Origin: Woeseiaceae bacterium
GTDB taxonomy: Bacteria > Pseudomonadota > Gammaproteobacteria > Steroidobacterales > Woeseiaceae
DNA length: 64,000 nucleotides
Direction: 5' to 3'
Assembly: GCA_028822065.1 (NCBI GenBank)
Contig: JAPKEL010000002.1
Location: forward strand, 21,741 to 85,740
Made by a program: the position numbers and the translations under genes
Shown here: piece after piece, positions 1 to 64,000 of the stretch
Layout of the letters: the number at the start of each line of letters is the position of its first letter
Numbering within the stretch: position 1 is the first letter of the stretch
The notes under the pieces: generated by a model
The model's database searches: none
What the model saw: the letters and a program-made list of their open reading frames with translations, nothing else
Told to the model about the DNA's origin: nothing

Positions 1-1017
1 AGTAATCCCTTGAATTTTCAAATGATTGATCGTTTGCAACCCTTCAATCAAACAATCTGTCAAAGTAGATTCATACTCAAATAAATAATTTAAAGCAGCA
101 TGTATAACTTGGGTCTGTTGATTTTTATGCTGATTTTTATCTACGTATTCTTTGGCATATTTGTCACCAATCCAAGCAAAATAATCTACTGACGCCGTAA
201 TTCCTGCTATACCTTCATGACTCTGTGTGCCAGTCTCAAAGCAACTGGGAAGCTCTTCGGTGGCAGGTCTAACTTTATAGGGTTTCAATAAATGCATAAC
301 TTCTTTTTTACCCCACAAGATTCCTTGATGCGGACCGAAAAATTTATACGCAGAACAAACAAGAAAATCACATCCAATATCTTGAACATCGATAGCCACA
401 TGCGGTGCAAGTTGAACTGCATCTATATAGGTCAGAATTCCCATATTACCGGCCTTCTGACTAATGGCTTTTATATTGTTAATTGTTCCAAGTAAGTTAC
501 TTGCCCCCCCTACACAAATCAGTTTAGTTCGATTGGTAATTAACGTATCCAACTCATTTAAATCAAATTCAAATGTTTCCGTGTTAAATGGCAGCCACTT
601 TATTTCTAAATTCAAGTCTTCTGCCAGTAATAACCATGGCGAAATATTCGCATCATGATCCATTCTAGATAATATAATTTCATCTCCAGATGAAAGCTGC
701 CTGCCAATTGATCGTGATAAATGTAACGTAAGTGTGGTCATATTTTGACCGAATATAATCTCTTCACTAGAACTGGCATTTAGAAAGTCTGCCATGGCTC
801 TTCGAGCCTCAGATAGAACTCGATCTGCACGATTTGAAGTTTCAAAGCCACCTAAAATATTTGCATTCGATTCAATCAAACAATCACGCATTGCTTCCAC
901 AACTTGATTGCTAACTTGCGTACCTGCAGGATTATCAAAATATATCCTTCGCCTGCCATTGTCTTGAATAGATAAGGCAGGAAACATCCTTCGAATTTCA
1001 TCAAGATTGTAATTCAT
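1..1017 (-). CDS. PLP-dependent class V aminotransferase / cysteine desulfurase family protein. Only the 5' part is present; the gene runs off the window start.
   Basis: Not in the ORF track because there is no stop inside the window. My translation of the minus strand from the ATG (complement of 1015-1017) gives MNYNLDEIRRMFPALSIQDNGRRRIYFDNPAGTQVSNQVVEAMRDC... It stays open for 339 codons to base 1. It contains CDFLVCSAYKFFGPHQGILWG, the PLP-lysine region typical of class V fold-type I enzymes. Confidence 0.8.
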   Translation of the reverse strand, partial: MNYNLDEIRRMFPALSIQDNGRRRIYFDNPAGTQVSNQVVEAMRDCLIESNANILGGFETSNRADRVLSEARRAMADFLNASSSEEIIFGQNMTTLTLHLSRSIGRQLSSGDEIILSRMDHDANISPWLLLAEDLNLEIKWLPFNTETFEFDLNELDTLITNRTKLICVGGASNLLGTINNIKAISQKAGNMGILTYIDAVQLAPHVAIDVQDIGCDFLVCSAYKFFGPHQGILWGKKEVMHLLKPYKVRPATEELPSCFETGTQSHEGIAGITASVDYFAWIGDKYAKEYVDKNQHKNQQTQVIHAALNYLFEYESTLTDCLIEGLQTINHLKIQGIT

Positions 1018-1143
1018 TATTGAACCTTTGAATTGAATTGAATTAGCCCCATTTAATCATCACCATCACAATTTATATGAGGGAGAGAGACGAAACAATA
1101 GATATTATTCTAAAAAATATAATAAAACATCATTAAAGAATGA

Positions 1144-1995
1144 TTAGTTTTGACAGTAGTTTGGGTCAACAAGTCCGAGTGTCATAAAATCCATGTAAGT
1201 CGATGAAGCTAATGTCGCAAAAGCTGGTATACCGGTCTCATCATGAGTATCTGTGAAAATTGCGTGCTCAACATACATACTATATGTCTGCCCTGGCTCA
1301 AAGGTATCTGCTGGAACAGCATATTGAGATGCTCGGTAAGTTAAATAACCATTTTTCTCAAAAGGGCGCCCGCTATGAACAACATCTTCCACCATACAAC
1401 TGTCGATTGCCACAAAAATTGGATCATCAAGCAAACCCTTTTGATCCGCATTGCCTTCATTGAATTTCGGCCATGTAATGATCAACTCCTTATTAGGATC
1501 AACTGCATCAATAGCTATTTTTTTATTGTCTTGCTTAAAAATGATTACAGGATGTACAGGAAAGGTTCTGTCTTTGTAACTAACCACGCTATCCTTGACT
1601 TCACCCACAGAAGTATTAAAGCTAAAAGCATAATCACCCATCGGAAATTTTTTCTCTAGATCCTCATAGTTATCTGCAAATCCACTTAGATACATCACAT
1701 CACCAATTTCATCTGACTCAGAATAGCGATACTCAAGTTTTTTAGTAATACTTTCAGTTCCTGGAAATTTAATCTTGGCATTATTAACTATGCCACCTTC
1801 AGATATAAATATTTCAGCGAAGAAAAGTGGTTTTAATAACTCAAGGGATCCGTTTTTAGTTTGCTGATATCGAGAAACCTTTCCGGTACCAAAAAAAGTA
1901 ACATCTTTTTGGGATAATGTTTGGGTTTCAAATCCACAAGAAGATAGCAAACTTATTAGAGAAATAATAATCAGTAATATACGCAACAAAACCAA
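1144..1995 (-). CDS. Lipoprotein of unknown function
   Basis: 283-aa ORF. The N-terminus MVLLRILLIIISLISLLSSC is a signal peptide plus lipobox. No catalytic motif recognised. The start lies 5 nt after the korB stop, so it is probably co-transcribed. Confidence 0.7.
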   Translation of the reverse strand: MVLLRILLIIISLISLLSSCGFETQTLSQKDVTFFGTGKVSRYQQTKNGSLELLKPLFFAEIFISEGGIVNNAKIKFPGTESITKKLEYRYSESDEIGDVMYLSGFADNYEDLEKKFPMGDYAFSFNTSVGEVKDSVVSYKDRTFPVHPVIIFKQDNKKIAIDAVDPNKELIITWPKFNEGNADQKGLLDDPIFVAIDSCMVEDVVHSGRPFEKNGYLTYRASQYAVPADTFEPGQTYSMYVEHAIFTDTHDETGIPAFATLASSTYMDFMTLGLVDPNYCQN

Positions 1996-2000
1996 TCAGC

Positions 2001-3056
2001 CTATCTAAAACGATTCATAATTTTTGCTAATTCCCCAGTACCAGGAACAAGCTCCTCATAAGGTATTTTTGATAAAGGCCTATCAGAGCATTGTGCAATT
2101 TCGTGCATATCATCACACTCTTTATCAATGTATAAAAGCCCCGTTATCACTTCTTGTTTGTTTATACTATCTCTCAAATAGGTATAAGCGCCAGCTCGAT
2201 CCGTTGGATCATATTGTTTGTCAACTTTCCGAAATACAATTTTACTGCCATCATGCAATTTAATTGGCATGACCTCACCTTTTTTATATTTCGCTTTGAT
2301 TTCATCAGCAGGAGGCACGAAATCAGTATCAATAACTTGATGATAAAATTTTCTAACATGAGAATAACTTTTTGTTGATTCCACATTATCATTAAAGGTG
2401 ACACAGGGACTAATAATATCCAATAACCCAAATCCTTTGTGTCTTATCGCAGCCTTAATTAAAGGTACTAATTGCTCCTTATCACCCGAAAAACCGCGCG
2501 CAACAAAAGTTGCCCCTAGCGCGATTCCCATGCTTACCGGGTCAATTGGTTTTTGTTGGTTGGCTGGGCCTTTTTTTGCTTTACTGCCAATATCAGCCGA
2601 CGCTGAATACTGTCCTTTTGTTAGTCCATAGACTCCGTTATTTTCTATAATATAAGTCATATTAAGATTGCGACGAATAACATGTGCGAACTGACCCATA
2701 CCAATTGATAATGAATCGCCGTCTCCTGAAACACCTATGTATGTCAAATCACGATTAGCAGCATTAGCGCCTGTCGTGACCGAAGGCATTCTTCCATGCA
2801 CAGAATTAAAGCCATGTGATTGACTGACAAAATAAGCGGGTGTTTTTGAAGAACAACCAATTCCAGACATTTTTCCTAGTTCATGAGGTTGAATATCAAG
2901 TTCAAAAACAGCCTGAATAATTGCTGCAGTAATGGAGTCATGACCACACCCAGCACAAAGAGTAGATACGACCCCTTCGTAGTCTCGCTTAGAAAGGCCA
3001 ATAGAATTCTTGGCAGCCTTAGGATGGACAATGTTTGGTTTACCAATATAGGTCAT
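2001..3056 (-). CDS. korB: 2-oxoacid (2-oxoglutarate):ferredoxin oxidoreductase, beta (TPP-binding) subunit
   Basis: 351 aa. Motifs: CAGCGHDSI, GVSGDGDSLSIGMGQ and IIENNGVYGLTKGQ (TPP-binding beta-subunit pattern). A GGAGG Shine-Dalgarno (complement of 3061-3065) sits 4 nt upstream of the ATG. The gene directly follows korA. Confidence 0.9.
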   Translation of the reverse strand: MTYIGKPNIVHPKAAKNSIGLSKRDYEGVVSTLCAGCGHDSITAAIIQAVFELDIQPHELGKMSGIGCSSKTPAYFVSQSHGFNSVHGRMPSVTTGANAANRDLTYIGVSGDGDSLSIGMGQFAHVIRRNLNMTYIIENNGVYGLTKGQYSASADIGSKAKKGPANQQKPIDPVSMGIALGATFVARGFSGDKEQLVPLIKAAIRHKGFGLLDIISPCVTFNDNVESTKSYSHVRKFYHQVIDTDFVPPADEIKAKYKKGEVMPIKLHDGSKIVFRKVDKQYDPTDRAGAYTYLRDSINKQEVITGLLYIDKECDDMHEIAQCSDRPLSKIPYEELVPGTGELAKIMNRFR

Positions 3057-3070
3057 CTAACCTCCATGAA

Positions 3071-4795
3071 TTAAGCTGCAACACCTTTTTTTTCATTTTT
3101 AAGAACCTCTTCAATAATAAAATTAGCGTATATCGGGTTACCGTTATAGTGCAATATTGAAATTAATTTCTTAGGATCTATCTCCAAGTCGAGCATCAAT
3201 AATGAACGCATCTGAGCATCTCTATTTTGCTCTACGATAAAAATTTTCTCGTGCTTATTAATAAAATCTTTCGCAGATTTACAAAAAGGGAAAGACTTAA
3301 TGCAGCAATAATTATAATTTTTATTTTGCTCTTTTAATCTATACAGGGCTTCTCGTGAGGCACCATCACTACTACCATAAGAAATAATAGCTGTTTTATT
3401 AAATTTAGAATAATCAATGACAGCTTCAGGCATCATTTTTCTAGCTGTTTCCCATTTGACTAACAACCGATCGATGACATCTTGGTACTCTTGACTATCT
3501 TCCGTATAACCACCAAATTTATTATGCCCCGAACCTCTAGTAAAAAAAGAACCTTTAGCATGTTCCCCAGGTAATGTTCTATAGGTTATGCCATCTCCAT
3601 CAACATCAAGGTATCGATAAAATTTTTCCATAGCATCAAGCTGCTCTGCATTAAGCACCTTACCTCTTTTTGGTTGATAATTATTATCCCACTGCAAATC
3701 AGGACACATCCAATCATTCATTCCAATATCCAAATCTGACATTACGAAAATAGGTGTTTGCAATTCATCCGCCAGATCAAATGCCGACAAAGTCATGTAA
3801 AAACACTCTTCAGGATTGGATGGGAATAATAACGGATGCCTTGTATCGCCATGAGAAGCATAAGCACAAATCATCAGATCACATTGCTGTGTTCTTGTTG
3901 GCATGCCAGTCGAAGGGCCGGCCCTTTGAATATCAAAGATTACTGCTGGTAATTCTGAATAATAAGCAAATCCGATAAACTCACTCATTAATGAAATTCC
4001 AGGACCGCTAGTTGGAGTGAAAGCTCGCGCTCCATTCCAACTCGCACCTAATACCATCCCAATAGCCGCTAACTCATCTTCAGCTTGAATTATACAAAAA
4101 TTATTTTTTTTGGTTTTTTCGCATTTTCGAAGTTGATTACAAAACGCTTGAAAGGAATCCATCAATGAAGTGGAGGGTGTTATTGGATACCAAGCACCAA
4201 CAGTGGCACCAGCGTAAACACAAGCTAAGCCTGCTGCCGTATTACCATCAATTATTACGTGATTCTTTGTTTTATTAAGGGGTTTAACACTTAATGGTAA
4301 TGGACAGGCGAAGTTTTCTATTACATGATTATAACCCAACATTATTGCTTCCAAATTTGACGCAGCCAGATGTTTCTTTGCGGCAAATGTTTCGTTAAGC
4401 AGTTCTTTTATAATATCTAAATCAATCTTTAATAAAGCTGCAAGAGCACCGACATAAGCAATATTTTTCATCAGAATTCGTGACCTTACTCCTTCAAAAT
4501 TCTCATTACATAGTTTAGAAAATGGAATACCAATAACTGTAATATCATCTCGATCCAGAAGTTTACTTCGAGGCCATGTTGAGTCATATATTAACCAACC
4601 ACCTGCATCTACCGCTAATAAATCCTTTTGATATGTTTGCGCATTCATCGCAATAATAATATCAAGTTGATTTGATGCAGATTGATAACCATCACCGGTA
4701 ACTCTCACTTCATACCAAGTTGGTAAGCCTTGTATATTGGATGGAAAATAATTTTTTCCAACCACAGGAATGCCCATACGAAAAATAGCTTTCAT
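3071..4795 (-). CDS. korA: 2-oxoacid (2-oxoglutarate):ferredoxin oxidoreductase, alpha subunit. The 5' end is disrupted and the annotated start is provisional.
   Basis: 574-aa ORF beginning MKAIFRMGIPVVGKNYFPSNIQGLPTWYEVRV, as in long OFOR alpha subunits. The conserved N-terminal strand and Gly-loop are encoded upstream in another frame (see 4797-4893). Confidence 0.8.
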   Translation of the reverse strand: MKAIFRMGIPVVGKNYFPSNIQGLPTWYEVRVTGDGYQSASNQLDIIIAMNAQTYQKDLLAVDAGGWLIYDSTWPRSKLLDRDDITVIGIPFSKLCNENFEGVRSRILMKNIAYVGALAALLKIDLDIIKELLNETFAAKKHLAASNLEAIMLGYNHVIENFACPLPLSVKPLNKTKNHVIIDGNTAAGLACVYAGATVGAWYPITPSTSLMDSFQAFCNQLRKCEKTKKNNFCIIQAEDELAAIGMVLGASWNGARAFTPTSGPGISLMSEFIGFAYYSELPAVIFDIQRAGPSTGMPTRTQQCDLMICAYASHGDTRHPLLFPSNPEECFYMTLSAFDLADELQTPIFVMSDLDIGMNDWMCPDLQWDNNYQPKRGKVLNAEQLDAMEKFYRYLDVDGDGITYRTLPGEHAKGSFFTRGSGHNKFGGYTEDSQEYQDVIDRLLVKWETARKMMPEAVIDYSKFNKTAIISYGSSDGASREALYRLKEQNKNYNYCCIKSFPFCKSAKDFINKHEKIFIVEQNRDAQMRSLLMLDLEIDPKKLISILHYNGNPIYANFIIEEVLKNEKKGVAA

Positions 4796-4796
4796 T

Positions 4797-4893
4797 AATA
4801 ATCCGTTAGCACTGGCGGAGCCGGTTCCATTAACGGTGGCTATCTTTATAACCAGATCATTAACTCTTGCCGAGGGTTTAACGTTGTTACTAA
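4797..4893 (-). other. Out-of-frame 5' segment of korA. It encodes the conserved N-terminal strand and loop and has no canonical start codon.
   Basis: My translation of the minus strand is LVTTLNPRQELNDLVIKIATVNGTGSASANGY*. The stop is the complement of 4795-4797. The frame is offset by one nt from the MKAIFRMG frame. An upstream in-frame stop lies at the complement of 4894-4896. There is no ATG, GTG or TTG in between. Confidence 0.7.
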
Positions 4894-4906
4894 TTATCTT
4901 TTCCTC

Positions 4907-6718
4907 TTAGTTATTGCTAACTTTGCTCATAATGTTTGAATTGGCTTCATCTTTAGCATAAGGCAACAATAATGTTGATTTTTGCATATCCCAAGCTCCT
5001 GTTGGACAGCGTTCAGCGCATAAACTGCAATGAATACATAAGTCTTCATCTTTAACCATTACTCTTTCAGTCTGAGGAAGTGTTTCGGAGACGTATAGAT
5101 CTTGCTCCATATTTTCAGCGGGCACCGTAAGTCGAGCACGTAACTTATCCTCCTCATCATTATCGGTAATAGTAAGACAATCTACTGGACAAATATCAAT
5201 ACAAGCATCACATTCAATGCATAAATTTGCAGTAAATACTGTCTGGACATCACAGTTTAAACACCGCTCAACTTCCTTAATAGTCTGCTCTAAAGTAAAA
5301 CCAAGCTCAACCTCAATATCGAGTTGTTTGAAACGTTCCTTGAGATCAACATGAGGCATCAAACGTCTTTCTGAAGTATCGTAATCATTGGAATAACTCC
5401 ACTCATGCATTCCCATTTTTTGACTGGCAAGATTCATGCCCGGTGGCAATCGATCATTCAAATCTTCTTTAGAACAATATTTATGAATTGAAATAGCGGC
5501 CTCATGACCATGAGCTACTGCCCAGATAATATTCTTTGGACCGAATGCTGCATCACCACCAAAAAATACTCCGGCTCTAGAGGACATCATTGTAGTTTCA
5601 TCAACTATCGGACAATCCCATTTATCAAATTCAATGCCAATATCTCTCTCAATCCAAGGAAATGCATTATCTTGCCCGATAGCAAGAATTACATCATCAC
5701 AATGAATAATCTTTTCACGAACCACTTTTCCACGATCAATTTTACCTTGATCATCTATTTGATATTCCATTTCTTCAAATAACATTCCTACTAATTTATG
5801 ATTCTCAATCACAAATGCTTTTGGTGAATGATTAACAATAATTTCAACATTTTCTTCTTCGGCATCCTCTAATTCCCAATCAGAAGCTTTAAAAAATCCT
5901 CTCGGCTTCCTTGCCATTACTTTCACTTCCTTGGCCCCTATTCTCAAAGATGATCTACAGCAATCCATTGCTGTATTACCCACGCCTATTATTAAGACTT
6001 TTTTACCGATTGAATCAATATGCTCGAACGCAACAGATTCCAACCATTCGATACCTATATGCACATTATTTGTTTCGAAACGCCCGGGTAAATCCAATTC
6101 TTTTCCTTTTGGCGCCCCACTGCCAACAAAAACAGCATCAAATGCACCTTGCTCTAGAAAATCATCAAAGCTATTAATACGGTGACCCAGCTTAAGATCA
6201 ACTCCCATATCGAGAATATATTGAATCTCTTCATCTAAAGTCTCTGGAGGAAGACGGAACTGCGGAATATTAGTACGCATTAAACCGCCCGTTTTATCTA
6301 ATGCCTCGAAAATTGTGACCTCATAGCCGAGCGGCAAAAGGTCATTGGCCACGGCTAAGGATGCGCATCCAGCGCCAATCAGTGCAATTTTATGGCCATT
6401 TTTTTTAGAAGGTGCTTTTGGAAGTCTGTCACTAATGTCATCACGATGATCAGCGGCAACTCTTTTTAATCTACAAATTGCAACAGCTTTATCCTCTACC
6501 CTGATACGTCGACAAGCTGGCTCACAAGGTCGATCACAAACTCTGCCTAGAATTCCAGGGAAAATATTCGATTCACGATTCACCATGTAAGCATCAGAAA
6601 AACGACCTTGAGCTATCATACGGATATATCGTGGGACATCTGTATGCGCGGGACAAGCCCACTGACAGTCGACGACCTTATGAAAATAATTTGGATCTTG
6701 AGTATTTGTTGGCTTCAT
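4907..6718 (-). CDS. GltD-like NAD(P)H-dependent FAD/Fe-S oxidoreductase fused to a C-terminal 2x[4Fe-4S] ferredoxin domain
   Basis: 603 aa. N-terminal GltD-type cysteine clusters (CQWACPAHTDVP, CDRPCEPACRR). Two dinucleotide folds (IALIGAGCASLAVA, VLIIGVGNTAMD). Two CxxCxxCxxxCP motifs (CIECDACIDICP, CIHCSLCAERCP). Its stop abuts the korA leader. Confidence 0.85.
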   Translation of the reverse strand: MKPTNTQDPNYFHKVVDCQWACPAHTDVPRYIRMIAQGRFSDAYMVNRESNIFPGILGRVCDRPCEPACRRIRVEDKAVAICRLKRVAADHRDDISDRLPKAPSKKNGHKIALIGAGCASLAVANDLLPLGYEVTIFEALDKTGGLMRTNIPQFRLPPETLDEEIQYILDMGVDLKLGHRINSFDDFLEQGAFDAVFVGSGAPKGKELDLPGRFETNNVHIGIEWLESVAFEHIDSIGKKVLIIGVGNTAMDCCRSSLRIGAKEVKVMARKPRGFFKASDWELEDAEEENVEIIVNHSPKAFVIENHKLVGMLFEEMEYQIDDQGKIDRGKVVREKIIHCDDVILAIGQDNAFPWIERDIGIEFDKWDCPIVDETTMMSSRAGVFFGGDAAFGPKNIIWAVAHGHEAAISIHKYCSKEDLNDRLPPGMNLASQKMGMHEWSYSNDYDTSERRLMPHVDLKERFKQLDIEVELGFTLEQTIKEVERCLNCDVQTVFTANLCIECDACIDICPVDCLTITDNDEEDKLRARLTVPAENMEQDLYVSETLPQTERVMVKDEDLCIHCSLCAERCPTGAWDMQKSTLLLPYAKDEANSNIMSKVSNN

Positions 6719-6828
6719 TTAATAATTTTTTGCATTCCTGCAACAATTTAAATTTTGCTAGTAGTACAACAAACTAATCCTTCCTCGCTAAGCTTAATGG
6801 TATCCACCATAAAGTAAACATTTTTTTA

Positions 6829-8169
6829 CTAGCGTAATCGTTTATAAGTCATTCTTTTGCCAACAACGGCCCCAGTTAAAGAACTATTCTGATAAACAAT
6901 TGTACCATTGACAATTGTTGTATCTATAGATGTTTTAAAAGTATGACCTTCAAATGGTGACCAACCACATTTATAAATAATATTTTCTTTATTTACTTGA
7001 TAAGGTTTTTTCATATCGACCAAAACAAGGTCGGCATAATAGCCTTCTCTAATATACCCACGATCCTCAATACCAAATAAATCTGCAGGTGCATGACAAG
7101 CACGATCCACTACCAATTCATTACTTAGAACACCTTGATCAACTAAATCAAATAGCGCTGGAAGTGCATGTTGCACTAGAGGAATTCCTGCTGGTGCATC
7201 AAAGTAACCGGCGTGCTTTTCTTGACTTGTATGAGGCGCATGATCAGTAGCAATTACGTCAATTTTTCCTTCTTTTAATGCTTTTTGTAAGGCCAGTTTG
7301 TCAGCTTTGGATTTAATGGCTGGATTGCATTTTATAAATGTGCCATGTTCTGCATAATCACTTTCCTCAAACCAAAGATGGTGAACACAAACTTCTGCGG
7401 TAACTCTTTTTTCAGATCGATGTTTATTAGAAAAAAGAGCCATCTCTTTTTCTGTAGTTAAATGCAAAACATGCAATAAAGCATCGTATTTTTTTGCTAA
7501 TGCTATCGCAGAACTCGATGATTTGTAACATGCTAAATCTGAACGAATATGAGGATGTTGAGACATGGGAACATCTTCACCGTATTTTTCTTTCGCAACA
7601 GCTTCGTTACCCAATATGATGGGTGTGTCCTCACAATGCGTTACTACCATAATTGGCGCATATTCAAACAATAACTCCAAAGCCTTTGGATCATTAACCA
7701 ACATATTGCCTGTTGAAGCCCCCAAGAATGCTTTTATTCCACAAGCATCGTTGAGGTTCAATGATTTCACTACTTCTATATTCGTATTAGTTGCCCCCAA
7801 GTAAAACCCATAGTTAGTTCGACAACGATTTTTTGCTCTTAAATACTTATCATCAAGCGCATTTTTATTTGTTGTTTTTGGCTCAACGTTAGGCATTTCC
7901 ATGAAGCTGGTGATACCTCCAGCAACTGCTGCAGAAGACTCGGTCACTAAATCTGCTTTATGCGTTAAGCCAGGTTCACGACAATGAACTTGGTCATCTA
8001 TCATTCCCGGCATGAGATAACGGCCAGCAGCATCGAGTGAACAAACGTTATTATCGACTGAAATATTCGATGCAATTCTTTCGATTCTCTCTCCATCAAT
8101 CAAAATATCCGCATCAAAAGTATTTCCCTCGTTTATTATTTTTGCATTTCGGATTATTATCTTACTCAA
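6829..8169 (-). CDS. pyrC: Dihydroorotase-type cyclic amidohydrolase (long class I form)
   Basis: 446 aa. Motifs: DDQVHCREPGLTHK, GIKAFLG, VVTHCED, LHVLHLTT and ATDHAPH, matching the amidohydrolase metal and catalytic positions. The first metal motif reads Q-x-H rather than H-x-H. Confidence 0.75.
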   Translation of the reverse strand: MSKIIIRNAKIINEGNTFDADILIDGERIERIASNISVDNNVCSLDAAGRYLMPGMIDDQVHCREPGLTHKADLVTESSAAVAGGITSFMEMPNVEPKTTNKNALDDKYLRAKNRCRTNYGFYLGATNTNIEVVKSLNLNDACGIKAFLGASTGNMLVNDPKALELLFEYAPIMVVTHCEDTPIILGNEAVAKEKYGEDVPMSQHPHIRSDLACYKSSSSAIALAKKYDALLHVLHLTTEKEMALFSNKHRSEKRVTAEVCVHHLWFEESDYAEHGTFIKCNPAIKSKADKLALQKALKEGKIDVIATDHAPHTSQEKHAGYFDAPAGIPLVQHALPALFDLVDQGVLSNELVVDRACHAPADLFGIEDRGYIREGYYADLVLVDMKKPYQVNKENIIYKCGWSPFEGHTFKTSIDTTIVNGTIVYQNSSLTGAVVGKRMTYKRLR

Positions 8170-8331
8170 GGTATTTTCTCTGTATTTATTTAAAATTTAA
8201 TATATCAATTATTTTGTAGATTATTGACGAATGAAAATGCCATTAACTCATTTACCGTATTTATAAATAGTTTGTATGATCTAAAAATATAGTCAACAAA
8301 AACATAGTTCAAATTTTCAGGATTCATCATT

Positions 8332-11067
8332 ATGATAAAAACATTACTCAACATTTTAATTGCTTTCATATTAATTTCACTGCCTGCATTCGCTGATTCA
8401 AAAATTGAAATTAATTATAAAGAATTTCTCTTAGATAACGGTCTAAGACTTATTGTGCACGAAGATAATAAAGCACCAATTGTGGCAGTTAATCTCTGGT
8501 ATCACGTAGGTTCAAAAAATGAGGTCAAGGGGAAAACTGGATTCGCGCATCTATTTGAACATCTAATGTTCAATGGAAGTGAAAATTATAACGATGAATA
8601 CTTCAAGCCTTTTGAACGAGTTGGCGCAACAAATATGAATGGGACAACCTATTTTGATCGCACTAATTATTTTGAAAATGTTCCTAATACCGCCCTAGAT
8701 ATGGCTTTATGGATGGAATCTGACCGCATGGGGCATATGCTGGGCGCCATAACTCAGGAGCGATTGGATGAGCAAAGAGGGGTAGTACAAAATGAAAAAA
8801 GACAGGGAGATAATCAACCTTATGGAATGGTTGAATATCACATATTAGAGGGAATTTTTCCAAGCTCTCATCCATATTCATGGAGCACTATTGGATCAAT
8901 GGCAGATCTTGATGCAGCGAGCTTGGATGATGTTCATGCCTGGTTTAAAAAATATTATGGTCCTAATAATGCGGTTATTGTGATCGCGGGAGATGTTAAT
9001 CCTGAAGATGTTTTTGAAAAAGTGAAAAAATATTTTGGTGATATACCAGCCTCTCCTCCCACTGAAAGAATGATGGAATGGTCCATTAGATTAGATACTG
9101 ATAAACGAGAGATTATAAAAGATGATGTTCCTCAAGTTCGTTTATATAAAGCCTGGGGAGGACCAGCGTTTCGCAACCTCGATTCAGACTTCTTGCAACT
9201 CACAGATATTATCCTAACGTCAGGAAAGACATCACGTTTATACAATCGACTGGTATACAAAGACCAAATCGCAACTGGTGTTAGTTCTTACCAGTTCGCT
9301 GGAGATATTGGAGGATTTTATTATATTCAAACTACTGTTCAACCCAATGGAGATCCTGAGGCAATTAAATTAGCTATCGAAGAAGAATTGACTCGCTTCC
9401 TAAGAGATGGTCCAACAAAAGCAGAATTAAAACGTGCTAAAATGAAATTAAAATCTGGCTTTATCCGAGGGCTTGAGCAAGTAGGTGGCTTTGGAGGTAA
9501 ATCAGATATTCTAGCTCAAAATACTGTTTATGCCGGTAACCCTGGCCACTATAAAAAATCATTAAACGCACTAGATATAGCAAATCCAAAGAAAGTTCTG
9601 GAAACGGCTAGAAATTGGCTAGGAAAAGGATCGTATAATCTAGAAGTACATCCAAAGAAAACATTTAATGCGCTCAGCGAAGGGGCTGATCGATCAAAGG
9701 TTCCAGAAACAACGGAGTTCCCAAAAACCAAATTCGTTGATTTTGAACAAACAATACTACCAAACGGATTAAAACTTACAGTTGCTTATCAACCTAGTAT
9801 TCCAATTGTAAATTTCAATTTACTATTGGATGCGGGTTATGCAGCTGATCAATTCTCAGAGCCTGGAACTTCAAGTCTCGCGATGGCAATGTTGGATGAA
9901 GGCACTACAAAATTAAGCGCTCTTGAAATTAGTGATGCGGCCGCAAATATAGGTGCCATCATTAGTGCAAGTGCTGGAATCGACAGCTCATCAGTTTCTC
10001 TTAATGCCCTTAAAGAAAATTTAGATAATTCACTCAAACTTTATGCCGATGTGATTCTAAATCCCAGTTTTCCGATAAATGAATTAGAGCGCTTAAGAAA
10101 TCAAAGATTAGCGCAAATCCAGCAAGAAAAAAATCAACCTTTTGGAATAGCATTGCGAATTCTTCCTAGACTATTGTATGGGGATGATCATGCTTATTCT
10201 CTTCCTCTCACAGGATCTGGAACCGAAGTTTCCGTAAAAAATATTACTCAAGATTCATTAATTCAATTCCATCAAGATTGGTTTAAACCAAATAATGCCT
10301 CAATGGTTGTGGTTGGTGATATTACCATGAATGAAATCAGACCAAAATTAGAGAAATATTTCAAAAATTGGGTTCCGGGTACTTTGCAACAAAAAAATAT
10401 TACACCAGTAGAGGTCCAAAAAAATGAAACAATTTATCTAATTGATCGGCCCGGAGCTCAACAATCAATCGTTTTAGCCGCTAATATCGCCCCCAGCCCA
10501 GCCAATTCAGATGAGCTTGCTGTTGAATCCATGAACGAAGTCATTGGAGGTTCCTTTACCTCTCGTATTAATATGAATTTACGTGAAGATAAGGGATGGG
10601 CTTATGGGGCTCGAACTCTTATTCTACAAACAAAAGGACAACGCCCATTCATTGCTTATGCGCCAGTTCAAACCGATAAAACAGCTGAATCTATTAGTGA
10701 AATAAAGAGAGAGCTGATTGAATATATTAATGATAATCCAGTATCTGATGAAGAATTGGATAAAGTTAAAGACAATAATACATTAAGTCTTCCCGGTCGC
10801 TGGGAAACCATAAATGCAATATCAAATGACATTAGTGAGATAATTACTTATGGATTGGCTGATAATTATTGGGATCAATACTCAAATAATGTGCGTAATC
10901 TGACACGTAAACGACTTATTAATGCAGCATCTGCAGTTATTAAACCAGAAAATCTTATATGGGTTATTGTGGGTGATCGTGAAGAAATAGAGGAAAAGAT
11001 TAGCAATTTACCAATCAAAGAAATAATAATATTGGATAGAAATGGTCAAGAAATTATTCGACCTTAA
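8332..11067 (+). CDS. Secreted M16 (pitrilysin/insulinase) family zinc peptidase, two-module form
   Basis: 911 aa. Signal peptide MIKTLLNILIAFILISLPAFA. Inverted zinc motif HLFEHLMF (HxxEH). The length fits tandem M16 active and inactive halves. Confidence 0.9.
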   Translation: MIKTLLNILIAFILISLPAFADSKIEINYKEFLLDNGLRLIVHEDNKAPIVAVNLWYHVGSKNEVKGKTGFAHLFEHLMFNGSENYNDEYFKPFERVGATNMNGTTYFDRTNYFENVPNTALDMALWMESDRMGHMLGAITQERLDEQRGVVQNEKRQGDNQPYGMVEYHILEGIFPSSHPYSWSTIGSMADLDAASLDDVHAWFKKYYGPNNAVIVIAGDVNPEDVFEKVKKYFGDIPASPPTERMMEWSIRLDTDKREIIKDDVPQVRLYKAWGGPAFRNLDSDFLQLTDIILTSGKTSRLYNRLVYKDQIATGVSSYQFAGDIGGFYYIQTTVQPNGDPEAIKLAIEEELTRFLRDGPTKAELKRAKMKLKSGFIRGLEQVGGFGGKSDILAQNTVYAGNPGHYKKSLNALDIANPKKVLETARNWLGKGSYNLEVHPKKTFNALSEGADRSKVPETTEFPKTKFVDFEQTILPNGLKLTVAYQPSIPIVNFNLLLDAGYAADQFSEPGTSSLAMAMLDEGTTKLSALEISDAAANIGAIISASAGIDSSSVSLNALKENLDNSLKLYADVILNPSFPINELERLRNQRLAQIQQEKNQPFGIALRILPRLLYGDDHAYSLPLTGSGTEVSVKNITQDSLIQFHQDWFKPNNASMVVVGDITMNEIRPKLEKYFKNWVPGTLQQKNITPVEVQKNETIYLIDRPGAQQSIVLAANIAPSPANSDELAVESMNEVIGGSFTSRINMNLREDKGWAYGARTLILQTKGQRPFIAYAPVQTDKTAESISEIKRELIEYINDNPVSDEELDKVKDNNTLSLPGRWETINAISNDISEIITYGLADNYWDQYSNNVRNLTRKRLINAASAVIKPENLIWVIVGDREEIEEKISNLPIKEIIILDRNGQEIIRP

Positions 11068-11109
11068 TTTTCTGAGTATACTAACTGAAAACATATAGAG
11101 CAGAGTTAA

Positions 11110-12624
11110 GTGAATAAAATAAATTATCTAGAATTAATAAAGACGGCCGATGTTTATTCGGTGGCTAAAGTGTCACCCCTTGATTACGCCCAACTTATTT
11201 CAACTCGTCTAAATAATAAGATATTTTTAAAACGTGAAGACTTACAAAGTACATTCTCCTTCAAAATAAGAGGAGCTGTAAATAAAATAAAAAACCTTGA
11301 TAAAACAACTCTAAAAAATGGTGTTATATGCAGCTCTGCAGGGAATCATGCACAAGGTGTAGCACTGGCATCTAAACTTAATAATAATCGCGCCGTTATT
11401 GTTATGCCTCAAACTACACCAAGCATTAAAATTGAAGCGGTCAAAATGCTAGATGCAGAAATTATTTTACATGGTGACAATTATGATGAAGCTTATAGCA
11501 AAGCCAAAGAAATAGAAAAATTAGAGTCATTGACTTTCATCCATGCTTTTGATGATCCTCATGTAATTGCAGGACAAGGCACTATTGGTATTGAAATTTT
11601 AGAACAACTTAATGAAGATATCGATGCTATCTTCATACCTATTGGTGGAGGCGGCTTAATCTCAGGAATAGCAACTTATATCAAAGAAACTAAGCCAAGC
11701 ATAAAAATAATTGGGGTCGAACCTGAAGATTCAGCTAGCATGACATTATCGCTTGCAGCGAACGAACAAATTACACTTGATCATGTGAGCATATTTGCCG
11801 ATGGAGTTGCTGTAAAACGTGTCGGCGATATTCCATTTTTCTTATGCAAAAAATATGTAGATGAAATAATCACCGTTAATACTGATGAAATTTGTGCCGC
11901 CATCCAGGCAATATACGAAGAAACACGATCGATTGTAGAGCCTTCTGGTGCATTATCACTTGCAGGGATCACAAAATATACGGACTTAAATTCGATTAAA
12001 AATAAAACCTATGTGGGAATAAATTGTGGCGCAAATGTAAATTTCGATCGCTTAAGACATATTGCAGAAAGAGCGGCTGTTGGGAAAAAAAGTGAAGCAT
12101 TGCTCGCTGTGGAAATCGAAGAAAAGCCTGGTAGTTTTAAACGATTCTGTAAAGCCATGGGAAGAAGAAGCATTACTGAATTTAATTATCGTTACCATAA
12201 TGAAGGCCGCGCAAGAGTGTTTGTCGGGGTTGAATTACATTCAAAATCGAATGCTCAACAAGAAGTAATTAATGAAATTAAAGAATTGGGTTACTCGGTC
12301 GTAGATTTAAGTCAAAATGAAATGGCAAAAATTCACATACGTCATATGGTTGGCGGTAGGGCATCTATTGAAAATGAACGTTTGTTTCGATTTGAGTTTC
12401 CTGAAAGACCTGGTGCACTCTTGGAATTCTTAGATGCCATCGGAACTGAATGGAACATTACTTTATTCCATTATCGTAATCATGGTTCTGATTTTGGTAG
12501 AATTTTAACTGGGATTCAAGCTCCCAAAGAACAAACCGAGCAACTTGAAATACACCTTTCTAAAGTGGGCTACCGATATTGGGAAGAAAGCAATAACCCT
12601 GCCTATGAAATGTTCCTTGCTTAA
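11110..12624 (+). CDS. ilvA: Threonine ammonia-lyase, biosynthetic
   Basis: 504 aa with a GTG start. PLP-lysine motif FSFKIRGA and glycine loop PIGGGGLISG. The long C-terminal region is consistent with the two regulatory repeats of biosynthetic IlvA. Confidence 0.92.
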   Translation: MNKINYLELIKTADVYSVAKVSPLDYAQLISTRLNNKIFLKREDLQSTFSFKIRGAVNKIKNLDKTTLKNGVICSSAGNHAQGVALASKLNNNRAVIVMPQTTPSIKIEAVKMLDAEIILHGDNYDEAYSKAKEIEKLESLTFIHAFDDPHVIAGQGTIGIEILEQLNEDIDAIFIPIGGGGLISGIATYIKETKPSIKIIGVEPEDSASMTLSLAANEQITLDHVSIFADGVAVKRVGDIPFFLCKKYVDEIITVNTDEICAAIQAIYEETRSIVEPSGALSLAGITKYTDLNSIKNKTYVGINCGANVNFDRLRHIAERAAVGKKSEALLAVEIEEKPGSFKRFCKAMGRRSITEFNYRYHNEGRARVFVGVELHSKSNAQQEVINEIKELGYSVVDLSQNEMAKIHIRHMVGGRASIENERLFRFEFPERPGALLEFLDAIGTEWNITLFHYRNHGSDFGRILTGIQAPKEQTEQLEIHLSKVGYRYWEESNNPAYEMFLA

Positions 12625-12631
12625 AAAAACC

Positions 12632-13516
12632 TTAGTTATTCAATAAGAAATTTTCGATAGCTAACGCAAGAAGTTTTGGGGCCTCGAAATGAATCATGTG
12701 CCCTGCATCTGAAACGCATTCAGTTTTGGCGGAAAAAAATGGATGACCCCTTGAATTCACTTCTTTTAATAATTGCATTTGTTCTTTGAAGTTTGTATTT
12801 TCACCCCAAATAAATAGAGTTCGAGCTTGAATCTGCTGCCAACATGCTTCTGCTTCCTGTCTTCTATATTGCACAGCATTAGGTAATTTATGAAAGGGGT
12901 CAGCGCGTAAATTTATCTGACCATTGGCGTCTTTATAAGCCCACTCTCTGGCAACAAATTCCGCTTGCTCAAGCTTCATATTAGGACTTCTTTTTAAAAT
13001 TCTTGGGACAAGTTCATCATAAGATGCGTAAGCCTTGAATACCGGTATTAATTGCTGTTGCTCCAACCAGCGGCGATAATTATTTGGAGCATTCTTTGGG
13101 TCAGAGTCATTTAAACCAAATCCCTCAATATTAATTAACTGATTGATAGCCTCAGGTTTAATCCCTGCATATAACGAAGCTATATTTGCTCCCATGCTAT
13201 GCCCTATGAGCGTAGCGGGTTGATCCGAAGAATAGAATCGTAAGATTTCATCAAGATCGGCCAAATAATCTGGAAACCAGTAGTTGGAATTAATTTTTTC
13301 AGAACGGCCAAATCCACGCCAATCGATAGCTATAATTCGCCATTTTGATTGCAATGCGTCCACAACAAATTGAAAAGTTGAGCCTGTATCAGCCCATCCA
13401 TGCAAGTAAAACAATACAGGAGCATCATTTTCACCCCAAACTTTAATATGATATTTCTTACCCCTTATATCAAGGAAAGTTGAGTTGCCACAATCGACCG
13501 GCTTATAAACTGTCAT
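12632..13516 (-). CDS. Alpha/beta-fold hydrolase
   Basis: 294 aa. LHGWADTGSTF oxyanion region, GHSMGA nucleophile elbow and a C-terminal DAGHM histidine region. Confidence 0.8.
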   Translation of the reverse strand: MTVYKPVDCGNSTFLDIRGKKYHIKVWGENDAPVLFYLHGWADTGSTFQFVVDALQSKWRIIAIDWRGFGRSEKINSNYWFPDYLADLDEILRFYSSDQPATLIGHSMGANIASLYAGIKPEAINQLINIEGFGLNDSDPKNAPNNYRRWLEQQQLIPVFKAYASYDELVPRILKRSPNMKLEQAEFVAREWAYKDANGQINLRADPFHKLPNAVQYRRQEAEACWQQIQARTLFIWGENTNFKEQMQLLKEVNSRGHPFFSAKTECVSDAGHMIHFEAPKLLALAIENFLLNN

Positions 13517-13525
13517 AGTATTAAC

Positions 13526-14500
13526 TTAGGGTATCAATATGGTGGAGCCAGTAGTTTTTCGTGACTCTAGATCCATATGAGCTTGCGCAGTATCTTTTAA
13601 AGCATAACGCTGATTAATGCTGATTTTTATAACTCCTTGTAACACTAAATCAAATAATGCTTTTGAGGCACTCAATAATTTTTCACGCGTATTTATAAAA
13701 TGTGCCAAAATCGGCCTGGTGACATACAAAGAATTTCTTGACGCTAATTCTGATGGCGCAAAAGGATCAACCGGACCGGAAGCATTTCCAAATGTTACCA
13801 TCACACCATGCGGCTTCAATGAATTCAAAGAAGAAAAGAATGTGTCTCGTCCAATCGAGTCATAAACTGCAGCAACACCCTCTCCATCAGTAATACTTTT
13901 TACCTTCTCAGCAATATCCTCATTGGCCATAATTATTTGAGAGCATCCATGGGTCTTTGCAAGATCAGCTTTTTCCGTTGTACTGACCACTCCGATAATT
14001 TTAGCTCCTAAATGCTTTGCCCATTGGCATGCAATAAGACCAACACCGCCAGCTGCCGCATGCAAAAGAATGTGATCACCGGACTTTACTGGATAGCTTC
14101 TATTCAACAAATACCAAGCGGTAAGGCCTTTTAGTAATAAAGCTGCCGCTTGTTCATCTGAGATCTCATCAGGAATGGGCACAAGTTGGTTCGCATCAAA
14201 ATTCCTTCGCTCAGAATAGGAATCTGCCGGTCTTCCCGTATAGACGACTCTATCACCTACTTTAACTACCGTAACATCGTCAGCAGTTTCTTCTACAATC
14301 CCAGCAGCCTCACTACCCAATCCTGTTGGTAAGGGCATAGGATATAATCCAGATCTATGGTAAGTATCGATAAAGTTTAAACCAATCGCAGTATGACGAA
14401 TACGAGCCTCACCTGATTGAAGGTCGGATAATTCAATCTCAGTGTAATTTAATACCTCAGGTCCACCATACTCATTAATTCGAATTGCTTTTGTTTTCAT
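13526..14500 (-). CDS. qor: NADPH:quinone oxidoreductase (zeta-crystallin type MDR)
   Basis: 324 aa. EYGGPEVL, AIGLNFIDTYHRSGLYP and LHAAAGGVGL closely follow the E. coli Qor pattern. Confidence 0.88.
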   Translation of the reverse strand: MKTKAIRINEYGGPEVLNYTEIELSDLQSGEARIRHTAIGLNFIDTYHRSGLYPMPLPTGLGSEAAGIVEETADDVTVVKVGDRVVYTGRPADSYSERRNFDANQLVPIPDEISDEQAAALLLKGLTAWYLLNRSYPVKSGDHILLHAAAGGVGLIACQWAKHLGAKIIGVVSTTEKADLAKTHGCSQIIMANEDIAEKVKSITDGEGVAAVYDSIGRDTFFSSLNSLKPHGVMVTFGNASGPVDPFAPSELASRNSLYVTRPILAHFINTREKLLSASKALFDLVLQGVIKISINQRYALKDTAQAHMDLESRKTTGSTILIP

Positions 14501-14633
14501 GTTTATTTTTCCATAGTTAAAGAGCTCAAGAATAACGAAGCTTTTATAAAAATACCAAAAATAAACAATAATATTTGCATGAATACTTCGCTTCTGATGT
14601 GATTATATAAATAAAACAAATTAGAGACTCAAA

Positions 14634-15404
14634 ATGGGACGTATTGAAAATAAAATTGCATTAATTACTGGTGCTGCACAAGGCATTGGGCTGGCCACCG
14701 CTAAATTATTCCTAAAAGAAGGTGCGAAAGTTTTATTAACAGACATCAATCACAAGAAAGTTACTATTGAATCAGAGGCACTTAATAAGATATACCCAAA
14801 TCAAACATGCGCCCTGAAACTCAATGTAACAGAGGAAGCCGACTGGAAAAATGCCATTACTTGTATTGAAGAGACTTTTGGGGGAATGAATATACTTGTC
14901 AATAATGCAGGTATTGGCTCTGTTGGTAATGTTGAGAATGAAAATTACACCCAATGGAAGCATGTTCATAACGTTGATTTAGATAGTGTTTTCTTGGGTT
15001 GCAAATATGCAATACCGATTATAAAGAAATCAAAACATGGCTCTATTATTAATGTTTCCTCAATATCCGGTATTATCGCGGGACACAATATGGCTGCTTA
15101 TAATTCAGCAAAAGCAGCCGTAAGACATCTAAGTAAATCTATTGCACTGCATTGCGCCAAAGATAAAAACGATATTCGGTGTAACTCAATTCATCCAGCT
15201 TTCATTGATACCCCTATACTCGATGAACTTTGTAAAAAAATCGGACATGACGAAGCAATTAAAAAATTATCTCGTCAAATACCAATAGGCCACATAGGTG
15301 AACCAAATGATGTCGCTTATGGGATTTTATATTTAGCCTCAAATGAATCGAAATTCATCACCGGCACAGAGATCATCATTGATGGCGGAATCAGTGCTGG
15401 ATAA
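14634..15404 (+). CDS. Short-chain dehydrogenase/reductase (classical SDR)
   Basis: 256 aa. TGAAQGIG cofactor motif, NNAG, and the S...YNSAK catalytic triad. Confidence 0.88.
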   Translation: MGRIENKIALITGAAQGIGLATAKLFLKEGAKVLLTDINHKKVTIESEALNKIYPNQTCALKLNVTEEADWKNAITCIEETFGGMNILVNNAGIGSVGNVENENYTQWKHVHNVDLDSVFLGCKYAIPIIKKSKHGSIINVSSISGIIAGHNMAAYNSAKAAVRHLSKSIALHCAKDKNDIRCNSIHPAFIDTPILDELCKKIGHDEAIKKLSRQIPIGHIGEPNDVAYGILYLASNESKFITGTEIIIDGGISAG

Positions 15405-15438
15405 ATTCATATAAAAAATACTAACAAATAAAAATATT

Positions 15439-16164
15439 ATGAAACGTATTTGTCTTTGGTCGGGACCCAGAAATATATCTACTGCACTGATGTACAGTTT
15501 TGCTCAACGTGAAGATACGCAAGTAATAGATGAGCCTCTATATGGTCACTATTTGAGAGTAACAGGAACGCTTCATCCCGGACGTGAAGAAATCATGAAA
15601 AATACCAATTGCGATGGGAACGCAGTTATGAAAATGCTCATCGACAAAAGAAACAATAGCAATAAAGTATTATTTATAAAACAAATGTCTCATCACTTTC
15701 AGCAATTAAACAAAGATTTTTTATCGCAAACTGAAAATATTTTCCTAATCCGTGACCCCAAGGAAGTGCTTTCTTCGTTAACTATTCAATTACCAAATGC
15801 TAATGTCAGAGATACTGGATTAGACATTCAATGGCAACTTTATCAAACATTAAAATCTTCTGGGGCATCACCGATTATAATTGACAGTCGAGAACTGCTA
15901 ATTAATCCTGAGTCTATTCTGACTCTCTTATGCAAACAATTAAGCATAAAATTCTCAAAAAAAATGTTAGCATGGAAGGCTGGCCCTATAAAAGAAGATG
16001 GCATTTGGTCTAAGTATTGGTACCAGACGGTGCATAAATCGACAGGTTTTATATCTTATTCAGCTAAACCAGATCTACCAGAAAAATTATTACCGCTCTA
16101 CTATAAATGCCTGCCCTACTATGAAAATCTTCTCAAGAATGCATTAGTTACTAAACGGAGTTAA
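15439..16164 (+). CDS. Sulfotransferase-fold-like protein of unknown function. It appears to be the counterpart of the N-terminal half of plant BCAT-like proteins.
   Basis: 241 aa. WSGPRNISTALMYSFAQREDTQVIDEPLYGHYL and LAWKAGPIKEDGIWSKYWYQTVHKSTGF resemble, from memory, the N-terminal domain of Arabidopsis BCAT-like proteins. The gene ends 6 nt before the class IV aminotransferase gene. Confidence 0.7.
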   Translation: MKRICLWSGPRNISTALMYSFAQREDTQVIDEPLYGHYLRVTGTLHPGREEIMKNTNCDGNAVMKMLIDKRNNSNKVLFIKQMSHHFQQLNKDFLSQTENIFLIRDPKEVLSSLTIQLPNANVRDTGLDIQWQLYQTLKSSGASPIIIDSRELLINPESILTLLCKQLSIKFSKKMLAWKAGPIKEDGIWSKYWYQTVHKSTGFISYSAKPDLPEKLLPLYYKCLPYYENLLKNALVTKRS

Positions 16165-16170
16165 CCAGTA

Positions 16171-17088
16171 ATGCAAAAAATCGACCCACGAAATGAAAGC
16201 ATATTAATATATGTTGGTGATAAATTGGTGCCTAGAGATGAGGCAAAAATATCTGTATTTGATAGTGTAGTTCAAGGTGGTGATGCCGTCTGGGAAGGTT
16301 TAAGAGTTTACAAGGGGAAAATCGCCGCACTGGATGAACATTTGGAAAGATTGCAAAATTCAGCAAAAACTCTTGCTTTCGAAACCATACCTTCCAACCA
16401 AGTAATTAAAAATGCAATATTCAAGACACTTGAGAGTAACAATATGTGGAATGAAACGCATATCCGACTCACATTAACCAGAGGGGAAAAAATAACCTCA
16501 GGCATGAATCCAAAACTCAATCAATCTGGATGCACTCTTATCGTTTTAGCGGAATGGAAACCGCCAATTTATGGTAATACAGGAATTAGTGTAGTCACGT
16601 CCTCTATTAGGAGAAATACACCTCAATGCTTGGATTCCAAAATCCACCATAACAATCTTCTAAATAATATAATGGCAACAATCGAAGCAAATGTGGCTAG
16701 AGTTGAAAGTGCCATTATGCTGGATGTAAATGGCTTTATTTCAGAAACAAATGATACAAATATCTTTCTTGTGAAAGATAACTCGCTCTATACTCCACAT
16801 GCCGACAGCTGCTTACCCGGTCTCACCCGGGCAATGATATTAAAAATTGCTTGTGAGAAGGGAATAAATAATTATGAAAAGAATCTCTCAATCACAGATC
16901 TCTATACAGCTGATGAAGTTTTTACAACCGGAACAATGGGAGAACTTACGCCCATTCTAAAAGCAGATGGGCGGATAATTGGTGATGGAAAGGCAGGTAA
17001 GATAACCAAAGAAATGCAAACTTATCATCGAGAATATGCCTATAAAAATGGCGTGCAATTACCATTCAAACAAGCACTTGAGAGCTAA
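16171..17088 (+). CDS. Class IV (fold-type IV) PLP aminotransferase-like protein (BCAT / D-aminotransferase / ADC lyase family)
   Basis: 305 aa. SVFDSVVQGGDAVWEGLRVY, THIRLTLTRG, LDSKIHHNNLLNNI and FTTGTMGELTP match fold-type IV patterns. Confidence 0.85.
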   Translation: MQKIDPRNESILIYVGDKLVPRDEAKISVFDSVVQGGDAVWEGLRVYKGKIAALDEHLERLQNSAKTLAFETIPSNQVIKNAIFKTLESNNMWNETHIRLTLTRGEKITSGMNPKLNQSGCTLIVLAEWKPPIYGNTGISVVTSSIRRNTPQCLDSKIHHNNLLNNIMATIEANVARVESAIMLDVNGFISETNDTNIFLVKDNSLYTPHADSCLPGLTRAMILKIACEKGINNYEKNLSITDLYTADEVFTTGTMGELTPILKADGRIIGDGKAGKITKEMQTYHREYAYKNGVQLPFKQALES

Positions 17089-18656
17089 GATTTAAAGTAA
17101 TTATCCAGGTAAGCACTTAAAGGAAGCTGCTCAATTGATTCAGCATCCGCTTGCTTTAAAATCGAGGCCTGAGCCTCTTTTTCAAAGAGATCATCCTTTT
17201 CAGCATTTAATGGTATTAAATTCGAAAAATAATTTTTTTGGTTTTCAGCCAACGATAAACCATAATCCGCAAAGCTCAATCCAGAATCACTCAATTCTTG
17301 CAATATTCTTGCAGATGGAGTGGCTTTTGAATCTTTAATCAATTCAATCTGAGCTTCTACCGATTTTACATATTCTGAACAACTTTCACTTTGATCAATC
17401 AAATCAGCAATCTTTAAAATATGCTCCATTAACTCCTGCGCCCATTCTTTAAGGCCAATTTTTTTACCTTCTCTAGAGAGAAATAAATCAGGATCTCGGC
17501 CAAAATTAGCTGTATCCATATGATTTTTCATTGTCTCTTTGTTATCAGCAACAGTCATCATTGGGCTGTCCTCAAGCAAACAATAAATCAAGAAAGATTC
17601 CATAAATCTTATTGTATTTTGATTGATACCAACTGGATCAAATACATTTAGATCTAATGATCTAATTTCCACATACTCAATCCCGCCTCGCTCAAGTGCT
17701 GTGGTAGGCCTTTCCCCAGAAAGAGCCACTCTTTTAGGTCTTACAGGGTTGTAATATTCATTCTCGATTTGTAATTTATTCAATGAAAGCTGCTGATACT
17801 CATTATTACGTAATAATCCAAAACTATCATAAGAGGCCTCTGGTGTGGAAATAGCATCTCTAAGATTTTGAACATACTCCTCAAGACTATTCAATGAAAT
17901 ATTGATAGTTGACTGTACTTTGCTTGTATAACCCAAATCACTCATTCTTAATGAAGTACCATAAGGCTGAAATAAAGTATCTTTATCGTATTCAGGTATA
18001 CCAACTGATTTAGGGGAAAAAGATTTACACAAAGCAGGTGAAGCGCCAAATAAATATAAAATTAGCCAACCATATCTTTTAAAATTTCTAATCATCGACA
18101 TATAACTGGAGGAACGAAAAATATCAATCGAATCATGATTATTCTCATTCAGCTTATAAATTGGCCAAAATTTCTCCGGTAATGAATAATTAAAATGTAT
18201 CCCTGCAATCGCTTGCATATTCCTACCGTATCGTAAACCCAGGCCATTACGATAAATCGTTTTCATTTTACCAACATTAGAAGTGCCGTATCTTGCCAAT
18301 GGTATTTCCCGTTTCTCATCTAAAGCGCACGGCATACTTGAAACCCACAATAGTTCATCGTTAATATTTTTATAGGTAAACTGATGGATATCACACAAAA
18401 AACTCAGCACTTCCCATGTATTGGGTACCGCTGGCGTAATAAATTCCAATAACGCTTCAGAAAAATCTGTAGTAATAAATTTGCTCGTTAACGCTGAGCC
18501 TAGGTTAGCTGGGTGTTCTGTTTCAGACAATGCACCAGTCTGATTCACTCTCAGAGATTCCTTCTCTAATCCCTTCAAGCCACCACATAGGATATCTGGC
18601 TTGTCAGACTCTGAAATTGATCGCAACCTTTTTTCAAATATTTCACTCACGTTCAA
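17085..18656 (-). CDS. gshA: Glutamate--cysteine ligase (proteobacterial type)
   Basis: 523 aa, the same size class as E. coli GshA (518 aa). Conserved blocks: LKGLEKESLRV, FITTDFSEALLEFITP, HFNYSLP and IEYVEIRSLD. Confidence 0.92.
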   Translation of the reverse strand: MNVSEIFEKRLRSISESDKPDILCGGLKGLEKESLRVNQTGALSETEHPANLGSALTSKFITTDFSEALLEFITPAVPNTWEVLSFLCDIHQFTYKNINDELLWVSSMPCALDEKREIPLARYGTSNVGKMKTIYRNGLGLRYGRNMQAIAGIHFNYSLPEKFWPIYKLNENNHDSIDIFRSSSYMSMIRNFKRYGWLILYLFGASPALCKSFSPKSVGIPEYDKDTLFQPYGTSLRMSDLGYTSKVQSTINISLNSLEEYVQNLRDAISTPEASYDSFGLLRNNEYQQLSLNKLQIENEYYNPVRPKRVALSGERPTTALERGGIEYVEIRSLDLNVFDPVGINQNTIRFMESFLIYCLLEDSPMMTVADNKETMKNHMDTANFGRDPDLFLSREGKKIGLKEWAQELMEHILKIADLIDQSESCSEYVKSVEAQIELIKDSKATPSARILQELSDSGLSFADYGLSLAENQKNYFSNLIPLNAEKDDLFEKEAQASILKQADAESIEQLPLSAYLDNYFKS

Positions 18657-18879
18657 TTATCTCCATACAACAGAACATTATTAAAAAAACATTCTAACAT
18701 TATAGATTTACGAATAAATTAAATAATACAGCATCAACATCAGTAAGAATTAAAAATAATTTAATAAAAATTACCTTTAATACTTCACTAGCAGGCTAGA
18801 AAATGATTAAATTAAGGATAAATAATAATCAAAAAGGTGGGTAAATTTTTAATTTAAAAAAATATTACCTCAAACAATT

Positions 18880-19254
18880 ATGAAATTAATTATAAGAGCA
18901 ACAATCATTATAGCAATGATTATAACATTTCCCGTCAATGCTGAATGTAACTACCCTGAAAAAGTAAAGATACCCAATGGCACTACTACTACTACAACTG
19001 AATTTATGGCTGGCTATCAAGCTGTAAAAGCGTGGGTTGAAAAAATGGATAAATATCTGATGTGCGTTGACAAAGAAACAACAGCATCGATTACCTTGCT
19101 TAAAATAAATAGAGAGCACACTCCAGATGTAGAAAAAAGAATAATCGAATTACAAGATAAGAAATATAATGCTGCTGTTGAAGATCAACAAAGAGTTGCA
19201 CAACAACTTAATGAACAAGTTAGAGCCTACAAAACAACACAAGCAAACAATTAA
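18880..19254 (+). CDS. Small secreted protein of unknown function
   Basis: 124 aa. Signal peptide MKLIIRATIIIAMIITFPVNA. Two cysteines, a T6 run and a C-terminal coiled-coil-like Q/E/K-rich tail. Confidence 0.6.
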   Translation: MKLIIRATIIIAMIITFPVNAECNYPEKVKIPNGTTTTTTEFMAGYQAVKAWVEKMDKYLMCVDKETTASITLLKINREHTPDVEKRIIELQDKKYNAAVEDQQRVAQQLNEQVRAYKTTQANN

Positions 19255-19360
19255 AAAATAAATTATTTCTTTACTCTCATTTATAAAAAAATGAAGGTAC
19301 CTCCTGCAAATTAGAAGCACATTATTAACTCATTTTACTAGAAAATATTAAGGCCAAATT

Positions 19361-20338
19361 ATGAAAAATCCCGTTCGAGTCACAATCACCGGTGCGGCCG
19401 GACAGATTGGTTATCAACTAGCGTTTCGAATAGCTTCTGGGCAAATGTTTGGTAAAGACCAACCAATTATATTGCAACTACTCGAGATCACCCCAGCTCT
19501 CCCGGCATTGCAAGGCGTAGTCATGGAGCTTGAAGATTGTGCTTTTTCTACTTTAAGTGATGTAATCGCTACAGATGATGCGAATGTGGCCTTCAAGGAT
19601 GCCGAATATGCCTTACTGGTTGGCGCAATGCCGAGAGGGCCTGGCATGGAAAGAAATGATTTACTCGAGGCTAATGCTAAAATATTTACCCAGCAAGGAA
19701 AAGCGATCAATGATAATGCAAACCGGCAGATTCGTATTTTGGTAGTTGGTAATCCAGCTAATACTAACGCTTTAATAGCTAGCTCTAATGCGCCTAACAT
19801 AGATCCACGAAATTTTACCGCAATGACTAGATTGGATCATAATCGTGCAATAGCTCATTTATCTAAAAAAATAAATATGGACAGTGAGAATATAAAAAAA
19901 ATGACTATTTGGGGGAATCATTCTGCAACACAATATCCAGATATTGATCATGTCACTGTAAACGATCATTCAATCAAAAATCAAATCACTGATGATTGGC
20001 TTAAAGATGAATTTATTCCTGCCGTCCAACAACGGGGAGCCGCAATAATAAAAGCACGCGGTGCTTCCTCAGCAGCCTCAGCAGCCTCAGCAGCAATCGA
20101 TCACATGCATGATTGGGTGTTAGGTTCGCCAGAAAATGATTGGGTCAGCATGGGTGTTCCATCAGATGGATCCTATAATATCGAACCAGGCATTATTTAT
20201 TCATTCCCAGTTCGTTGCCACCAAGGTGAATACGAAATCATCCAAGATCTGTCATTAAGTGAATTCAGCCGAGATCGGATGCAGATTACTGAGACTGAAT
20301 TAAGAGAAGAAAGAGCAGCTATCGAAGAATTACTCTAA
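19361..20338 (+). CDS. mdh: Malate dehydrogenase (LDH-like, long-form NAD-MDH)
   Basis: 325 aa. Motifs: [27 protein letters not shown] and [16 protein letters not shown]. Confidence 0.95.
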
Positions 20339-20488
20339 AGCAGGGAAATCCTAATCCTAATTATCAAGATATAGTCATTTCAAGATATATATCATTTATA
20401 TTAGGATAGTATTCATATATTATGAAACCAATAATACTACAAACATACTAGTATTGAATTAATGAAAATATCTTAACCGGAGAATAAC

Positions 20489-22939
20489 ATGCCTGAAATC
20501 ATTCTTGATTTATCTTGGTTACTGGCATTTTTATTTCTAGCCTTATATACGACTTACCAAAGAGTTAATCTGCTGTTTTCTACGATTGCCTTCTCAATTC
20601 TGATCTATTGCTATACTGTTTTTGGAGATGGAAGTTTTTTATGGGAATCTTTTCTTTGGGTTATACTTGGGACTCTGGTTACTCTTAATATTACCCCATT
20701 AAGACGCTCAAAGATTACGCGGCCATTGATGGATATTTACCGGAAAATGATCCCAAAAATGTCCAGCACTGAGAAGGAAGCTCTAGAAGCAGGAAATGTT
20801 TGGTGGGATGGTGAATTATTTTCTGGGATGCCAAACTGGGATGTGTTGATGTCCATGCCCAATCCAAAATTGTCTACAGAGGAACAAGCATTTCTGGATG
20901 GACCGTGCGATGAACTTTGCATGATGCTTGATGACTGGGAGATTTCGCATGAAACAGGAAATCTGCCAGAGAATGTTTGGGCTTTCATAAAAACTCATAA
21001 ATTTTTTGCCATGATCATACCCAAAGAATATGGTGGCCTAGAATTCTCATCCTATGCCAATGCCATGGTAATTACTAAATTAGCCAGTAGAAGCGCAGTT
21101 GCATCTTCGACTGTAGGTGTTCCCAATTCACTTGGACCCGCAGAACTCCTTATGCATTATGGTACTGACAAACAAAAACAACGTTATCTTCCAGGACTGG
21201 CCTCAGGAGATGAAATACCTTGCTTTGCCTTAACATCAACGGAAGCAGGATCGGATGCATCAGCTCTAATTGATTCTGGAGTTATTTGTAAAGGTCAGTG
21301 GAATAATAAAGAAATAATAGGTATTCGTTTGAACTGGGATAAAAGATATATAACACTTGCTCCAATTGCGACTGTTCTTGGTTTGGCTTTCAAGCTTTAT
21401 GATCCAGAGCATCTAATTGGTGATAAAGACGAATATGGAATCACAGCTGCATTGATTCCAACCGATACAGCTGGTGTTACTGTCGGTCGTCGTCACTACC
21501 CAATGCAAGTGCCATTTCAGAATGGGCCTACCAGTGGTGAGAATGTTTTTCTGCCGCTTGATTGTATTATCGGTGGCCAAAAAATGGCTGGTAAAGGCTG
21601 GAAAATGTTGGTTGAACTTTTGTCTGTGGGGCGAGCAATAACATTACCATCCAGTGGAGCTGGTGGTGGCCAAGCTGCCGCTTATGCTTCCGGTGCTTAC
21701 ACTCAAATTAGAAAACAATTTAATCTCCCAGTATCCCAATTTGATGGAATTAAGGAGGCGCTAGCTAGAATTGCAGGCAATACTTATATAATGAATGCAG
21801 CAATATCGATTACTTCAGGAGCAATCGATCAGGGCGAAAAACCTGCAGTGCCTTCTGCTATTCTAAAATATCACTGTACAGAATTAGCTCGTAAGGTTGC
21901 GAATGACGCCATGGATGTTCATGGCGGAAAAGCAGTAATGATGGGCCCAAAGAATTACATGGGTCGAGGTTTTATGGCCACACCAATAGCAATTACTGTT
22001 GAAGGCGCCAATATCCTAACGAGAAGTTTGATCATATTCGGACAAGGCGCGATCAGATGTCACCCATTTGTACTAAAAGAATTGCAAGCTGCTGAAGAGA
22101 AAGATACAACTTTGGGTCTTATAAATTTTGATAAAGCGTTATTTTCTCATATTGGCTACGCCATTAGTAACCTATCTAGGTCTTTTATCCTAGCAATAAC
22201 AAATGCCAGATACAGTAAAAGCCCTGTCAACACCAATACAAAACGCTACTATCAACACATTAATAGATACAGCGCTGCTTTTGCTGTGGCCTCAGATTTT
22301 GCGATGCTTTCATTGGGTGGAGAGCTAAAAAAGAAGGAATTACTCTCCGCAAGATTAGGTGATGTTTTAAGTTCGATATATCTTGCCTCAACGGTTCTTA
22401 AGCACTACGAAAATCAAGGATGTAAGCCTGAAGACTTGCCATTAGTTCAGTGGTCAGTAAGAACTCTAATGTATGAAGCACAAGAAAAACTGCATAATTT
22501 TCTAAAAAATCTACCGAACAAAGCGCTGGCTTTTTTCTTACGTTGTTATATCTTCCCGAGAGGTCGTGCTTACTCTCCTCCGCTCGATGAGTTAACAAAT
22601 AAAGTATCTAATATTATTACATCTAGTGGTGAGGCTCGAGAACGACTGAGTGAGTACGCATACACCACAATTGAACCTGGAAATCCTCTTGGTTTACTTC
22701 AAGAGGCTCTTGTATTATCAGAAAAAACAGCATTGATAGAAGCAAAACTTCGACAAGCAAGAAAAGATGGTTTAATAAAAAGTGATTATCTTGGGCATCA
22801 AATTGATGAAGCAGAAAAGCAAAAACTGCTAAATTCTATGGAAATACAACAACTCAAATTACTTCATGAAAAAGTATCTGAATTGTTATCGGTAGATGAT
22901 TTTGATCAAAGTGAAATTGGTCGTAACAAACAAGCATAA
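20489..22939 (+). CDS. fadE: Large membrane-associated acyl-CoA dehydrogenase
   Basis: 816 aa (E. coli FadE is 814 aa). N-terminal hydrophobic helices, an ACAD core (ALTSTEAGSDA, EGANILTRSLIIFGQG) and a long C-terminal extension. Confidence 0.9.
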   Translation: MPEIILDLSWLLAFLFLALYTTYQRVNLLFSTIAFSILIYCYTVFGDGSFLWESFLWVILGTLVTLNITPLRRSKITRPLMDIYRKMIPKMSSTEKEALEAGNVWWDGELFSGMPNWDVLMSMPNPKLSTEEQAFLDGPCDELCMMLDDWEISHETGNLPENVWAFIKTHKFFAMIIPKEYGGLEFSSYANAMVITKLASRSAVASSTVGVPNSLGPAELLMHYGTDKQKQRYLPGLASGDEIPCFALTSTEAGSDASALIDSGVICKGQWNNKEIIGIRLNWDKRYITLAPIATVLGLAFKLYDPEHLIGDKDEYGITAALIPTDTAGVTVGRRHYPMQVPFQNGPTSGENVFLPLDCIIGGQKMAGKGWKMLVELLSVGRAITLPSSGAGGGQAAAYASGAYTQIRKQFNLPVSQFDGIKEALARIAGNTYIMNAAISITSGAIDQGEKPAVPSAILKYHCTELARKVANDAMDVHGGKAVMMGPKNYMGRGFMATPIAITVEGANILTRSLIIFGQGAIRCHPFVLKELQAAEEKDTTLGLINFDKALFSHIGYAISNLSRSFILAITNARYSKSPVNTNTKRYYQHINRYSAAFAVASDFAMLSLGGELKKKELLSARLGDVLSSIYLASTVLKHYENQGCKPEDLPLVQWSVRTLMYEAQEKLHNFLKNLPNKALAFFLRCYIFPRGRAYSPPLDELTNKVSNIITSSGEARERLSEYAYTTIEPGNPLGLLQEALVLSEKTALIEAKLRQARKDGLIKSDYLGHQIDEAEKQKLLNSMEIQQLKLLHEKVSELLSVDDFDQSEIGRNKQA

Positions 22940-22971
22940 TAAAATATAGAAAAAACTGGAGGCAACCATTG

Positions 22972-23448
22972 ATGAACAAAAAATTTATAACTTTACTCTT
23001 GAGCATTCTGCTAGTTGCTGCATGCAATCAAAGCAATAAAAGCAATGAGATAAATGTAATCGAAGAACCTATTTATTCAGTCCCTTCGATTAAAAGAAAC
23101 CCTGCCCCAGAAGGTGCCTCTGTTTATTTTATAAATCCAGAGGCTAACGCCATCGTTTCCACCCCTGTAAAAGTTAAGTTTGGAGTTACAGGTATGGAGA
23201 TTGTTCCCTCAGGTCAAAATACCCCTCATACCGGCCATCATCATATTATAATAAATGCAGACCTTCCTGATATGAATTTCCCAATTCCGGCAGATGAAAA
23301 TTATGTTCATTTTGGTGATGGGAGGTCTGAAACTGAATTAAATCTTGCTCAAGGTGAGCACACGCTGCAATTGATTTTGGGTGATTATCTTCATGTCCCT
23401 CACTCTCCTCCAGTTTACTCAGAAAAAATCATTATCACAGTAGAATAA
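22972..23448 (+). CDS. Lipoprotein with a His-rich motif, DUF4399-like
   Basis: 158 aa from the ATG; the track starts one TTG codon earlier. Lipobox LLVAAC. The HTGHHHIIIN motif recalls DUF4399 proteins. That assignment is from memory and is unverified. Confidence 0.65.
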   Translation: MNKKFITLLLSILLVAACNQSNKSNEINVIEEPIYSVPSIKRNPAPEGASVYFINPEANAIVSTPVKVKFGVTGMEIVPSGQNTPHTGHHHIIINADLPDMNFPIPADENYVHFGDGRSETELNLAQGEHTLQLILGDYLHVPHSPPVYSEKIIITVE

Positions 23449-23484
23449 ACGTATTAATATTCACATCCAGTAATCGAAAAAACT

Positions 23485-24969
23485 ATGAAAAAAAATCTTG
23501 ACATACCAATCGGAATAAGCGGTATTGCTGCCTATATTCCACCCTATAGAGTATGGCTAAATGATTGGTGTGAATGGACCGGTAATCAATGGCCAAAAAT
23601 AAGGGAAGTGGTTGGGCGTAGCTTTAGATTAAGAGGTAACCAGCATAGTGTTTATACGATGGCAGCTACGGCAGTAATTAGATTAATTGATCAATATGAT
23701 ATTGATCCAAATCGTGTAAAATTTCTTGCTTTAGGAACCGAATCGAGTACCGACAACTCAGCTGGTGCCATTATTATTAAAGGTATGATTAATGAGGCTC
23801 TTTTATCTCGAAACAAATCGCCAATTTCACGCAGTTGTGAGGTGCCTGAATTTAAGCATGCATGTTTAGGGGGTGTCTATGCCATGAAAGGTGCTATTAG
23901 ACACATAGCTTTAGATGGAGCGGGCGATCAAGCGATAGTAGTATGTGCAGATATTGCCGAATACCCCTTAGGAAGTAGCGGCGAACCAACACAAGGTGCT
24001 GGTGCCGTGGCAATGCTGGTTGAAGAAAATCCAAAACTTCTTGAAGTTGATATTATGAATTCTGGATCAGCATCTGATTATCGTATCCTAGATTTCAGAA
24101 AACCAATGATTCGTTTTTGCAGCCAAGAAAGGAAACTCAGCCAACAAGTTCAAGACTTTCCTATATTTAATGGTAAATATTCAACAACTTGCTACTTAGA
24201 TGAAACATTGCATGCTCTGGATGATATGTACAATAAAAGAAAACTTAATCCCATTAGCTATCTCCGTTCACTTAAAACTGTATTTATGCATAGACCTTAT
24301 CGAAAAATGCCAGAAACTGGGCTTGCCATCGCCTACCTATTTGCACTTTCTCGAGGTAATCCTGATGATCGAGCTGAACTTACATCCTATTGCTATGAAG
24401 CAGGAATAGATCCCATTAAAGTCATGCATGAGATGCAAGTATACACTCCGGATATAAAAGACTTAGCTAATCCAATCGATCTCAATAATGAAGCCTATCC
24501 GATGACAATGGCCATATTTCGTATATTTAGAGCCTCGAGACATTATCGTAGAGAAGTTTTAGATAAAATGGCTCTAGGTAGCGATACAATGCTAGATCTT
24601 GGTAATCTCTATACAGCTGCCTTGCCAGCCTGGATAGCAGCTGGATTAGAACAAGCACTCAAGGAAAATATAGATTTGACTGACAATGAAATACTCACCT
24701 TCGGATATGGTAGTGGTGATGCCGCTGAAGTGATTCCTTTTAAAGTTTGCAAGGAATGGAGAAACGCTGCAAAAAATATTCAATTTGCAGAAGCGATGTC
24801 ATTCACAATAGATCTCAATAAAGCGCAATATTTAGATCTTCATACCGGAAAATCTACCAATACATTGAGCTACGAACTAAAGAATGAATTTATTATCGAA
24901 CGTGTCGGAGATTCGGTAGAAAAAAATTATCAAGATATGGGTATCGAATATCATCGCTATATTAAATGA
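23485..24969 (+). CDS. mvaS: Hydroxymethylglutaryl-CoA synthase (long form)
   Basis: 494 aa. HMGS catalytic pattern: GTESSTD (Glu), EFKHACLGG (Cys), VFMHRPYRKM (His), GNLYTAALP and FGYGSG. Confidence 0.85.
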   Translation: MKKNLDIPIGISGIAAYIPPYRVWLNDWCEWTGNQWPKIREVVGRSFRLRGNQHSVYTMAATAVIRLIDQYDIDPNRVKFLALGTESSTDNSAGAIIIKGMINEALLSRNKSPISRSCEVPEFKHACLGGVYAMKGAIRHIALDGAGDQAIVVCADIAEYPLGSSGEPTQGAGAVAMLVEENPKLLEVDIMNSGSASDYRILDFRKPMIRFCSQERKLSQQVQDFPIFNGKYSTTCYLDETLHALDDMYNKRKLNPISYLRSLKTVFMHRPYRKMPETGLAIAYLFALSRGNPDDRAELTSYCYEAGIDPIKVMHEMQVYTPDIKDLANPIDLNNEAYPMTMAIFRIFRASRHYRREVLDKMALGSDTMLDLGNLYTAALPAWIAAGLEQALKENIDLTDNEILTFGYGSGDAAEVIPFKVCKEWRNAAKNIQFAEAMSFTIDLNKAQYLDLHTGKSTNTLSYELKNEFIIERVGDSVEKNYQDMGIEYHRYIK

Positions 24970-24980
24970 TTAGAAAAATT

Positions 24981-25550
24981 TTATAAAAAACTTTCCAATA
25001 ACTTCTTATGTTTCGACTTTAGTTGCTCCCACTCCATAATAAACCATGGTGTACAGACATTCCCTCTTTTTAATAACTTAGGTAAATCTTTTAAATTAAT
25101 AAATTTAAAATCAGCAATTTCATTGTTATTAATATTAATCTTTTGATCTACACTTCCCATGTAAACTGAACATAGTTCATTTTCAGATCCAATATCCTTA
25201 TACATAACAGCATAAGAAAATTTATAAACATACTGTAAATTCGATACGCTAATCCCCAATTCATCATGCAATCTTCTTGTGACTGCCTCCATCAAATTTT
25301 CGCCTTGCCTGGGATGACTGCAACAACTATTCGACCAAAATAAAGGCCATAATCTTTTTGATGCACTCCGCTGTTGTATGAGGAGCTCTCCTCGTGCGTT
25401 AAATAAAAATACTGAAAAAGCTCGATGCAGTCTACCGCCATCTTGATGGCAATCAAATTTGCTCATCGTACCGATTTTATTATCAGACGCATCAACAAGT
25501 ATTAAATCTTCATTATCAAATGAAACTATATAGTCATCTGATTTTTTCAT
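24981..25550 (-). CDS. idi: Isopentenyl-diphosphate delta-isomerase, type 1 (Nudix)
   Basis: 189 aa. LHRAFSVFLFN, WSNSCCSHPRQGE (catalytic Cys region) and RRLHDELG. Its start overlaps the stop of the upstream gene by 4 nt. Confidence 0.9.
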   Translation of the reverse strand: MKKSDDYIVSFDNEDLILVDASDNKIGTMSKFDCHQDGGRLHRAFSVFLFNARGELLIQQRSASKRLWPLFWSNSCCSHPRQGENLMEAVTRRLHDELGISVSNLQYVYKFSYAVMYKDIGSENELCSVYMGSVDQKININNNEIADFKFINLKDLPKLLKRGNVCTPWFIMEWEQLKSKHKKLLESFL

Positions 25551-27808
25551 TTATTTATACCACTGAGATGCGGTGCATGCATTGGGATAATTTTATAGCC
25601 AGCTAATTCAAAAATCTTTGCCATTTCTTTTTCTTTTCCTGGGCAAAGAATGATAATTGACCCTCCACCACCAGAACCAGTAATTTTAGCGCCTAATGCG
25701 CCTTCTGATCTAGCTAAATCTATCATTTCCTCAAGCTCAGCATTTGATACGCCAATAGCATTAAGTAATCCATGTGCTACATTCATTAAAATCCCAAGTT
25801 GTTCGTAATCATGATTTTGTATAGCGTTTAAACCTTTTTTTGATAATTTTCCTAGTTGCTTGAATATATCTTTATAGAGAATTTTATTATTTTCATACCT
25901 CAAATAAACTTCATTCACTATATCGATAGTCCTAGAGGATTTATTACTTAAAGCAATGAGGATGGGAAGTGATTTTATATCTTCAAAATTAAGATTTTTA
26001 ATACCTTCCTTTTTATTATAGAGGATGGGTTGGGCGTAAGAGGCAACCGTATTATCTATGCCAGATGGATTCCCATGGGATATTTTTTCGCATTCAAAAG
26101 CAATATCATTAATTTGTTTATTAGTTGATGGGAGTTTATATAAATCAATAAGCCCTCTTGTAATAGCAACTGCATATGACGCCGAGGCTCCTAAGCCCAT
26201 TGATAAAGGAATGCGAGAAACGATATTGATTTTAAAATTCACTCGATCAATATTTAATAAATTGCATATTTTTTCTACCATCAAAACCATATGAGCATAT
26301 TCAATAGAACATGGGTCAGAAATATTTATTGAACTACCATTAATAACAAAATGACAATCTTCGTCTATCTCTTGCACCTCAACATACACAGCTTCTTCAA
26401 TAGGGAGAGCTATTGCATATTCATTGTAAACGACGGCATGCTCCCCCAATAATATAATTTTTCCTGCAGAAACCCCTACTCCTAGATGCTTTGATTTATC
26501 TTTATTATTCATAAAGCCAGTCTCTGTCAGTTTTTTTGAAGCCAATATTTCTTGTGCTTTCCATGCTTTAATTTCACCGCTTGAAATCATATCATTCACA
26601 ACCTCTGTAAAATATTTCTCTGGAACATCAATACTCGTGGCTACACTTCTTGCGTGTAATTTCATATGACCTTTTTGTATTCCATGAGTCGTTAGAGCTC
26701 TCAATGCAGCTAGATTCTGAGCAAGTCCAACAGAAGCTATAATTATTGCTAATTCATTGGCAGAACTAGCATTTGCAATCTTTAACCCTATCTGAGCAGC
26801 TGGATTTGCCATCAATGAACCACCAACAATCCCAACTTTAATTGGTATTTTTAATTTACCTACCAAATTACCATCAGTATCAACAAGCCACTCAGTTAAT
26901 GATCGATATCTTCCATCATGACAAGCATAAGCATGGGCTGCTGACTCAATTGATCGCCAATCATTTCCCGTGGCAATCGCAACTGCATCAATGCCATTCA
27001 TAATACCTTTATTATGGGTAGCTGCACGATATGGGTCGGCATCTGCAAATTCTGTTGCATTTACTATGCTGTCACGAACTTGCAGCCCATTATAATCATC
27101 TTTAGCTAAATATTTGGGGGGTATTTTTACTTGAACATCAACGAGAGATCGATCAGTCAAATTAGATAATATCTTTAAACCAACTTTACACCCGGTCAAA
27201 TTTACTACATCATCCGCCAAGTATTCACAGACAGTATTTACTAGATTTGCTCCCATTGCATCTCTGGTATCGACCAAGATATGCAATACAATTACTTGCT
27301 CACTTTTTTGCTTTAATATATGAATCTCTATATCCCTGACACCACCACCTCTTTTTTTTAAATTCGGTTGCGATAAATTTGCGATAGTGATTAACATTTG
27401 CTTATTCTGCTCGAGAATATCAACAATTTTCGCTGCATCTTTAATATCAAGGAGTTGAATTTGTCCAATCAATAAAGATTGGTCAATTGAAGCGCTAAAT
27501 CCACCAGACATTCTAATAATTTTTGCAGCGCCACTAACGCCAGCAACTATGGAAGGCTCTTCTGTCACCATCGGAACTATATAATCTTGATTATTAATGA
27601 GAAAGTTAGTCGCAATTGAGAAAGGTAACCCAAAAACGCCTATGACATTTTCACTCATATTATCTGCAATATCCGCAGAGAGAATCTGACTCTCTGACTT
27701 AAGAAGCTTAGTTTCTGCTGGAGTGAGCAAGCCGAGATTAGATAATGCTTCAACTCTCTCGGCAACAGTCATTTTATAAAAGCCGCTAATATTCGAATTA
27801 GTCATCAT
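25547..27808 (-). CDS. Bifunctional class II HMG-CoA reductase (N-terminal) / mevalonate kinase (C-terminal) fusion protein
   Basis: 753-aa uninterrupted ORF. Residues 1-425 carry SENVIGVFGLP, VTEEPSIVAG, DAMGANLVNT, NKGIMNGIDAVAIATGNDWR and GHMKLHAR (class II HMGR). Residues 443-753 carry GKIILLGEHAVVY, PLSMGLGASASYAVA and GAKITGSGGGGS (GHMP kinase motifs I-III, mevalonate kinase type). Confidence 0.88.
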   Translation of the reverse strand: MMTNSNISGFYKMTVAERVEALSNLGLLTPAETKLLKSESQILSADIADNMSENVIGVFGLPFSIATNFLINNQDYIVPMVTEEPSIVAGVSGAAKIIRMSGGFSASIDQSLLIGQIQLLDIKDAAKIVDILEQNKQMLITIANLSQPNLKKRGGGVRDIEIHILKQKSEQVIVLHILVDTRDAMGANLVNTVCEYLADDVVNLTGCKVGLKILSNLTDRSLVDVQVKIPPKYLAKDDYNGLQVRDSIVNATEFADADPYRAATHNKGIMNGIDAVAIATGNDWRSIESAAHAYACHDGRYRSLTEWLVDTDGNLVGKLKIPIKVGIVGGSLMANPAAQIGLKIANASSANELAIIIASVGLAQNLAALRALTTHGIQKGHMKLHARSVATSIDVPEKYFTEVVNDMISSGEIKAWKAQEILASKKLTETGFMNNKDKSKHLGVGVSAGKIILLGEHAVVYNEYAIALPIEEAVYVEVQEIDEDCHFVINGSSINISDPCSIEYAHMVLMVEKICNLLNIDRVNFKINIVSRIPLSMGLGASASYAVAITRGLIDLYKLPSTNKQINDIAFECEKISHGNPSGIDNTVASYAQPILYNKKEGIKNLNFEDIKSLPILIALSNKSSRTIDIVNEVYLRYENNKILYKDIFKQLGKLSKKGLNAIQNHDYEQLGILMNVAHGLLNAIGVSNAELEEMIDLARSEGALGAKITGSGGGGSIIILCPGKEKEMAKIFELAGYKIIPMHAPHLSGINK

Positions 27809-28803
27809 TAAACCTCTAGAGTCAAACCTGCTTTATCTAATTGCAAGTTCAACGATACAAATCCATTCTGATTGGCTGATTTTTCAAAATCATCCAATAA
27901 TCTAACAGATGAAGCGATGCAAATACCAATATCTCCGCCTGCACCACAAGGTTTATAAACTAAGTTGCTCTCCTTTTTTGCCAAATCTACCAATATATTA
28001 TGCTTGTGCCCAAAAATATTTAAATCATACTCCATACTAAACTCCATTAAAGCATCTGTATATTCATCAAGATATTTCAAAAAGAGCTGATTATTTTGAT
28101 CCCAGTTTGAAGCAAATTTAACTGCCATTTTTTTTAAATCCAAGAAACTTTTTTTTGAAAATCCTTTTACTTTAGTTAATTGTCTAGGTGTACTAACAGG
28201 AGTACCACTCCAAAAAATCCTAAATTTTAAATCGTGCGGAAACTCCAAAGAAGAGAGCGCCTTATTTTCCTTACGAAAATATTTAATAATTCCACCTTCT
28301 AAAGAAGTAGCAATATCCACGCCACTCCCATTGACACCTTGAAACTCTCGATGCACCTTTAATGCCAACTCTTTTACTCCAAATGACAATTTAAAGGTCT
28401 TGATAAATGCACTAGCTAACGCAACTGTGAGTGCTGCACTGGATCCGATTCCGTATTTGAGCTTAGTTTCTTTTTCATAAAAACCAGTGGTATCTAAAAT
28501 AAATTCATAATGAAATGAAGGGCAAATATTTACTTCCTGCCACATACACTCAAAAAATATTCTAATGGAGTCGCTTGACTTACCTAAAAGCCACTCTATT
28601 TTTCCATTATTGTTAACAACAAATGGCAATTGCTTGTCCATGAAACCTAAAGTTTTCAATATATGTGTTTTCTTGTCATGCTCTTGTATCGAAACATTCG
28701 CTCTTTTATCAATAGCCATTGAAATTGCAGGAGCGTCTGTCAAAACTGCAAATTCTCCGGCAATTATTATTTTACCCGGCGCACTTACCTTAATAGCCTT
28801 CAT
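27808..28803 (-). CDS. mvaK2: Phosphomevalonate kinase (GHMP family)
   Basis: 331 aa. Motifs: SAPGKIIIAGEFAVL, YGIGSSAALTVALA and KPCGAGGDIGI. There is a 1-nt TAATG overlap with the downstream fusion gene. Confidence 0.85.
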   Translation of the reverse strand: MKAIKVSAPGKIIIAGEFAVLTDAPAISMAIDKRANVSIQEHDKKTHILKTLGFMDKQLPFVVNNNGKIEWLLGKSSDSIRIFFECMWQEVNICPSFHYEFILDTTGFYEKETKLKYGIGSSAALTVALASAFIKTFKLSFGVKELALKVHREFQGVNGSGVDIATSLEGGIIKYFRKENKALSSLEFPHDLKFRIFWSGTPVSTPRQLTKVKGFSKKSFLDLKKMAVKFASNWDQNNQLFLKYLDEYTDALMEFSMEYDLNIFGHKHNILVDLAKKESNLVYKPCGAGGDIGICIASSVRLLDDFEKSANQNGFVSLNLQLDKAGLTLEV

Positions 28804-29774
28804 AAACTGATATCCGAACTAGGGGCTCCACCTAATCCTGATTTCATGATAGAAACGACACCATCTATTTCAGCTAGTCTCTTCTCGATTCGAGCTTCGT
28901 TTTCAGGAAGACAAACCGCCTTTATCTGAGGACCTGCATCCATCGTAAAGAAAACAGATTCGCCACTTTGTTGCAAATCACGAAGGGCATGCATGCAATT
29001 AAGCGTCGCTGCATTCCAGTAAACGACAGATGGTTTAGTAGTCCACATAACCGAATGCATCTTCAAACAATTATGCTCAGAGACTGCCGCCAATTTCTCA
29101 AAATCCTTATTTATCACTGCTAGCCTTGCCTCTTTCATATCAGGCGACTGATTTTCAATCCACGCTGAGTAGAAAGGAGAAGAACGGGAGCTTAAATTCA
29201 TGGCCCGTGAAGAAGAAATACTTTTTTTATTCTTATCAGTGATTGCAATCACAACACTTAATGGCCATCGCTTTGCTTTTGATAATTGCTTTATCTTAAT
29301 AGTATTCGATGTATTTGTAAGTTCAACAATACCACCCATTAAAGATCTTGCTGCAGAACCTGAAATGCTGCCTGCTTGAGCAGCAAATAATTGTATGTCT
29401 GATTTTTTATTAATGGCCATATTTGCAGCAACAACTAATGCTGAAAATGAGGAGGAAGAAGATGCCAGGCCAGCTGATATTGGAAAATTACATTCACTTT
29501 CGATCCTAGCAAAGTCGCGGTTTTTCCCAACAACAAGATCTAAACATTGACTGACACGTGATAAATTTGGCTCATCTTTAACACCATTTATAAGCAGCTC
29601 ATCTCGATTGAAATTAGAGGAAAAACCGACCTTCATATTCGTCCATAAACCACCTAATGTGAGGGACAAGGAATCAACAGCAGGTAAATTTTTTACTGCA
29701 TCTCTCTTACCCCAATATTTGATCAATGCAATATTAGGATGTGATTGAGCTATTGCTTGCATAAAATTATCCAT
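28800..29774 (-). CDS. mvaD: Diphosphomevalonate decarboxylase
   Basis: 324 aa. Motifs: HPNIALIKYWGKRD, SAGLASSSSSFSALV and FFTMDAGPQ. There is a 4-nt overlap with the PMK start. Confidence 0.9.
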   Translation of the reverse strand: MDNFMQAIAQSHPNIALIKYWGKRDAVKNLPAVDSLSLTLGGLWTNMKVGFSSNFNRDELLINGVKDEPNLSRVSQCLDLVVGKNRDFARIESECNFPISAGLASSSSSFSALVVAANMAINKKSDIQLFAAQAGSISGSAARSLMGGIVELTNTSNTIKIKQLSKAKRWPLSVVIAITDKNKKSISSSRAMNLSSRSSPFYSAWIENQSPDMKEARLAVINKDFEKLAAVSEHNCLKMHSVMWTTKPSVVYWNAATLNCMHALRDLQQSGESVFFTMDAGPQIKAVCLPENEARIEKRLAEIDGVVSIMKSGLGGAPSSDISL

Positions 29775-29901
29775 TATTTAAAAATTGCACTGTAAATAAA
29801 TTATACGTGTATTTTAATGCAACTATTTGTGTCATTTTATATCGATATTGTGTTTATATATCCCCTTAACAATATTATTACATCTTACTCAGAGACTTAA
29901 T

Positions 29902-30789
29902 ATGTCAATGAATGCGCCTAACGCAATTAAAAACTATAAAAAACGCATTAATTCACTATTAGATGAAGCACTACCTTTATCTAATAATCTTTCCACATTA
30001 AATGATGCAATGCGTTACGCTGTCATAAATGGTGGTAAGCGTATTCGACCACTTCTCATCTACGGCTCCGGAATGTGCCTAGACATTCAAATAAATAAAC
30101 TTGATATTCCAGCAATTTCAATTGAACTTTTGCATGCATTTTCCCTGGTTCACGATGATCTCCCATCGATGGATAACGATGATTTAAGAAGAGGATTACC
30201 CACTACACACAAAAAATTCTCTGAAGCTACAGCTATTCTTGCGGCAGATGCTCTTCAAATCCTCGCATTTGAAATAATAGCTAACTCTAGACCCTTGAGT
30301 GATCACGAAAAAACTAAGCTAATTTTATTAATTGCAAAAGCTTGCGGATCATCAGGCATGACGGGTGGCCAATCAATTGATTTGGCTTCTGAAGGAAAAA
30401 CTCTAAATAAGTCAGAATTACATGAAATGCATGCAATGAAAACGGGAGCATTAATACACGCCTCTATTATGGCGCCCTTTTATTTGATGGACACCTCCAA
30501 GCATGACACCCAAAAAACAATGAGTGAATATGGATGGACATTGGGACTTGCCTTCCAAATCCGTGATGATTTGCTAGATATCGAAGAAACAACCGAAGTA
30601 ATAGGAAAAACAGCCAACTCAGATATTAAAAATAATAAAGCCACCTGGCCATCACTTTTCGGAGTCAAGGAATCTCATAAGTATTGCGATGAATTATTAG
30701 CGAAATGCTTAGATCATCTAGAGATTTTTAATCATAAAGCTGATCCACTAAGATGGCTCACTAATTACCTAATAAACAGACAGCATTAA
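29902..30789 (+). CDS. ispA: Farnesyl diphosphate synthase ((2E,6E)-FPP synthase)
   Basis: Start moved to the ATG at 29902 (MSMNAPNAIKNYKK...). The track ORF starts at a TTG 25 codons upstream in hydrophobic, non-homologous sequence. FARM motif LVHDDLPSMDNDDLRRG and SARM motif FQIRDDLLD. Confidence 0.9.
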   Translation: MSMNAPNAIKNYKKRINSLLDEALPLSNNLSTLNDAMRYAVINGGKRIRPLLIYGSGMCLDIQINKLDIPAISIELLHAFSLVHDDLPSMDNDDLRRGLPTTHKKFSEATAILAADALQILAFEIIANSRPLSDHEKTKLILLIAKACGSSGMTGGQSIDLASEGKTLNKSELHEMHAMKTGALIHASIMAPFYLMDTSKHDTQKTMSEYGWTLGLAFQIRDDLLDIEETTEVIGKTANSDIKNNKATWPSLFGVKESHKYCDELLAKCLDHLEIFNHKADPLRWLTNYLINRQH

Positions 30790-30809
30790 GGTTTGAAAAA
30801 TTAACGATT

Positions 30810-31757
30810 ATGTATGAACAATATTTTGGCCTAGATTCTAAACCATTTACAATAACTCCTGACCCACGTTATTTGTTCATGAGCGACCGTCATACCGAAG
30901 GTTTGGCTCATTTACTTTATGGGGTAACAGACAGCGGGGGGTTCATTCAATTAACCGGGGACGTTGGAACAGGGAAAACAACCCTAATCCGCGCTCTTCT
31001 AGAACAACTGCCAAAAAAAATTGAAATTGCTTTAATTATGCATACGCAAATTTCTGCGCAAGAGTTCTTGCTTGAGATTTGCAATGAACTCAAGGTTAAA
31101 ATAACCGGAACGAGTGTTATTGATATCGTCAATTCACTCAATCAGTATTTGCTAGAACAATATTCGAATGGAAGACGTGTGATTTTATTGGTTGACGAAG
31201 CCCAAAATTTATCAACTGAAGTATTGGAACAACTTCGACTGCTCACAAATCTCGAAACAGCACAGAAAAAACTATTACAAATAATTTTAATTGGACAACC
31301 TGAGTTACGCGATGTATTGGCAAAAAATAATTTAAGTAATTTAGCGCAAAGAATTACGGCTAGATATCATTTACAACCTCTATCAAGATTAGAGACTGGT
31401 TTATACATAGATCATAGGTTGAAAATCTCAGGAGCAACGACTAAAATTTTTGATAAGAAAGCAAAAAAAGAAATCTTTAAATTTTCCTCGGGCATCCCTC
31501 GCTTAATCAATGTTATCTGTGACCGCGCCCTCCTCGGGGCATATGGCATAGGATCAACCGAAATAAATAGAGAGCTTATAATAAAAGCAAATAGAGAAAT
31601 TCAAGGAGAAATTATCCCAGTAAGAATGAAACGATGGCCTCTTTTTGTAGTTTCAATATTAATGCTATCTTTAATCACACTTCTTTTTAATTACAACTAT
31701 TTAGATTTAGACACAATAAACAAAATAATGAAAAAAATTTTTCAAGTAGAGAGTTAA
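30810..31757 (+). CDS. ExeA/GspA-like AAA ATPase, short form without a peptidoglycan-binding domain
   Basis: 315 aa. FGLDSKPFTITPDPRYLFMS, Walker A GDVGTGKTT, Walker B LLVDEAQNL and a C-terminal TM helix WPLFVVSILMLSLITLLF. Confidence 0.8.
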   Translation: MYEQYFGLDSKPFTITPDPRYLFMSDRHTEGLAHLLYGVTDSGGFIQLTGDVGTGKTTLIRALLEQLPKKIEIALIMHTQISAQEFLLEICNELKVKITGTSVIDIVNSLNQYLLEQYSNGRRVILLVDEAQNLSTEVLEQLRLLTNLETAQKKLLQIILIGQPELRDVLAKNNLSNLAQRITARYHLQPLSRLETGLYIDHRLKISGATTKIFDKKAKKEIFKFSSGIPRLINVICDRALLGAYGIGSTEINRELIIKANREIQGEIIPVRMKRWPLFVVSILMLSLITLLFNYNYLDLDTINKIMKKIFQVES

Positions 31758-31758
31758 G

Positions 31759-32319
31759 ATGTCCTTTATCTTAGATGCCTTAAAAAAATCTGAACGCGAG
31801 AGGCAAAAGAAGAGCACGCCAAAAATATCCAGTGTTTTACTGGAGCAAAAAAAGCCCATGAGGCCTAAGTGGCCTCGATTAACAGTCTTTTCGCTACTGA
31901 TAATCATTACTGTGCTTCTAATTGGTATATTTTATCCAAACGCTTTAAGCCTGATTAACAAAAAGCAACAAACTAATATCGATTTAACCCAAGAAAAAAA
32001 GGGGTTTCCAGATATAAAAATAAGTAATCAAAGTCAAAATGTTAGAACAAAAGAAATCATTGAAGCTATGGATAGTAATGAAACAACTGAAATATTTAAT
32101 ATTGACATCGTTAACTCAAAGTACAATCTCTTCTTACCAGAATTACATATTGATATTCATGTCTACAGCGAGATTCCAACTGAACGATTTGTGTTTATAA
32201 ATATGAAAAAATATAATGAAGGCGATATATTGACTGCAGGTCCAGCGCTTGAAACTATAACTGTGGAAGGTGCTATTCTAAGTTTAAACAATATTCTTTT
32301 TCTATTACCTAAAAATTAA
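31759..32319 (+). CDS. GspB/ExeB-like protein
   Basis: 186 aa. The N-terminus MSFILDALKKSERERQ is characteristic of GspB family proteins. One TM helix. The start is 1 nt after the exeA-like stop. Confidence 0.7.
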   Translation: MSFILDALKKSERERQKKSTPKISSVLLEQKKPMRPKWPRLTVFSLLIIITVLLIGIFYPNALSLINKKQQTNIDLTQEKKGFPDIKISNQSQNVRTKEIIEAMDSNETTEIFNIDIVNSKYNLFLPELHIDIHVYSEIPTERFVFINMKKYNEGDILTAGPALETITVEGAILSLNNILFLLPKN

Positions 32320-32327
32320 GTAATTAC

Positions 32328-34151
32328 TTGGCTTCTATGCAAACCAATACCCTTTCTTACATTAATGGCAATGTATTTGCAAAAGCGTTGCAATCAGGTA
32401 TTTATAAAGTCATTAAATCCCAGGAAAATTTAAATTCAATTAATGTTTTCCCAGTCGCTGATGCTGACACAGGGACAAATCTTTGTCTCTCTCTCGGCCC
32501 ACTGATTGGTGTCATTGAGAGTAAAAAAAATCACCACTTAGGTACCTTACTTGAGGAGCTTGCCGATAAACTACTCGATAACTCACGAGGTAATTCAGGT
32601 AGTATCATCGCTCAATTCTTTCAAGGAATGAGTGAGAATGCTAATAATAAAAGTGAATTCTCACCGAAGGATTTCTCAAAATCAATCAAACTAGGAAGCG
32701 AATATGCTAAAGATGCATTGTCAAAACCGATTGAAGGAACCATTATTACCGTTATTTCGAGATTTGCAGAAAATTTTTCTAATGAAATCGAAAATAATCC
32801 TGATAAAGACTTTTTAACCATATATAACGTGGTTCTTCCGTTATTAAAAGCAGCCGTCACTGAAACAAAAAATCAATTGGATGTCTTAAAAAAAGCCAAT
32901 GTAGTGGATGCTGGAGCCAAGGGTTTTTACCTCCTAATGAAAGGCTTTATTAATCACCTTGTTTTAGGAGAAGTGGAGTCGAAGCCAAATGAATCAATTG
33001 CCTCATATACTGAATCGGAAATAAACTTCAATGAAGCACTAAACCCAACAAACTATCAATATTGTACAGAATGCATTATCAAAGGAGTAGACATTGATAG
33101 AAGGAAACTAAGAGAGGCTTTAACCAAGTATGGCGATTCTATTGTGATTGCAGGAACAAAGCAAAAAGCAAAAATTCATATCCATACCGACGAGCCTAAC
33201 ACTATCTTCAATTATGTAAAAAAATATGGCGAGACTTCTTCAGAAAAAGCCGATGACATGTTTCTACAACAGAAAATCAGCAGTAACACCACTAATAAAT
33301 TTGCTGTCATTACCGATTCTGCAGCTGACATAAGTGATGAAGATATTGAAAATCTGGATATTCATATTGTTCCAATCCGAATTCAATTTGGAGAAAAAGG
33401 ATACTTAGATAAAGTAAGTATAACCCCAAAAGAATTTTTCGAAGAGCTTAAAAATAATCCTACCCACCCAACAACATCACAACCATCAATAGGTGATTTA
33501 AGGAGGCAATATCAATACTTAGCCAGTCATTTTACAAATGTTATTTCAATAAATATCTCTAATAAGATCAGTGGAACTTACGATGCAGCTAAATTAGCTT
33601 CAAAGAAAATTACAGCATCTGGGAAGATCCATATTTTTAATTCTCTGAATGCATCTCTTGGTCAAGGACAAATTACTGTAGTGGCAGCTCAATGCGCGAA
33701 AGCAGGAATGGATATCCAAGAAACACTAAATACTTTAAAAGAAATAAGAACACACACCAAAACATATGGAATTACTCCAAGTTTGCAATATGCAGTTCGA
33801 GGTGGTCGTGTCCCAAATTCAATAAAATTGATTGCAGAAATAATGCGACTAACGCCAATTTTACAAACAACTCCAGACGGAAATATAAAAACTAAACATT
33901 TCTTATTTGGCAAAAAAGATGTGTTAAGAAAATTTTCAAAATTTATAAGTAAGCGCCACAATAAAGACAAAAAATTCACAATATCAATAGGCCATGCTTG
34001 TGCTTTAGATAAAGCTGAATTACTAAAATCTTATTTTACGCTTGATCTCCCAGAAGCTGCTGAATGTAAAATAACAGAACTTGGTTCTGCTATCGGCGTT
34101 CATGTGGGGCTAGGAGCTATTATGATAGGAATCCAAACTCAGCCTGATTAA
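32328..34151 (+). CDS. Dak2 (FakA-like kinase) domain fused to a DegV (FakB-like fatty-acid-binding) domain
   Basis: 607 aa, with a TTG at 32328 or an ATG at 32337. N-terminal motifs: NVFPVADADTGTN, NSRGNSGSI and VVDAGAKGF. Central motifs: YCTECIIKG...GDSIVIAGTKQKAKIHIHT. C-terminal part from residue 324: FAVITDSAADISDEDI, TSQPS and ISGTY (DegV). Confidence 0.82.
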   Translation: MASMQTNTLSYINGNVFAKALQSGIYKVIKSQENLNSINVFPVADADTGTNLCLSLGPLIGVIESKKNHHLGTLLEELADKLLDNSRGNSGSIIAQFFQGMSENANNKSEFSPKDFSKSIKLGSEYAKDALSKPIEGTIITVISRFAENFSNEIENNPDKDFLTIYNVVLPLLKAAVTETKNQLDVLKKANVVDAGAKGFYLLMKGFINHLVLGEVESKPNESIASYTESEINFNEALNPTNYQYCTECIIKGVDIDRRKLREALTKYGDSIVIAGTKQKAKIHIHTDEPNTIFNYVKKYGETSSEKADDMFLQQKISSNTTNKFAVITDSAADISDEDIENLDIHIVPIRIQFGEKGYLDKVSITPKEFFEELKNNPTHPTTSQPSIGDLRRQYQYLASHFTNVISINISNKISGTYDAAKLASKKITASGKIHIFNSLNASLGQGQITVVAAQCAKAGMDIQETLNTLKEIRTHTKTYGITPSLQYAVRGGRVPNSIKLIAEIMRLTPILQTTPDGNIKTKHFLFGKKDVLRKFSKFISKRHNKDKKFTISIGHACALDKAELLKSYFTLDLPEAAECKITELGSAIGVHVGLGAIMIGIQTQPD

Positions 34152-34162
34152 GTGACTAACTT

Positions 34163-34936
34163 TTAATCCCTTATTCCAACACCACGCTTCAACAATACAA
34201 AACTGAGTGTGAATAAAATCACTATAAATGCGCATACCACTATATAAGCATAGCTGATATCAATATCAGAGGTTCCTAGAATTCCATAACGAAATGCATT
34301 TACCATATATAAAATTGGGTTAAATTTGCTTGCGAATTGCCAAAAATCAGGAAGTAAATTAATGGAATAAAACACTCCGCCTAAATAAGTCAGAGGAGTA
34401 ATAATAAATGTAGGAATAATGGCTATATCATCAAATTTCTTAGCATATAAAGCATTGATAAATCCTGCCATTGCAAATACCACCGAAGACAAGAAAACTA
34501 TTGAAAATGTTATTAGCGGATGTTTTAACTCCAATTTCGTGAAGCTTAATGCAATGATCGTTACCATTGCACCCACGAGCAATCCACGCAAAACTCCACC
34601 GGCGATATGCCCAAGAATAATAGTGGCATTAGACATAGGCGACACTAACATTTCTTCTATATGGCCTCCATATTTAGCTCCAAAAAAAGAAGACACAACA
34701 TTCCCATATGAATTGGTTATAACCGACATCATAATTATACCAGGGGCAATAAATTGCATATAACTGTAACCACCCATAACGCCCACTCGGGAGCCAATTA
34801 GATTACCAAAAATCACGAAATACAGTGTCATGGTAATTGCTGGTGGCACAATAGTTTGTATCCAAATTCGTAACACACGAATAACTTCTTTTCTAACAAT
34901 TGTATAAAATGCAATCATGTTTAAATTAAGATTCAT
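34163..34936 (-). CDS. ABC-2 type transporter permease
   Basis: Start placed at the ATG at 34936 (MNLNLNMIAFYT...), 1 nt after the ATPase stop. About six hydrophobic segments. Pairs with the upstream ATPase. Confidence 0.8.
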   Translation of the reverse strand: MNLNLNMIAFYTIVRKEVIRVLRIWIQTIVPPAITMTLYFVIFGNLIGSRVGVMGGYSYMQFIAPGIIMMSVITNSYGNVVSSFFGAKYGGHIEEMLVSPMSNATIILGHIAGGVLRGLLVGAMVTIIALSFTKLELKHPLITFSIVFLSSVVFAMAGFINALYAKKFDDIAIIPTFIITPLTYLGGVFYSINLLPDFWQFASKFNPILYMVNAFRYGILGTSDIDISYAYIVVCAFIVILFTLSFVLLKRGVGIRD

Positions 34937-34937
34937 G

Positions 34938-35873
34938 TTATGAGTGTTCCTCAGAAATATCTTTTTTTGAGTCAACAAGTCTCATAAATAACTCTTCGAG
35001 TCGATTAGATTTATTTCGAAGGCTTGATACTTTAATATTTTCTTTATTCAATAACTCAAATAAGTCATTAATTCCATGGTCCTCGTCCACCAATATTTCT
35101 AAGACATTTTCACCCATCATTGAATAAGTAAATCCTTTTAGATTAGGGTCTTCAGTTAATTCATTCTCTAAATTCAAAACAAAAGTTTCTTGCTTAAGCT
35201 GCCTCAATAATTCGCCCATACGGGTATCTTCTATAATCATACCTTCGTCAATAATGGCTACATTCCGACATAGATTCTCGGCCTCCTCAAGATAATGAGT
35301 AGTAAGGATAATAGTTGTTCCATTTGCATTAATATTTTTAAAAAATTTCCACATTGAACGCCTTATTTCTATGTCTACTCCAGCTGTTGGCTCATCTAGT
35401 ATTAATAATTCTGGCTCATGAATGAGCGCTCTGGCTATCATTAATCTTCTCTTCATACCACCGGATAAAGTTCTAGAGATATCATCTCTTTTATCCCATA
35501 ATTTTAATTCACCGAGATATTTCTTTGCTCTTTGCAAGGCAATACTTCTTTTAATCCCATAAAAGCCAGCTTGATTTACCAGAATGTTTAATGGTGTATC
35601 AAATGTATTGAAATTCACTTCTTGGGGTACCATTCCAATATGCATTTTAACTGACTCAGGGTGAGTAGCTAAATTATAGCCAAATACCTCAATATTGCCT
35701 GAACTTTTCTCAACTAAAGAACAAACAATTCGAATTGCCGTCGTTTTACCAGCTCCATTTGGTCCGAGGAGAGAATAAAACCCACCTACATCAACCTTCA
35801 AATTAATTCCTTTTAAAGCCGTGAACCCATTTGCATAGGTTTTAGCTAGATTTTTTATTATGAGTGCTGACAT
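34938..35873 (-). CDS. ABC transporter ATP-binding protein (ABC-2/YadG type)
   Basis: Start placed at MSALIIKNL (ATG at 35873). Walker A GPNGAGKTT, signature LSGGMKRRL and Walker B LLILDEPT. Confidence 0.88.
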   Translation of the reverse strand: MSALIIKNLAKTYANGFTALKGINLKVDVGGFYSLLGPNGAGKTTAIRIVCSLVEKSSGNIEVFGYNLATHPESVKMHIGMVPQEVNFNTFDTPLNILVNQAGFYGIKRSIALQRAKKYLGELKLWDKRDDISRTLSGGMKRRLMIARALIHEPELLILDEPTAGVDIEIRRSMWKFFKNINANGTTIILTTHYLEEAENLCRNVAIIDEGMIIEDTRMGELLRQLKQETFVLNLENELTEDPNLKGFTYSMMGENVLEILVDEDHGINDLFELLNKENIKVSSLRNKSNRLEELFMRLVDSKKDISEEHS

Positions 35874-36143
35874 ATGGTAATTATCGCATATTGCTCTATT
35901 GTTATGATATGACGTTAACAAAAATATTAGAGCGTAACCGCTTTGTCTTCATCAAGATTAATCAATAATTAAATTATTTTACCCTACTCTGAAGAATGTA
36001 AATAATGGCTCATCATATTTATCGTATTTGAGCCCATGATAAAAATATTTAAGTTAAAGTACACTTGATATCACCTCTTAAAATAAATACCCACAAGAAA
36101 CGAGGAAAAGACTATTAAAAGACATGTATTTTCTGGAAATTAT

Positions 36144-36995
36144 TTGCATCAACCTCATTTATACAAAGATAAGATTAATAATGAAGTTGCCTTGAATAAT
36201 AACAATCATCGGTTTATCTTTATCCTAAAAGGTCAGTGCCTATCATCAAATGATTCCAAAACAATTTTATTTTTTAAAGCGGTTGAAGCAAAAAAATACT
36301 TCACCATTAAAGCTCATGTTTTTCTTGGTGAGTTTAATAATAATTTTATTTTTGCCTGTGAAATAAATGAAAAACAATCATTACTATTAAAGAAAATTGG
36401 TCATTTCTCTAATTTGAGAATATTAGCGGCTAATCTTTCCGTTGAAGAATCTCATATTGCTGCAAAAGCAATCGCCTTAATAAATTGGCATAAGATTAAT
36501 AAATTTTGCAAGAAATGTGGGGCAAAAACTAGGCAATATCTTCAAGGTCAAACAAGAAAATGTGACAGTATAAAATGTGAATATCAAATATTCCCAAGAT
36601 TGGACCCTGCTATAATCGTTTTAGTTATAGATCAAAGCCGATGCTTGCTCGGTCGTCCAAAAAACTGGCCTCAGCTACAGTTCTCAACTATTGCAGGATT
36701 CGTGGAACCTGCTGAGAGTCTCGAGGATGCGGTAATTAGAGAAGTTTTCGAAGAAACCAATATTAAAGTTGATAACATTAAATACCATAGCTCACAACCA
36801 TGGCCATTCCCCTCCTCCTTAATGCTTGGTTTCACTGCAGTTGCACTCTCAAATGAAATTAAATTAAATGACAATGAATTAGAACAAGCAAAATGGTTTT
36901 CAAGAGACGAACTTACTTCTGGACGTATTAAATTACCACCAACATTATCCATTTCACGAGCTCTTATTGATGGATGGATTAGAAATGAGTATTAA
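36144..36995 (+). CDS. nudC: NAD+ diphosphatase (NADH pyrophosphatase)
   Basis: 283 aa with a TTG start and no in-frame ATG nearby. Zinc ribbon CKKCGAKT...CDSIKCEYQ. Nudix box GFVEPAESLEDAVIREVFEETNI. NudC-specific motif SQPWPFPSS. Confidence 0.88.
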   Translation: MHQPHLYKDKINNEVALNNNNHRFIFILKGQCLSSNDSKTILFFKAVEAKKYFTIKAHVFLGEFNNNFIFACEINEKQSLLLKKIGHFSNLRILAANLSVEESHIAAKAIALINWHKINKFCKKCGAKTRQYLQGQTRKCDSIKCEYQIFPRLDPAIIVLVIDQSRCLLGRPKNWPQLQFSTIAGFVEPAESLEDAVIREVFEETNIKVDNIKYHSSQPWPFPSSLMLGFTAVALSNEIKLNDNELEQAKWFSRDELTSGRIKLPPTLSISRALIDGWIRNEY

Positions 36996-37011
36996 TTAAT
37001 CAAACAAATAT

Positions 37012-37692
37012 TCAAATAATTAAATTTTTTGATATCCATACACCGATATCTTTAATCTCATTTTGACAGACAGAATGGTCCATAGGGTATTCATTCCATA
37101 ACACTGAATACTGCATTTCCTCAAGCTTCAGTCGTGACAGTTTCCCAGCATCAAAAGGAATAACTGGATCATATTGACCGTGTGCTAAAAATATTGGTAA
37201 ATCTCTAGGTTGAGATTTATCGTTCTCAATAACTTCGCTATTCAGAGTCGATTCAAGTGGTAAATATGTCGATAATGCCAGTAATCCACCAAGTTTTTTC
37301 GGGTATCTTAAAGCTGTATGCAAAGCAATAGCGCCACCTTGAGAGAAACCAGCAATAATAATTCTTCTTGATGTAATGCCTCTTTTCTTTTCTCGCTCAA
37401 TTAAGGATTCTAGCATTAAAGTACTTTGCCTAATTCCTTCCTCATCTTGAGTTCCATCTCTATCAAGACTCATAACGTCAAACCAAGCGCGCATAGTCAT
37501 ACCCCCATTAATAGTAATAGATCGAAGTGGCGCATGAGGGAAAATAAAACGCAAGCCAAGATTTTTTGGAATTTCTAATTGGGGTACAATTGGTTCAAAA
37601 TCACTCCCATCTGCACCAAGACCATGCAACCAAATTACAGTTGCAGTGGGAGTGCCATTTATTTCTTTTTCTATTACCTCATTCTTATTCAA
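37012..37692 (-). CDS. Carboxylesterase / phospholipase family alpha/beta hydrolase
   Basis: 226 aa. WLHGLGADG, the GFSQGGA nucleophile elbow and a C-terminal HGQYDPVIP...MDHS triad region. Confidence 0.85.
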   Translation of the reverse strand: MNKNEVIEKEINGTPTATVIWLHGLGADGSDFEPIVPQLEIPKNLGLRFIFPHAPLRSITINGGMTMRAWFDVMSLDRDGTQDEEGIRQSTLMLESLIEREKKRGITSRRIIIAGFSQGGAIALHTALRYPKKLGGLLALSTYLPLESTLNSEVIENDKSQPRDLPIFLAHGQYDPVIPFDAGKLSRLKLEEMQYSVLWNEYPMDHSVCQNEIKDIGVWISKNLII

Positions 37693-37821
37693 TTTCGAAC
37701 ATCCTTAGAGAGAAGAGTGCACTATCGAAGATAGATGATAATCTATTATACGAATATGAAATATAAAATAAGCCAATAATTAATATATCATTAATATAAA
37801 GGTTGAAATAAAGGTAGTTGC

Positions 37822-37956
37822 ATGAACAAAAAATATCTCAAACATAACTTTATAGGGTTCCTTATCATTCTTTTTCTGATTGAAGGTTGTGGGCAAAAGG
37901 GTCCTTTGATCCTTCCTGATGAAAAGCCATCAGCAAAACTAAACTTTAATATATAA
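37822..37956 (+). CDS. lptM: LptM/YifL-like small lipoprotein, unannotated micro-ORF
   Basis: Below the ORF-track size cutoff. My translation is MNKKYLKHNFIGFLIILFLIEGCGQKGPLILPDEKPSAKLNFNI*. The lipobox and the GCGQKGPL(I/Y)LP motif match the YifL/LptM family. Confidence 0.65.
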   Translation: MNKKYLKHNFIGFLIILFLIEGCGQKGPLILPDEKPSAKLNFNI

Positions 37957-38002
37957 AAATAATCAAATTAAGATTCACTAAATAAAAATTCGGTAAATAA
38001 AA

Positions 38003-40690
38003 ATGGATAACGATAAGCTTGTTCTGGTTGATGGATCTTCATATCTGTATCGCGCTTTTCATGCGTTACCACCTTTAACGAACTCTAAAGGACATCCAAC
38101 TGGAGCGATTTATGGCGTAATAAATATGATCAATAAATTATTACATGAACAAGTAACAGAATATTTTGTTGTAATCTTTGATGCGCCAGGAAAAACATTT
38201 AGAAATGATCTGTATTCTGATTACAAAGCCAACAGACCCTCAATGCCGGACGATCTTAGGCCACAAATAGAACCAATACATCGAATCATAAAAGCTATGG
38301 GACTTCCGCTTATAATGGTACAAAATGTTGAAGCTGATGATGTAATCGGAACTTTGAGCAAAGAAGCCGCGGCAAATAATATGCAGGTAATTATCTCCAC
38401 TGGTGACAAAGATATGGCTCAGCTAGTTGATCAAAATATTACTCTAATCAATACCATGAATGATCAGAAACTAGATCGAAATGGAGTGAAACTAAAATTT
38501 GATGTCTATCCAGAGCAAATTATCGATTACCTCACACTTATGGGAGATAAAGCTGACAATATCCCAGGTATACCAAATGTTGGCGCAAAAACTGCCAGTA
38601 AATGGCTGAATAAATACGATACATTAGAAAATATTATTGATAAATCCAATGAAATAAGCGGGAAAATTGGTGAAAAACTACGAAACAATATAAACCAACT
38701 TCCTTTATCAAAAAAATTAGTAACGATTGACCAAAATCTAAATCTTGGGTTAAAGCCAAGTAATCTAAAAATCACAACAAAAGATATAGAAAGACTAAAA
38801 TCCATTTATAAAGAACTGGAACTCAAAACATTCTACTCACAGCTTAGTGAGACTCCAAAAAAAACAACATCAAAGCAAAATAAGACCAATTACAAAAGTA
38901 TTTTAAATGAGAGCGATTTAATGGAATGGGTGGATCGTTGCAGTCAAACAAAATTATTCGCTATTGATACAGAAACTAACAGTTTAAATTATATTGAAGC
39001 TGATCTAGTAGGAATATCTCTTTCAGTGAATGAAAATGAGGCTGTTTACATCCCCTTAGCTCATGATTACCCAGATGCTCCAATACAACTAAAAATAAAA
39101 GAAACACTAAGCATACTCAAACCTCTTTTAGAGGATGAAGAAATAAAAAAAATTGGTCATCATTTAAAATTTGATGCTCATATATTTGCTCGTTATGGAA
39201 TTATCCTAAAGGGGATGGAATTTGATTCTATGCTTGAATCATACATTTTAAATAGTGTAGCTACACGTCATGGCATGAATTCAGTAGCGGAATATTATTT
39301 ACATAGAAAGACAACACTCTTTGAGGATGTGGCAGGTAAAGGGGCCAAACAAATAACATTCAACCAAATAAACATAGAAACTGCGACATCTTATGCTGCT
39401 GAAGATGCTGATGTAACACTTTGTTTGCATAATCATCTCTGGGGAGAAATTAATAAGAATCCTTCGCTTAAAAATCTCTACGAAAAAATTGAGAAACCTC
39501 TGATCCCAATCCTTTTCGAAATAGAAGAAAACGGTGTATTGATTAATAAAATAATGCTTAAAAAACAGAGTGATGAGCTGTTAAAATCACTGAATAATCT
39601 TGAAGATCATGCCCATAAAATGGCTAATATGGAATTTAACTTAAGCTCGCCAAAACAACTCCAAGAAGTCCTTTATAAGAAGTTGAAAATACCTATAATT
39701 AAAAAAACACCAAAAGGGCAACCCTCAACAGCAGAAGATGTCCTTCAAGAGCTATCCGTAAATCACGAATTACCAAAACTTATCTTAGAGCATAGAAGCT
39801 TAAACAAACTTAGAAATACCTATACTGAGAAATTACCTCAACAAATATCAAATGAGACTGGCAGGATTCATACTTCTTATCATCAAGCAGTTACAGCTAC
39901 CGGTCGATTATCATCCAGTGCACCAAATCTTCAAAATATACCAATAAGGACTTCTGAGGGAAGACGTATCAGAGAAGCTTTTATTGCTCCAAAAAATTAC
40001 AGTATTTTAGCCGCCGATTATTCTCAAATTGAACTTAGAATCATGGCTCATCTATCTTCAGATGAATCACTTTTATTGGCATTCTCAGCAGGTGAGGATA
40101 TTCATAGAAAAACTGCAGCAGAGGTTTTAGGTATAGCTGCCGAAAAAGTATCTCAGGAGCAAAGACGATGGGCTAAAGCTATTAATTTTGGGTTAATGTA
40201 TGGCATGTCTGCATTTGGCTTAGCTAAGCAATTAGGGATCGGTCGTCATCAAGCTCAAGAATATATCGATCTTTACTTTGAAAAATATCCAAAAGTTCAA
40301 TCCTTCATGGATGCGACAAAAGAGCGTGCAAGAGAACAGGGGTATATTGAAACATTATATGGACGAAGGTTGTACTTGCCTGATATCAATAGTAAGAATG
40401 GTCTCCGAAGAAAGTATGCAGAACGAAGTGCAATCAACGCTCCCATGCAAGGCTCCGCAGCAGACATAATAAAACTTGCCATGATTGATGTGGATAGATG
40501 GCTTAAAGATGAAAAAATTGCAGCAAAAATAATCATGCAAGTTCATGATGAATTAGTATTAGAAGTGAAATCAGAATTAGCCTCAGAAGTTAGACAAGAG
40601 ATTACTAGGATTATGGAATCAACAGTTAGCTTAAAAGTGCCATTAATAGTTGATACTGGAATAGGGAATAATTGGGATGAGGCCCATTAA
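38003..40690 (+). CDS. polA: DNA polymerase I
   Basis: 895 aa. 5'-nuclease N-terminus (LVLVDGSSYLYRAFHA), 3'-5' exonuclease (FAIDTETNSL), and polymerase motifs A DYSQIELRIMAH, B RRWAKAINFGLMYG and C QVHDELV. Confidence 0.97.
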   Translation: MDNDKLVLVDGSSYLYRAFHALPPLTNSKGHPTGAIYGVINMINKLLHEQVTEYFVVIFDAPGKTFRNDLYSDYKANRPSMPDDLRPQIEPIHRIIKAMGLPLIMVQNVEADDVIGTLSKEAAANNMQVIISTGDKDMAQLVDQNITLINTMNDQKLDRNGVKLKFDVYPEQIIDYLTLMGDKADNIPGIPNVGAKTASKWLNKYDTLENIIDKSNEISGKIGEKLRNNINQLPLSKKLVTIDQNLNLGLKPSNLKITTKDIERLKSIYKELELKTFYSQLSETPKKTTSKQNKTNYKSILNESDLMEWVDRCSQTKLFAIDTETNSLNYIEADLVGISLSVNENEAVYIPLAHDYPDAPIQLKIKETLSILKPLLEDEEIKKIGHHLKFDAHIFARYGIILKGMEFDSMLESYILNSVATRHGMNSVAEYYLHRKTTLFEDVAGKGAKQITFNQINIETATSYAAEDADVTLCLHNHLWGEINKNPSLKNLYEKIEKPLIPILFEIEENGVLINKIMLKKQSDELLKSLNNLEDHAHKMANMEFNLSSPKQLQEVLYKKLKIPIIKKTPKGQPSTAEDVLQELSVNHELPKLILEHRSLNKLRNTYTEKLPQQISNETGRIHTSYHQAVTATGRLSSSAPNLQNIPIRTSEGRRIREAFIAPKNYSILAADYSQIELRIMAHLSSDESLLLAFSAGEDIHRKTAAEVLGIAAEKVSQEQRRWAKAINFGLMYGMSAFGLAKQLGIGRHQAQEYIDLYFEKYPKVQSFMDATKERAREQGYIETLYGRRLYLPDINSKNGLRRKYAERSAINAPMQGSAADIIKLAMIDVDRWLKDEKIAAKIIMQVHDELVLEVKSELASEVRQEITRIMESTVSLKVPLIVDTGIGNNWDEAH

Positions 40691-41289
40691 TTATCTTCTG
40701 GCCTTTTAATGTTCAAAAAATCTTCCAATACGCTTCGTGCTTGATCAAGACCTTGTCTTTTTAATGAAGAAAAAAGCTGAGCAGTCACCGATTTCTCCAG
40801 CTCCAATTCAATATTTTTTAATGTCTCATTTGCTATCCGTCTTTTAACTTTATCCGCTTTAGTCAATAGTATATGAATAGGTGTACTTTGTAGTTTTGCG
40901 AAAAATAACATATTACGATCATATTCAGATAGACCTCTTCGAATATCCACAATCATGAAAATTCCTCGCAAACTCTGACGATTCTCGCAATAATGCGAAA
41001 GCAATCTACCCCAGTGGTCTCTAGTTGCCGCATTAACGCGCGCAAAACCATAGCCAGGCAAATCCACTATGCGAGTCTCTTCAGTTAAATTAAAAAAATT
41101 TATGAGTTGCGTTCGGCCTGGTATTTTACTGGTTCTGGCAAATTGTCGTATATTCACAATCACATTAATTGCGCTGGATTTACCAGAATTTGAACGCCCA
41201 GAAAATGCAACTTCTGCGCCTAAATCACCTACAAATTGCTTAGGATCATTTGCACTTAGAATAAACTTGGCTTTTGGATATTGTGACAT
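40687..41289 (-). CDS. engB: Ribosome biogenesis GTPase YihA/EngB
   Basis: 200 aa. G1 GRSNSGKSS, G3 DLPGYG and G4 TKADK. Its stop overlaps the polA stop (convergent, 4 nt). Confidence 0.92.
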   Translation of the reverse strand: MSQYPKAKFILSANDPKQFVGDLGAEVAFSGRSNSGKSSAINVIVNIRQFARTSKIPGRTQLINFFNLTEETRIVDLPGYGFARVNAATRDHWGRLLSHYCENRQSLRGIFMIVDIRRGLSEYDRNMLFFAKLQSTPIHILLTKADKVKRRIANETLKNIELELEKSVTAQLFSSLKRQGLDQARSVLEDFLNIKRPEDN

Positions 41290-41437
41290 GGCTGTATAAT
41301 GAATAAGTATTTAAATTATAGATCGCATCATAAAGTAAAATTAACCTAATGGTAACGATACTTTAAGTTACAATATCTAAAATCAAAAGCTATAAATATA
41401 AAGCTATAATTCTTAAAACATAACTAATCGAAAAGTA

Positions 41438-42067
41438 ATGGCCACTAATATGAAACTGAATTTTGTTTTATTTACTCTTTTATTTGTTCTGAATGCTGCT
41501 ACTGCTCAGTCACTCGTTGATGGATCCATTGAAAATGGTAAAGCTATTTCAATTACTTGTGGTGCCTGCCATGGCGCAGATGGAAACAGCATTAATCCAT
41601 TATGGCCCAATCTTGCCAGCCAACATGCATCATATTCAGTTGAACAACTTACAGCATATAGGGATGGTAAGCGCATGGATAGCCTCATGGTAGCAATGTC
41701 TCTCGCGTTAAGTGACCAAGATATTAAAGATCTTTCTGTATATTTTGAAAGCCTCCCTTCATCAGAAAAAGTAATCGCCGATCCATCTAGTTTCGAACTG
41801 GGACAGAAATTATACCGTGGTGGTAATTCCAAAAGTGGAGTTGCCGCATGTATGGCATGTCATGGCCCCGCAGGAAAAGGTAATCCTGCTGCTTTATACC
41901 CATCACTCAATGGGCAAGGTGCTATGTATACTGTAAAACAATTAAATGACTACGCAAGTGGTGCAAGAGTATCAATGAGCCCTGTGCAAATCATGCGAGA
42001 TATTTCAAAAAAACTAACGGAAGAAGAAATTCAAGCAGTTGCTTCATACATTCAAGGCTTGCATTAA
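41438..42067 (+). CDS. Dihaem cytochrome c4
   Basis: 209 aa. Signal peptide. Two CxxCH haem sites (CGACH, CMACH), each followed by a Met-ligand region. The start could instead be the ATG at 41450. Confidence 0.9.
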   Translation: MATNMKLNFVLFTLLFVLNAATAQSLVDGSIENGKAISITCGACHGADGNSINPLWPNLASQHASYSVEQLTAYRDGKRMDSLMVAMSLALSDQDIKDLSVYFESLPSSEKVIADPSSFELGQKLYRGGNSKSGVAACMACHGPAGKGNPAALYPSLNGQGAMYTVKQLNDYASGARVSMSPVQIMRDISKKLTEEEIQAVASYIQGLH

Positions 42068-42129
42068 ATGAAAATCTTCTGAAGAATAGAAAATCATTAA
42101 TATAATTAAAATACTATTGAGAGGCTTTT

Positions 42130-42957
42130 ATGTTAATTAAGTTATTATTCAATTTAATCGTTGTAATGGCATTAACCAGTTGCAGCTCAAATGAGGCGCC
42201 GTCCACTCAGACCACCCCAAATACTGGACAAACCTCTATTCAATTTGAGAAAAAAAATGAAGTTGTTTCTCAAATTGAATCTGTTTTAATTGAAGAATCT
42301 GACGCCGAAGAGTCAATTAGTGATGATTCTCAGCCAATAATTCTCGCGCAAGCAAATATCAATCAGAATAATAACTGGGAATATAATGAATCTCAGCATT
42401 TTATGCGCTTAATTCCAACCCAGCCTACTATTGGTGGTCCAGGAAAAATCGAAGTAGCAGAATTTTTCTATTATGGGTGCATCCATTGCATGACATTTGA
42501 ACCTATTGTAAATACATGGAAGAAAGATATTCCTGATAATGTTCGTTTTGTTCGAGTGCCTGCTTTATGGAACCCTCTATTAAAACTACACGGACGCATG
42601 TATTACACAAAAGAAGTATTAACAAAGAATGGAAAACTTAAAGATCCAGATGGATTTCGAGCTCGTATATTTAAAGAATGGCATAATAAAAAAAATTACA
42701 TGTCATCAGAAACAGCGATACAAAAAATATTTAGCGACTTTGGTGTAAGTGAAGACGATTTTAAGAAAACATTTGCCTCGTTTGAGGTAGCTCAGAAATT
42801 ACGATTGGCTGATGATCTAGCAAGACGATATAGCATCTCAAGCACGCCAAGCATGGTTGTGAATGGTAAATATCGAACTGGTGCAGGAGAAGCTGGTAGT
42901 TACCCCTCATTAATCAAAGTAATTGATGAATTAATCGCTCGTGAAACAATCAGGTAA
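42130..42957 (+). CDS. dsbA: DsbA-family thiol:disulfide oxidoreductase, lipoprotein form with a long N-terminal linker
   Basis: 275 aa. Lipobox ALTSC. A roughly 75-aa low-complexity, acidic linker. Thioredoxin-fold active site FFYYGCIHCMTF (CxxC) and a cis-Pro region STPSMVVNG. Confidence 0.85.
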   Translation: MLIKLLFNLIVVMALTSCSSNEAPSTQTTPNTGQTSIQFEKKNEVVSQIESVLIEESDAEESISDDSQPIILAQANINQNNNWEYNESQHFMRLIPTQPTIGGPGKIEVAEFFYYGCIHCMTFEPIVNTWKKDIPDNVRFVRVPALWNPLLKLHGRMYYTKEVLTKNGKLKDPDGFRARIFKEWHNKKNYMSSETAIQKIFSDFGVSEDDFKKTFASFEVAQKLRLADDLARRYSISSTPSMVVNGKYRTGAGEAGSYPSLIKVIDELIARETIR

Positions 42958-42968
42958 TAAACCTTTAT

Positions 42969-43871
42969 TTAAATTATATCGGTGGTTATAATTTTCCACC
43001 CATCCTTTTGCTTGCGCCAATAAAGACGTCTCATTTTAATTTCAATAATATCGTTATATTTTATTTTCTGAGTGAAACGAGATAAAACTACATCCTCACG
43101 CGAAGGTTCTCCTATAATCATTAAATCTTCAATAATCATAGATTTATTTATTATTGATAAGTTATTAATGATGGAGTGCTCAGTCATTGGAATTACTGAG
43201 GGGTTCGGCTCATAAAAAGATAAAAACCTTTCCAGTTTTGATTCTTCAAAACTCCTCTTCCAGGCATCAAGAACTCCATGAATCTCATCACGGATTAGAG
43301 TAATTTCAGCAAGTGATTTCCAGTGTATTTTTTTAGTAATAATCACTGGAGTCACCATTAGAGCCAACGTACTTGATAACTGAATTATTTCCTTATTTGG
43401 TAACGCCAGACAACCATCAGTATCAAAGGGGGGACGTTTAAAAATATTTGGATTTGTCCCATGCAGCCAAATTCCATAACCCGTCTTATCATTATAACGA
43501 TCCCAAGCATTAGGATAATCCAATGGATAAGCGGCCGCACCATATTTCAATGGTAATTTAGACGCATCCAGTTTTTTTGTAATAAAATAAGTACCAATAG
43601 GAGTCTTTTTATCTCCTTGCTTCTGTTTTCCAGAACCCTTCAGTCCAATTGACATATAGGATTCATCACTTTTGATTAATTTTCTTTTGGCAACGGAATA
43701 ATGGATTAAAGTGGCATTTTCTGTATCAGCGATTAATACGCTCTCTATTGAATCAGGAATCTCAATAAGATACGCAGGAACAAGATCTTCTGCTTGTATA
43801 TTCGACAAAAAACCACTCTTCGTACACGCAAGTAAAACTATAAAAAGTAAATTTCTTAAAGAGCTTTGCAT
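42969..43871 (-). CDS. L,D-transpeptidase (YkuD) domain lipoprotein with a C-terminal NTF2-like extension
   Basis: 300 aa. Signal peptide and lipobox LLAC. YkuD catalytic region WLHGTNPNIFKRPPFDTDGCLALPN. The C-terminal ~120 aa end in RLYWRKQKDGWKIITTDII (NTF2/SnoaL-like, low certainty). There is a 1-nt TAATG overlap with the upstream gene. Confidence 0.78.
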   Translation of the reverse strand: MQSSLRNLLFIVLLACTKSGFLSNIQAEDLVPAYLIEIPDSIESVLIADTENATLIHYSVAKRKLIKSDESYMSIGLKGSGKQKQGDKKTPIGTYFITKKLDASKLPLKYGAAAYPLDYPNAWDRYNDKTGYGIWLHGTNPNIFKRPPFDTDGCLALPNKEIIQLSSTLALMVTPVIITKKIHWKSLAEITLIRDEIHGVLDAWKRSFEESKLERFLSFYEPNPSVIPMTEHSIINNLSIINKSMIIEDLMIIGEPSREDVVLSRFTQKIKYNDIIEIKMRRLYWRKQKDGWKIITTDII

Positions 43872-45958
43872 TAATTATCTTTTTTTCCACCAATCGCAAA
43901 TGCGTCTACAGCAATACATCCCAATTCATTAATGATCAAAGGATTGATATCCAATTCACTAATAACATCTCTTAACTCAAAAACCATATTTGAGAATTTC
44001 GCGGCAATAGAGCAAAAAGAATCTATATCATAAGATTTGGTCTCTCGATAACCCATTAAGCTTTCCTTTAATTTCAATTTATTTAGCAATTCTAACGCAT
44101 ATCTTTTACTAAATGGCGGCACCGCAAACACAATATCCCTCATTAGCTCTGAGTATATACCGCCCATACCGAGAACTACAATTGGGCCAAATTGAGAGTC
44201 ACATCGAACTCCTAATATCATTTCTTGCCCCGGTACCAGCATTTTAGCGATTAAAACATCGCCCCCAAGTTTTTTACCCATCTCTCTGTAAGCAGAAATT
44301 AACTCATCACCTGATTGAATATCCAAAATAACTCCATTGTTGTCGGATTTGTGATGTAACCCGGGCATTGCCGTTTTAAGAACCACAGGATAACCAATTT
44401 CAGACGCAGCATTCAGCAAATCATCCTCTGATGATACAACTTGATGTGAAACTACTGGAATGTCGAAATCTGCTATCAGATTCAGTGATTCATTTTCTGT
44501 CATCGCGCCCTTATTTTTAAGTATTAAACGCCAATGATTTACTAACTCAGAATCAATATCACTCTTTATAAAGATATCTCGCTTAACAGAATCTCTATAA
44601 GAAAATAATTTCTTTACCCCAATTAAGGTGGTAGTCACGCCATCTAAAACTGGATATCCTTCGTATGTTGCTTTAATTACATTATCATCCGTCCCTGTTC
44701 CTTGACGAGATGACACTAAAATAATGGGTTTATCATGCTTCGACTTAGCATTTTTCATATACTTAATATAATCCGAATAAATCATACCTTTTGGAGCTCG
44801 ATCTAATATTAACGCTCCTATAGAAGCATTAGGATCGCCCAGCATTATAGCGGCACATTTTGAATATTGACTGCCCGCATTAGGTCCACCTCGACTCCAA
44901 ACATCGAGTGGATTGATAGCGGGTAATTCAGGGTCCAGTATCTCTTTCAATTCCTGCACAGTATTTTTATCTAACACCGTTAAAGGAACTTCTGTTTCGT
45001 CTGCCAGATCAACCAGAAGCTGTCTCTCACCACCAGAATCATGCAATGTCACTAGCCCACCCGCGCCAATCAAACCAAATTCAGCGAATAATATAAGTGA
45101 AGTAGCCAATTCATCCATATCTCGAACACGTTGCACGCCATATTTATCAAATATGGCATCATAAGTATCATCATCCCCAGCCATAGCACCTGAATGCGAG
45201 AGTGTAAGCAGGGCAGATTCTTCTGTACGACCAACCTTTAAAGCTACTATTGGTATTTGTTTTGTTTTTGCCTTCTCAAGTGCCGCTACAAAACCTTCTG
45301 GGTTTCTAGCCGTCTCTATGAATAAACCTACAACTTTTGTTTCAGGTAAATCCAAAACAAAATCCAAGTACTGATCCATGGTTATCGATAATTCATTACC
45401 TGTAGAAACAGCAAAATTAAACCGTAATCTTGCTTCACAATCTAATATCCCAGACATACCAGCTCCAGAATGGCTAATTAAACTGACATTTCCAGGTGGA
45501 TTATGCGAGCTGCTATCAAAACCACATGCCCAAACATGATCTCGGATATTATAAAAACCCATACCATTAGCCCCACAGACTAAAATACCAGATTGTTGTA
45601 TTTTATCTTGTAGACGTGCTTTTAGAGGTGGATCGCTATCATCATCTATTATCAAAGATGAAAAAATAACCGCAGCTGGTATTTTCAGAGCAATAACTTC
45701 ATCCAGAACTGTCTCGACACTTTGGTCCCCAATAGCAAATATAGCAAGATCAGGTATCTCTGGTAAATTCAGAAGATTTTGATAGCAAGGCAGTCCTTGG
45801 ACTTTCTTGTAGGATGGATTAACCGGATAAATAGTTCCCTTGTAATCACCTTTGATGAGATTAAGCAACGCCCATTCACCAACCGAATCAGGTCGCTCTG
45901 AAGCTCCGATCAAGACTATAGATTTTGGTCTTAAAAGAGGGTCCAGATTATGTTGCAA
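43871..45958 (-). CDS. ADP-forming (NDP-forming) acyl-CoA synthetase, fused alpha/beta type
   Basis: 695 aa with a TTG start. CoA-binding N-terminus (PKSIVLIGASERPDSVG...VNP), a succinyl-CoA-synthetase-like ligase domain and a C-terminal ATP-grasp (GYPVVLKT...HKSDNNGV). Confidence 0.85.
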   Translation of the reverse strand: MQHNLDPLLRPKSIVLIGASERPDSVGEWALLNLIKGDYKGTIYPVNPSYKKVQGLPCYQNLLNLPEIPDLAIFAIGDQSVETVLDEVIALKIPAAVIFSSLIIDDDSDPPLKARLQDKIQQSGILVCGANGMGFYNIRDHVWACGFDSSSHNPPGNVSLISHSGAGMSGILDCEARLRFNFAVSTGNELSITMDQYLDFVLDLPETKVVGLFIETARNPEGFVAALEKAKTKQIPIVALKVGRTEESALLTLSHSGAMAGDDDTYDAIFDKYGVQRVRDMDELATSLILFAEFGLIGAGGLVTLHDSGGERQLLVDLADETEVPLTVLDKNTVQELKEILDPELPAINPLDVWSRGGPNAGSQYSKCAAIMLGDPNASIGALILDRAPKGMIYSDYIKYMKNAKSKHDKPIILVSSRQGTGTDDNVIKATYEGYPVLDGVTTTLIGVKKLFSYRDSVKRDIFIKSDIDSELVNHWRLILKNKGAMTENESLNLIADFDIPVVSHQVVSSEDDLLNAASEIGYPVVLKTAMPGLHHKSDNNGVILDIQSGDELISAYREMGKKLGGDVLIAKMLVPGQEMILGVRCDSQFGPIVVLGMGGIYSELMRDIVFAVPPFSKRYALELLNKLKLKESLMGYRETKSYDIDSFCSIAAKFSNMVFELRDVISELDINPLIINELGCIAVDAFAIGGKKDN

Positions 45959-45997
45959 TTTAGTGGGTTACCTGAAGAACGTATTATTTAAAAGGAT

Positions 45998-47194
45998 TTA
46001 AAATGGTGCCGGAGGAGTAGCGCCTCGTCTTGGTGGAAACCAAAAAGGTTTATCAACTACAGTTGCTTTTGCCATCACACGATTCCAATGCATTTCTCGT
46101 TGATAATAAACCTCAACCCAAACATTATCACCCGGTTTTCCATAAGGTGTACGTACTGTCCCAAGGGCAATATTTTGTTTACAGATAGGTGACCACGTTG
46201 CCGATGTAATAAAACCAATTTCTTCTGAATTATTTTTTTCTTGAGAGTAAATAAATGAATGGTCCGCAGTTTTATTACCTTCAATATCTAATTTAACTAA
46301 ACGCCAGTTTGAGCCTTCAGCTTTTTCCTTTAAGAGTGCTCTACGTCCATTAAAATTATCTTTATTAAAATCTACTAGCCATTCCATTCCAATTTCAAGC
46401 GGTGATCGAGTTCTGCCTGTTCTTACTGTGGTCTCTGCAGGCAAAAAATCTTCGAATGGTGCAAGATAGCCAGCCTCTTTTCGAGCAAGGTCTAATGCGT
46501 GCGTGCCAATAGCTTTAATACCATGTAATTTTCCTGCTTCAAACAAGGCATCCCAGAGATCTATAGCCTTATCTGGATCAATCCATAATTCATAACCAAG
46601 ATCACCGGTAAAACCTGTTCTGGATATCATCAGCTCCGTGTCAAAAATTTGATGGTGCATTAAGCCAAATGGTTTTAAGGCATCAAGACCATCTATCGCC
46701 ATATTCTTTAGCACGCTATAAGATGTTGGACCCTGCACTGCAAGTGCTGCTATTTCAACAGTTTCCTCTTTTATGGAAACATCAAATCCAATCGCAGCTG
46801 TTGTTAGCCATGCAAAGTGTCTTTCTTGTGAGCACAATCTATATTCGCCCTCACGCAAATGAAATATTGTGCCATCATCTATCACTTGCCCTTGATCATC
46901 ACACCAAATTGCATAAGCAACTCGTCCAGGCTTAATTTTTCTCATATCACGAGTAACGAGTCGATTAAGATAATCAAGCGCATCTGGTCCTGTGATACGG
47001 TATTTTGTCATGGGTGTTATATCGAATACACCCGTGGAATTTCTAATTGCAAAGTATTCCATATCTTCACAATAAAGAGCTTCGGGGCTGGAATAACCAG
47101 CCCAATTATGCCAAGTATTCAAGCAATCGAGTTCAGCTAAACGAGGATAAAAAGGAGTGCGTAATCTACCTGTATTTATTTTTACTGGAGTCAT
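45998..47194 (-). CDS. Aminomethyltransferase (GcvT) family folate-binding protein; substrate unknown
   Basis: 398 aa. RTPFYPR, EYFAIRNSTGVFDITPMTKYRITGPDA, AVQGP and ISRTGFTGDLGYELW are GcvT-fold patterns. There is a 1-nt overlap with the upstream gene. Confidence 0.82.
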   Translation of the reverse strand: MTPVKINTGRLRTPFYPRLAELDCLNTWHNWAGYSSPEALYCEDMEYFAIRNSTGVFDITPMTKYRITGPDALDYLNRLVTRDMRKIKPGRVAYAIWCDDQGQVIDDGTIFHLREGEYRLCSQERHFAWLTTAAIGFDVSIKEETVEIAALAVQGPTSYSVLKNMAIDGLDALKPFGLMHHQIFDTELMISRTGFTGDLGYELWIDPDKAIDLWDALFEAGKLHGIKAIGTHALDLARKEAGYLAPFEDFLPAETTVRTGRTRSPLEIGMEWLVDFNKDNFNGRRALLKEKAEGSNWRLVKLDIEGNKTADHSFIYSQEKNNSEEIGFITSATWSPICKQNIALGTVRTPYGKPGDNVWVEVYYQREMHWNRVMAKATVVDKPFWFPPRRGATPPAPF

Positions 47195-48741
47195 TATTTA
47201 TTCCCCTTCTTTAAAATTACCTGTGCAGCATTTCTCCCTGAGGCCCCGCTAATTCCTCCGCCAGGGTGTGAGCCTGCTCCGCACAAATACAGCCCATCGA
47301 TTGGCATCTGATACTGCGCCGAACCAGCCACAGGCCTAACAAACATAAACTGATCCAGAGTAAACTCACCATGATGCCAATGCCCACCGGTGATATGAAA
47401 CTCATTCTCCAGATCGACGGGCGTCAATAATTCCATAGCATGGATACAGCTTTCAATATCCGGCATATATTGCTTCAACACATTATAAATGGCGTTTTTA
47501 AAATTATTGCGCGCCTCTTCATTCCAGTCCGATTTGTGCTTATAAGGAGCATACTGAACAATTGCTGACATCACATGGCCGCCCGAGGGAGCCAAACTAT
47601 CATCATTAACACTAGGAAACGTAATTTCCATTATAGGTTGTGGAGAACTTTTCCTATATTTTGCTGGGTTAAACGCTTTTTCCACATAACTTTCATCTGG
47701 AGCAATTAGTATACGTTGACCATAATCAGCATCTGAGAAGCCTTTGATTGTGGGTAATTTATTTAGGGCAATATGCAGTTTTGCGGCATTTCCCTTCATG
47801 CGGATATTATCAACTCTGTGCGTGAATCGTGTCTCCACGTTGCGAGCTCCCACTAGTTCTAACATTGTTTTTTTAGGATCTGCATTTGAAACTACGATCT
47901 CACTGTTATAAACAGTACCATCGTTTAATTCAACACCTGTAGCGGCGCCTTTGGCTAATAATACTTTTTTTACTTGAGCATTTGTTTTAATTTCTACACC
48001 AGCAGCTTCTGCACAATCACTTAGAGCTTTTGAGACACTTCCCATTCCACCTTCGGGGAGAGAGATTTCTCCATGCTTACCAGCCATTCTATACAAATAG
48101 GTTAAAATGGTATTAGGTGATCGAGGTCCGAGATGTGTACCCAATACTGAATCTAAACTGAGACCACCTTTTAATAAAGGATTCTCGAAACGCTCATCCA
48201 ATTCATCATAGATATTCATACCTATTAGTCTTAAGAATTCACGCATTTCAACCTGACCCATTCTTCGAAGATCAAAACCAAGCATGGCAAGAGTGAATAA
48301 ATCTTTTTTATTTTTTGTGCCTAATCTTGGCGGGGCTTTATTCAGGTAGGGTTTTAATAAATCTGCAAACTTAGTCATTCGTTTAGTGAATTCTTCGAAG
48401 TTTTTTTGATCACTGTCATTGACACCCGTAACCTTACTTCCACAATAACTAACATGCTCACTGCCTTTTGATAAAACAATAGTCGACATATTTTTGCTTG
48501 CAAGCTTGAGATTTAAATTCAAATCTTTTTCAACTTGAGGTTGCAATTGATAAAGCAAATGGGCACAAGCCGATGCAGAATAACCTTCAGCAAATTCTCT
48601 AGTAATAGCTGCTCCACCAACTTGGTTATTTGCCTCCAAAACCAAGACTTTTTTCCCTGCTTTTGCCAGTAAAGCAGAACACACAAGACCATTGTGTCCT
48701 GCACCTATAACTATCGCATCGTATTTATCAATCATCGCCAA
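47194..48741 (-). CDS. CrtI/phytoene-desaturase-family FAD-dependent oxidoreductase (paralogue B)
   Basis: 515 aa. N-terminal YDAIVIGAGHNGLVCS dinucleotide fold. C-terminal GLYLCGAGSHPGGGISGASGRNAA. It overlaps paralogue A by 14 nt, or by 8 nt if the start is the ATG at 48735. Confidence 0.85.
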   Translation of the reverse strand: MAMIDKYDAIVIGAGHNGLVCSALLAKAGKKVLVLEANNQVGGAAITREFAEGYSASACAHLLYQLQPQVEKDLNLNLKLASKNMSTIVLSKGSEHVSYCGSKVTGVNDSDQKNFEEFTKRMTKFADLLKPYLNKAPPRLGTKNKKDLFTLAMLGFDLRRMGQVEMREFLRLIGMNIYDELDERFENPLLKGGLSLDSVLGTHLGPRSPNTILTYLYRMAGKHGEISLPEGGMGSVSKALSDCAEAAGVEIKTNAQVKKVLLAKGAATGVELNDGTVYNSEIVVSNADPKKTMLELVGARNVETRFTHRVDNIRMKGNAAKLHIALNKLPTIKGFSDADYGQRILIAPDESYVEKAFNPAKYRKSSPQPIMEITFPSVNDDSLAPSGGHVMSAIVQYAPYKHKSDWNEEARNNFKNAIYNVLKQYMPDIESCIHAMELLTPVDLENEFHITGGHWHHGEFTLDQFMFVRPVAGSAQYQMPIDGLYLCGAGSHPGGGISGASGRNAAQVILKKGNK

Positions 48742-50347
48742 AATTCTCAGGTACGGTATTTTTTAATTTTAAATCATAAAGTATTTCACGGGCCGCATTA
48801 GCTCCCGGTGCAGCCATAACTCCTCCACCAGGATGAGTACTAGAACCACACATATAAAGTCCATTAACAGGTGCACGATATTGAGCATACCCAGGTACAG
48901 GACGGTTAAATAAAAGCTGATCCATTGTTAATTCACCATGGAAAATATTTCCTTCTGTAATCCCTATTTGATCTTCAATATCTTGAGGAGTTCGTGTTTC
49001 AACATGTAGAATCAAATCTTTAAAATCAGGGCTATAATTTGATATCTGATCAATAACACTTTTAGTAAATCCATCTCTTTCTTCAGAAGTCCAAGCCCTA
49101 CCTTCAATTTGTGCTGGGCAGTACTGAACGAAACAACTCATAAAGTGTTTGCCTGGCGGTGTCATGGTTGGATCAACAGCACTGGGAATGGTGCAATCAA
49201 TATAAGGATCTTTTGACCATGTGCCATCTTTCCAGTCATCATATGCGAGCTCCATACGCTCCATCGAATCAATGAAATGCATATCTGCATTTCCAATTAA
49301 CTCACTACCTTTAGGTAAGGCAGGAAAAGTTGGCATGCCATCTAACGCAATATTTAACTTGCCCGAGGATCCCCTAATTTTAAAATTCTTAACTCGCTTA
49401 TAGAAATTCTCTGGGAGATCTTTTTCATCCATACAATTTAAAAATGTACGTTTTACGTCCATATTAGAAACGACTACAGGGGCATAAATTTCTTCACCAT
49501 TTTCAAGGGCAACACCTTTAACACGGTTATGTTTAACAATAATCTGATCCACACCGGCCTCTGACCTTACCTCTCCACCATAAGCCTGAACTGCTCCAGC
49601 GAGAGAATCAGAAACAGCACCCATACCTCCACGAGCAAATCCCCAGGTACCGACATTACCATCAACATCACCCATATAATGATGCAATAAAACGTACGCA
49701 GTTCCGGGCGAATGAATACCTAATGCAGTACCAATGATACCGCTGCCTGAGAAGGCAGTCTTGACCACATCTTTTTCAAAATATTCATCCAAATAATCCG
49801 CTACACTCATCGTCCAAAAACGAAGAGTCTCATATAAACGATCCTCACCTAACTCCAGAAATTTATTTCCTAGTAAAATTAATTCCTTAATATCTTTAGG
49901 CTTAAAAGAAGTTGGATCTGGTGCTGTTCTTAGTAAAAAATCTCGAATTAAACGACATTGGCGCATCGTATCCGTTGAATATCTTGTATATGCATCCGCA
50001 TCATGTTTTGAATGGCGAGCTATTTCACGATGCGCAGCTTCAGGGTCATGATATGACGCAAAATAATCACCATTTTCCATAAATTGAACCGAGCCACCAT
50101 AAGGGGTTACTTGAAGTCCATGCTTATGTAACTCAAGGTCTCTGTATATCTCTGGTCTAAGTAGGCTGCACACATAAGAACAATTTGAATACTTCCAATC
50201 CTTATATAACTCGCGACTTACCGCTGCGCCACCGATGTAATCATTTTTTTCTAAACAGACAACATTCAACCCTGCTTTAGCCAAAAATGCCGCATTTGCA
50301 AGGCCATTATGACCCGCACCAATTACTATTGCATCGTACTTTTTCAT
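48728..50347 (-). CDS. CrtI/phytoene-desaturase-family FAD-dependent oxidoreductase (paralogue A)
   Basis: 539 aa. YDAIVIGAGHNGLANA at the N-terminus and GLYMCGSSTHPGGGVMAAPGANAA at the C-terminus. Confidence 0.85.
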   Translation of the reverse strand: MKKYDAIVIGAGHNGLANAAFLAKAGLNVVCLEKNDYIGGAAVSRELYKDWKYSNCSYVCSLLRPEIYRDLELHKHGLQVTPYGGSVQFMENGDYFASYHDPEAAHREIARHSKHDADAYTRYSTDTMRQCRLIRDFLLRTAPDPTSFKPKDIKELILLGNKFLELGEDRLYETLRFWTMSVADYLDEYFEKDVVKTAFSGSGIIGTALGIHSPGTAYVLLHHYMGDVDGNVGTWGFARGGMGAVSDSLAGAVQAYGGEVRSEAGVDQIIVKHNRVKGVALENGEEIYAPVVVSNMDVKRTFLNCMDEKDLPENFYKRVKNFKIRGSSGKLNIALDGMPTFPALPKGSELIGNADMHFIDSMERMELAYDDWKDGTWSKDPYIDCTIPSAVDPTMTPPGKHFMSCFVQYCPAQIEGRAWTSEERDGFTKSVIDQISNYSPDFKDLILHVETRTPQDIEDQIGITEGNIFHGELTMDQLLFNRPVPGYAQYRAPVNGLYMCGSSTHPGGGVMAAPGANAAREILYDLKLKNTVPENFGDD

Positions 50348-50368
50348 ATATTCATATCACTCTATGAT

Positions 50369-51682
50369 TCATACTCTTATTTTGTTACTTGTAATGTCTA
50401 CTGCTTCTTCAAATTTGTCCAGAGTTTCTTGTAAGCATTTCATATCATGAGATTCAGAGAGAAACCATGGCTCCCTCGAATCAGGCTCAACCAAAATCCC
50501 AAGATCATGTAGGTTTGGTGCTAATGCATCATAAAAATCGTAATTTGAGTTTAGCCAGCCCCGATAATCATTAGGCACCTCGTCTGCAAAGAATAACCCC
50601 ATCATTGAAGGGTGACCAGAATAATTATGAGAAATATCTCTTTCTGTTAAAATCTTACTCATTCCTTGTTGTAATTTTAAACCGTAATTTTCTATATCCT
50701 TTAACGCATTAGTTTCATCTAGTATTTCGAGTGTCTTGGCGGCTGCAGAAAGTGAAACAGAATGACCGGTAAAAGTCCCTCCATGCACCACTCCATCTCC
50801 GCTTACGCAGCGCATAATATCTTCACGACCAGCGATTGCTGAAATTGGATAACCATTACCCATAGCTTTAGCAAAAGTACAAAGATCTGCTGTTACTCCA
50901 TAAAGTTCCTGCGCGCCACCTTTGGCGACTCTAAATCCCGTTTTTACTTCGTCGATAATTAATAAAATGTCATATTTAGTACATAAGGAACGGATATCTG
51001 TCATGTATTGCTGGTTAGCACTTATACTGCAACAATTTCCCATTATTGGCTCAACTAGAAATGCGCCAATATCATCACCGGATTTTTTAAATAGCTCTTC
51101 TATAGCATTAGCATCATTTATTGGGGCGGTATAATTGAGTTTTTTTGTTATTTTTGGAATTCCATCTCCATATGGCAATAGCTCTGGATCACCATTACTT
51201 GGATCCCAATCTTCAATTTCCGAATACCACATAACCTCACTAAAAACTCCATGGTAACCGCCCTCTAAAATGACATGGCCATCTTTTCCGGTGAAGGCTC
51301 TAGCAATGCGTAATGCCGCCATAACTGCTTCAGTTCCAGAATTTGAAAAACGGACTAATTCGGCCGCTTTAACCATGCCACTTATTCGTGCTGCGATTTC
51401 GTATTCTAGTTCCGTGGCTAATGCAAATACGCCTCCAATATTCATACCATCTTTAGCTGCTTGATCGACTCTTTGATCGGCATACCCTAAAATAATTGGG
51501 CCATAGGCCAGACGATAATCAATGTATTCATTATCGTCCAAATCCCATAACCGTGCGCCTTTACCACGTTTTATATATAAGGTTTTATCTTCACCCCAAT
51601 AGCGGAAGTTAGATGAAACACCCAAGGGTAGTTTTGTAATTGCTTTTTCAAACTGAGCATTGGAATTATTCAATTTACGCAT
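50369..51682 (-). CDS. Class III PLP aminotransferase (glutamate-1-semialdehyde aminomutase-like)
   Basis: 437 aa. NSGTEAVMAALRIARAFTG and the LIIDEVKTGFRV PLP-lysine region. Confidence 0.85.
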   Translation of the reverse strand: MRKLNNSNAQFEKAITKLPLGVSSNFRYWGEDKTLYIKRGKGARLWDLDDNEYIDYRLAYGPIILGYADQRVDQAAKDGMNIGGVFALATELEYEIAARISGMVKAAELVRFSNSGTEAVMAALRIARAFTGKDGHVILEGGYHGVFSEVMWYSEIEDWDPSNGDPELLPYGDGIPKITKKLNYTAPINDANAIEELFKKSGDDIGAFLVEPIMGNCCSISANQQYMTDIRSLCTKYDILLIIDEVKTGFRVAKGGAQELYGVTADLCTFAKAMGNGYPISAIAGREDIMRCVSGDGVVHGGTFTGHSVSLSAAAKTLEILDETNALKDIENYGLKLQQGMSKILTERDISHNYSGHPSMMGLFFADEVPNDYRGWLNSNYDFYDALAPNLHDLGILVEPDSREPWFLSESHDMKCLQETLDKFEEAVDITSNKIRV

Positions 51683-51690
51683 ATAATTTT

Positions 51691-52851
51691 TTACATTCCA
51701 TCTAAGCCACGTTTTTTTAGTGAGCGTGCAATAATTAATTTTTGAATTTCACTGGTTCCTTCCCAAATACGATCGCAACGCAATTCACGGAAGAATCGTT
51801 CAGCAACATTTTCACGCATATAACCACGGCCGCCAAATATCTGTACAGCTCTATCTGCGATACGATTTGCGGCTTCAGAGACAAATAACTTAACCATTGA
51901 ACAACGGTTATGTAAAATTTTTACATCCATGCCATCGTCATCCGCTGCCGCGGCTTCGAATGTCATTAATCGTGCCGCCCAAAGCTCTGTAGCGCTGTCT
52001 GCCAACATAAACTGTATCGCTTGTTTCTCGCTTAAAGGCGCGCCATCAACAATCCTATCATCAGCAAATTGTTTTGCCTCTTCTATTAGTCTCGCTGCTG
52101 CACCGCAGCTCCTGGCTCCAATCATAAGTCGCTCATGCCTGAACCAACTGTGTGTATAAGACATTCCATCACCGACTTTTCCAACTCGTTGTTGCTCACT
52201 CACCTGAACATCATTAAATTGATATGTTGGATGATGAGCCGCATAAGTATGACTAAAAAGCGGTGAGGCAATCATCTCTATACCTGCAGTATTCTTATCT
52301 ACCAAGAATAATGCGTCTTCATCTTCATCTGGCAAATAAGCCTGAAACCAAAAAAAATCGGCCAGATTAGCACTGGTTACAAACCACTTTTCACCGTTCA
52401 ATACATAACCATTATTGTTTTTTATCGCTGTAGCCTCGAGATTTGCTACATCAGAACCAGAGCCAGATTCAGTAATAGCATAACAATCTTTTCTTAAACC
52501 TTGCACCATAGGTAAAATATATTCTTCAATTTGCTGCTCAGAACAAGCCGCAAACATCCAAGATTGCGCTTCAGGAAAACACCAAGATAAAGCATTCGTC
52601 ACTCTTCCTAATTGCTCCCAAATGGCAACTTGTTCAACCATAGAAAGCTCCAAACCACCATATTTTTTAGGTACATCAATAGCAGTAAAACCAAGCTCAA
52701 CAGCACGTTTTTTATTACGTTGTGTGATCTCCTGTGGGAGCTCACCATTATTTAATTCGGCTTCAACCTCGTGAGGTTGGAGAAAGTTATCCGCGTAATC
52801 TCGAGCAGTTTTTTGCCACTTTATTGTATTTTTATCTAATGTGACTTCCAT
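51691..52851 (-). CDS. Acyl-CoA dehydrogenase
   Basis: 386 aa. ITESGSGSDVANL, and QIFGGRGYMRENVAERFFRELRCDRIWEGTSEIQ (catalytic Glu region). Confidence 0.88.
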   Translation of the reverse strand: MEVTLDKNTIKWQKTARDYADNFLQPHEVEAELNNGELPQEITQRNKKRAVELGFTAIDVPKKYGGLELSMVEQVAIWEQLGRVTNALSWCFPEAQSWMFAACSEQQIEEYILPMVQGLRKDCYAITESGSGSDVANLEATAIKNNNGYVLNGEKWFVTSANLADFFWFQAYLPDEDEDALFLVDKNTAGIEMIASPLFSHTYAAHHPTYQFNDVQVSEQQRVGKVGDGMSYTHSWFRHERLMIGARSCGAAARLIEEAKQFADDRIVDGAPLSEKQAIQFMLADSATELWAARLMTFEAAAADDDGMDVKILHNRCSMVKLFVSEAANRIADRAVQIFGGRGYMRENVAERFFRELRCDRIWEGTSEIQKLIIARSLKKRGLDGM

Positions 52852-52854
52852 GTT

Positions 52855-54069
52855 TTATGCCGATATTTTCTCGGTCAACTCTTTCAATATCCATTGAATA
52901 TAGACGCTCTCAGCATCTTCCATGCCAGAAAAAGGACCCGGTCTATAATATCTTGATGCAACACCCTTGCGGTTATTTTCAATTATCATTTTATCGGCCT
53001 CTGTTGTAATGTCCCACAACCACATCAGCTGTTCTTTATCATAGTCCTTACCATCTTCTGCATCATTTCTTACGAGCCAATAGATTTCACATTCACTCTT
53101 ATCTATATCCACTGGTGTAAATACATAAGCAACAACATGATCACTATAAGCAAGGAGAAAAGTAAAAGGGCCAAGAGCAAAATCAGACGCTCCGCCATCA
53201 TAATCTTTAAGCTTTCCTAATAAAGGCGCAATTGGCTTTCCATTCTTACTGCCCGTTTTGTAACCTTCAAATAGAGCAGTCCTACTATAGCCATAACCCT
53301 GCTCCCCTTCAGGTGCTTTAATATCAATATAATCAATTTCAATATCTTTTAATCCACAATGTCCCATTTTTTCAATCATGTGGCCTTGAACTCGGTCCCG
53401 CTTGGTATCATCAAGCGTCAGTGTATGCATCTTAGCGTAATCTGGGTGAGCGTTAGCACAGTGATAACATTCCTGATAATTTTCAATCGATAATTTCCAA
53501 TTAGCATCAATAGGGTAAGTTTTTTGGGCCGCTACTTTAAGATTTTCAAAATCAAACATCGCCATCGGTTCTTTCAAGTCCCTCTTTGCACCAGCTAATG
53601 AAGGTGGCGAATCAGAGAAACAAACAAAAATCATTCCATGCAAAACATCAATAGAAAGTTGATGAAGGCTATAATCAGCTTTATCGAAATCACTGGGCAT
53701 ATTTCGAGCCGCAATTAATTTTCCATCTATATTGTAAACCCAACCATGGTATGGGCATTTAAATTTACGTGTTGAACCTTGCTTTTCCAAACAAACTAAA
53801 GAACCGCGATGCCGGCAAACGTTTGCAAATGCATTTAAAGTACCTTCTTTTGAGCGAATGATAATTGCTGATTCATTCGCAACATTCAAAACCTTAAAAT
53901 CACCAGATTCTGGAATTTGGGACTCATGACCAGCAAATATCCAGTTTTGTGTAATCAGATGGTCTAATTCCAATTGATAAATTTCCGGATCGGTATAAAA
54001 CCTCTGGTCAAGTGACCAGCCAGGTTTTTGGGATGCAATTAAATCTTTAATATCGAGTTTCTGATTCAT
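52855..54069 (-). CDS. Rieske [2Fe-2S] non-haem-iron oxygenase, alpha subunit (GbcA/Stc2-like subtype suspected)
   Basis: 404 aa. Rieske motif CRHRGSLVC...CPYHGWVY. Mononuclear iron region ENYQECYHCANAHPD. No partner reductase or beta subunit lies adjacent. Confidence 0.85.
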   Translation of the reverse strand: MNQKLDIKDLIASQKPGWSLDQRFYTDPEIYQLELDHLITQNWIFAGHESQIPESGDFKVLNVANESAIIIRSKEGTLNAFANVCRHRGSLVCLEKQGSTRKFKCPYHGWVYNIDGKLIAARNMPSDFDKADYSLHQLSIDVLHGMIFVCFSDSPPSLAGAKRDLKEPMAMFDFENLKVAAQKTYPIDANWKLSIENYQECYHCANAHPDYAKMHTLTLDDTKRDRVQGHMIEKMGHCGLKDIEIDYIDIKAPEGEQGYGYSRTALFEGYKTGSKNGKPIAPLLGKLKDYDGGASDFALGPFTFLLAYSDHVVAYVFTPVDIDKSECEIYWLVRNDAEDGKDYDKEQLMWLWDITTEADKMIIENNRKGVASRYYRPGPFSGMEDAESVYIQWILKELTEKISA

Positions 54070-54272
54070 AATTTGCCGATCACATTTGTACCTAGTTCAT
54101 GGAGTTTGAATACCTTGATAGTTTACCCTTTCCTCGATACATAAGGTTAGAAAAAATTTCGTATTATGAAATAATTCTTTGCTTTTAATTGTACATACTC
54201 TTCCACCGTCAGAATATTATGCTAAGTTAGTAAAATTTATAAGTTGATCAATAGTAAATCGCGGAGCGATAG

Positions 54273-55859
54273 ATGAAAAAAATTATAATTATGTGTTTAT
54301 TGATCATGCCCATTATTGGTTGCGAACAGGATCCAAGTGTTTTTGTTAATAATCAAACTTTAATTGGAAAATTTCACGCTGATACAAATATTTCAGCTTT
54401 CCTTGGCATTCCATTTGCTGAGCCGCCATTAGATGATTTGAGATGGCATAAACCCATACCTTTTGAACCGAGAAATTCAATACGTAAAACACAACAATTT
54501 GCCCCAGCTTGCATGCAAAAAATGGGTATTCTTGAGTGGTATCGAGATTTGGCTGAAATATTTGTTAATAACAGAAATGTTGTTCCCGATCTCTCAATTA
54601 ATGAAGATTGCTTATACTTAAATATTTGGACACCCGCTTTAAATAATACAGCCAATTTACCTGTAATGGTTTATATTCATGGAGGGAGTAATGATAGTGG
54701 TTGGGCTTTTGAGCCAAATTATCATGGCCATGCTCTGGCACAAAAAGATGTGGTTGTGGTTAGTATTGCCTATCGTTTAGGTGGCTTTGGTTTTCTCTCG
54801 CACCCAGACATAGAAAATTCAGACGCATTAGCAAATTTCGGTTTATGGGATCAGGTAGCTGGGCTTCAATGGATCAAAAAGAATATTAATCAATTTGGTG
54901 GAAATCCCAATATGGTTACTGCTTTTGGCGAATCAGCTGGAGCTCAAGATATTTTGGCATTGATGTTTGCAGCTCCTGCAAAAGGACTGTTTCATCAAGC
55001 TATCCTCCAAAGCAATGCTGGCTTTGGTTTGCCTGAAGAAACGGATGGCACAGGGCATGTTAAATCCAGTATCGACAATGAGCAGGCACGCGGTATAGCG
55101 CTTGCAAAAGCTCTCAGTGAGAATGATGCGCCATTACCTCTTGATGCACTGAGAAAGGTGCCAGCGACTAAGATTTTAGATACCTATCAAAAGACTTTTC
55201 CAAATTACTATCACTCACCAGCGGTAGATGGACAACTGATCAACACATCAACGTGGGTAGATATACAAAAAACTAACTTAGCTAGTATGAAGGTTATTAT
55301 CGGCTCTAATGCTGATGAATATTATGCGAATACCCCAGAAGACGTTAGTAAAGAGATGATACAAGATACAGCTAAAATATTATATAAATCAGATAGCGCT
55401 AGTGCTCTAGAAGCAGTTATCGATGAATCAGATACAAGGAATGCACTTGACCGATTGTATTCAGCTGAGGGCATGCTCTGTCCATCACAAACCTTAGCTG
55501 AGAGAATAACTGAAGACCAAGGCAAAAGCTGGGTGTATTATTTTAATCGGGTTCGAGATGGGAAGGCGGCTATGCATCCTATGATTAGGGCTTATCATGG
55601 TGCAGAATTACCTTATGTCTTCAATACTCATGATAGCTGGATGAATACGAGTGCCCTGGATATTGAAATAACAAATATATTGACCGACTATTGGACAAAT
55701 TTCGCAAAAACTGGTGATCCAAATGCTCAAGGCATACCCAATTGGTCAATGTTTGATAAAAATGAAAAACTTGTACAAAGTTTCGGTAATACGATCCAAA
55801 CAATTCCTTCGACTGAGCCTATACTATGTAAATTATTTTCAAATAGAGTTAGTCAATAA
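54273..55859 (+). CDS. Type B carboxylesterase/lipase, lipoprotein
   Basis: 528 aa. Lipobox PIIGC. EDCLYLNIW, HGG and the active-site FGESAGA motif. Confidence 0.88.
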   Translation: MKKIIIMCLLIMPIIGCEQDPSVFVNNQTLIGKFHADTNISAFLGIPFAEPPLDDLRWHKPIPFEPRNSIRKTQQFAPACMQKMGILEWYRDLAEIFVNNRNVVPDLSINEDCLYLNIWTPALNNTANLPVMVYIHGGSNDSGWAFEPNYHGHALAQKDVVVVSIAYRLGGFGFLSHPDIENSDALANFGLWDQVAGLQWIKKNINQFGGNPNMVTAFGESAGAQDILALMFAAPAKGLFHQAILQSNAGFGLPEETDGTGHVKSSIDNEQARGIALAKALSENDAPLPLDALRKVPATKILDTYQKTFPNYYHSPAVDGQLINTSTWVDIQKTNLASMKVIIGSNADEYYANTPEDVSKEMIQDTAKILYKSDSASALEAVIDESDTRNALDRLYSAEGMLCPSQTLAERITEDQGKSWVYYFNRVRDGKAAMHPMIRAYHGAELPYVFNTHDSWMNTSALDIEITNILTDYWTNFAKTGDPNAQGIPNWSMFDKNEKLVQSFGNTIQTIPSTEPILCKLFSNRVSQ

Positions 55860-55898
55860 ATGATGAATAGAAATTAATTTATTTCGCAACAAAATATT

Positions 55899-57368
55899 AT
55901 GTATCTCGGTATAGATCTTGGCACATCCTCAGTAAAAGTCATCGTAATTGATGACAATGGGATAATCACAGCACAATCAAGTCGAGTCTTATCCATTTCT
56001 CACCCACATCCATTATGGAGTGAGCAAAACCCCAATGATTGGTTAAATATAGCCGAAAAAGCCATAACAGATTTACCCAAAAAAATTCGTTCCAAAATTC
56101 AAGGAATAGGACTCTCTGGTCAAATGCATGGAGCTGTGTTAATTGATAAAAAAAATCAACCATTAAGACCGGCCATACTCTGGAATGACGGCAGATCTTT
56201 CAAAGAATGTCATGATCTTGAAAGAAATAACCCTAATCTCGGTTCAATTATTGGAAACCAAATCATGCCAGGCTTTACTTCGCCAAAATTAGCATGGATA
56301 AAAGAGCACGAACCAAAAATTTTCTCATTAATTCATAAAATACTGTTACCAAAAGACTTCTTGAGATTGGCGTGGTGTGGAGAATATGCAACTGATACAT
56401 CGGATGCGTCAGGAACGTTATGGCTTGATATAAAAAAACGATCTTGGAGTGAAGCTGCCGTAAATGCTTCTGATCTTTCTATTCAACAACTGCCAAATGT
56501 TTTTGAAGGAAATGAAATTACTGGCAAGATCTCTGATTCTGTTGCTCAACGATTAGGAATCCCTCGGGTTCCTGTAGTTGCAGGTGCTGGTGATCAAGCT
56601 GCGGGTGCAATTGGTGCCTCTGTAATAAACCCGAATGATGCTTCTTTGTCTCTAGGGACATCTGGAGTCCTTTTTATTACTACTAACGGTTTTTTGCCAA
56701 ATATCAAACAAGGAATTCATGCATTTTGTCATGCTATACCCGAGAGATGGCATCAAATGGCCGTAATATTATCAGCCACTTATGCTATTGATTGGTGTTC
56801 AAATCTTACAGGTTTTAAATCTTCAAAAGATGCTTATCATGCAGCTGAAAAAAAAGGGACTTCTGAGAATGTCATGTTTTTACCTTATTTAACTGGGGAA
56901 CGAACCCCTCATAATAATCCTCATGCACAAGCCGTTTTATTTGGTCTTCAAGCGAGTACTGATAAAGCAACAATCATTCATGCAGCATTGGAAGGTGTGG
57001 CATTTGCTTTGGCTGATGGATATTCGGCTTTAAAAACGGCCGGAGGTCATTGTGACTCTATTTCTGTCATCGGTGGCGGATCTCAGTCTTTGTATTGGGG
57101 AAAAATTATTGCAAACTGTCTTAATAAAACATTAATTTATAGAAACGATGCAGAAACAGGACCAGCAAAAGGAGCGGCATTTCTAGCTCTGCATGGTATA
57201 ACGGGTAATGATATAAAAACTATATGCAAACCATCTCCCATTAAAGAAACAATTGAGGCTGAAAAAAATTATACTGAATTTTATGCTCAAAAATTTCAAA
57301 CATGGCAATCTCTCTATCAAGAAACCAAACAATTCAATCAAATAAATAACGATCCTTATGTCACATAA
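55899..57368 (+). CDS. xylB: Xylulokinase
   Basis: 489 aa. FGGY kinase N-terminus MYLGIDLGTSSVKV, plus GAGDQAAGAIG and GGGSQS. Confidence 0.9.
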   Translation: MYLGIDLGTSSVKVIVIDDNGIITAQSSRVLSISHPHPLWSEQNPNDWLNIAEKAITDLPKKIRSKIQGIGLSGQMHGAVLIDKKNQPLRPAILWNDGRSFKECHDLERNNPNLGSIIGNQIMPGFTSPKLAWIKEHEPKIFSLIHKILLPKDFLRLAWCGEYATDTSDASGTLWLDIKKRSWSEAAVNASDLSIQQLPNVFEGNEITGKISDSVAQRLGIPRVPVVAGAGDQAAGAIGASVINPNDASLSLGTSGVLFITTNGFLPNIKQGIHAFCHAIPERWHQMAVILSATYAIDWCSNLTGFKSSKDAYHAAEKKGTSENVMFLPYLTGERTPHNNPHAQAVLFGLQASTDKATIIHAALEGVAFALADGYSALKTAGGHCDSISVIGGGSQSLYWGKIIANCLNKTLIYRNDAETGPAKGAAFLALHGITGNDIKTICKPSPIKETIEAEKNYTEFYAQKFQTWQSLYQETKQFNQINNDPYVT

Positions 57369-58665
57369 AATATTTAATCATATTCCACCTATTGAATACA
57401 AAGGTGTTAACAATAAAGACCCTATGGCATTCAATTTTTATGAAGCAGAGCGTGAAATATATGGAAAAACCATGCGCGATCATTTGCGCTTCTCGGTCTG
57501 CTATTGGCATTCCTTTAATTGGTTAGGTAATGACGTATTTGGGGATGGGGCTTTTCCTCGCCCATGGCTAACAGGAGAGAATAATCATCAAGATGCACTT
57601 CATAAATTAGATGCTGCATTTGATTTTTTCGAACGATTAGGCGCTTCTTTTTTCTGCTTCCATGACGTAGATATGGCATCTCATGGTAACTCGGTAAAAG
57701 AATTGACTGAAAATGTGAAAAAAATATCAGAGCCATTAGCAAAAAAAATGTCAGACACTGGCATCAAACTCCTCTGGGGAACTGCCAATCTTTTTAGTCA
57801 TCCACGTTATATGGCTGGTGCAGCAACCAATCCAAATCCAGAAATATTTAAATGCGCTGCTGCCCAAGTTCATTGCATGCTCGAAACCACTCATCAACTT
57901 AATGGAGAAAATTATGTTTTATGGGGAGGCAGAGAAGGTTATGACACGCTTTTAAATACCGATATAAAACAAGAATTAGAACAATTGGCTCGATTTCTCT
58001 CTCTGGTAGTTGAGCATAAACATAAAATTGGATTTAGAGGCACCCTTCTTATCGAGCCAAAACCACATGAACCAACTAAGCATCAATATGATCGTGATGT
58101 TGCCACTGTGGTGGCTTTCCTTGAGCGTTATGACCTCCAAGATGAAATCAAATTAAATATCGAAGCTAATCATGCCACGATGGCAGGTTCATCTTTTGAG
58201 CATGAAGTGGCGAATGCTTTTGCCCTAGATGCATTTGGTTCTATAGATATTAATCGGGGTGATCCTCAAAATGGTTGGGATACTGACCAGTTTCATAATG
58301 ATCCTAAAGAAATAGCCCTAGTAATGAGACATATCCTTTTAAATGGAGGAATGAAAAATGGTGGCTTTAACTTTGATGCAAAACTAAGGCGCCAAAGCAT
58401 CGATGCTGATGATCTATTTATCGCTCATATTGGAGGGATAGATAATCTGGCAAGAGGCTTGATAAATGGCGTTAAATTAATTGAAGAAAAAGTTCTTAAT
58501 GCTTTTTTAGAAAAGCGCTATCAAGACTGGTTTAATGAGGAAGGGCAACGGATTTTATCCGGTGAATTATCTTTAGAACAATTATCTAAATTTGCTCAAG
58601 ACCCCGAACCAACATCAGGAAAACAAGAATTTCTTGAAAATTACGTCAATCGGATCATCGGATGA
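57358..58665 (+). CDS. xylA: Xylose isomerase
   Basis: 435 aa. FCFHD, WGGREGY, LIEPKPHEPTKHQYD and NIEANHATMAG. It overlaps the xylB end by 11 nt. Confidence 0.95.
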   Translation: MSHKIFNHIPPIEYKGVNNKDPMAFNFYEAEREIYGKTMRDHLRFSVCYWHSFNWLGNDVFGDGAFPRPWLTGENNHQDALHKLDAAFDFFERLGASFFCFHDVDMASHGNSVKELTENVKKISEPLAKKMSDTGIKLLWGTANLFSHPRYMAGAATNPNPEIFKCAAAQVHCMLETTHQLNGENYVLWGGREGYDTLLNTDIKQELEQLARFLSLVVEHKHKIGFRGTLLIEPKPHEPTKHQYDRDVATVVAFLERYDLQDEIKLNIEANHATMAGSSFEHEVANAFALDAFGSIDINRGDPQNGWDTDQFHNDPKEIALVMRHILLNGGMKNGGFNFDAKLRRQSIDADDLFIAHIGGIDNLARGLINGVKLIEEKVLNAFLEKRYQDWFNEEGQRILSGELSLEQLSKFAQDPEPTSGKQEFLENYVNRIIG

Positions 58666-58756
58666 AAAATTCAATCCTAATAAAAGCTCTATTTTAATTT
58701 GATAATTTTCATAGAAAAGTGGCGTAAATTATTAACGACTATAAGATAATGAGAAA

Positions 58757-60520
58757 TTATAATTTACCTTGAATGACTTCCCCTGCAATTAATACCGCTG
58801 TTGGAGTTGTTTTAGAAATATCATAACGACTTACATCAAATATATTTTGGTCAAGCACAACTAGATCAGCTTCCTTTCCAACCTCAATACTTCCAAGACT
58901 ATCTTCATAACGAAGTTGGTAAGCACCGCCTTGTGTGTAACCATTTACAATATCTTCCAAAGCAAGTCGCTCACTTATTGGAGATAAAATTTCTGAACTA
59001 GGTGCAGCGCCAACTTCTTGACGATTGTGCCCAATTTGCATGCTAAAAAATGGGCTAGTTCGATACAAGCGTGTCATACCTGTTGTATCACTTGAATAAC
59101 TCACAGTGGCTCCATCATCAATTAATGCTTGGATACTAAATCTTCTGGCAGCTCTCTCTGCCCCGATTGGTTTTTTCCAACCGGTAAGATATCCAAAGCC
59201 ATTCCAGTGAAGTGTAAAATTAGCTGGAACATCAAGCTCACGAAATCTTGAAATATCATCTTCATGGATTAACTCCAGATGACATGTGCTTATTCTTGTG
59301 TCCAATCTTCCACCAATAATGCTTCTTGCTTTTTCAACAGCATTAAGAGCTATATGAGCAGATCGCTCGCTATTAGTATGAAGATGAAGGTCTATCTTTT
59401 CTTTATGTAATTCGAGAATAAAATCAGTTAATACTTCACCTGAAAATATAGTGTTACCCCTATTCTTTGGATCATCAGAATATGGTTCAAAAATAGCTGA
59501 TGTTCTAACTTCATGAACGCCATCATAATGAATTTTTATAGTATTAAATTTCAACCTATCACCCGAATACTCTGATCTCAGTCGTTTTAATTCTGAGATT
59601 GCAATTGGAACTTGATCGGGCAACCGAATATGGTAAGTTCCCTCATACCTTAATGGGAGACGTCCTGTGTCATCGAGTTTCTTTACAGCGGCATAAACTT
59701 TATCCTCCGCACCTGAATTCCCACCATCATAGAGTAGAGTAACTCCATATTTTGACAGATGACCCAATACCTTATAAAGATTCTCAACCAGTTGAGGTTG
59801 ATCTGGTGCCATATAATCTCGTTCACTAAACCATGGCATCACGGCCGCTTCTTTTATCCATCCAGCCGGTTCTCCATCTGGTTTTCTTGAAAAAATATTA
59901 ACTCCTGGTGAAGGATCTGGCGTGTTTTTATCAATCCCAAATTTTCTAAAGAAGGCAGAATTGACCCATTTACTATGCCCGGTATCATCTAAAAGATATA
60001 CTGGGCGTTCAGGAACCACTTGATCAAGATCTTCTTTTTTTGGTCCATCCAATCCAAATATATCTACCTGCCATACACCTGCCACAATCATTTCAAGTTC
60101 GGGATTATCTTTAGCATATTTTTCTAGCCAAACAAGTATTTCTTGCTTGCTAGCCGGGTACGGCATATTTGGATATCCAGATTTTTTTGTGGCATCGTAA
60201 TTGTCCCTAATTGCAATTGAGCCTGGATGAGTGTGGGCATCGATGATCCCTGGCAAGACCATTGCATTATTTAGATTATGCTTTTTGGTATTTTGGCCAA
60301 TAAACTGACCAATATCTTTATTCTTTCCGACGAAAATAAATTTACCATTTTTAATGGCAATAGATTCTACCCATGGTTGATTATCATTTACAGTATATAT
60401 TTTGCCATTAGTTAGAACTATATCAGCACTATTATCTGAGGCTCCACAGGAATACAGAAATAAAATAGATATAAGTAAAATAAGAAAACGAAGTGATTTT
60501 ATGATCTCCATATAGATCAT
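58757..60520 (-). CDS. YtcJ-like metal-dependent amidohydrolase (Amidohydro_3 type), lipoprotein
   Basis: 587 aa. Lipobox LFLYSC. GIIDAHTHPG metal motif, a LHLHTNSERS region and a C-terminal GSIEVGKEADLVVLD. Confidence 0.82.
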   Translation of the reverse strand: MIYMEIIKSLRFLILLISILFLYSCGASDNSADIVLTNGKIYTVNDNQPWVESIAIKNGKFIFVGKNKDIGQFIGQNTKKHNLNNAMVLPGIIDAHTHPGSIAIRDNYDATKKSGYPNMPYPASKQEILVWLEKYAKDNPELEMIVAGVWQVDIFGLDGPKKEDLDQVVPERPVYLLDDTGHSKWVNSAFFRKFGIDKNTPDPSPGVNIFSRKPDGEPAGWIKEAAVMPWFSERDYMAPDQPQLVENLYKVLGHLSKYGVTLLYDGGNSGAEDKVYAAVKKLDDTGRLPLRYEGTYHIRLPDQVPIAISELKRLRSEYSGDRLKFNTIKIHYDGVHEVRTSAIFEPYSDDPKNRGNTIFSGEVLTDFILELHKEKIDLHLHTNSERSAHIALNAVEKARSIIGGRLDTRISTCHLELIHEDDISRFRELDVPANFTLHWNGFGYLTGWKKPIGAERAARRFSIQALIDDGATVSYSSDTTGMTRLYRTSPFFSMQIGHNRQEVGAAPSSEILSPISERLALEDIVNGYTQGGAYQLRYEDSLGSIEVGKEADLVVLDQNIFDVSRYDISKTTPTAVLIAGEVIQGKL

Positions 60521-60534
60521 AATATATTCAGATA

Positions 60535-61995
60535 TTAAAGCTTAATGCAAATATTTGTTAATTCAGAATAAAATTCTAAGGAATGCAAACCGCCTTCACG
60601 CCCAATCCCAGAAAGTTTAATTCCACCGAATGGAGTTCTCAAATCCCTTAAAAACCAAGTATTAACCCATACCACACCAACCTCTAATTGCCGTGAGACA
60701 CGATGAGCTCTTTTGATATCCTTAGTCCAGACAGCAGCGGCTAAGCCATATTTACTATTATTCACTTTCTCGACTACTTCTTTTTCTGAATCAAAAGAAC
60801 TAATGTGGCAAACTGGCCCGAATACCTCTTGTTTGACCATGTCTGCTTCCTCTGAAAGTCCAGTAAATATGGTCGGCTGTACCCACGATCCTTTTTTTCT
60901 CGAATCTGTAAATTCTGGCACTCTGCCACCAGTGACTAAATTACCACCCTCTTCTAAGGCCTTTGTAAAGCAGGCCAAAACTTTTATTCGATGTTCTTGA
61001 GAAATTAATGGACCTAATTCTGCCGATTGACCTTCAGGCCAATTCTCAATTAAAGCTTCGGCGCGTATTTTTAACTCTGAAACAAATTTCTCATACATTG
61101 ATTCATGAACGTAAACTCTCTCTGAACACAAGCAAACTTGACCGCAATTAGAAAATACTGATCTAACTGTACCCTCAATAGCAGCATCAAAATCTGCATC
61201 ATCAAATACGATGGCAGCATTCTTTCCTCCTAACTCGAAAGAAACTGATTTAACGTCATCTGCTGCCACTTTCATAATCTCTGAGCCAGTTGCCGATTCA
61301 CCCGTAAATGTAATCGCATCAATATCTTCATGTTTTGTTAGATACTCGCCTGTGGAGCCAGGGCCAAAACCATGCAATAAATTAAATACCCCAGATGGTA
61401 AGCCAACTTCATGAATAACCTCCGCCAATAAGGATGCACTTCCGGGCGTTTCTTCTGATGGTTTGGCAATAACACAATTGCCCATGGCTAATGCAGGTGC
61501 GAGTTTCCAAGTTAAAAGTAATAAAGGTAGATTCCACGGGGCAATAACTGCAATAACGCCCATGGGTTTCCTAACTGCATAATTTAACGCCCCAGATCCA
61601 TCAGGAGTATCCATCTCGAAACACTCAGTACTGACCGTTCTAGCTAAATCGGAGAAAAATCTAAAATTCTCCGCCCCACGAGGAATATCAATCGCTCTTG
61701 CATGTGATTGAGGTTTACCTGTATCAGCAATTTCTGCATCAACAAAATCATCAAAACGCGCCTCAATTCCATCTGCGATTCGTCGAAGTAATTTACAACG
61801 CTCTACTAAAGATAGTTTTCCCCATTCTCCCTTTAATGCCATCTTTGCTGCTACTACAGCTTTTCCTACCATCAACTTGTCAGCTTCAGCCACCCTGGCA
61901 ACCAAAGACCCATCAACAGGGTTAATATCGTCAAAAAGACGATCAGATGAAATAAATTCACCAGCTATATAATTTTTATAAATCTTTGATGTCAT
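60535..61995 (-). CDS. NAD(P)+ aldehyde dehydrogenase (hydroxy-/aminomuconic semialdehyde dehydrogenase-like)
   Basis: 486 aa. EIADTGKPQSHARAIDIPRGAENFRFF, FELGGKNA (catalytic Glu) and SNCGQVCLCSERVYV (catalytic Cys). No signal peptide. Confidence 0.88.
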   Translation of the reverse strand: MTSKIYKNYIAGEFISSDRLFDDINPVDGSLVARVAEADKLMVGKAVVAAKMALKGEWGKLSLVERCKLLRRIADGIEARFDDFVDAEIADTGKPQSHARAIDIPRGAENFRFFSDLARTVSTECFEMDTPDGSGALNYAVRKPMGVIAVIAPWNLPLLLLTWKLAPALAMGNCVIAKPSEETPGSASLLAEVIHEVGLPSGVFNLLHGFGPGSTGEYLTKHEDIDAITFTGESATGSEIMKVAADDVKSVSFELGGKNAAIVFDDADFDAAIEGTVRSVFSNCGQVCLCSERVYVHESMYEKFVSELKIRAEALIENWPEGQSAELGPLISQEHRIKVLACFTKALEEGGNLVTGGRVPEFTDSRKKGSWVQPTIFTGLSEEADMVKQEVFGPVCHISSFDSEKEVVEKVNNSKYGLAAAVWTKDIKRAHRVSRQLEVGVVWVNTWFLRDLRTPFGGIKLSGIGREGGLHSLEFYSELTNICIKL

Positions 61996-62016
61996 AAAAT
62001 TCTAATTAATTGTTCC

Positions 62017-63774
62017 TTAACGTTGATATTTTAATTCTCCTCCAACATAGGTCATATCTATCACCGTTGATGGTATATCACTATCTTTTATGGTGAGTAA
62101 ATTTTTTGATAACACTATAAAATCAGCGTATTTTCCTGGGGTAAGTGTTCCCTTAAGATTTTCCTCAAATGCAGCATATGCGTTATTAATAGTGTAAGTT
62201 TGTATTGCTTCCTCACGAGTCATTTTATGTTCTGGATAGAACGCATCTCCATTGATCATTTTTCTCGTAACAGAAGAGTAGTAAGAAGCAATCGGATCAA
62301 TTCTCTCTACTGGCACATCAGTACCGTTAGTAAGTATGGCACCTGTATTAAATAAATCACGCCACGGTTGGGAAGTAGCTTTTGCACGAATATCACCTAA
62401 CCTGCTAGGGATCCATGGACCGTCTGAAGTGCCATGAACTGCTTGAATTGAAGCTATGACACCAAGCCCGCCAAATCTTGGCACGTCTTCTGGATCGATA
62501 TGTTGTGCATGCTCTATACGCCAGCGCAATTGTTTGCCATCAACATCCAATTGCTGCCAAATATTTTCATACAAATCCAATATTTCACGATTAGCTCGAT
62601 CACCAATCGCATGAGTATTAACCTGAAAACCATGTTTGACACCAATCTCGGCTGTGCCTGATATATCCTCAACAGTCTCTAAGACCAATCCGTCTGTTTC
62701 GGGTAAATCAAGGTATGGGTCAAGAAGCCATGCTCCATGGGCACCTAATGCACCATCTATTTGACGTTTTATAGAGCGCACGGTCAAAAAATCATTACCT
62801 TCAGAAACCATTTTGTATTGAGGTAAAGCCTGATCCATAAGAGCATTTGATTCACCTCTCACCATCACATAAAGACGCACATCTAACTCTCCCTCTGCCT
62901 CCAATTTTTTAAAGAAATCTATAGTCTCAAAACTTGCACCAGCATCATGAAAAGAAGTAATACCATTTCTTAAAGATTCTTCTGCGGCAAGTTTCGCTCT
63001 TTCTCTATTTTGCAACTCAATTTGCTGCGGCGTCAGACGACCATCATACTCATTCCTTGGTCCGCGAATTAACCTCTGAGCTGTCTCTCTCATTAATCCT
63101 GTAGCTTTTCCTGTTGAATCCCTAACGATAGTGCCACCTTCAGGATCAAGGGTATCGTCATTGACTCCTGCAATCTCAAGTGCGGCATCATTCCAGAAAG
63201 CAGCATGGCCACTAGCATGACCTAATATAACTGGATTCTCTGCTGATATTTTATTCAAAGTTTCATTAATTGGTACTCCATCGACAGCATCTGATGGCAC
63301 ACTTTGCCATTTATCTTGATGCCAGCCACGACCAAAGATCCATTCCCCAGGCTTCGATTTATCCACCGCCACCGCTACCTTACGGACAATTTCCGACCAA
63401 TCACCAACATCATTCAAATCAAGTATCTGTTTGGAACGACCTAAACTCATATAATGGCCATGTCCTTCAATAAATCCAGGCATAACAAAACGCCCATTTA
63501 ATTCAATTACCTGAGTTTGCTCGCCAATATATCCAGAAACCTCCTCATCACTACCAACAGCAGTTATTTTGTAATCATTTATCGCCATCGCAGAAACATT
63601 GCCATAATCAGAATCGACAGTTGTTATATATCCTCCTAATAAAACTAGCTCCGCTGGGTTTTCTAATTGTTTTGATTTTTCTTCAGTTAAACTTGATTGC
63701 GAACTGTCTCCACATGCATTCAAAACACTAATTAAAATAATGCCGATACTTAAAATAAGTATTTTTCTAAACAT
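62017..63774 (-). CDS. YtcJ-like metal-dependent amidohydrolase (Amidohydro_3 type), lipoprotein; paralogue of 58757-60520
   Basis: 585 aa. Lipobox VLNAC. GFIEGHGHYM metal motif, NTHAIGDRAN and a C-terminal GTLTPGKYADFIVLS. Confidence 0.82.
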   Translation of the reverse strand: MFRKILILSIGIILISVLNACGDSSQSSLTEEKSKQLENPAELVLLGGYITTVDSDYGNVSAMAINDYKITAVGSDEEVSGYIGEQTQVIELNGRFVMPGFIEGHGHYMSLGRSKQILDLNDVGDWSEIVRKVAVAVDKSKPGEWIFGRGWHQDKWQSVPSDAVDGVPINETLNKISAENPVILGHASGHAAFWNDAALEIAGVNDDTLDPEGGTIVRDSTGKATGLMRETAQRLIRGPRNEYDGRLTPQQIELQNRERAKLAAEESLRNGITSFHDAGASFETIDFFKKLEAEGELDVRLYVMVRGESNALMDQALPQYKMVSEGNDFLTVRSIKRQIDGALGAHGAWLLDPYLDLPETDGLVLETVEDISGTAEIGVKHGFQVNTHAIGDRANREILDLYENIWQQLDVDGKQLRWRIEHAQHIDPEDVPRFGGLGVIASIQAVHGTSDGPWIPSRLGDIRAKATSQPWRDLFNTGAILTNGTDVPVERIDPIASYYSSVTRKMINGDAFYPEHKMTREEAIQTYTINNAYAAFEENLKGTLTPGKYADFIVLSKNLLTIKDSDIPSTVIDMTYVGGELKYQR

Positions 63775-64000
63775 AACAATAAATCCTTTTTATTGAGTCT
63801 ATGACTGATTTATATATTCTCTCGAGATAAAAACATCATAAAAAATTTAACGCTAATCTTTTAACAGATGAATTTTACGTACTTCGTAATTACAATAACC
63901 TTTTCATAGTGTACATTATACGAGAATGGTAAATTACTAGAAATATAAGAATTCAGTCTGAGGTTAATTATTTTATGCGACATATAATTTTTTCGATAAC

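Follow-up and report, generated by a model that had tools for sequence, protein, structure and literature searches.

A conserved mevalonate-pathway locus with an HMGR-MVK fusion in the gammaproteobacterial family Woeseiaceae

The sole route to IPP and DMAPP in this organism is very probably the classical mevalonate (MVA) pathway, encoded at one vertically inherited Woeseiaceae locus and used by ancestors of the organism to replace the MEP pathway. The trait is considered vertical because the gene trees agree with the host lineage. In the window, which denotes the whole 64-kb stretch of DNA analysed, six genes form what looks like a real, complete and intact mevalonate route. A sequence-only reading had proposed a complete acetoacetyl-CoA-to-FPP module in a gammaproteobacterial genome and had regarded loss of catalytic residues as refuting its function; profile families could be assigned to the module, and the catalytic residues were retained on alignment.

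In the proposed route, a thiolase encoded outside the cluster would provide acetoacetyl-CoA, which the plus-strand HMGS would join with acetyl-CoA to form HMG-CoA. HMGR and MVK, carried on a single polypeptide, would then convert HMG-CoA to mevalonate and phosphorylate it, possibly with channelling between the two domains. PMK would add the second phosphate, MVD would decarboxylate the product to IPP, and IDI would form DMAPP; the minus-strand operon MVD-PMK-(HMGR-MVK)-IDI is predicted to be translationally coupled. Finally, the divergently transcribed IspA would condense IPP and DMAPP to FPP, a precursor of quinones, undecaprenyl phosphate, and other products. The enzyme activities, the reductase cofactor, and the decarboxylase substrate are all predictions.

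Layout of the cluster

The features of the locus are as follows.
20489..23448, plus strand: left flank, fadE and a DUF4399 protein; conserved host markers outside the pathway
23485..24969, plus strand: HMG-CoA synthase (HMGS), 494 aa; from the ORF list, with PF01154 and PF08540
24981..25550, minus strand: type-1 (Nudix) IDI, 189 aa; last in the operon
25547..27808, minus strand: HMGR-MVK fusion in one ORF, 753 aa
27808..28803, minus strand: GHMP kinase, PMK-like (mvaK2 type), 331 aa
28800..29774, minus strand: mevalonate diphosphate decarboxylase (MVD), 324 aa; first in the operon
29775..29901, no strand: AT-rich divergent intergenic region between MVD and ispA, 127 bp
29902..30789, plus strand: ispA, farnesyl diphosphate synthase, 295 aa; divergent from the operon
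30810..34151, plus strand: right flank, ExeA-like AAA ATPase, GspB-like protein, and FakA-DegV fusion; conserved

The six genes and the overlaps of 4 nt (MVD/PMK), 1 nt (PMK/fusion), and 4 nt (fusion/IDI) described in the sequence-only reading were reproduced in the ORF list. The absence of a thiolase from the cluster and of dxs after ispA, where the next gene is exeA-like, also held, and the backbone genes named in that reading proved real (fadE, mdh, gshA [TIGR01434], polA, engB, and genes for a di-haem cytochrome c and a DsbA-like protein). The ispA frame starts upstream at TTG 29827; ATG 29902 was adopted as the start because the resulting 295 aa agrees with genes called at 293-295 aa on other contigs. 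Promoters for both directions presumably lie within the 127-bp intergenic region, from which the operon and ispA may be co-regulated; since a consensus promoter scan of this region gave matches no commoner than chance, we only infer them.

Predicted enzymes

The isomerase was of type 1, as previously read, with 177 bits to NF002995 (cut-off 127) and 155 bits to TIGR02150; it aligned with the Salmonella and E. coli IDI structures and retained the Cys of NSxCxHP and the Glu of ExE. IspA scored 318 bits against NF045485 (cut-off 275), matched PF00348, and carried both DDxxD motifs in its translation. MVD scored 245 bits against TIGR01240 (cut-off 171) and retained YWGKRD, GLASSSS, GSAARS, and DAGP, the last with the catalytic Asp.

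HMGS was of a long, divergent type (~490 aa) that differs from the enzymes of Gram-positive and Bacillaceae clusters. It matched both Pfam families, yet fell under all NCBIfam HMGS cut-offs (164 vs 360); Glu86, Cys127, His269, Asn374, and Ser410 were invariant across 10 orthologues. The AF2 model (pLDDT 78.9, pTM 0.84) gave Myxococcus MvaS (5hwp), to which this HMGS type is closest, as the best fold match, with a TM of 0.80 normalised to the target.

The fusion comprised a class II HMGR (aa ~1-425), a short linker, and MVK (aa ~445-745). The MVK part scored 247 bits against TIGR00549 (cut-off 163), and this C-terminal half matched MVK structures. The HMGR part scored 384 bits against TIGR00532 (cut-off 260), was alignable over its whole length with P. 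mevalonii HMGR (1qax), and retained EEPS, HNKGIMNG, GNDWR, and GHMKLHAR, the motifs that contain the catalytic Glu83, Lys267, Asp283, and His381 of the P. mevalonii enzyme. The latter is the closest HMGR structure, and TIGR00532 bears the title 'degradative', a name carried by public records; both would suit a catabolic module like that of Pseudomonas mevalonii, with the reductase supporting growth by oxidising mevalonate. However, TIGR00532 spans class II enzymes, biosynthetic ones included. The reductase is fused to MVK, translationally coupled to PMK, MVD, and IDI, and adjoined by HMGS and ispA, whereas the cluster contains no HMG-CoA lyase and, within the limits of its completeness, the genome encodes no other IPP source. 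A catabolic role is thus scarcely credible.

The GHMP kinase at 27808..28803 fell below every curated PMK cut-off, its best NCBIfam family being TIGR01220 (78.5 bits, under the 165.7 cut-off). Its best structure match was Listeria Lin0012 (3k17), aligned over the full length; likewise over its full length, it shared 27% identity with the gene that follows MVD, in the mvaK2 position, in Bacillaceae MVA operons. In relatives the gene always had MVD on one side and the fusion on the other, and it was the fastest-evolving member of the cluster. These comparisons suggest that it is most likely a phosphomevalonate kinase of the mvaK2 type.

IPP supply in the host genome

The host genome is a 1.96-Mb MAG of 104 contigs (93.7% complete, 1.7% estimated contamination). 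It lacked dxs, dxr, ispG, and ispH, whereas 9-13 control genomes were positive per gene. E. coli IspD, IspE, and IspF had no tblastn match in it at E<=0.01, while the same search recovered Prs at 60% identity and LolB at as little as 20%; an ispE HMM gave no match either. For this incomplete MAG, the case for MEP absence is that all seven independent genes were missed and that 36 relatives showed the same absence. Furthermore, ispE was cleanly missing from its site, which reads lolB, tRNA-Gln, prs, whereas nine MEP genomes of the same order carry lolB-ispE-prs. The lolB-tRNA-Gln-prs arrangement is a precise ispE deletion scar. Two thiolases above the cut-off were encoded on other contigs (C4:19755-20912 and C23:50773-52017).

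The only AA_kinase genes in the genome were four, namely ThrA-like, ProB, ArgB, and PyrH; therefore, no isopentenyl phosphate kinase (IPK) of this family is present. This bears on the alternative mevalonate route of Chloroflexi and haloarchaea, in which the decarboxylase would use mevalonate 5-phosphate and the 'PMK' would have another role or phosphorylate isopentenyl phosphate. Among solved structures, the window decarboxylase is most closely related to the phosphomevalonate decarboxylase of Anaerolinea thermophila (6n0z/6n0x; for 6n0x, PMC9254496), at 188 bits for 6n0z against 166 bits for the S. aureus DMD, and the HMGR domain is ~50% identical to Anaerolineae HMGRs; the failure of the PMK-like protein at the curated cut-offs points the same way. 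Because the decarboxylase is marginally closer to solved phosphomevalonate than to diphosphomevalonate decarboxylases, the order given here for the final steps is a prediction. However, MVD passed TIGR01240 but reached only 117 bits against the cut-off of 475 of the PMD model NF040704, and the GHMP kinase, with its full-length alignments to the Bacillaceae and Listeria proteins, was kept at most fusion loci examined. The Chloroflexi pathway (MVK, phosphomevalonate decarboxylase, IPK) further differs in that its HMGR genes stand alone and unclustered, whereas the present genome carries a PMK-like gene but lacks an IPK. We consider this alternative route unlikely.

An assembly or binning artefact, with the contig derived from another organism of the metagenome, might be suspected from the number of contigs and the estimated contamination of the MAG. 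However, the cluster lies inside a contig of >85 kb with native tetranucleotide usage, the identical fusion protein, flanked by the same genes, was encoded on 13 independent contigs drawn from several independent samples, and six other genomes of the genus carried the same locus. The chance of such an artefact is practically negligible.

Inheritance and comparison with known systems

The sequence-only reading had seen an island, i.e., six genes recently transferred horizontally into an MEP-type gammaproteobacterial chromosome. MVA is a minority route in this class: an even draw of Gammaproteobacteria gave a class II HMGR homologue in 43/400 genomes, and ispH was present in 307/401 sampled genomes. 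In addition, fusions of Calditrichota, Acidobacteria, Balneolaceae, Myxococcales, and Cryobacterium were nested among gammaproteobacterial ones at the deep level of the fusion tree, where the operon appears clearly to have moved between phyla. However, the composition of the cluster is native in GC (0.362 against 0.375 +/- 0.018 for genome windows, 28th percentile), GC3 (0.25-0.30, same as the flanks), and tetranucleotide usage (65th percentile of the distance among 218 genome windows). The 64-kb window contained no tRNA, and the flanking genes covered by the profile scan included neither an integrase nor a transposase.

The fusion was present in 7/9 congeners (the two others being 65% and 84% complete), 27/27 other family genomes, and 15/24 genomes from other families of the order, without internal stops in relatives and with identity declining with kinship (54-77%, 41-52%, and 41-49%, respectively). 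The order fadE-DUF4399-HMGS / IDI-fusion-PMK-MVD / ispA-exeA-gspB-fakAB was retained in 6/6 congeners and 9/9 family genomes examined, a count of 15/15 that includes loci with single genes missing, across a locus GC of 0.34 to 0.70. Among the family members examined, ispA adjoined the MVA operon everywhere but in G020, in which tblastn found no ispA at the MVA locus. The same layout was found in five public NCBI-labelled Woeseiaceae MAGs and in no other named taxon; the family name comes from the submitters' labels of these MAGs, which are nested among the same-family genomes. In the trees of all six genes, the genus was monophyletic (support 98-100) and nested inside the family. Among 61 relatives, 50 had MVA, nine had MEP, and none had both; ispH and ispE were confined to the nine same-order genomes lacking the fusion, and MEP was gone from the whole family. 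By these comparisons the island reading is already contradicted at the genus and family level, and recent acquisition is very unlikely. The sequence-only reading had also allowed that a complete MEP pathway elsewhere, together with host-congruent trees, would reduce the cluster to a vertical trait; the trees were congruent and the trait vertical, but no MEP pathway was found.

The Gram-positive coccal and Bacillaceae clusters (mvaS, mvaA/mvaE, mvaK1-mvaD-mvaK2, fni) cover the same six chemical steps as the vertically inherited Woeseiaceae locus, with class II HMGR, GHMP-type MVK, PMK, and MVD, and clustered, co-transcribed genes; at two Bacillaceae loci (L065 and L080), HMGR, MVK, MVD, and PMK were neighbours and 27-49% identical to the window proteins. 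In contrast, the window has HMGR and MVK in one polypeptide, the operon order MVD-PMK-(HMGR-MVK)-IDI, a type 1 instead of a type 2 (fni) isomerase, ispA as part of the locus, and a gammaproteobacterial host that has lost MEP. Enterococcus faecalis MvaE, which joins an acetoacetyl-CoA thiolase to a class II HMGR, is likewise a natural fusion of this reductase with an enzyme of the same pathway (as tabulated in PMC13001223), but its partner, the thiolase, acts two steps upstream and is N-terminal, whereas the window partner, MVK, is the next enzyme and is C-terminal.

Legionella and Coxiella are also Gammaproteobacteria relying on MVA genes. Their PMK and HMGS are missed by HMM- and KO-based surveys, according to PMC13001223, as in the window, where both fall below cut-offs. 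However, their mevalonate genes are of a different lineage: the Legionella MDD structure (3lto) gave only 83 bits to the window MVD, against 166-188 for the Firmicute and Chloroflexi enzymes, and no Legionellales were found among the best 80 fusion loci.

MVA clusters in Gammaproteobacteria are already known (Hoshino & Gaucher 2018, PMC6107057). In that paper, gamma-Proteobacteria figure among the chief bacterial groups with MVA genes, which are described there as clustered and 'transmitted in bacteria as a syntenic set'; this and the 43/400 count do not support the earlier view that MVA is restricted to a few scattered groups, Legionellales being one. The same paper trims fused partners, leaves the HMGR-MVK fusion undescribed, and, as far as term searches of its text show, does not refer to Woeseiaceae or to family-wide MEP replacement. 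We found no published account of MEP replacement throughout Woeseiaceae, of the ispE scar, or of the widespread HMGR-MVK fusion, listed in databases simply as "HMG-CoA reductase, degradative"; in the literature collection searched, Woeseia and mevalonate were mentioned together only in an unrelated sponge survey. The genus of the window, with genomes of 1.1-2.0 Mb and 34-37% GC, is a genome-reduced, AT-rich branch of the family in which the locus has been kept intact and compacted.

Layout of the locus and integrity of its enzymes

The ORF list reproduced exactly the coordinates that the sequence-only reading had given for six genes of the mevalonate (MVA) route, and the products were assigned with Pfam and NCBIfam profiles as follows.

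23485-24969, plus strand: HMGS (PF01154 and PF08540)
24981-25550, minus strand: IDI (NF002995)
25547-27808, minus strand: HMGR-MVK fusion, a single ORF of 753 aa (TIGR00532 and TIGR00549)
27808-28803, minus strand: PMK-like GHMP kinase (best family TIGR01220)
28800-29774, minus strand: decarboxylase MVD (TIGR01240)
from 29902, divergent from the operon: ispA (NF045485)

The minus-strand genes form an operon in the order MVD, PMK-like, HMGR-MVK, and IDI, with overlaps of 4, 1, and 4 nt. Five assignments were above the NCBIfam cut-off: class II HMGR (384 bits, cut-off 260), MVK (247 bits, cut-off 163), MVD (245 bits), type 1 IDI (177 bits, cut-off 127), and FPP synthase as the ispA product (318 bits). 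HMGS (164 bits vs 360) and the PMK-like kinase (78.5 bits vs 165.7 for TIGR01220) were below the threshold yet recognisable; for the kinase, MVK models scored almost as high. The backbone genes named in the earlier reading (fadE, mdh, gshA, polA, engB, a di-haem cytochrome c, and a DsbA-like gene) were likewise recovered with the profiles. The convergent stops of HMGS and IDI are only 11 nt apart (window 24970-24980), leaving no space for a shared intrinsic terminator. A scan of the cluster for consensus promoters and terminators gave counts at or below chance.

When the HMGR half was aligned residue by residue to Pseudomonas mevalonii HMGR (1qax), the EEPS, HNKGIMNG, GNDWR, and GHMKLHAR blocks were kept; in the P. 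mevalonii enzyme, these blocks contain the catalytic residues Glu83, Lys267, Asp283, and His381. The C-terminal half of the fusion matched solved MVK structures at about 1e-35, and its translation contained the MVK motifs GKIILLGEHAVV, GLGASAS, SGID, and TGSGGGG, so that the three GHMP motifs are in place. Structure alignment of MVD indicated that the YWGKRD, GLASSSS, GSAARS, and DAGP blocks, and with them the motifs for the catalytic Asp, Ser, and Arg, were kept. The Cys and Glu of the E. coli-type enzyme were also kept in the IDI alignment; an IPP isomerase is needed because the MVA route gives only IPP.

HMGS exceeded the Gram-positive enzymes in length by about 100 residues. When 10 orthologues (from Woeseiaceae, Salinisphaera, Cryobacterium, and other taxa) were aligned, the residues Glu86, Cys127, His269, Asn374, and Ser410 were invariant, the first three being the catalytic Glu/Cys/His triad. 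An AlphaFold model of the protein (pLDDT 78.9, pTM 0.84) was used for a fold search of the PDB, in which the top matches were all HMG-CoA synthases, the best being Myxococcus MvaS (5hwp, TM 0.80).

For the PMK-like protein, the best structure match was the Listeria protein 3k17. It was also a full-length homologue (27%) of the gene that follows MVD, and so occupies the mvaK2 position, in the MVA operons of Virgibacillus and Oceanobacillus. This gene (27808-28803, minus strand) changes much faster than its neighbours: within the genus its identity was 41%, compared with 74-76% for HMGS, and across the family and order 24-39%, compared with 55-72% for HMGS.

Absence of MEP genes and the predicted course of the mevalonate route

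The MAG that holds the window comprises 104 contigs and 1.96 Mb, with an estimated completeness of 93.65%. No dxs, ispH, ispG, or dxr was found in this genome, and the same searches were positive in 9-13 control genomes. E. coli IspD, IspE, and IspF as queries gave no tblastn match in it, and an ispE HMM gave none either; tblastn controls in the same genome recovered Prs at 60% identity and LolB even at 20%. None of the seven genes of MEP, the usual bacterial route (dxs, dxr, ispD, ispE, ispF, ispG, and ispH), was found (0/7). An acetoacetyl-CoA thiolase, which the sequence-only reading had noted to be absent from the cluster, was located elsewhere, as two TIGR01930 matches above the cut-off on other contigs, either of which may feed the pathway.

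The AA_kinase-family genes of the genome were only those for a ThrA-like aspartokinase, ProB, ArgB, and PyrH; accordingly, there is no isopentenyl phosphate kinase (IPK). This bears on the order of the last steps. The nearest solved structure to the window decarboxylase was that of Anaerolinea (6n0z, 188 bits), which is a phosphomevalonate decarboxylase (PMC9254496). Staphylococcus aureus DMD scored 166 bits against the window decarboxylase, indicating that the gap between the two decarboxylase types is small. The alternative route, to which the Anaerolinea match might point, depends on IPK and is therefore unlikely in a genome that has none. The classical route is favoured because a conserved mvaK2-like kinase adjoins the decarboxylase, TIGR01240 was passed, and IPK is absent; this last point also favours the 5-diphosphate as the predicted substrate of the decarboxylase. 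Provided that the pathway is functional, these sequence features suggest that it would very probably run in the classical order, PMK and then DMD.

A degradative role of the reductase was considered and rejected.

Inheritance of the locus and probable replacement of MEP

The sequence-only reading had presented the cluster as a compact MVA island. Its composition was native: the GC content of the region was 0.362 against 0.375 +/- 0.018 for 7.3-kb genome windows (28th percentile), its tetranucleotide distance lay at the 65th percentile of genome windows, and the GC3 of the cluster (0.25-0.30) was the same as that of the flanks. There were no tRNA genes in the window and no mobility genes among the scanned neighbours (fadE, DUF4399, exeA-like, gspB-like, and fakA-degV).

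The fusion was found in 7/9 same-genus genomes (the two misses being 65% and 84% complete), in 27/27 other genomes of the family, and in 15/24 genomes from other families of the order. Its identity dropped with kinship, from 54-77% in the genus to 41-52% in the family and 41-49% in the order. The locus was present in each sufficiently complete genome of the genus and family. The order fadE-(DUF4399)-HMGS / IDI-fusion-PMK-MVD / ispA-exeA-gspB-fakAB was kept in 6 congeners and 9 family members, with single genes absent at some loci; the flanks were the same at 15/15 loci, over a locus GC from 0.34 to 0.70. Elsewhere in the order, other families preserved no more than the core of the operon; HMGS or ispA was nearby in two cases, and the flanks were kept in none. 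Among the named public loci, the flanks were common only to the five labelled Woeseiaceae, which interleave with the same-family genomes in the fusion tree, locus L019 being nearly identical to that of the family member G011; the assignment of the family to Woeseiaceae is based on these two results. A blastn comparison of the relatives with named public loci gave no matches.

All six trees (fusion, HMGS, MVD, PMK, IDI, and ispA) were congruent with the host at the genus and family level, each showing the genus as a monophyletic group (98-100) within the family. Incongruence was seen at the phylum level only, pointing to ancient transfers. A genomic island at the genus or family level was hence rejected on the basis of native composition, family-wide synteny, congruent trees, and the lack of a tRNA or mobility gene. 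Of the original interpretation, the complete pathway and the absence of MEP stand, but the locus is a vertically inherited family trait and not an island. An origin from Legionellales was also rejected, since no Legionellales were among the best loci and the similarity of Legionella MDD was weak. A binning artefact was considered and rejected as well.

We examined MEP genes in the same 61 genomes of the genus, family, and order. IspH was found only in eight same-order genomes without the fusion, and ispE above the cut-off only in those eight and in G060, a ninth fusion-less genome of the order. In total, 50 genomes carried the fusion and nine were of the MEP type, with an overlap of 0; two incomplete genomes showed neither. 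The arrangement lolB-ispE-prs was present in 9/9 MEP-type genomes. In the genome under study, the corresponding genes lie outside the window, on contig C4.

C4:8625-9200: lolB
C4:9282-9356: tRNA-Gln(ttg), between lolB and prs
C4:9409-10383: prs

The three genes are adjacent at C4:8625-10383, and ispE is cleanly absent between them. The loss of ispE from the lolB-prs site is a deletion scar and therefore indicates an ancestor that used MEP. Tentatively, and with somewhat more doubt than confidence, we propose a wholesale replacement of MEP by one conserved operon around HMGR-MVK, in Woeseiaceae and about two-thirds of the sampled families of the order, with a precise ispE scar; this would be an undescribed, still traceable switch of an essential pathway on the scale of the order, and the fusion would represent a new bifunctional family that hands mevalonate between its active sites.

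The genus of the window differs from the rest of the family. Its genomes (G001-G009) are 1.1-2.0 Mb with 34-37% GC at the locus, whereas those of the other family members (G010-G036) are 2.0-5.9 Mb, mostly 3-6 Mb, with 52-70% GC, and its stem in the fusion tree measures 0.53 substitutions per site. Given the small genomes and low locus GC relative to the family, the genus looks genome-reduced and AT-shifted, on a long stem. Relative to family members, the genus is short of about 1.2-1.7 kb at the locus, in the interval from ispA to exeA and in that from fadE to DUF4399/HMGS. Directly after ispA are genes for an ExeA-like AAA ATPase and a GspB-like protein (30810-32319, plus strand), syntenic across the family; the ATPase scored 293 bits on a model of XrtA/PEP-CTERM-associated ATPases, just under the cut-off of 324.5. 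A 607-aa protein (32328-34151, plus strand) joins a FakA-like (Dak2) kinase to a domain of the DegV (FakB-like) type that binds fatty acids, and is found at the same position across the family with 42-79% identity.

Wider distribution, annotation, and significance

We sampled 400 gammaproteobacterial genomes, spread evenly across about 260 families; 43 had a class II HMGR homologue, which in 11 of them was a full-length HMGR-MVK fusion. IspH was absent from 94/401 sampled genomes and occurred together with HMGR in only 6. Among the named fusion carriers, 15/17 had no ispH, and both were present in Dokdonella (G065) and Chiayiivirga (G072). These two and the class-sample genomes with ispH plus HMGR or the fusion (G163, G187, G310, G352, G358, and G366) are candidates for dual-pathway or transitional states. 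Neither ispH nor a class II HMGR match was found in about 57/400 sampled genomes, many of them 1.5-2.2 Mb in size and >95% complete; these may have class I-type reductases or other arrangements. Two genomes of one family (G256 and G416, family f203) carried a second, more distant full-length HMGR-MVK fusion of about 720 aa with 35-36% identity, which may be an independent fusion event. In the fusion tree, proteins from Calditrichota, Acidobacteria, Balneolaceae, Myxococcales, and Cryobacterium nested among the gammaproteobacterial ones, which shows that the operon was transferred from phylum to phylum long ago.

At least 8000 fusion-related clusters were found in the protein database at E<=1e-50, and the best 120 were all three-domain proteins. 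Fusions of 745-770 aa appear in public records as 'hydroxymethylglutaryl-CoA reductase, degradative' at NCBI and as 'hydroxymethylglutaryl-CoA reductase' at JGI. The public name leaves out the kinase half, and 'degradative' is misleading. With HMGS and PMK below the cut-off and the fusion named 'degradative', automated surveys would score the lineage as lacking a complete isoprenoid pathway, the verdict that Legionella received in a 2026 J Bacteriol review (PMC13001223). That review shows how divergent PMK and HMGS of Legionella are missed by KO-based surveys; surveys of this type would likewise miss both enzymes here.

According to Hoshino & Gaucher 2018 (PMC6107057), gamma-Proteobacteria are one of the major bacterial groups that carry MVA genes, which are clustered and were passed on as a syntenic set; fused partners were trimmed off and not discussed. 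A gammaproteobacterial MVA cluster as such is already known. What seem to be undescribed are the replacement on the scale of the family and order, in which the two routes strictly exclude each other, the scar left by ispE, and the HMGR-MVK fusion, which is under-annotated. A limited search, covering part of the literature, found no relevant publication on Woeseia and mevalonate or on a natural HMGR-MVK fusion.

The fusion is a natural two-step module, ready for mevalonate-pathway engineering. As a clean natural experiment, the order has MVA and MEP families next to each other, with strict mutual exclusion and a visible scar, which lets the swap of an essential pathway be dated. Woeseiaceae reportedly rank among the most abundant families of bacteria in marine sediments. 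By using MVA, so abundant a sediment family would be intrinsically insensitive to MEP inhibitors of the fosmidomycin type, and its isoprenoids would carry isotope signatures unlike those of organisms with MEP.

Follow-up and report, generated by a model that had tools for sequence, protein, structure and literature searches.

Does the long open reading frame (ORF) in this 64-kb window (the whole stretch of DNA analysed, 64,000 nucleotides) encode one protein for two successive mevalonate-pathway reactions, and if so, what might be gained by joining them? We propose, at a probability of about 0.85, that it does: a single polypeptide, a class II HMG-CoA reductase (HMGR) continued by a mevalonate kinase (MVK), is predicted to perform both steps in a biosynthetic operon setting. 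The parts of the frame are as follows.

25547-27808, minus strand: putative bifunctional HMGR/MVK, whole ORF, 753 residues plus stop, no interruption
26522-27808, minus strand: class II HMGR domain, residues 1-429, including a C-terminal three-helix flap
26483-26521, minus strand: flexible inter-domain linker, residues 430-442 (TGFMNNKDKSKHL), placed by AlphaFold pLDDT and by its variability in relatives
25550-26482, minus strand: MVK (GHMP) domain, residues 443-753, placed by profile and structure matches

The initial annotation had described one uninterrupted 753-codon ORF joining class II HMGR to MVK, and both the frame and the family cut-offs agree with it. Pfam HMG-CoA_red (PF00368) covers residues 15-386 (E 9e-105, profile positions 2-368 of 368) and the NCBIfam model TIGR00532 scores 383.9 bits over residues 2-386 (cut-off 259.95), while the NCBIfam class I HMGR models reach 43 and 41.5 bits, far under their cut-offs. 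In the second half Pfam places GHMP_kinases_N at residues 511-591 and GHMP_kinases_C at 662-726, and the NCBIfam equivalog for mevalonate kinase, TIGR00549, scores 247.1 bits over residues 448-721 (cut-off 163.05), with the other GHMP models of NCBIfam (galactokinase, homoserine kinase, phosphomevalonate kinase) all far under cut-off. The Pfam gathering scores are exceeded by both halves as well. The motifs that had been quoted, and Met433, were each found at the residues claimed for them: ENVIG (53-57), EEPSIVAG (83-90), DAMGAN (183-188), NKGIMNGIDAV (266-276), GNDWR (281-285) and GHMKLHAR (380-387) in the reductase, and GHMP motif I GKIILLGEHAVVY (449-461), motif II PLSMGLGASAS (534-544) and motif III KITGSGGGG (708-716) in the kinase. 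Aligned to Pseudomonas mevalonii HMGR (1qax), the catalytic residues E84, K267, D283 and H381 correspond to its E83, K267, D283 and H381 and are invariant in 57 fusion proteins. Equally invariant in these 57 are motif III and the key MVK residues, namely K450 (motif I), E456, H457, S542 (motif II), E574 and D585 (in the block 574-586) and the glycine loop at 711-716; the catalytic Lys and Asp are the equivalents of rat K13 and D204. By these alignments both halves are complete and every predicted catalytic residue is kept. The AlphaFold model of the fusion (mean pLDDT 86.7, pTM 0.60) has two well-folded domains, of which the N-terminal half superposes on P. mevalonii HMGR structures with a TM of 0.88-0.92 and the MVK half on the MVK structures of M. 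mazei, L. major and S. pneumoniae with a target-normalised TM of 0.77-0.86 (Foldseek).

Could the two genes have been joined by an assembly or sequencing error, with a stop codon lost or a frameshift introduced between adjacent mvaA and mvk? Elsewhere, HMGR and MVK genes are indeed found side by side without being fused. As in the fusion, HMGR is directly followed by MVK in Virgibacillus, Oceanobacillus and Paucisalibacillus and in one Archangium MAG (the best tblastn segment has 47-49% identity in the Bacillaceae and 40% in Archangium), but here they are two ORFs, overlapping in different frames in four Bacillaceae genomes and separated in the Archangium MAG by a single in-frame TGA with GTG codons closely after it. 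In the HMGR tree described below these unfused pairs fall outside the main cluster of fused sequences, and they show how a single mutation could switch between the fused and unfused states. For the window protein, an artefact has next to no credence. Records of the identical 753-residue protein exist on 13 contigs; 8 of these, from separate sample accessions, were read, and in them the gene differs from that of the window by 0-4 bases, all of them at third codon positions and all synonymous. In addition, 41 species genomes, two of them from cultured Cryobacterium isolates, have the gene as a single ORF, and the fused protein is found in at least 119 clusters. With one and the same protein on independent contigs, the artefact reading is rejected as effectively refuted.

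The junction between the domains is shorter than had been thought. Flap helices are predicted by AlphaFold at residues 377-392, 397-410 and 415-429, and since the last HMGR helix thus reaches residue 429 in the model, the unstructured stretch is about 13 residues (430-442) and not the roughly 17 originally given; residues 431-439 have a pLDDT below 50 and are predicted to be disordered. Across relatives the linker varies in both sequence and length (19-50 residues between conserved anchors), and its columns are 10% identical, those of the HMGR half 60% and those of the MVK half 53%. Within it lies the codon from which a separate kinase had been suggested to start.

26510-26512, minus strand: in-frame ATG, codon 433, proposed internal start, for which no support was found

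Under that suggestion the gene would have two products, the full-length protein and a free MVK begun at codon 433. The ATG lies 10 codons ahead of the kinase domain, and Shine-Dalgarno (SD) sequences are on the whole weakly used in this genome (mean -2.7 kcal/mol at ORF starts), so that the missing strong SD at codon 433 need not preclude initiation. However, Met433 occurs in the window protein alone among 46 aligned sequences, the closest relatives (76% and 72% identical) being without it, and of 104 relatives just 26 show a Met anywhere in the linker. The anti-SD pairing upstream (-2.9 kcal/mol) is ordinary, being equalled or beaten at 38% of random gene positions and bettered by several other internal ATGs of the same gene, and a promoter-like site upstream on the minus strand was looked for and none was found. 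An internal start is therefore quite improbable, and we drop it from the description of this gene.

The genes around the fusion bear directly on its role.

28800-29774, minus strand: diphosphomevalonate decarboxylase (MDD), first operon gene (TIGR01240 244.7 bits, cut-off 171; Pfam MVD-like_N and MDD_C)
27808-28803, minus strand: a divergent GHMP kinase, probably phosphomevalonate kinase (PMK) (Pfam GHMP_kinases_N)
24981-25550, minus strand: type 1 isopentenyl-diphosphate isomerase (IDI, NUDIX) (NF002995 177 bits, cut-off 127)
23485-24969, plus strand: a divergent HMG-CoA synthase (HMGS), 494 residues, convergent with the operon (Pfam HMG_CoA_synt_N and HMG_CoA_synt_C)
29827-30789, plus strand: farnesyl-diphosphate synthase (FPPS), divergent from the operon (NF045485 317.7 bits, cut-off 275)

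The stop codon of the PMK-like gene overlaps the fusion start codon (TAATG) and the IDI start overlaps the fusion stop by 4 bases; the fusion gene would come third in an operon with translational coupling, MDD-PMK-[HMGR-MVK]-IDI, in an uncultured marine Woeseiaceae-like gammaproteobacterium. The neighbourhood is that of a mevalonate-pathway operon. For the PMK-like kinase the top NCBIfam match is Pmev_kin_Gr_pos (78.5 bits, under its cut-off) and the best solved structure 3k17, Lin0012 (E 7e-12), and a homologue occupies the same position in related cassettes. The HMGS ORF matches solved HMGS structures at E 4e-29, stays under the NCBIfam cut-offs, and has a homologue in about 11 related fusion-carrying loci, usually downstream and convergent. 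The FPPS start is placed by gene callers near 29902-29908, giving 293-295 residues in identical contigs. The MDD-PMK-[HMGR-MVK] core is present in 29 of 41 single-ORF loci and is followed by IDI in 22; the conserved cassette is thus MDD-PMK-[HMGR-MVK]-IDI, with FPPS and HMGS nearby. Searches of the operon for internal signals gave nothing meaningful (21 promoter-like sites, where 24.6 would be expected, and within IDI a single weak terminator-like site), nor was there a notable compositional anomaly that might mark recent transfer (GC 0.35-0.36 in the operon, 0.33-0.41 across the window). No tRNA genes were found within the 64-kb window that might have anchored its taxonomy, and PolA served in their place: it shows 83% and 75% identity to proteins labelled Woeseiaceae by NCBI, and its close relatives, at 74-99% identity, have Tara Oceans records. 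A carotenoid cluster as a downstream sink was considered and set aside, the two CrtI-family ORFs (47194-50347) being far under the family cut-offs and lying amid unrelated catabolic genes.

In which direction, then, does the reductase run? Its best NCBIfam model, TIGR00532, is named 'HMG_CoA_R_NAD, degradative', its closest solved structure is that of the catabolic P. mevalonii enzyme, and the source names of family members are just 'HMG-CoA reductase', often tagged 'degradative', all in keeping with a reductase half that oxidises mevalonate to HMG-CoA as in P. mevalonii. We nevertheless hold this to be highly improbable. The HMGR is joined to a kinase that consumes mevalonate, its gene is flanked by those for PMK, MDD, IDI, HMGS and FPPS, and an HMG-CoA lyase family was matched by none of the 8 neighbouring ORFs scanned with Pfam. 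The cofactor site also differs: the position of P. mevalonii Asp146 is Gln147 in the window protein and is never Asp in the 57 fusion proteins, and Arg153 is invariant among them, giving a 'KKRGGG' that resembles the 'VKRGGG' of S. pneumoniae and is unlike the 'D..L..LGGGC' of P. mevalonii, D. acidovorans, B. cenocepacia and 9v7y (four other aligned solved enzymes). In the published enzymology Asp146 goes with NADH and KRGGG-type motifs with NADPH, the cofactor of the S. pneumoniae enzyme; the window protein has another residue in place of the Asp typical of the NADH-using solved enzymes, and going by these few aligned positions its reductase half probably prefers NADPH. Also against degradation, Woeseia is scored as MEV-only, that is, as a genus relying on the mevalonate pathway alone (Table S1, PMC13001223). 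From gene context and cofactor-site residues we infer that the role of the fusion is biosynthetic, despite its database name.

The initial annotation had implied that such a fusion is rare; it is in fact widespread and not a one-off oddity. We defined the family as proteins with HMG-CoA_red followed by GHMP_kinases_N and GHMP_kinases_C in one ORF of about 735-780 residues, aligned over their full length, and the window protein falls within it. At least 119 full-length clusters at 90% identity carry the three domains, those listed aligning over 97-99% of the query at 47-76% identity. Among the best 149 representatives at 50% identity, 26 have the HMGR-then-MVK order, as against 1 with the reverse. 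The gene is a single ORF in 41 of 46 fusion-length genome loci, and these 41 are species-representative genomes that span six phyla going by record titles and include cultured Cryobacterium. Other architectures built on class II HMGR have this N-terminal domain too, at 39-47% identity, and the databases contain the following.

HMGR-MVK-IDI triple fusions (P0121, P0122)
MVK-HMGR, in reversed order (P0137)
GHMP-HMGR (P0147)
HMGR joined to squalene/phytoene synthase, polyprenyl synthase, an SHC-like domain or an epimerase

The pairwise identities of the HMGR and MVK halves are closely correlated (r = 0.88, a value reached in 0 of 999 Mantel permutations), and the sequences indicate that the two halves co-evolve and that purifying selection acts on them as a unit. 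When the HMGR domains were placed in a neighbour-joining tree, with no bootstrap, 45 of 50 fused sequences lie on one side of a single split, the window protein among them beside a Woeseiaceae MAG, and five divergent fused sequences lie outside this main cluster. In this rough tree the family appears to form mostly one cluster. Strict monophyly was set aside, as the five outliers and the reversed-order protein may have had origins of their own.

How does the fusion compare with known systems? Like MvaE of Enterococcus faecalis, it is a natural bifunctional bacterial protein of the mevalonate pathway built on a class II HMGR domain, and the E. faecalis HMGR domain structures 7m1z and 7m3h match its N-terminal half at E 4e-87. 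In MvaE the partner is an acetoacetyl-CoA thiolase, N-terminal to HMGR, and the pathway has HMG-CoA synthase between these two activities, which are therefore not consecutive. In contrast, the partner in the window protein is a GHMP kinase, placed C-terminal to the HMGR flap, and the steps are consecutive; its HMGR begins at residue 1 and Pfam finds no thiolase domain, and it is therefore analogous to MvaE and not a member of its family. To P. mevalonii HMGR the N-terminal half aligns over residues 3-421 of 428 (E 1e-108, approximately 44-47% identity), sharing the catalytic Glu, Lys, Asp and His and the flap domain. The P. mevalonii enzyme, a stand-alone, NADH-dependent, catabolic protein of 428 residues, differs from the window protein in the latter's Gln at the Asp146 position, KKRGGG motif, fused kinase and biosynthetic neighbourhood. 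The MVK half has the GHMP motifs and catalytic residues of the stand-alone kinases of L. major (2hfs), S. aureus (2x7i) and S. pneumoniae (2oi2), which it matches at E 1e-30 to 1e-35 and about 30% identity, and it aligns to archaeal MVK structures too. Those kinases are separate polypeptides of approximately 290-330 residues, whereas the MVK of the fusion is without a conserved start codon of its own and co-evolves with the HMGR half.

What might the joining of the two enzymes achieve? The N-terminal class II HMGR would reduce HMG-CoA to mevalonate at the cost of two NAD(P)H, and the C-terminal GHMP-family kinase would convert this mevalonate to mevalonate-5-phosphate with ATP, the two being joined by a predicted disordered tether of about 13 residues that runs from the end of the mobile C-terminal HMGR flap into the first kinase strand. 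The ATP-driven phosphorylation would pull the reversible reductase reaction forward. Most likely, the gain from fusion is fixed 1:1 co-expression and co-localisation, with phosphorylation pulling the reductase. A more ambitious option is that the protein is a channelling and allosteric machine: as HMGR and MVK are each dimeric, joining them could produce a closed assembly of higher order, where mevalonate passes straight to the kinase site and kinase feedback is relayed through the flap, such that inhibition of the kinase by downstream prenyl or diphosphomevalonate metabolites could gate flap closure. In its favour, the short tether hangs the kinase directly off the mobile catalytic flap that bears His381, the HMGR-then-MVK order outnumbers its reverse 26 to 1 among representatives, the family persists over genomes of six phyla by record titles, and HMGR-MVK-IDI triple fusions exist. 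Against it, the linker varies in length and sequence as a passive tether would, mevalonate is small and freely diffusible with no charge but its carboxylate, and most organisms manage with unfused enzymes. AlphaFold also shows no confident inter-domain packing, and with a pTM of 0.60 and no defined inter-domain interface, channelling is without structural support; the inter-domain arrangement of the model was itself discarded, given this pTM and the disordered linker. Such a machine we regard as unlikely, and true substrate channelling in the fusion, like the co-regulation named beside it in the initial annotation, as possible but unsupported. If real, a channelling particle would let bacteria control the rate-limiting reductase step directly by allostery.

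The initial annotation knew of no characterised HMGR-MVK fusion. No chain among the solved-structure sequences searched spans both the HMGR and MVK halves, and a full-text literature search, with most subscription journals outside it, found no paper on a natural HMGR-MVK fusion. In Hoshino and Gaucher 2018 (PMC6107057), 'fused' appears only for the trimming of unrelated sequences, and of fusions a 2026 J Bacteriol review (PMC13001223) has IspDF only. Hence, of the annotation's own counter-case, a fusion both common and already characterised, the first part holds and the second does not, no characterisation having been found.

Thus, the HMGR-MVK fusion is a real, conserved form of bifunctional enzyme that is common yet biochemically uncharacterised. 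Its interest is modest: each domain is an unremarkable representative of a well-studied family, proteins that join neighbouring pathway enzymes occur often, and nothing is overturned. What is documented is a large natural HMGR-MVK family, along with HMGR-MVK-IDI triples, whose second activity has apparently never been named and whose protein has apparently never been purified. Annotation by name only hides the kinase in carrier genomes, and the 'degradative' tag is misleading. The family also indicates that the flap domain of class II HMGR tolerates a large C-terminal cargo. Metabolic engineers have tried to imitate such coupling by synthetic scaffolds and fusions. Cultured Cryobacterium strains are among the carriers and experiments are therefore feasible, and the family is a naturally occurring system in which substrate channelling and stoichiometric coupling could be tested at the flux-controlling step of the mevalonate pathway.

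We propose, from its sequence, that this fusion of a class II HMG-CoA reductase (HMGR) to a mevalonate kinase (MVK) is a bifunctional enzyme of the mevalonate pathway; its architecture is abundant in sequence databases. The initial annotation had described an uninterrupted 753-codon frame, an observation that is correct as written, and the motifs it quoted all lie at the residue numbers it assigned to them, with Met at codon 433. The reading frame and its Pfam-A domains are as follows:

25547..27808, minus strand: HMGR-MVK fusion, a single 753-aa ORF with no stop inside the translation
fusion residues 15-386: HMG-CoA_red (E 9e-105)
fusion residues 511-591: GHMP_kinases_N
fusion residues 662-726: GHMP_kinases_C

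Both halves score above NCBIfam equivalog cut-offs, with 383.9 bits for TIGR00532 (class II HMG-CoA reductase; cut-off 259.95) and 247.1 bits for TIGR00549 (mevalonate kinase; cut-off 163.05), while the remaining NCBIfam models for GHMP proteins and those for class I reductases all fall far under theirs. An artefact of sequencing or assembly where the domains meet, for which a stop or frameshift between them would have been the sign, is excluded by the recording of the exact 753-aa sequence on 13 contigs and by the purely synonymous differences in the eight that were read (an NCBI assembly, an ENA assembly, and Logan assemblies of six sequencing runs). In these eight the frame is intact, and the gene differs from that of the window at 0-4 bases, all at third codon positions, leaving the protein unchanged.

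Taken singly, the two halves are ordinary members of their families. The HMGR half aligns with residues 3-421 of the 428 in Pseudomonas mevalonii HMGR (1qax; E 1e-108), includes the C-terminal flap domain, and has aligned counterparts of the catalytic E83, K267, D283, and H381. Alignments of the MVK half to the kinases of Leishmania major and Staphylococcus aureus and to MKbur (8teb) run from end to end, and the half shares with all three the motif I Lys, the motif II Ser, the E...HG.PSG.D block, and the Gly-rich motif III. An AlphaFold2 model built on an alignment of 57 family members (mean pLDDT 86.7) contains two well-folded domains, with the final reductase helix running to residue 429, the first kinase strand starting at 443, and linker residues 431-439 having pLDDT <50; since the pTM is 0.60, the model does not predict how the two domains are placed relative to each other. 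In Foldseek searches against the PDB, PmHMGR structures reached target-normalised TM-scores of 0.88-0.92 and MVK structures 0.77-0.86, all matches listed being stand-alone HMGR or MVK with no fused chain, and a sequence search of solved structures likewise returned no chain matching both halves. The product is thus one polypeptide with two complete, conserved catalytic domains on a flexible tether.

In which direction might the reductase work? It is joined to a mevalonate-consuming kinase and has biosynthetic genes around it; the 'degradative' in the name of its family model is carried over from the P. mevalonii enzyme. Asp146 (P. mevalonii numbering) discriminates against NADPH. The enzymes of P. 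mevalonii, Burkholderia cenocepacia, and Delftia acidovorans use NADH; that of Streptococcus pneumoniae uses NADPH. In our alignment, the cofactor region reads D..L..LGGGC in the first three and in the solved enzyme 9v7y, Y.S.VKRGGGA in S. pneumoniae, and Q.N.KKRGGGV in the window protein. In 57 fusion proteins the Asp146 equivalent is Gln in 39 and Leu in 13 and never Asp, and the Arg does not vary. Based on this motif comparison and the known cofactor enzymology, the fusion reductase probably works in the biosynthetic direction and either prefers NADPH or uses both cofactors.

The initial annotation had implied that the fusion is rare, a notion that the architecture search overturned with at least 119 full-length proteins and 41 single-ORF genome loci. 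In a word-indexed protein search, HMG-CoA_red was present in all 120 matches listed, and at least 119 proteins of 733-780 aa carried it together with both GHMP domains (97-99% of the query aligned, 47-76% identity), a figure that is a lower bound as full-length fusions were still appearing at the last match listed. An exhaustive search of 50%-identity representatives found the HMGR-then-MVK order in 26 of the best 149 matches and the reverse order in one. In species-representative genomes, 46 loci match the query over both halves, 41 of them as a single ORF. By their record titles, which for metagenome-assembled genomes (MAGs) can be wrong, the single-ORF loci belong to Pseudomonadota (Woeseiaceae, Rhodanobacteraceae, Dokdonella, Chiayiivirga, Salinisphaera, Pseudomonadales MAGs, and a Rhodospirillaceae MAG), Acidobacteriota, Calditrichota, Balneolota, Myxococcota, and Actinomycetota (a Nakamurella MAG and two Cryobacterium species in culture, C. 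psychrotolerans CGMCC 1.5382 at locus L042 and C. levicorallinum Hh34 at locus L039, the latter two being isolates and free of this caveat). The source names seen for the ~745-aa fusion proteins are all 'hydroxymethylglutaryl-CoA reductase', often with 'degradative' added, and none of them (NOX70121.1, MDA0678876.1, MDA0992131.1, and JGI entries) mentions the kinase half.

The two halves appear to have evolved as a unit. Their catalytic residues are invariant in 57 fusion proteins, and the pairwise identities of one half track those of the other (r = 0.88, with none of 999 Mantel permutations as high). The HMGR half averages 60% identity, the MVK half 53%, and the linker columns 10%, with 19-50 residues (median 26) between the conserved anchors WKAxxE and GKxILxGEH. 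A neighbour-joining tree, computed from 178 HMGR domains and without support values, places 45 of the 50 fused sequences on one side of a single split, together with six other sequences of which three are truncated fusions; outside this main cluster lie the reversed-order protein and five divergent fusions. The pattern suggests that the fusion arose mainly once and that the cassette then spread, with perhaps a few additional events. The core order of diphosphomevalonate decarboxylase (MDD), phosphomevalonate kinase (PMK), and fusion is found again in 29 of the 41 loci with a single ORF, with IPP isomerase (IDI) next in 22; farnesyl-diphosphate synthase (FPPS) is divergent upstream in nine, and HMG-CoA synthase (HMGS) is present in eleven, mostly convergent downstream. 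In four Bacillaceae genomes (loci L063, L071, L075, and L078, from Virgibacillus, Paucisalibacillus, and Oceanobacillus isolates), HMGR and MVK are neighbouring genes that overlap in different frames, in the order HMGR-MVK-MDD-PMK, unlike the MDD-PMK-[HMGR-MVK]-IDI of the fusion cassette. In an Archangium gephyra MAG (locus L038), the two are in frame with a lone TGA between them (7300-7302) and GTG codons 3-9 bases downstream, so that this is either a fusion that has been split or a stop that is recent or erroneous. A single mutation separates the unfused from the fused state.

What might the fusion do? It would set a 1:1 ratio of the two activities and co-localise them. The reaction of class II reductases is reversible, so that a kinase driven by ATP would draw flux in the forward direction. 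HMGR and MVK might also channel mevalonate directly or influence each other allosterically; the variability of the linker, together with an inter-domain geometry that is not predicted, speaks against a fixed interface. The kinase is joined to the end of the mobile flap carrying His381, so flap closure must tolerate a cargo of ~34 kDa, and that it does so is shown by the variety of other partners that class II reductases carry at the C-terminus. A second product, a separate MVK translated from the in-frame ATG at codon 433, had also been suggested, and nothing supports it. Met433 occurs only in the window's protein in a 46-sequence alignment, being absent from relatives at 76% and 72% identity, and only 26 of 104 relatives carry a Met anywhere in the linker. 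Anti-Shine-Dalgarno pairing in the 20 bases upstream is -2.9 kcal/mol, against -6.5 at the true start, a value equalled or bettered by 38% of random gene positions and by several other internal ATGs. No promoter-like site lies upstream of codon 433 on the same strand, nor are such sites enriched in the region.

The fusion gene is part of a translationally coupled biosynthetic operon of four tightly packed minus-strand genes, with stops overlapping the next starts. The other features are:

28800-29774, minus strand: MDD, first in operon order
27808-28803, minus strand: divergent GHMP kinase, best read as PMK, below every NCBIfam GHMP cut-off
24981-25550, minus strand: type 1 IDI, its start overlapping the fusion stop by 4 bases (25547-25550)
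29827-30789, plus strand: FPPS, upstream of the operon and transcribed divergently
23485-24969, plus strand: divergent HMGS (494 aa), downstream and converging on the operon
22969-23448, plus strand: DUF4399 protein, just upstream of HMGS
20489-22939, plus strand: acyl-CoA dehydrogenase with ACDH_C domain (816 aa), near HMGS and upstream
47194-50347, minus strand: two tandem CrtI-family flavoproteins (CrtO-like), well under family cut-offs

The presumed PMK has Pmev_kin_Gr_pos as its best NCBIfam match (78.5 bits; cut-off 165.7) and the Listeria Lin0012 protein (3k17; E 7e-12) as its closest solved relative; such divergent PMKs could escape pathway-completeness surveys. The HMGS is unusually long and below NCBIfam cut-offs. 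Solved structures match only its residues 9 to ~284 and the Pfam C-terminal domain picks up at 371-445, a gap suggesting an insertion of ~90-130 residues. The mechanical ORFs start at a TTG at 29827 (FPPS) and an ATG at 29774 (MDD); as gene calls in identical contigs are shorter (293-295 aa and 320 aa, respectively), the divergent intergenic region is ~140 bp rather than 52 bp. Identical contigs also share the arrangement of DUF4399, acyl-CoA dehydrogenase, and HMGS genes. The CrtI-family pair, surrounded by aminomethyltransferase, aminotransferase, acyl-CoA dehydrogenase, and Rieske oxygenase genes, is probably not a pair of carotenoid genes.

Literature and solved-structure searches found no paper or structure describing an HMGR-MVK fusion. 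Among characterised enzymes, the nearest parallel is the thiolase-HMGR fusion MvaE of enterococci. The present protein has no thiolase domain, carries its partner at the opposite end, and joins consecutive steps, and so falls outside the MvaE family. Judging by domain architectures, class II HMGR readily forms fusions with diverse partners. The representative search also returned HMGR-MVK-NUDIX (type 1 IPP isomerase) triple fusions, P0121 (928 aa) and P0122 (952 aa), which extend the window's order of overlapping fusion and IDI genes. Among P0137, P0147, P0150, P0156, P0165, and P0170 are reversed MVK-HMGR, GHMP-HMGR, HMGR-squalene-hopene-cyclase-like, HMGR-epimerase, HMGR-SQS/PSY-epimerase, and HMGR-polyprenyl synthase-SQS/PSY architectures.

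The operon's GC content is like that of the rest of the window. The window's DNA polymerase I is 83% and 75% identical to proteins labelled Woeseiaceae bacterium by NCBI, and its close relatives (74-99% identity) have Tara Oceans records, which makes the host an uncultured marine Woeseiaceae-like gammaproteobacterium. Table S1 of a 2026 review (PMC13001223) scores Woeseia with the mevalonate pathway only. While an HMGR-MVK fusion would come as no surprise to a specialist, it offers a natural test case for coupling at a flux-controlling step and a part for pathway engineering; if the host behaves like Woeseia, the fusion would be part of its sole route to IPP.

Follow-up and report, generated by a model that had tools for sequence, protein, structure and literature searches.

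In heterotetrameric sarcosine oxidase (SoxBDAG) and in the dimethylglycine and sarcosine dehydrogenases, oxidation of an N-methyl group by a flavoprotein yields a one-carbon unit, which a GcvT-like folate domain captures as 5,10-methylene-tetrahydrofolate. SoxA combines a second Rossmann-type module with a GcvT-like part, and PurU is often encoded near the genes of sarcosine oxidase and dimethylglycine dehydrogenase. In the DMSP demethylation pathway DmdA-DmdB-DmdC-DmdD, a GcvT-family enzyme, a CoA ligase, an acyl-CoA dehydrogenase and an enoyl-CoA hydratase work on a 3-substituted propionate. Stc2 (stachydrine demethylase) and GbcA/BmoA (glycine betaine monooxygenase) are Rieske N-demethylases of the alpha-only kind. 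Neither a folate protein nor a Rieske oxygenase nor a CoA branch belongs to the canonical Puu/Pau/Spu routes of polyamine catabolism (by gamma-glutamylation or transamination), which to our knowledge need no GcvT-family protein, Stc2-like oxygenase or PurU. The CrtI-fold enzymes that we know of catalyze C–C desaturation, isomerization and ketolation of lipophilic substrates; N-demethylation is not among their known roles.

Layout of the locus

The whole stretch of DNA that was analysed (64 kb, the window), from a marine Woeseiaceae-like bacterium, contains a cluster that recalls several of these systems. The original prediction described nine genes, although its own list had eight names; the ORF listing gives eight co-directional ORFs within 42969–54069:

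52855..54069, minus strand: Rieske non-haem-iron oxygenase alpha subunit, 404 aa, first gene of the operon
51691..52851, minus strand: acyl-CoA dehydrogenase (ACAD), 386 aa, divergent subfamily
50369..51682, minus strand: class-III PLP aminotransferase, 437 aa, amine/aldehyde transaminase of the GntE/HemL-like branch
48728..50347, minus strand: FlvA, CrtI/CrtO-fold FAD flavoprotein, 539 aa
47194..48741, minus strand: FlvB, CrtI/CrtO-fold FAD flavoprotein, paralogue of FlvA, 513–515 aa
45998..47194, minus strand: GcvT-family folate-binding protein, third member of the triad, 398 aa
43871..45958, minus strand: fused ADP-forming acyl-CoA synthetase, DddX-like, 695 aa; the conserved set ends here
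42969..43871, minus strand: YkuD L,D-transpeptidase lipoprotein, 300 aa, co-directional neighbour outside the pathway
54070..54272, no strand: intergenic region of 203 bp between the operon and a divergent carboxylesterase gene, presumed promoter region

The ORF coordinates give exactly the predicted gaps (3, 8, 21 and 39 nt) and overlaps (three), and the domain assignments hold for all eight proteins, whose Pfam matches exceed the gathering thresholds. The last ORF, which had been counted as a member of the cluster, has a YkuD match and a lipobox signal peptide. In relatives it stays with DsbA, cytochrome c and EngB genes, apart from the ligase or without it (L018, L043). It is a bystander from the housekeeping flank, and the operon therefore consists of seven genes, which form one tightly spaced unit.

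Next to the operon, 54070..54272 is the sole non-coding stretch of any size, and a consensus scan found nothing above chance in it. No transporter, regulator, PuuC-type aldehyde dehydrogenase, hydratase or Rieske reductase is encoded in the whole window, so that the pathway discussed below is partly borrowed from relatives. The predicted absence of regulator, transporter and Rieske reductase is thus right for the cluster and for the window, which holds a streamlined copy without regulator or transporter, but most relatives have a TetR and a PotF-type ABC importer.

The FlvA-FlvB-GcvT triad

FlvA is the most conserved protein of the core triad. Its Pfam matches are DAO, NAD_binding_8 and Amino_oxidase, and its NCBIfam scores are 275 bits for CrtO (cut-off 1000) and 127 bits for crtI_fam (cut-off 238). 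Among PDB sequences, only CrtI 4dgk (67 bits) and 4rep (64 bits) are matched over the full length, the rest being weak and partial. The closest fold to the AF2 model (pLDDT 78) is that of 4REP (TM 0.75/0.81), and the fold is also related to those of putrescine and monoamine oxidases. FlvA is publicly annotated as a "phytoene desaturase family protein". It has more than 8000 homologues, the best 120 of which share 79–93% identity; orthologues from Alphaproteobacteria are 60–64% identical. FlvA paralogues with at most 40% identity stand alone, which makes the triad a specific orthogroup.

FlvB (Amino_oxidase and NAD_binding_8 in Pfam) is about 33% identical to FlvA, and both contain the DAIVIGAGHNGL dinucleotide motif. 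The start of FlvB overlaps the stop of FlvA, and in relatives FlvB is always found directly behind FlvA. The two proteins share the fold (TM 0.75–0.81 to 4REP) and the FAD-binding motifs of the CrtI/CrtD/CrtO desaturases and ketolases, but at 16–19% identity, below the family cut-offs, and differ from them by an obligatory pairing with a folate protein and a neighbourhood devoid of carotenoid genes.

The third protein contains GCV_T and GCV_T_C, with full-length folate domains. It falls below the NCBIfam cut-offs of GcvT, DmdA (136 bits, cut-off 410), Tdm and SoxA, and matches T-protein (163 bits) and Tdm (151 bits) in the PDB. A 1-nt overlap joins its start to the FlvB stop, and its gene follows FlvB in 27 of the 28 long loci (each of at least 18 kb) sampled in a synteny survey.

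A division of labour as in sarcosine oxidase is proposed for the triad, and FlvB with GcvT would match the pairing seen in SoxA. However, the flavoproteins have the CrtI/CrtO rather than the DAO fold and come as a pair of paralogous full-length subunits, GcvT is a polypeptide of its own, the gamma and delta subunits of SoxBDAG are absent from the operon, and the scores to the NCBIfam models soxA and soxB are far below cut-off. The amine-oxidase role proposed for FlvA-FlvB derives from their superfamily and from the GcvT partner, which is invariant.

Companion enzymes and conservation in relatives

The oxygenase (Rieske and Ring_hydroxyl_A in Pfam) has GbcA as its best NCBIfam model (315 bits, cut-off 670); its nearest solved structures are Stc2 (3vca, 247 bits) and CntA (134 bits). 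Like Stc2 and GbcA/BmoA it is alpha-only, with the same iron motifs (CxH..CxxH at residue 85, E..H....H at residue 200), and is, as judged from its sequence, of the Stc2/GbcA-like N-demethylase type. Unlike these enzymes, it has no adjacent reductase gene and is associated with a polyamine-type importer. A Rieske gene is found near the triad in 19/28 long loci by tblastn, and is annotated in three others.

In NCBIfam, no match of the ACAD (Acyl-CoA_dh_N/M/1) attains its cut-off, the best being AcrC (acryloyl-CoA reductase, 201 bits) and CaiA (172 bits), and its sole PDB match below 1e-50 is caffeyl-CoA reductase CarC. Orthologues (59–91% identity) adjoin the triad in 10/28 loci, mostly within a divergent TetR-ACAD-SBP-ABC operon. 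The aminotransferase (Aminotran_3) reaches 452 bits with GntE (cut-off 525) and is closest in the PDB to GSA aminomutases (about 242 bits). In Woeseiaceae and Fuscovulum, an orthologue immediately precedes FlvA; Halieaceae, Rhizobiaceae and Roseobacters have a different class-III omega-transaminase instead. One or the other, never both, is present in 20/28 loci. Since one slot is filled by either of two unrelated class-III transaminases, this is a non-orthologous displacement.

The ligase contains CoA_binding_2, Succ_CoA_lig and ATP-grasp_5. The original prediction called it an ADP-forming acyl-CoA synthetase; the family stands, and the assignment becomes specifically DddX-like, the best solved relative being the DMSP lyase DddX (7CM9, 276 bits over the full length), ahead of 4-hydroxybutyrate-CoA ligase (245 bits). 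The operon ligase and DddX have the same fused domain order, and the equivalents of the phosphohistidine His292 and of Trp391, the DddX residue in cation-pi contact with the onium group (PMC8163506), are kept in 9/9 ligase orthologues. However, the proposed catalytic base of DddX, Glu432, aligns to Tyr in the window ligase, which has Phe at Tyr181 and Ser at Asp208. The contexts also differ: BCCT-DddB-DddC around DddX, the FlvAB-GcvT/PotF cluster here, with 3/3 independently sampled ligase orthologues directly behind the triad. The Dmd pathway follows the same logic as the operon, the hydratase being found in relatives, but its ligase DmdB is AMP-forming, whereas the operon ligase is ADP-forming, and its ACAD, DmdC, is of the long FadE type; beyond the Dmd set, the operon encodes a Rieske oxygenase, a transaminase and two flavoproteins.

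The triad is present in 25–28 of the 28 long loci, from Woeseiaceae, Halieaceae, the Roseobacter group and Rhizobiaceae. Its usual companions are the stachydrine-demethylase-like Rieske oxygenase, a class-III amine transaminase, a TetR repressor with a BetI-type C-terminal domain (20/28) and a PotF-like importer (14–17/28). On alphaproteobacterial plasmids, the triad is accompanied by TetR, a transaminase, a polyamine ABC transporter and between one and three Rieske genes. Additional genes in some relatives encode a gamma-glutamylpolyamine-synthetase-like (PuuA-like, GS-type) ligase (7/28), a PuuC-like aldehyde dehydrogenase, an enoyl-CoA hydratase, an acetylpolyamine-amidohydrolase-like (HDAC-like) protein, a GNAT, PurU or a PuuB-like oxidase. 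The Puu/Pau/Spu-like genes of relatives, including a SpuC-like omega-transaminase, all remain below the equivalog cut-offs and are absent from the window. The substrate-binding protein (SBP) of the importer scores about 314 bits with PotF and keeps what we take to be the putrescine-binding residues W37, D39, Y40, E185 (as D), W244, D247, D278 and Y314. Downstream of the Fuscovulum cluster there is a gene of the DMSP-lyase family. The ADP-forming ligase (8/28) and the ACAD co-occur with the triad in Woeseiaceae and Halieaceae; each is present in only about one third of the triad loci, and together they may be a lineage-specific branch, not the core route.

These genes are kept together across families and classes although the loci have been rearranged; the grouping is therefore not fortuitous, but far beyond chance. 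Neighbourhood conservation, which the original prediction had put forward as its own test, shows a real catabolic cluster conserved across families. No gene of the operon reaches a named NCBIfam equivalog cut-off, carotenoid enzymes included, in agreement with the statement that this is not the glycine betaine, carnitine, DMSP or sarcosine set, and no description of the operon was found in the literature. It is conserved across several bacterial families, yet uncharacterised. The candidate new catabolic route thus survives as a conserved unnamed cluster, but with another gene count, without the L,D-transpeptidase and with another probable substrate class.

Substrate and proposed route

We lean, on balance, towards the catabolism of an N-methylated di- or polyamine-like cation, in which FlvA-FlvB-GcvT would be a new folate-coupled N-demethylase. 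The compound probably enters as such a cation, because the importer is PotF-like with putrescine-binding residues and the accessory genes of relatives are of polyamine type; the original prediction favoured a methylated amino-carboxylate or osmolyte. Against a polyamine, both BetI-type regulators and Stc2-like oxygenases typically accompany betaine catabolism. A betaine-type osmolyte, i.e., a methylated omega-amino-carboxylate (gamma-butyrobetaine, beta-alanine betaine or a DMSP-like zwitterion), is possible but rather doubtful. It would be demethylated stepwise by the Rieske oxygenase, then by FlvAB-GcvT, the freed omega-amino acid would be transaminated, and the DddX-like ligase and the ACAD would act as in carnitine/crotonobetaine or DMSP metabolism. 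This is consistent with the BetI-type domain, with stachydrine and glycine-betaine demethylases as nearest relatives of the oxygenase, with the proximity of the ligase to DddX and its cation-pi Trp, with the partial similarity of the ACAD to CaiA and AcrC, and with the Fuscovulum gene mentioned above. On the contrary, both acidic clusters for binding putrescine by its two amino groups are conserved in the importer, which is not a ProX/OpuAC or BCCT betaine system, the accessory genes (GS-like ligase, PuuC-like dehydrogenase, HDAC-like amidohydrolase, GNAT) are of polyamine type, and the betaine, carnitine and DMSP equivalog cut-offs are all missed by wide margins.

The importer, the omega-transaminase, the GS-like ligase and the PuuB-, PuuC- and amidohydrolase-like genes of relatives would also suit unmethylated putrescine, spermidine or norspermidine. 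In this reading FlvA, whose fold is related to that of putrescine and monoamine oxidases, and FlvB would together be a polyamine dehydrogenase that cleaves a secondary amine, and the role of the GcvT-like protein would be other than one-carbon capture. This seems improbable: it does not account for the GcvT-family gene, which is invariant and translationally coupled, for PurU, or for the Stc2-like N-demethylase oxygenases, of which a locus can have as many as three. We give very little credence to a fortuitous juxtaposition or a carotenoid-modifying locus. The genome is gene-dense and compact, and the annotation of FlvA evokes a desaturase, but the neighbourhood is kept across two classes despite rearrangements, there are no carotenoid genes nearby and FlvA scores well under the crtI_fam and CrtO cut-offs. 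Chance juxtaposition is largely refuted by the synteny survey.

For the N-methylated di- or polyamine-like cation, the Rieske oxygenase would strip a methyl group off a quaternary or tertiary nitrogen, giving formaldehyde. The FlvA-FlvB heteromer would oxidize the remaining N-methyl groups, and the translationally coupled GcvT-like protein would capture the one-carbon unit as 5,10-methylene-tetrahydrofolate. The terminal primary amine would be converted to an aldehyde by the class-III transaminase, then to a cationic omega-ammonio carboxylate by an aldehyde dehydrogenase encoded elsewhere in the genome. The DddX-like ligase would form the CoA thioester, and may eliminate the amine too, as DddX does on DMSP; the resulting thioester would be the substrate of the ACAD. 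The chemistry of the original prediction (N-demethylation with folate one-carbon capture, amino-group loss, CoA activation, desaturation) agrees with the subfamily results, since the oxygenase is closest to Stc2, PurU occurs in some relatives and the ligase has the cation-pi Trp. The triad would thus be a functional analogue of heterotetrameric sarcosine oxidase and dimethylglycine dehydrogenase, built on a different flavoprotein fold.

Gene layout and conservation of the neighbourhood

Eight genes lie on the minus strand between positions 42969 and 54069, one fewer than the original prediction had counted, and the ORF coordinates reproduce exactly its claimed spacings of 3, 8, 21 and 39 nt and its three start/stop overlaps. 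The domain assignments that it made also stand, since every Pfam match is above the gathering threshold.

Operon genes and their co-directional neighbour (YkuD), from the ORF listing
52855-54069, minus strand, Rieske oxygenase alpha subunit
51691-52851, minus strand, acyl-CoA dehydrogenase (ACAD)
50369-51682, minus strand, class-III aminotransferase
48728-50347, minus strand, FlvA, CrtI-like flavoprotein
47194-48741, minus strand, FlvB, CrtI-like flavoprotein paralogous to FlvA
45998-47194, minus strand, GcvT-family protein
43871-45958, minus strand, fused ADP-forming acyl-CoA synthetase (ligase)
42969-43871, minus strand, YkuD L,D-transpeptidase lipoprotein

G+C content is 0.34-0.41. No tRNA or Rfam element was found in the window, where promoter-like and terminator-like matches are no more frequent than in shuffled controls, and neither a regulator nor a transporter was found anywhere in the whole 64 kb.

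With FlvA as the query, 35 loci were retrieved from species-representative genomes; four annotated alphaproteobacterial plasmid loci with the FlvA-FlvB-GcvT triad and three contigs reached via the ligase were added. The window proteins were mapped onto these loci and all neighbour proteins were clustered. The counts below cover 28 loci, each 18 kb or longer. The triad is present in 25-28 of them, the class-III aminotransferase and a TetR regulator in 20 each, the Rieske oxygenase in 19 by tblastn (plus 3 by annotation) and a PotF-type ABC transporter in 14-17. Orthologs of the ACAD (10/28) and of the ligase (8/28) are present at only about one third of the triad loci, and a glutamine-synthetase-like ligase is found in 7/28.

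The original prediction had called for a check of gene-neighbourhood conservation, and the grouping does recur across families of Gammaproteobacteria (Woeseiaceae, Halieaceae) and Alphaproteobacteria. The other carriers are a Curvivirga MAG, Rhizobiaceae (Rhizobium, Shinella, Ensifer) and members of the Roseobacter group (Parasedimentitalea, Leisingera, Fuscovulum, Sulfitobacter). Among genomes, an uncultured Woeseiaceae MAG (locus L014) comes closest, with 93% identity in FlvA and complete synteny, flanks included. Many ocean metagenome contigs, from Tara and the Arctic among others, carry FlvA in an identical neighbourhood, and the exact FlvA protein of the window is present in dozens of ocean metagenome assemblies.

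Woeseiaceae typically have a pair of divergent operons, one reading permease-permease-ATPase-SBP-ACAD-TetR and the other AT-FlvA-FlvB-GcvT-ligase(-ALDH); the Rieske gene lies on the far side of the transporter. In the window, the Rieske and ACAD genes stand head-to-tail ahead of the transaminase, and the arrangement is a compacted version of the gene set found in relatives. The ligase is tightly linked to the triad: its orthologs (about 57% identity), picked independently of the triad, lie directly after GcvT in 3/3 cases. The L,D-transpeptidase, which had been taken for a cluster member, turns out to be a bystander, as YkuD keeps company with DsbA, cytochrome c and EngB whether the ligase is adjacent or not (related loci L018 and L043).

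The flanking genes for a carboxylesterase, XylB, XylA, two Amidohydro_3 proteins and an ALDH were rejected as members of the system because their conservation extends no further than the closest relative. The carboxylesterase (type B, COesterase family, 528 aa, 54273-55859, plus strand), which is kept only in L014, diverges from the operon over a 203-bp spacer and matched no NCBIfam model; it may free the operon substrate from an ester. At 58757-63774 (minus strand), the ALDH, which scores above the cut-off for 2-hydroxymuconic semialdehyde dehydrogenase, stands between the long Amidohydro_3 proteins, of 587 and 585 aa, neither of which matched an NCBIfam model.

Several other features of the window and of the related loci were recorded. 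A complete mevalonate-pathway island in this gammaproteobacterium (23485-30789) encodes an HMG-CoA synthase, a NUDIX protein (possibly IDI-like), an HMG-CoA reductase fused to a GHMP kinase (753 aa, an unusual fusion), a second GHMP kinase, a diphosphomevalonate decarboxylase and a polyprenyl synthetase. A 2-oxoacid:ferredoxin oxidoreductase pair (2001-6718, minus strand; 574 aa with POR and POR_N, 351 aa with TPP_enzyme_C) adjoins a 603-aa protein with Fer4_20, Pyr_redox_2 and Fer4 domains; this set is of an oxygen-sensitive type, although the bacterium is presumably aerobic and pelagic. A 607-aa chain (32328-34151) combines Dak2, a FakA-like middle domain and DegV, and its domains indicate fatty-acid kinase subunits A and B joined in one protein. 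A Sulfotransfer_5-domain protein (241 aa, 15439-16164) lies beside a class-IV aminotransferase. Halieaceae triad loci have a conserved sulfotransferase-like protein of 662 aa (cluster c14) adjoining the ABC transporter. On a plasmid of Rhizobium sp. SL42 (locus L049, 6239-10751), rhizopine-catabolism-like moc genes (a fatty-acid-desaturase-like MocD, the MocE ferredoxin, an FAD oxidoreductase and IolG) are found just upstream of the TetR/triad cluster, with purU at the locus edge.

The FlvA-FlvB-GcvT triad

FlvA and FlvB are 33% identical and both have an N-terminal FAD motif. Among solved structures, only CrtI and a gamma-carotene desaturase are related to them over the full length (64-81 bits). 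An AlphaFold (AF2) model of FlvA (pLDDT 78, pTM 0.84) gave 4REP as the best Foldseek match (TM 0.75/0.81), a CrtI-type three-domain flavoprotein fold; the next fold matches are flavin amine oxidases, with TM of about 0.5-0.6. Both proteins score below the family cut-offs for crtI_fam (127 and 143 bits vs 238) and CrtO (275 and 241 bits vs 1000), and no carotenoid biosynthesis genes were found in the window or in 40 related loci. A carotenoid function was rejected on these grounds. The database names of FlvA are only "NAD(P)/FAD-dependent oxidoreductase" or "phytoene desaturase family protein", and the RefSeq names of the triad proteins are generic.

The conservation of FlvA is unusually high. 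It has more than 8000 detectable homologs, the best 120 of which are 79-93% identical, and identity between classes is 60-64%. A library clustered at 50% contains 2080 clusters below 1e-30, only about five of which are at least 50% identical to FlvA. Paralogs that are 34-39% identical occur on plasmids of Agrobacterium, Sphingobium and Paracoccus aminophilus, where they are solitary, without FlvB and GcvT, and their surroundings give no clue to function. The triad is a specific orthogroup.

The GcvT-family protein has a full GCV_T folate-binding domain and a C-terminal barrel (PF01571, 195 bits, and PF08669, 43 bits, both above gathering scores). It falls below the cut-offs of the GcvT equivalog (187.5 vs 235.85), PRK00389 (233 vs 300), DmdA (136 vs 410), SoxA and Tdm (238 vs 1100, with a match confined to the C-terminal half). 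The adjacency of FlvB and GcvT is invariant in relatives, and the two genes overlap by start and stop. The soxB model gives 22 bits, and the flavoprotein fold is of the CrtI type, without the DAO-family homology of SoxB and DMGDH. The triad is probably an analogue, rather than a member, of the sarcosine oxidase/DMGDH type. To our knowledge, there is no precedent for an N-demethylase role of a CrtI-fold enzyme; this role is proposed for FlvA-FlvB because their GcvT partner is invariant.

An apparent FlvB-GcvT fusion of 912 aa, located on a metagenome contig of 232 kb (L056, 7247-9985), was considered as Rosetta-stone evidence and discarded. Translation of the junction showed a shift of frame over the last ~35 residues of the FlvB part, so that the C-terminal FAD motif is misread and the conserved GLYLCGAGxHPGGG motif is lost; the fusion is therefore an indel artefact of assembly. 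Such a frameshift warns against fusion-based inference from long-read assemblies.

Companion enzymes and accessory genes

The Rieske protein is alpha-only (Pfam Rieske and Ring_hydroxyl_A), with a CxH-x17-CxxH motif at residue 85 and a 2-His-1-carboxylate iron site at residue 200. Its nearest solved relative is the stachydrine N-demethylase Stc2 (247 bits), and it scores 315 bits against the GbcA equivalog, whose cut-off is 670; these scores place it in a different subfamily related to the GbcA/BmoA type. No dedicated Rieske reductase gene was found in the window, and one relative (L011) has a small flavin reductase upstream.

The class-III transaminase scores 452 against GntE (cut-off 525), the aldehyde/amine transaminase of guanitoxin biosynthesis, and is also near glutamate-1-semialdehyde aminomutases. 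This GntE/HemL-like type fills the transaminase slot in Woeseiaceae and Fuscovulum, and a PRK07036-type omega-transaminase fills it in Halieaceae, Rhizobiaceae and Roseobacters. The two types are unrelated and never occur together in a locus, which is non-orthologous displacement and marks transamination as an integral step of the pathway. The ACAD is of a divergent subfamily; among named enzymes, the enoyl-CoA reductases AcrC, CarC and CaiA are nearest to this subfamily.

The ligase has the single-chain ACD architecture (CoA_binding_2, Succ_CoA_lig and ATP-grasp_5, in this order), and its best solved relative is the ATP-dependent DMSP lyase DddX (7cm9, 276 bits, full-length alignment). In DddX, the reference residues are His292 (the phosphohistidine of the swinging loop), Trp391, which makes a cation-pi contact to the sulfonium, and Glu432 (PMC8163506). 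The His of SHSGAMAGD and the Trp of NPLDxW align to His292 and Trp391, and each is invariant in 9/9 cluster orthologs; the 4-hydroxybutyrate-CoA ligase has Val in place of Trp391. The conserved Trp suggests a cationic carboxylate as the substrate. Glu432, the proposed base for beta-elimination, aligns to a Tyr in a gapped region, where the orthologs conserve I-Y-x-x-Y and have no Glu. Membership of DddX was rejected on account of this residue and of the different genomic context; that Glu is likewise missing from a verified, functional DddX-like enzyme (PMC13543886). Its loss weakens DddX membership, and lyase chemistry may still be possible.

On a plasmid of Fuscovulum ytuae (L050, 24647-25498), the gene after the polyamine-type ABC transporter of the triad cluster is annotated as DMSP lyase family, and beyond it lie genes for an amidohydrolase and a methyltransferase. 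The DMSP-lyase-family gene possibly links this island to sulfonium or onium compounds.

The PotF-like binding protein of relatives (for instance at L018, 5491-6663) scores 314 bits to E. coli PotF; it keeps W37, D39, Y40, W244, D247, D278 and Y314 of the PotF structure, and has Asp in place of E185. The TetR regulator has a BetI-type C-terminal domain, fused in some relatives to a GNAT domain. Various relatives add a gamma-glutamylputrescine-synthetase-like protein, a PuuC-like aldehyde dehydrogenase, a PuuB-like oxidase, an enoyl-CoA hydratase, a histone-deacetylase-family (acetylpolyamine-amidohydrolase-like) protein, the formyl-THF deformylase PurU and a 680-aa OYE-type amine-dehydrogenase-like flavoprotein. 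Named equivalog cut-offs are reached only by PurU and a few genes outside the set (XylB, XylA, an ALDH), and by 0/7 of the window operon genes for functionally named models. Judged by such scores, the operon proteins fall outside each named family.

Proposed function and significance

The function class that we favour, with a confidence slightly above even, is catabolism of an N-methylated polyamine-like cation. The cation would be imported, in relatives via the PotF-like system, and the Rieske oxygenase and the FlvA-FlvB pair would strip its N-methyl groups. The coupled GcvT-like protein would hand the one-carbon unit to tetrahydrofolate, as sarcosine oxidase and dimethylglycine dehydrogenase do, but with a scaffold of the CrtI type. 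The transaminase would convert the terminal primary amine into an aldehyde, and an aldehyde dehydrogenase would oxidize the latter to a cationic omega-ammonio acid. The DddX-like ligase would then form the CoA thioester, and possibly eliminate the amine too, before the ACAD (with the hydratase, in relatives) processes the acyl-CoA. Several of these steps are absent from the window and are inferred from relatives. The substrate may be narrowed as far as an N-methylated di/polyamine-like cation or its omega-ammonio acid.

The original prediction had proposed a catabolic route for a methylated amino-carboxylate or osmolyte-like compound. The triad system would share its working logic with the folate-coupled N-demethylation pathways of betaines, and the CoA branch would resemble the DMSP (Dmd/DddX) or crotonobetaine routes; with the PotF-like importer and the polyamine-type accessory genes of relatives also in the picture, a betaine-type zwitterion seems rather unlikely as the substrate, while keeping real weight. 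Catabolism of unmethylated polyamines, to which the Puu-like genes of relatives would be suited, is improbable. No PuuA, PuuB, PuuC or PuuD orthologs are found in the window, and in relatives the GS-like protein (224 vs 650) and the PuuC-like protein (545 vs 850) score below the cut-offs. A carotenoid locus, as the public name of FlvA would suggest, or a chance juxtaposition is very improbable, given the conserved neighbourhood, the lack of carotenoid genes nearby and the low family scores.

A bolder form of the N-methylated polyamine reading is a long shot. The triad would be a new class of three-component THF-coupled amine N-demethylase made of CrtI-fold flavoproteins, and the triad-anchored island would supply the bacterial route that is missing for N-methylated polyamines, for example the long-chain N-methyl-propyleneimine polyamines found in diatom silica. 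Demethylation would be followed by terminal transamination and oxidation to an N-substituted beta-alanine, then by CoA activation and beta-elimination of acryloyl-CoA by the DddX-like ligase, and the cycle would repeat on the shortened chain.

A literature search, with most subscription journals outside its reach, found no description of the gene set. The system is abundant, conserved and at present probably mis-annotated. Cultured carriers, among them Shinella zoogloeoides ATCC 19623, Rhizobium sp. SL42, Parasedimentitalea marina W43, Leisingera spp. and Seongchinamella marina IMCC8485, make the hypothesis open to direct testing. It would also widen the DddX branch of ADP-forming ligases past DMSP. 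In marine sediments and coastal waters, Woeseiaceae, Halieaceae and the Roseobacter group rank with the most abundant heterotrophs. Should the triad be a folate-coupled demethylase, it would represent a new enzyme architecture for one-carbon and methylated-amine cycling, a widespread mis-annotation as carotenoid enzymes would be corrected, and marine and rhizosphere bacteria would be using an unaccounted pool of methylated polyamine-like nitrogen.
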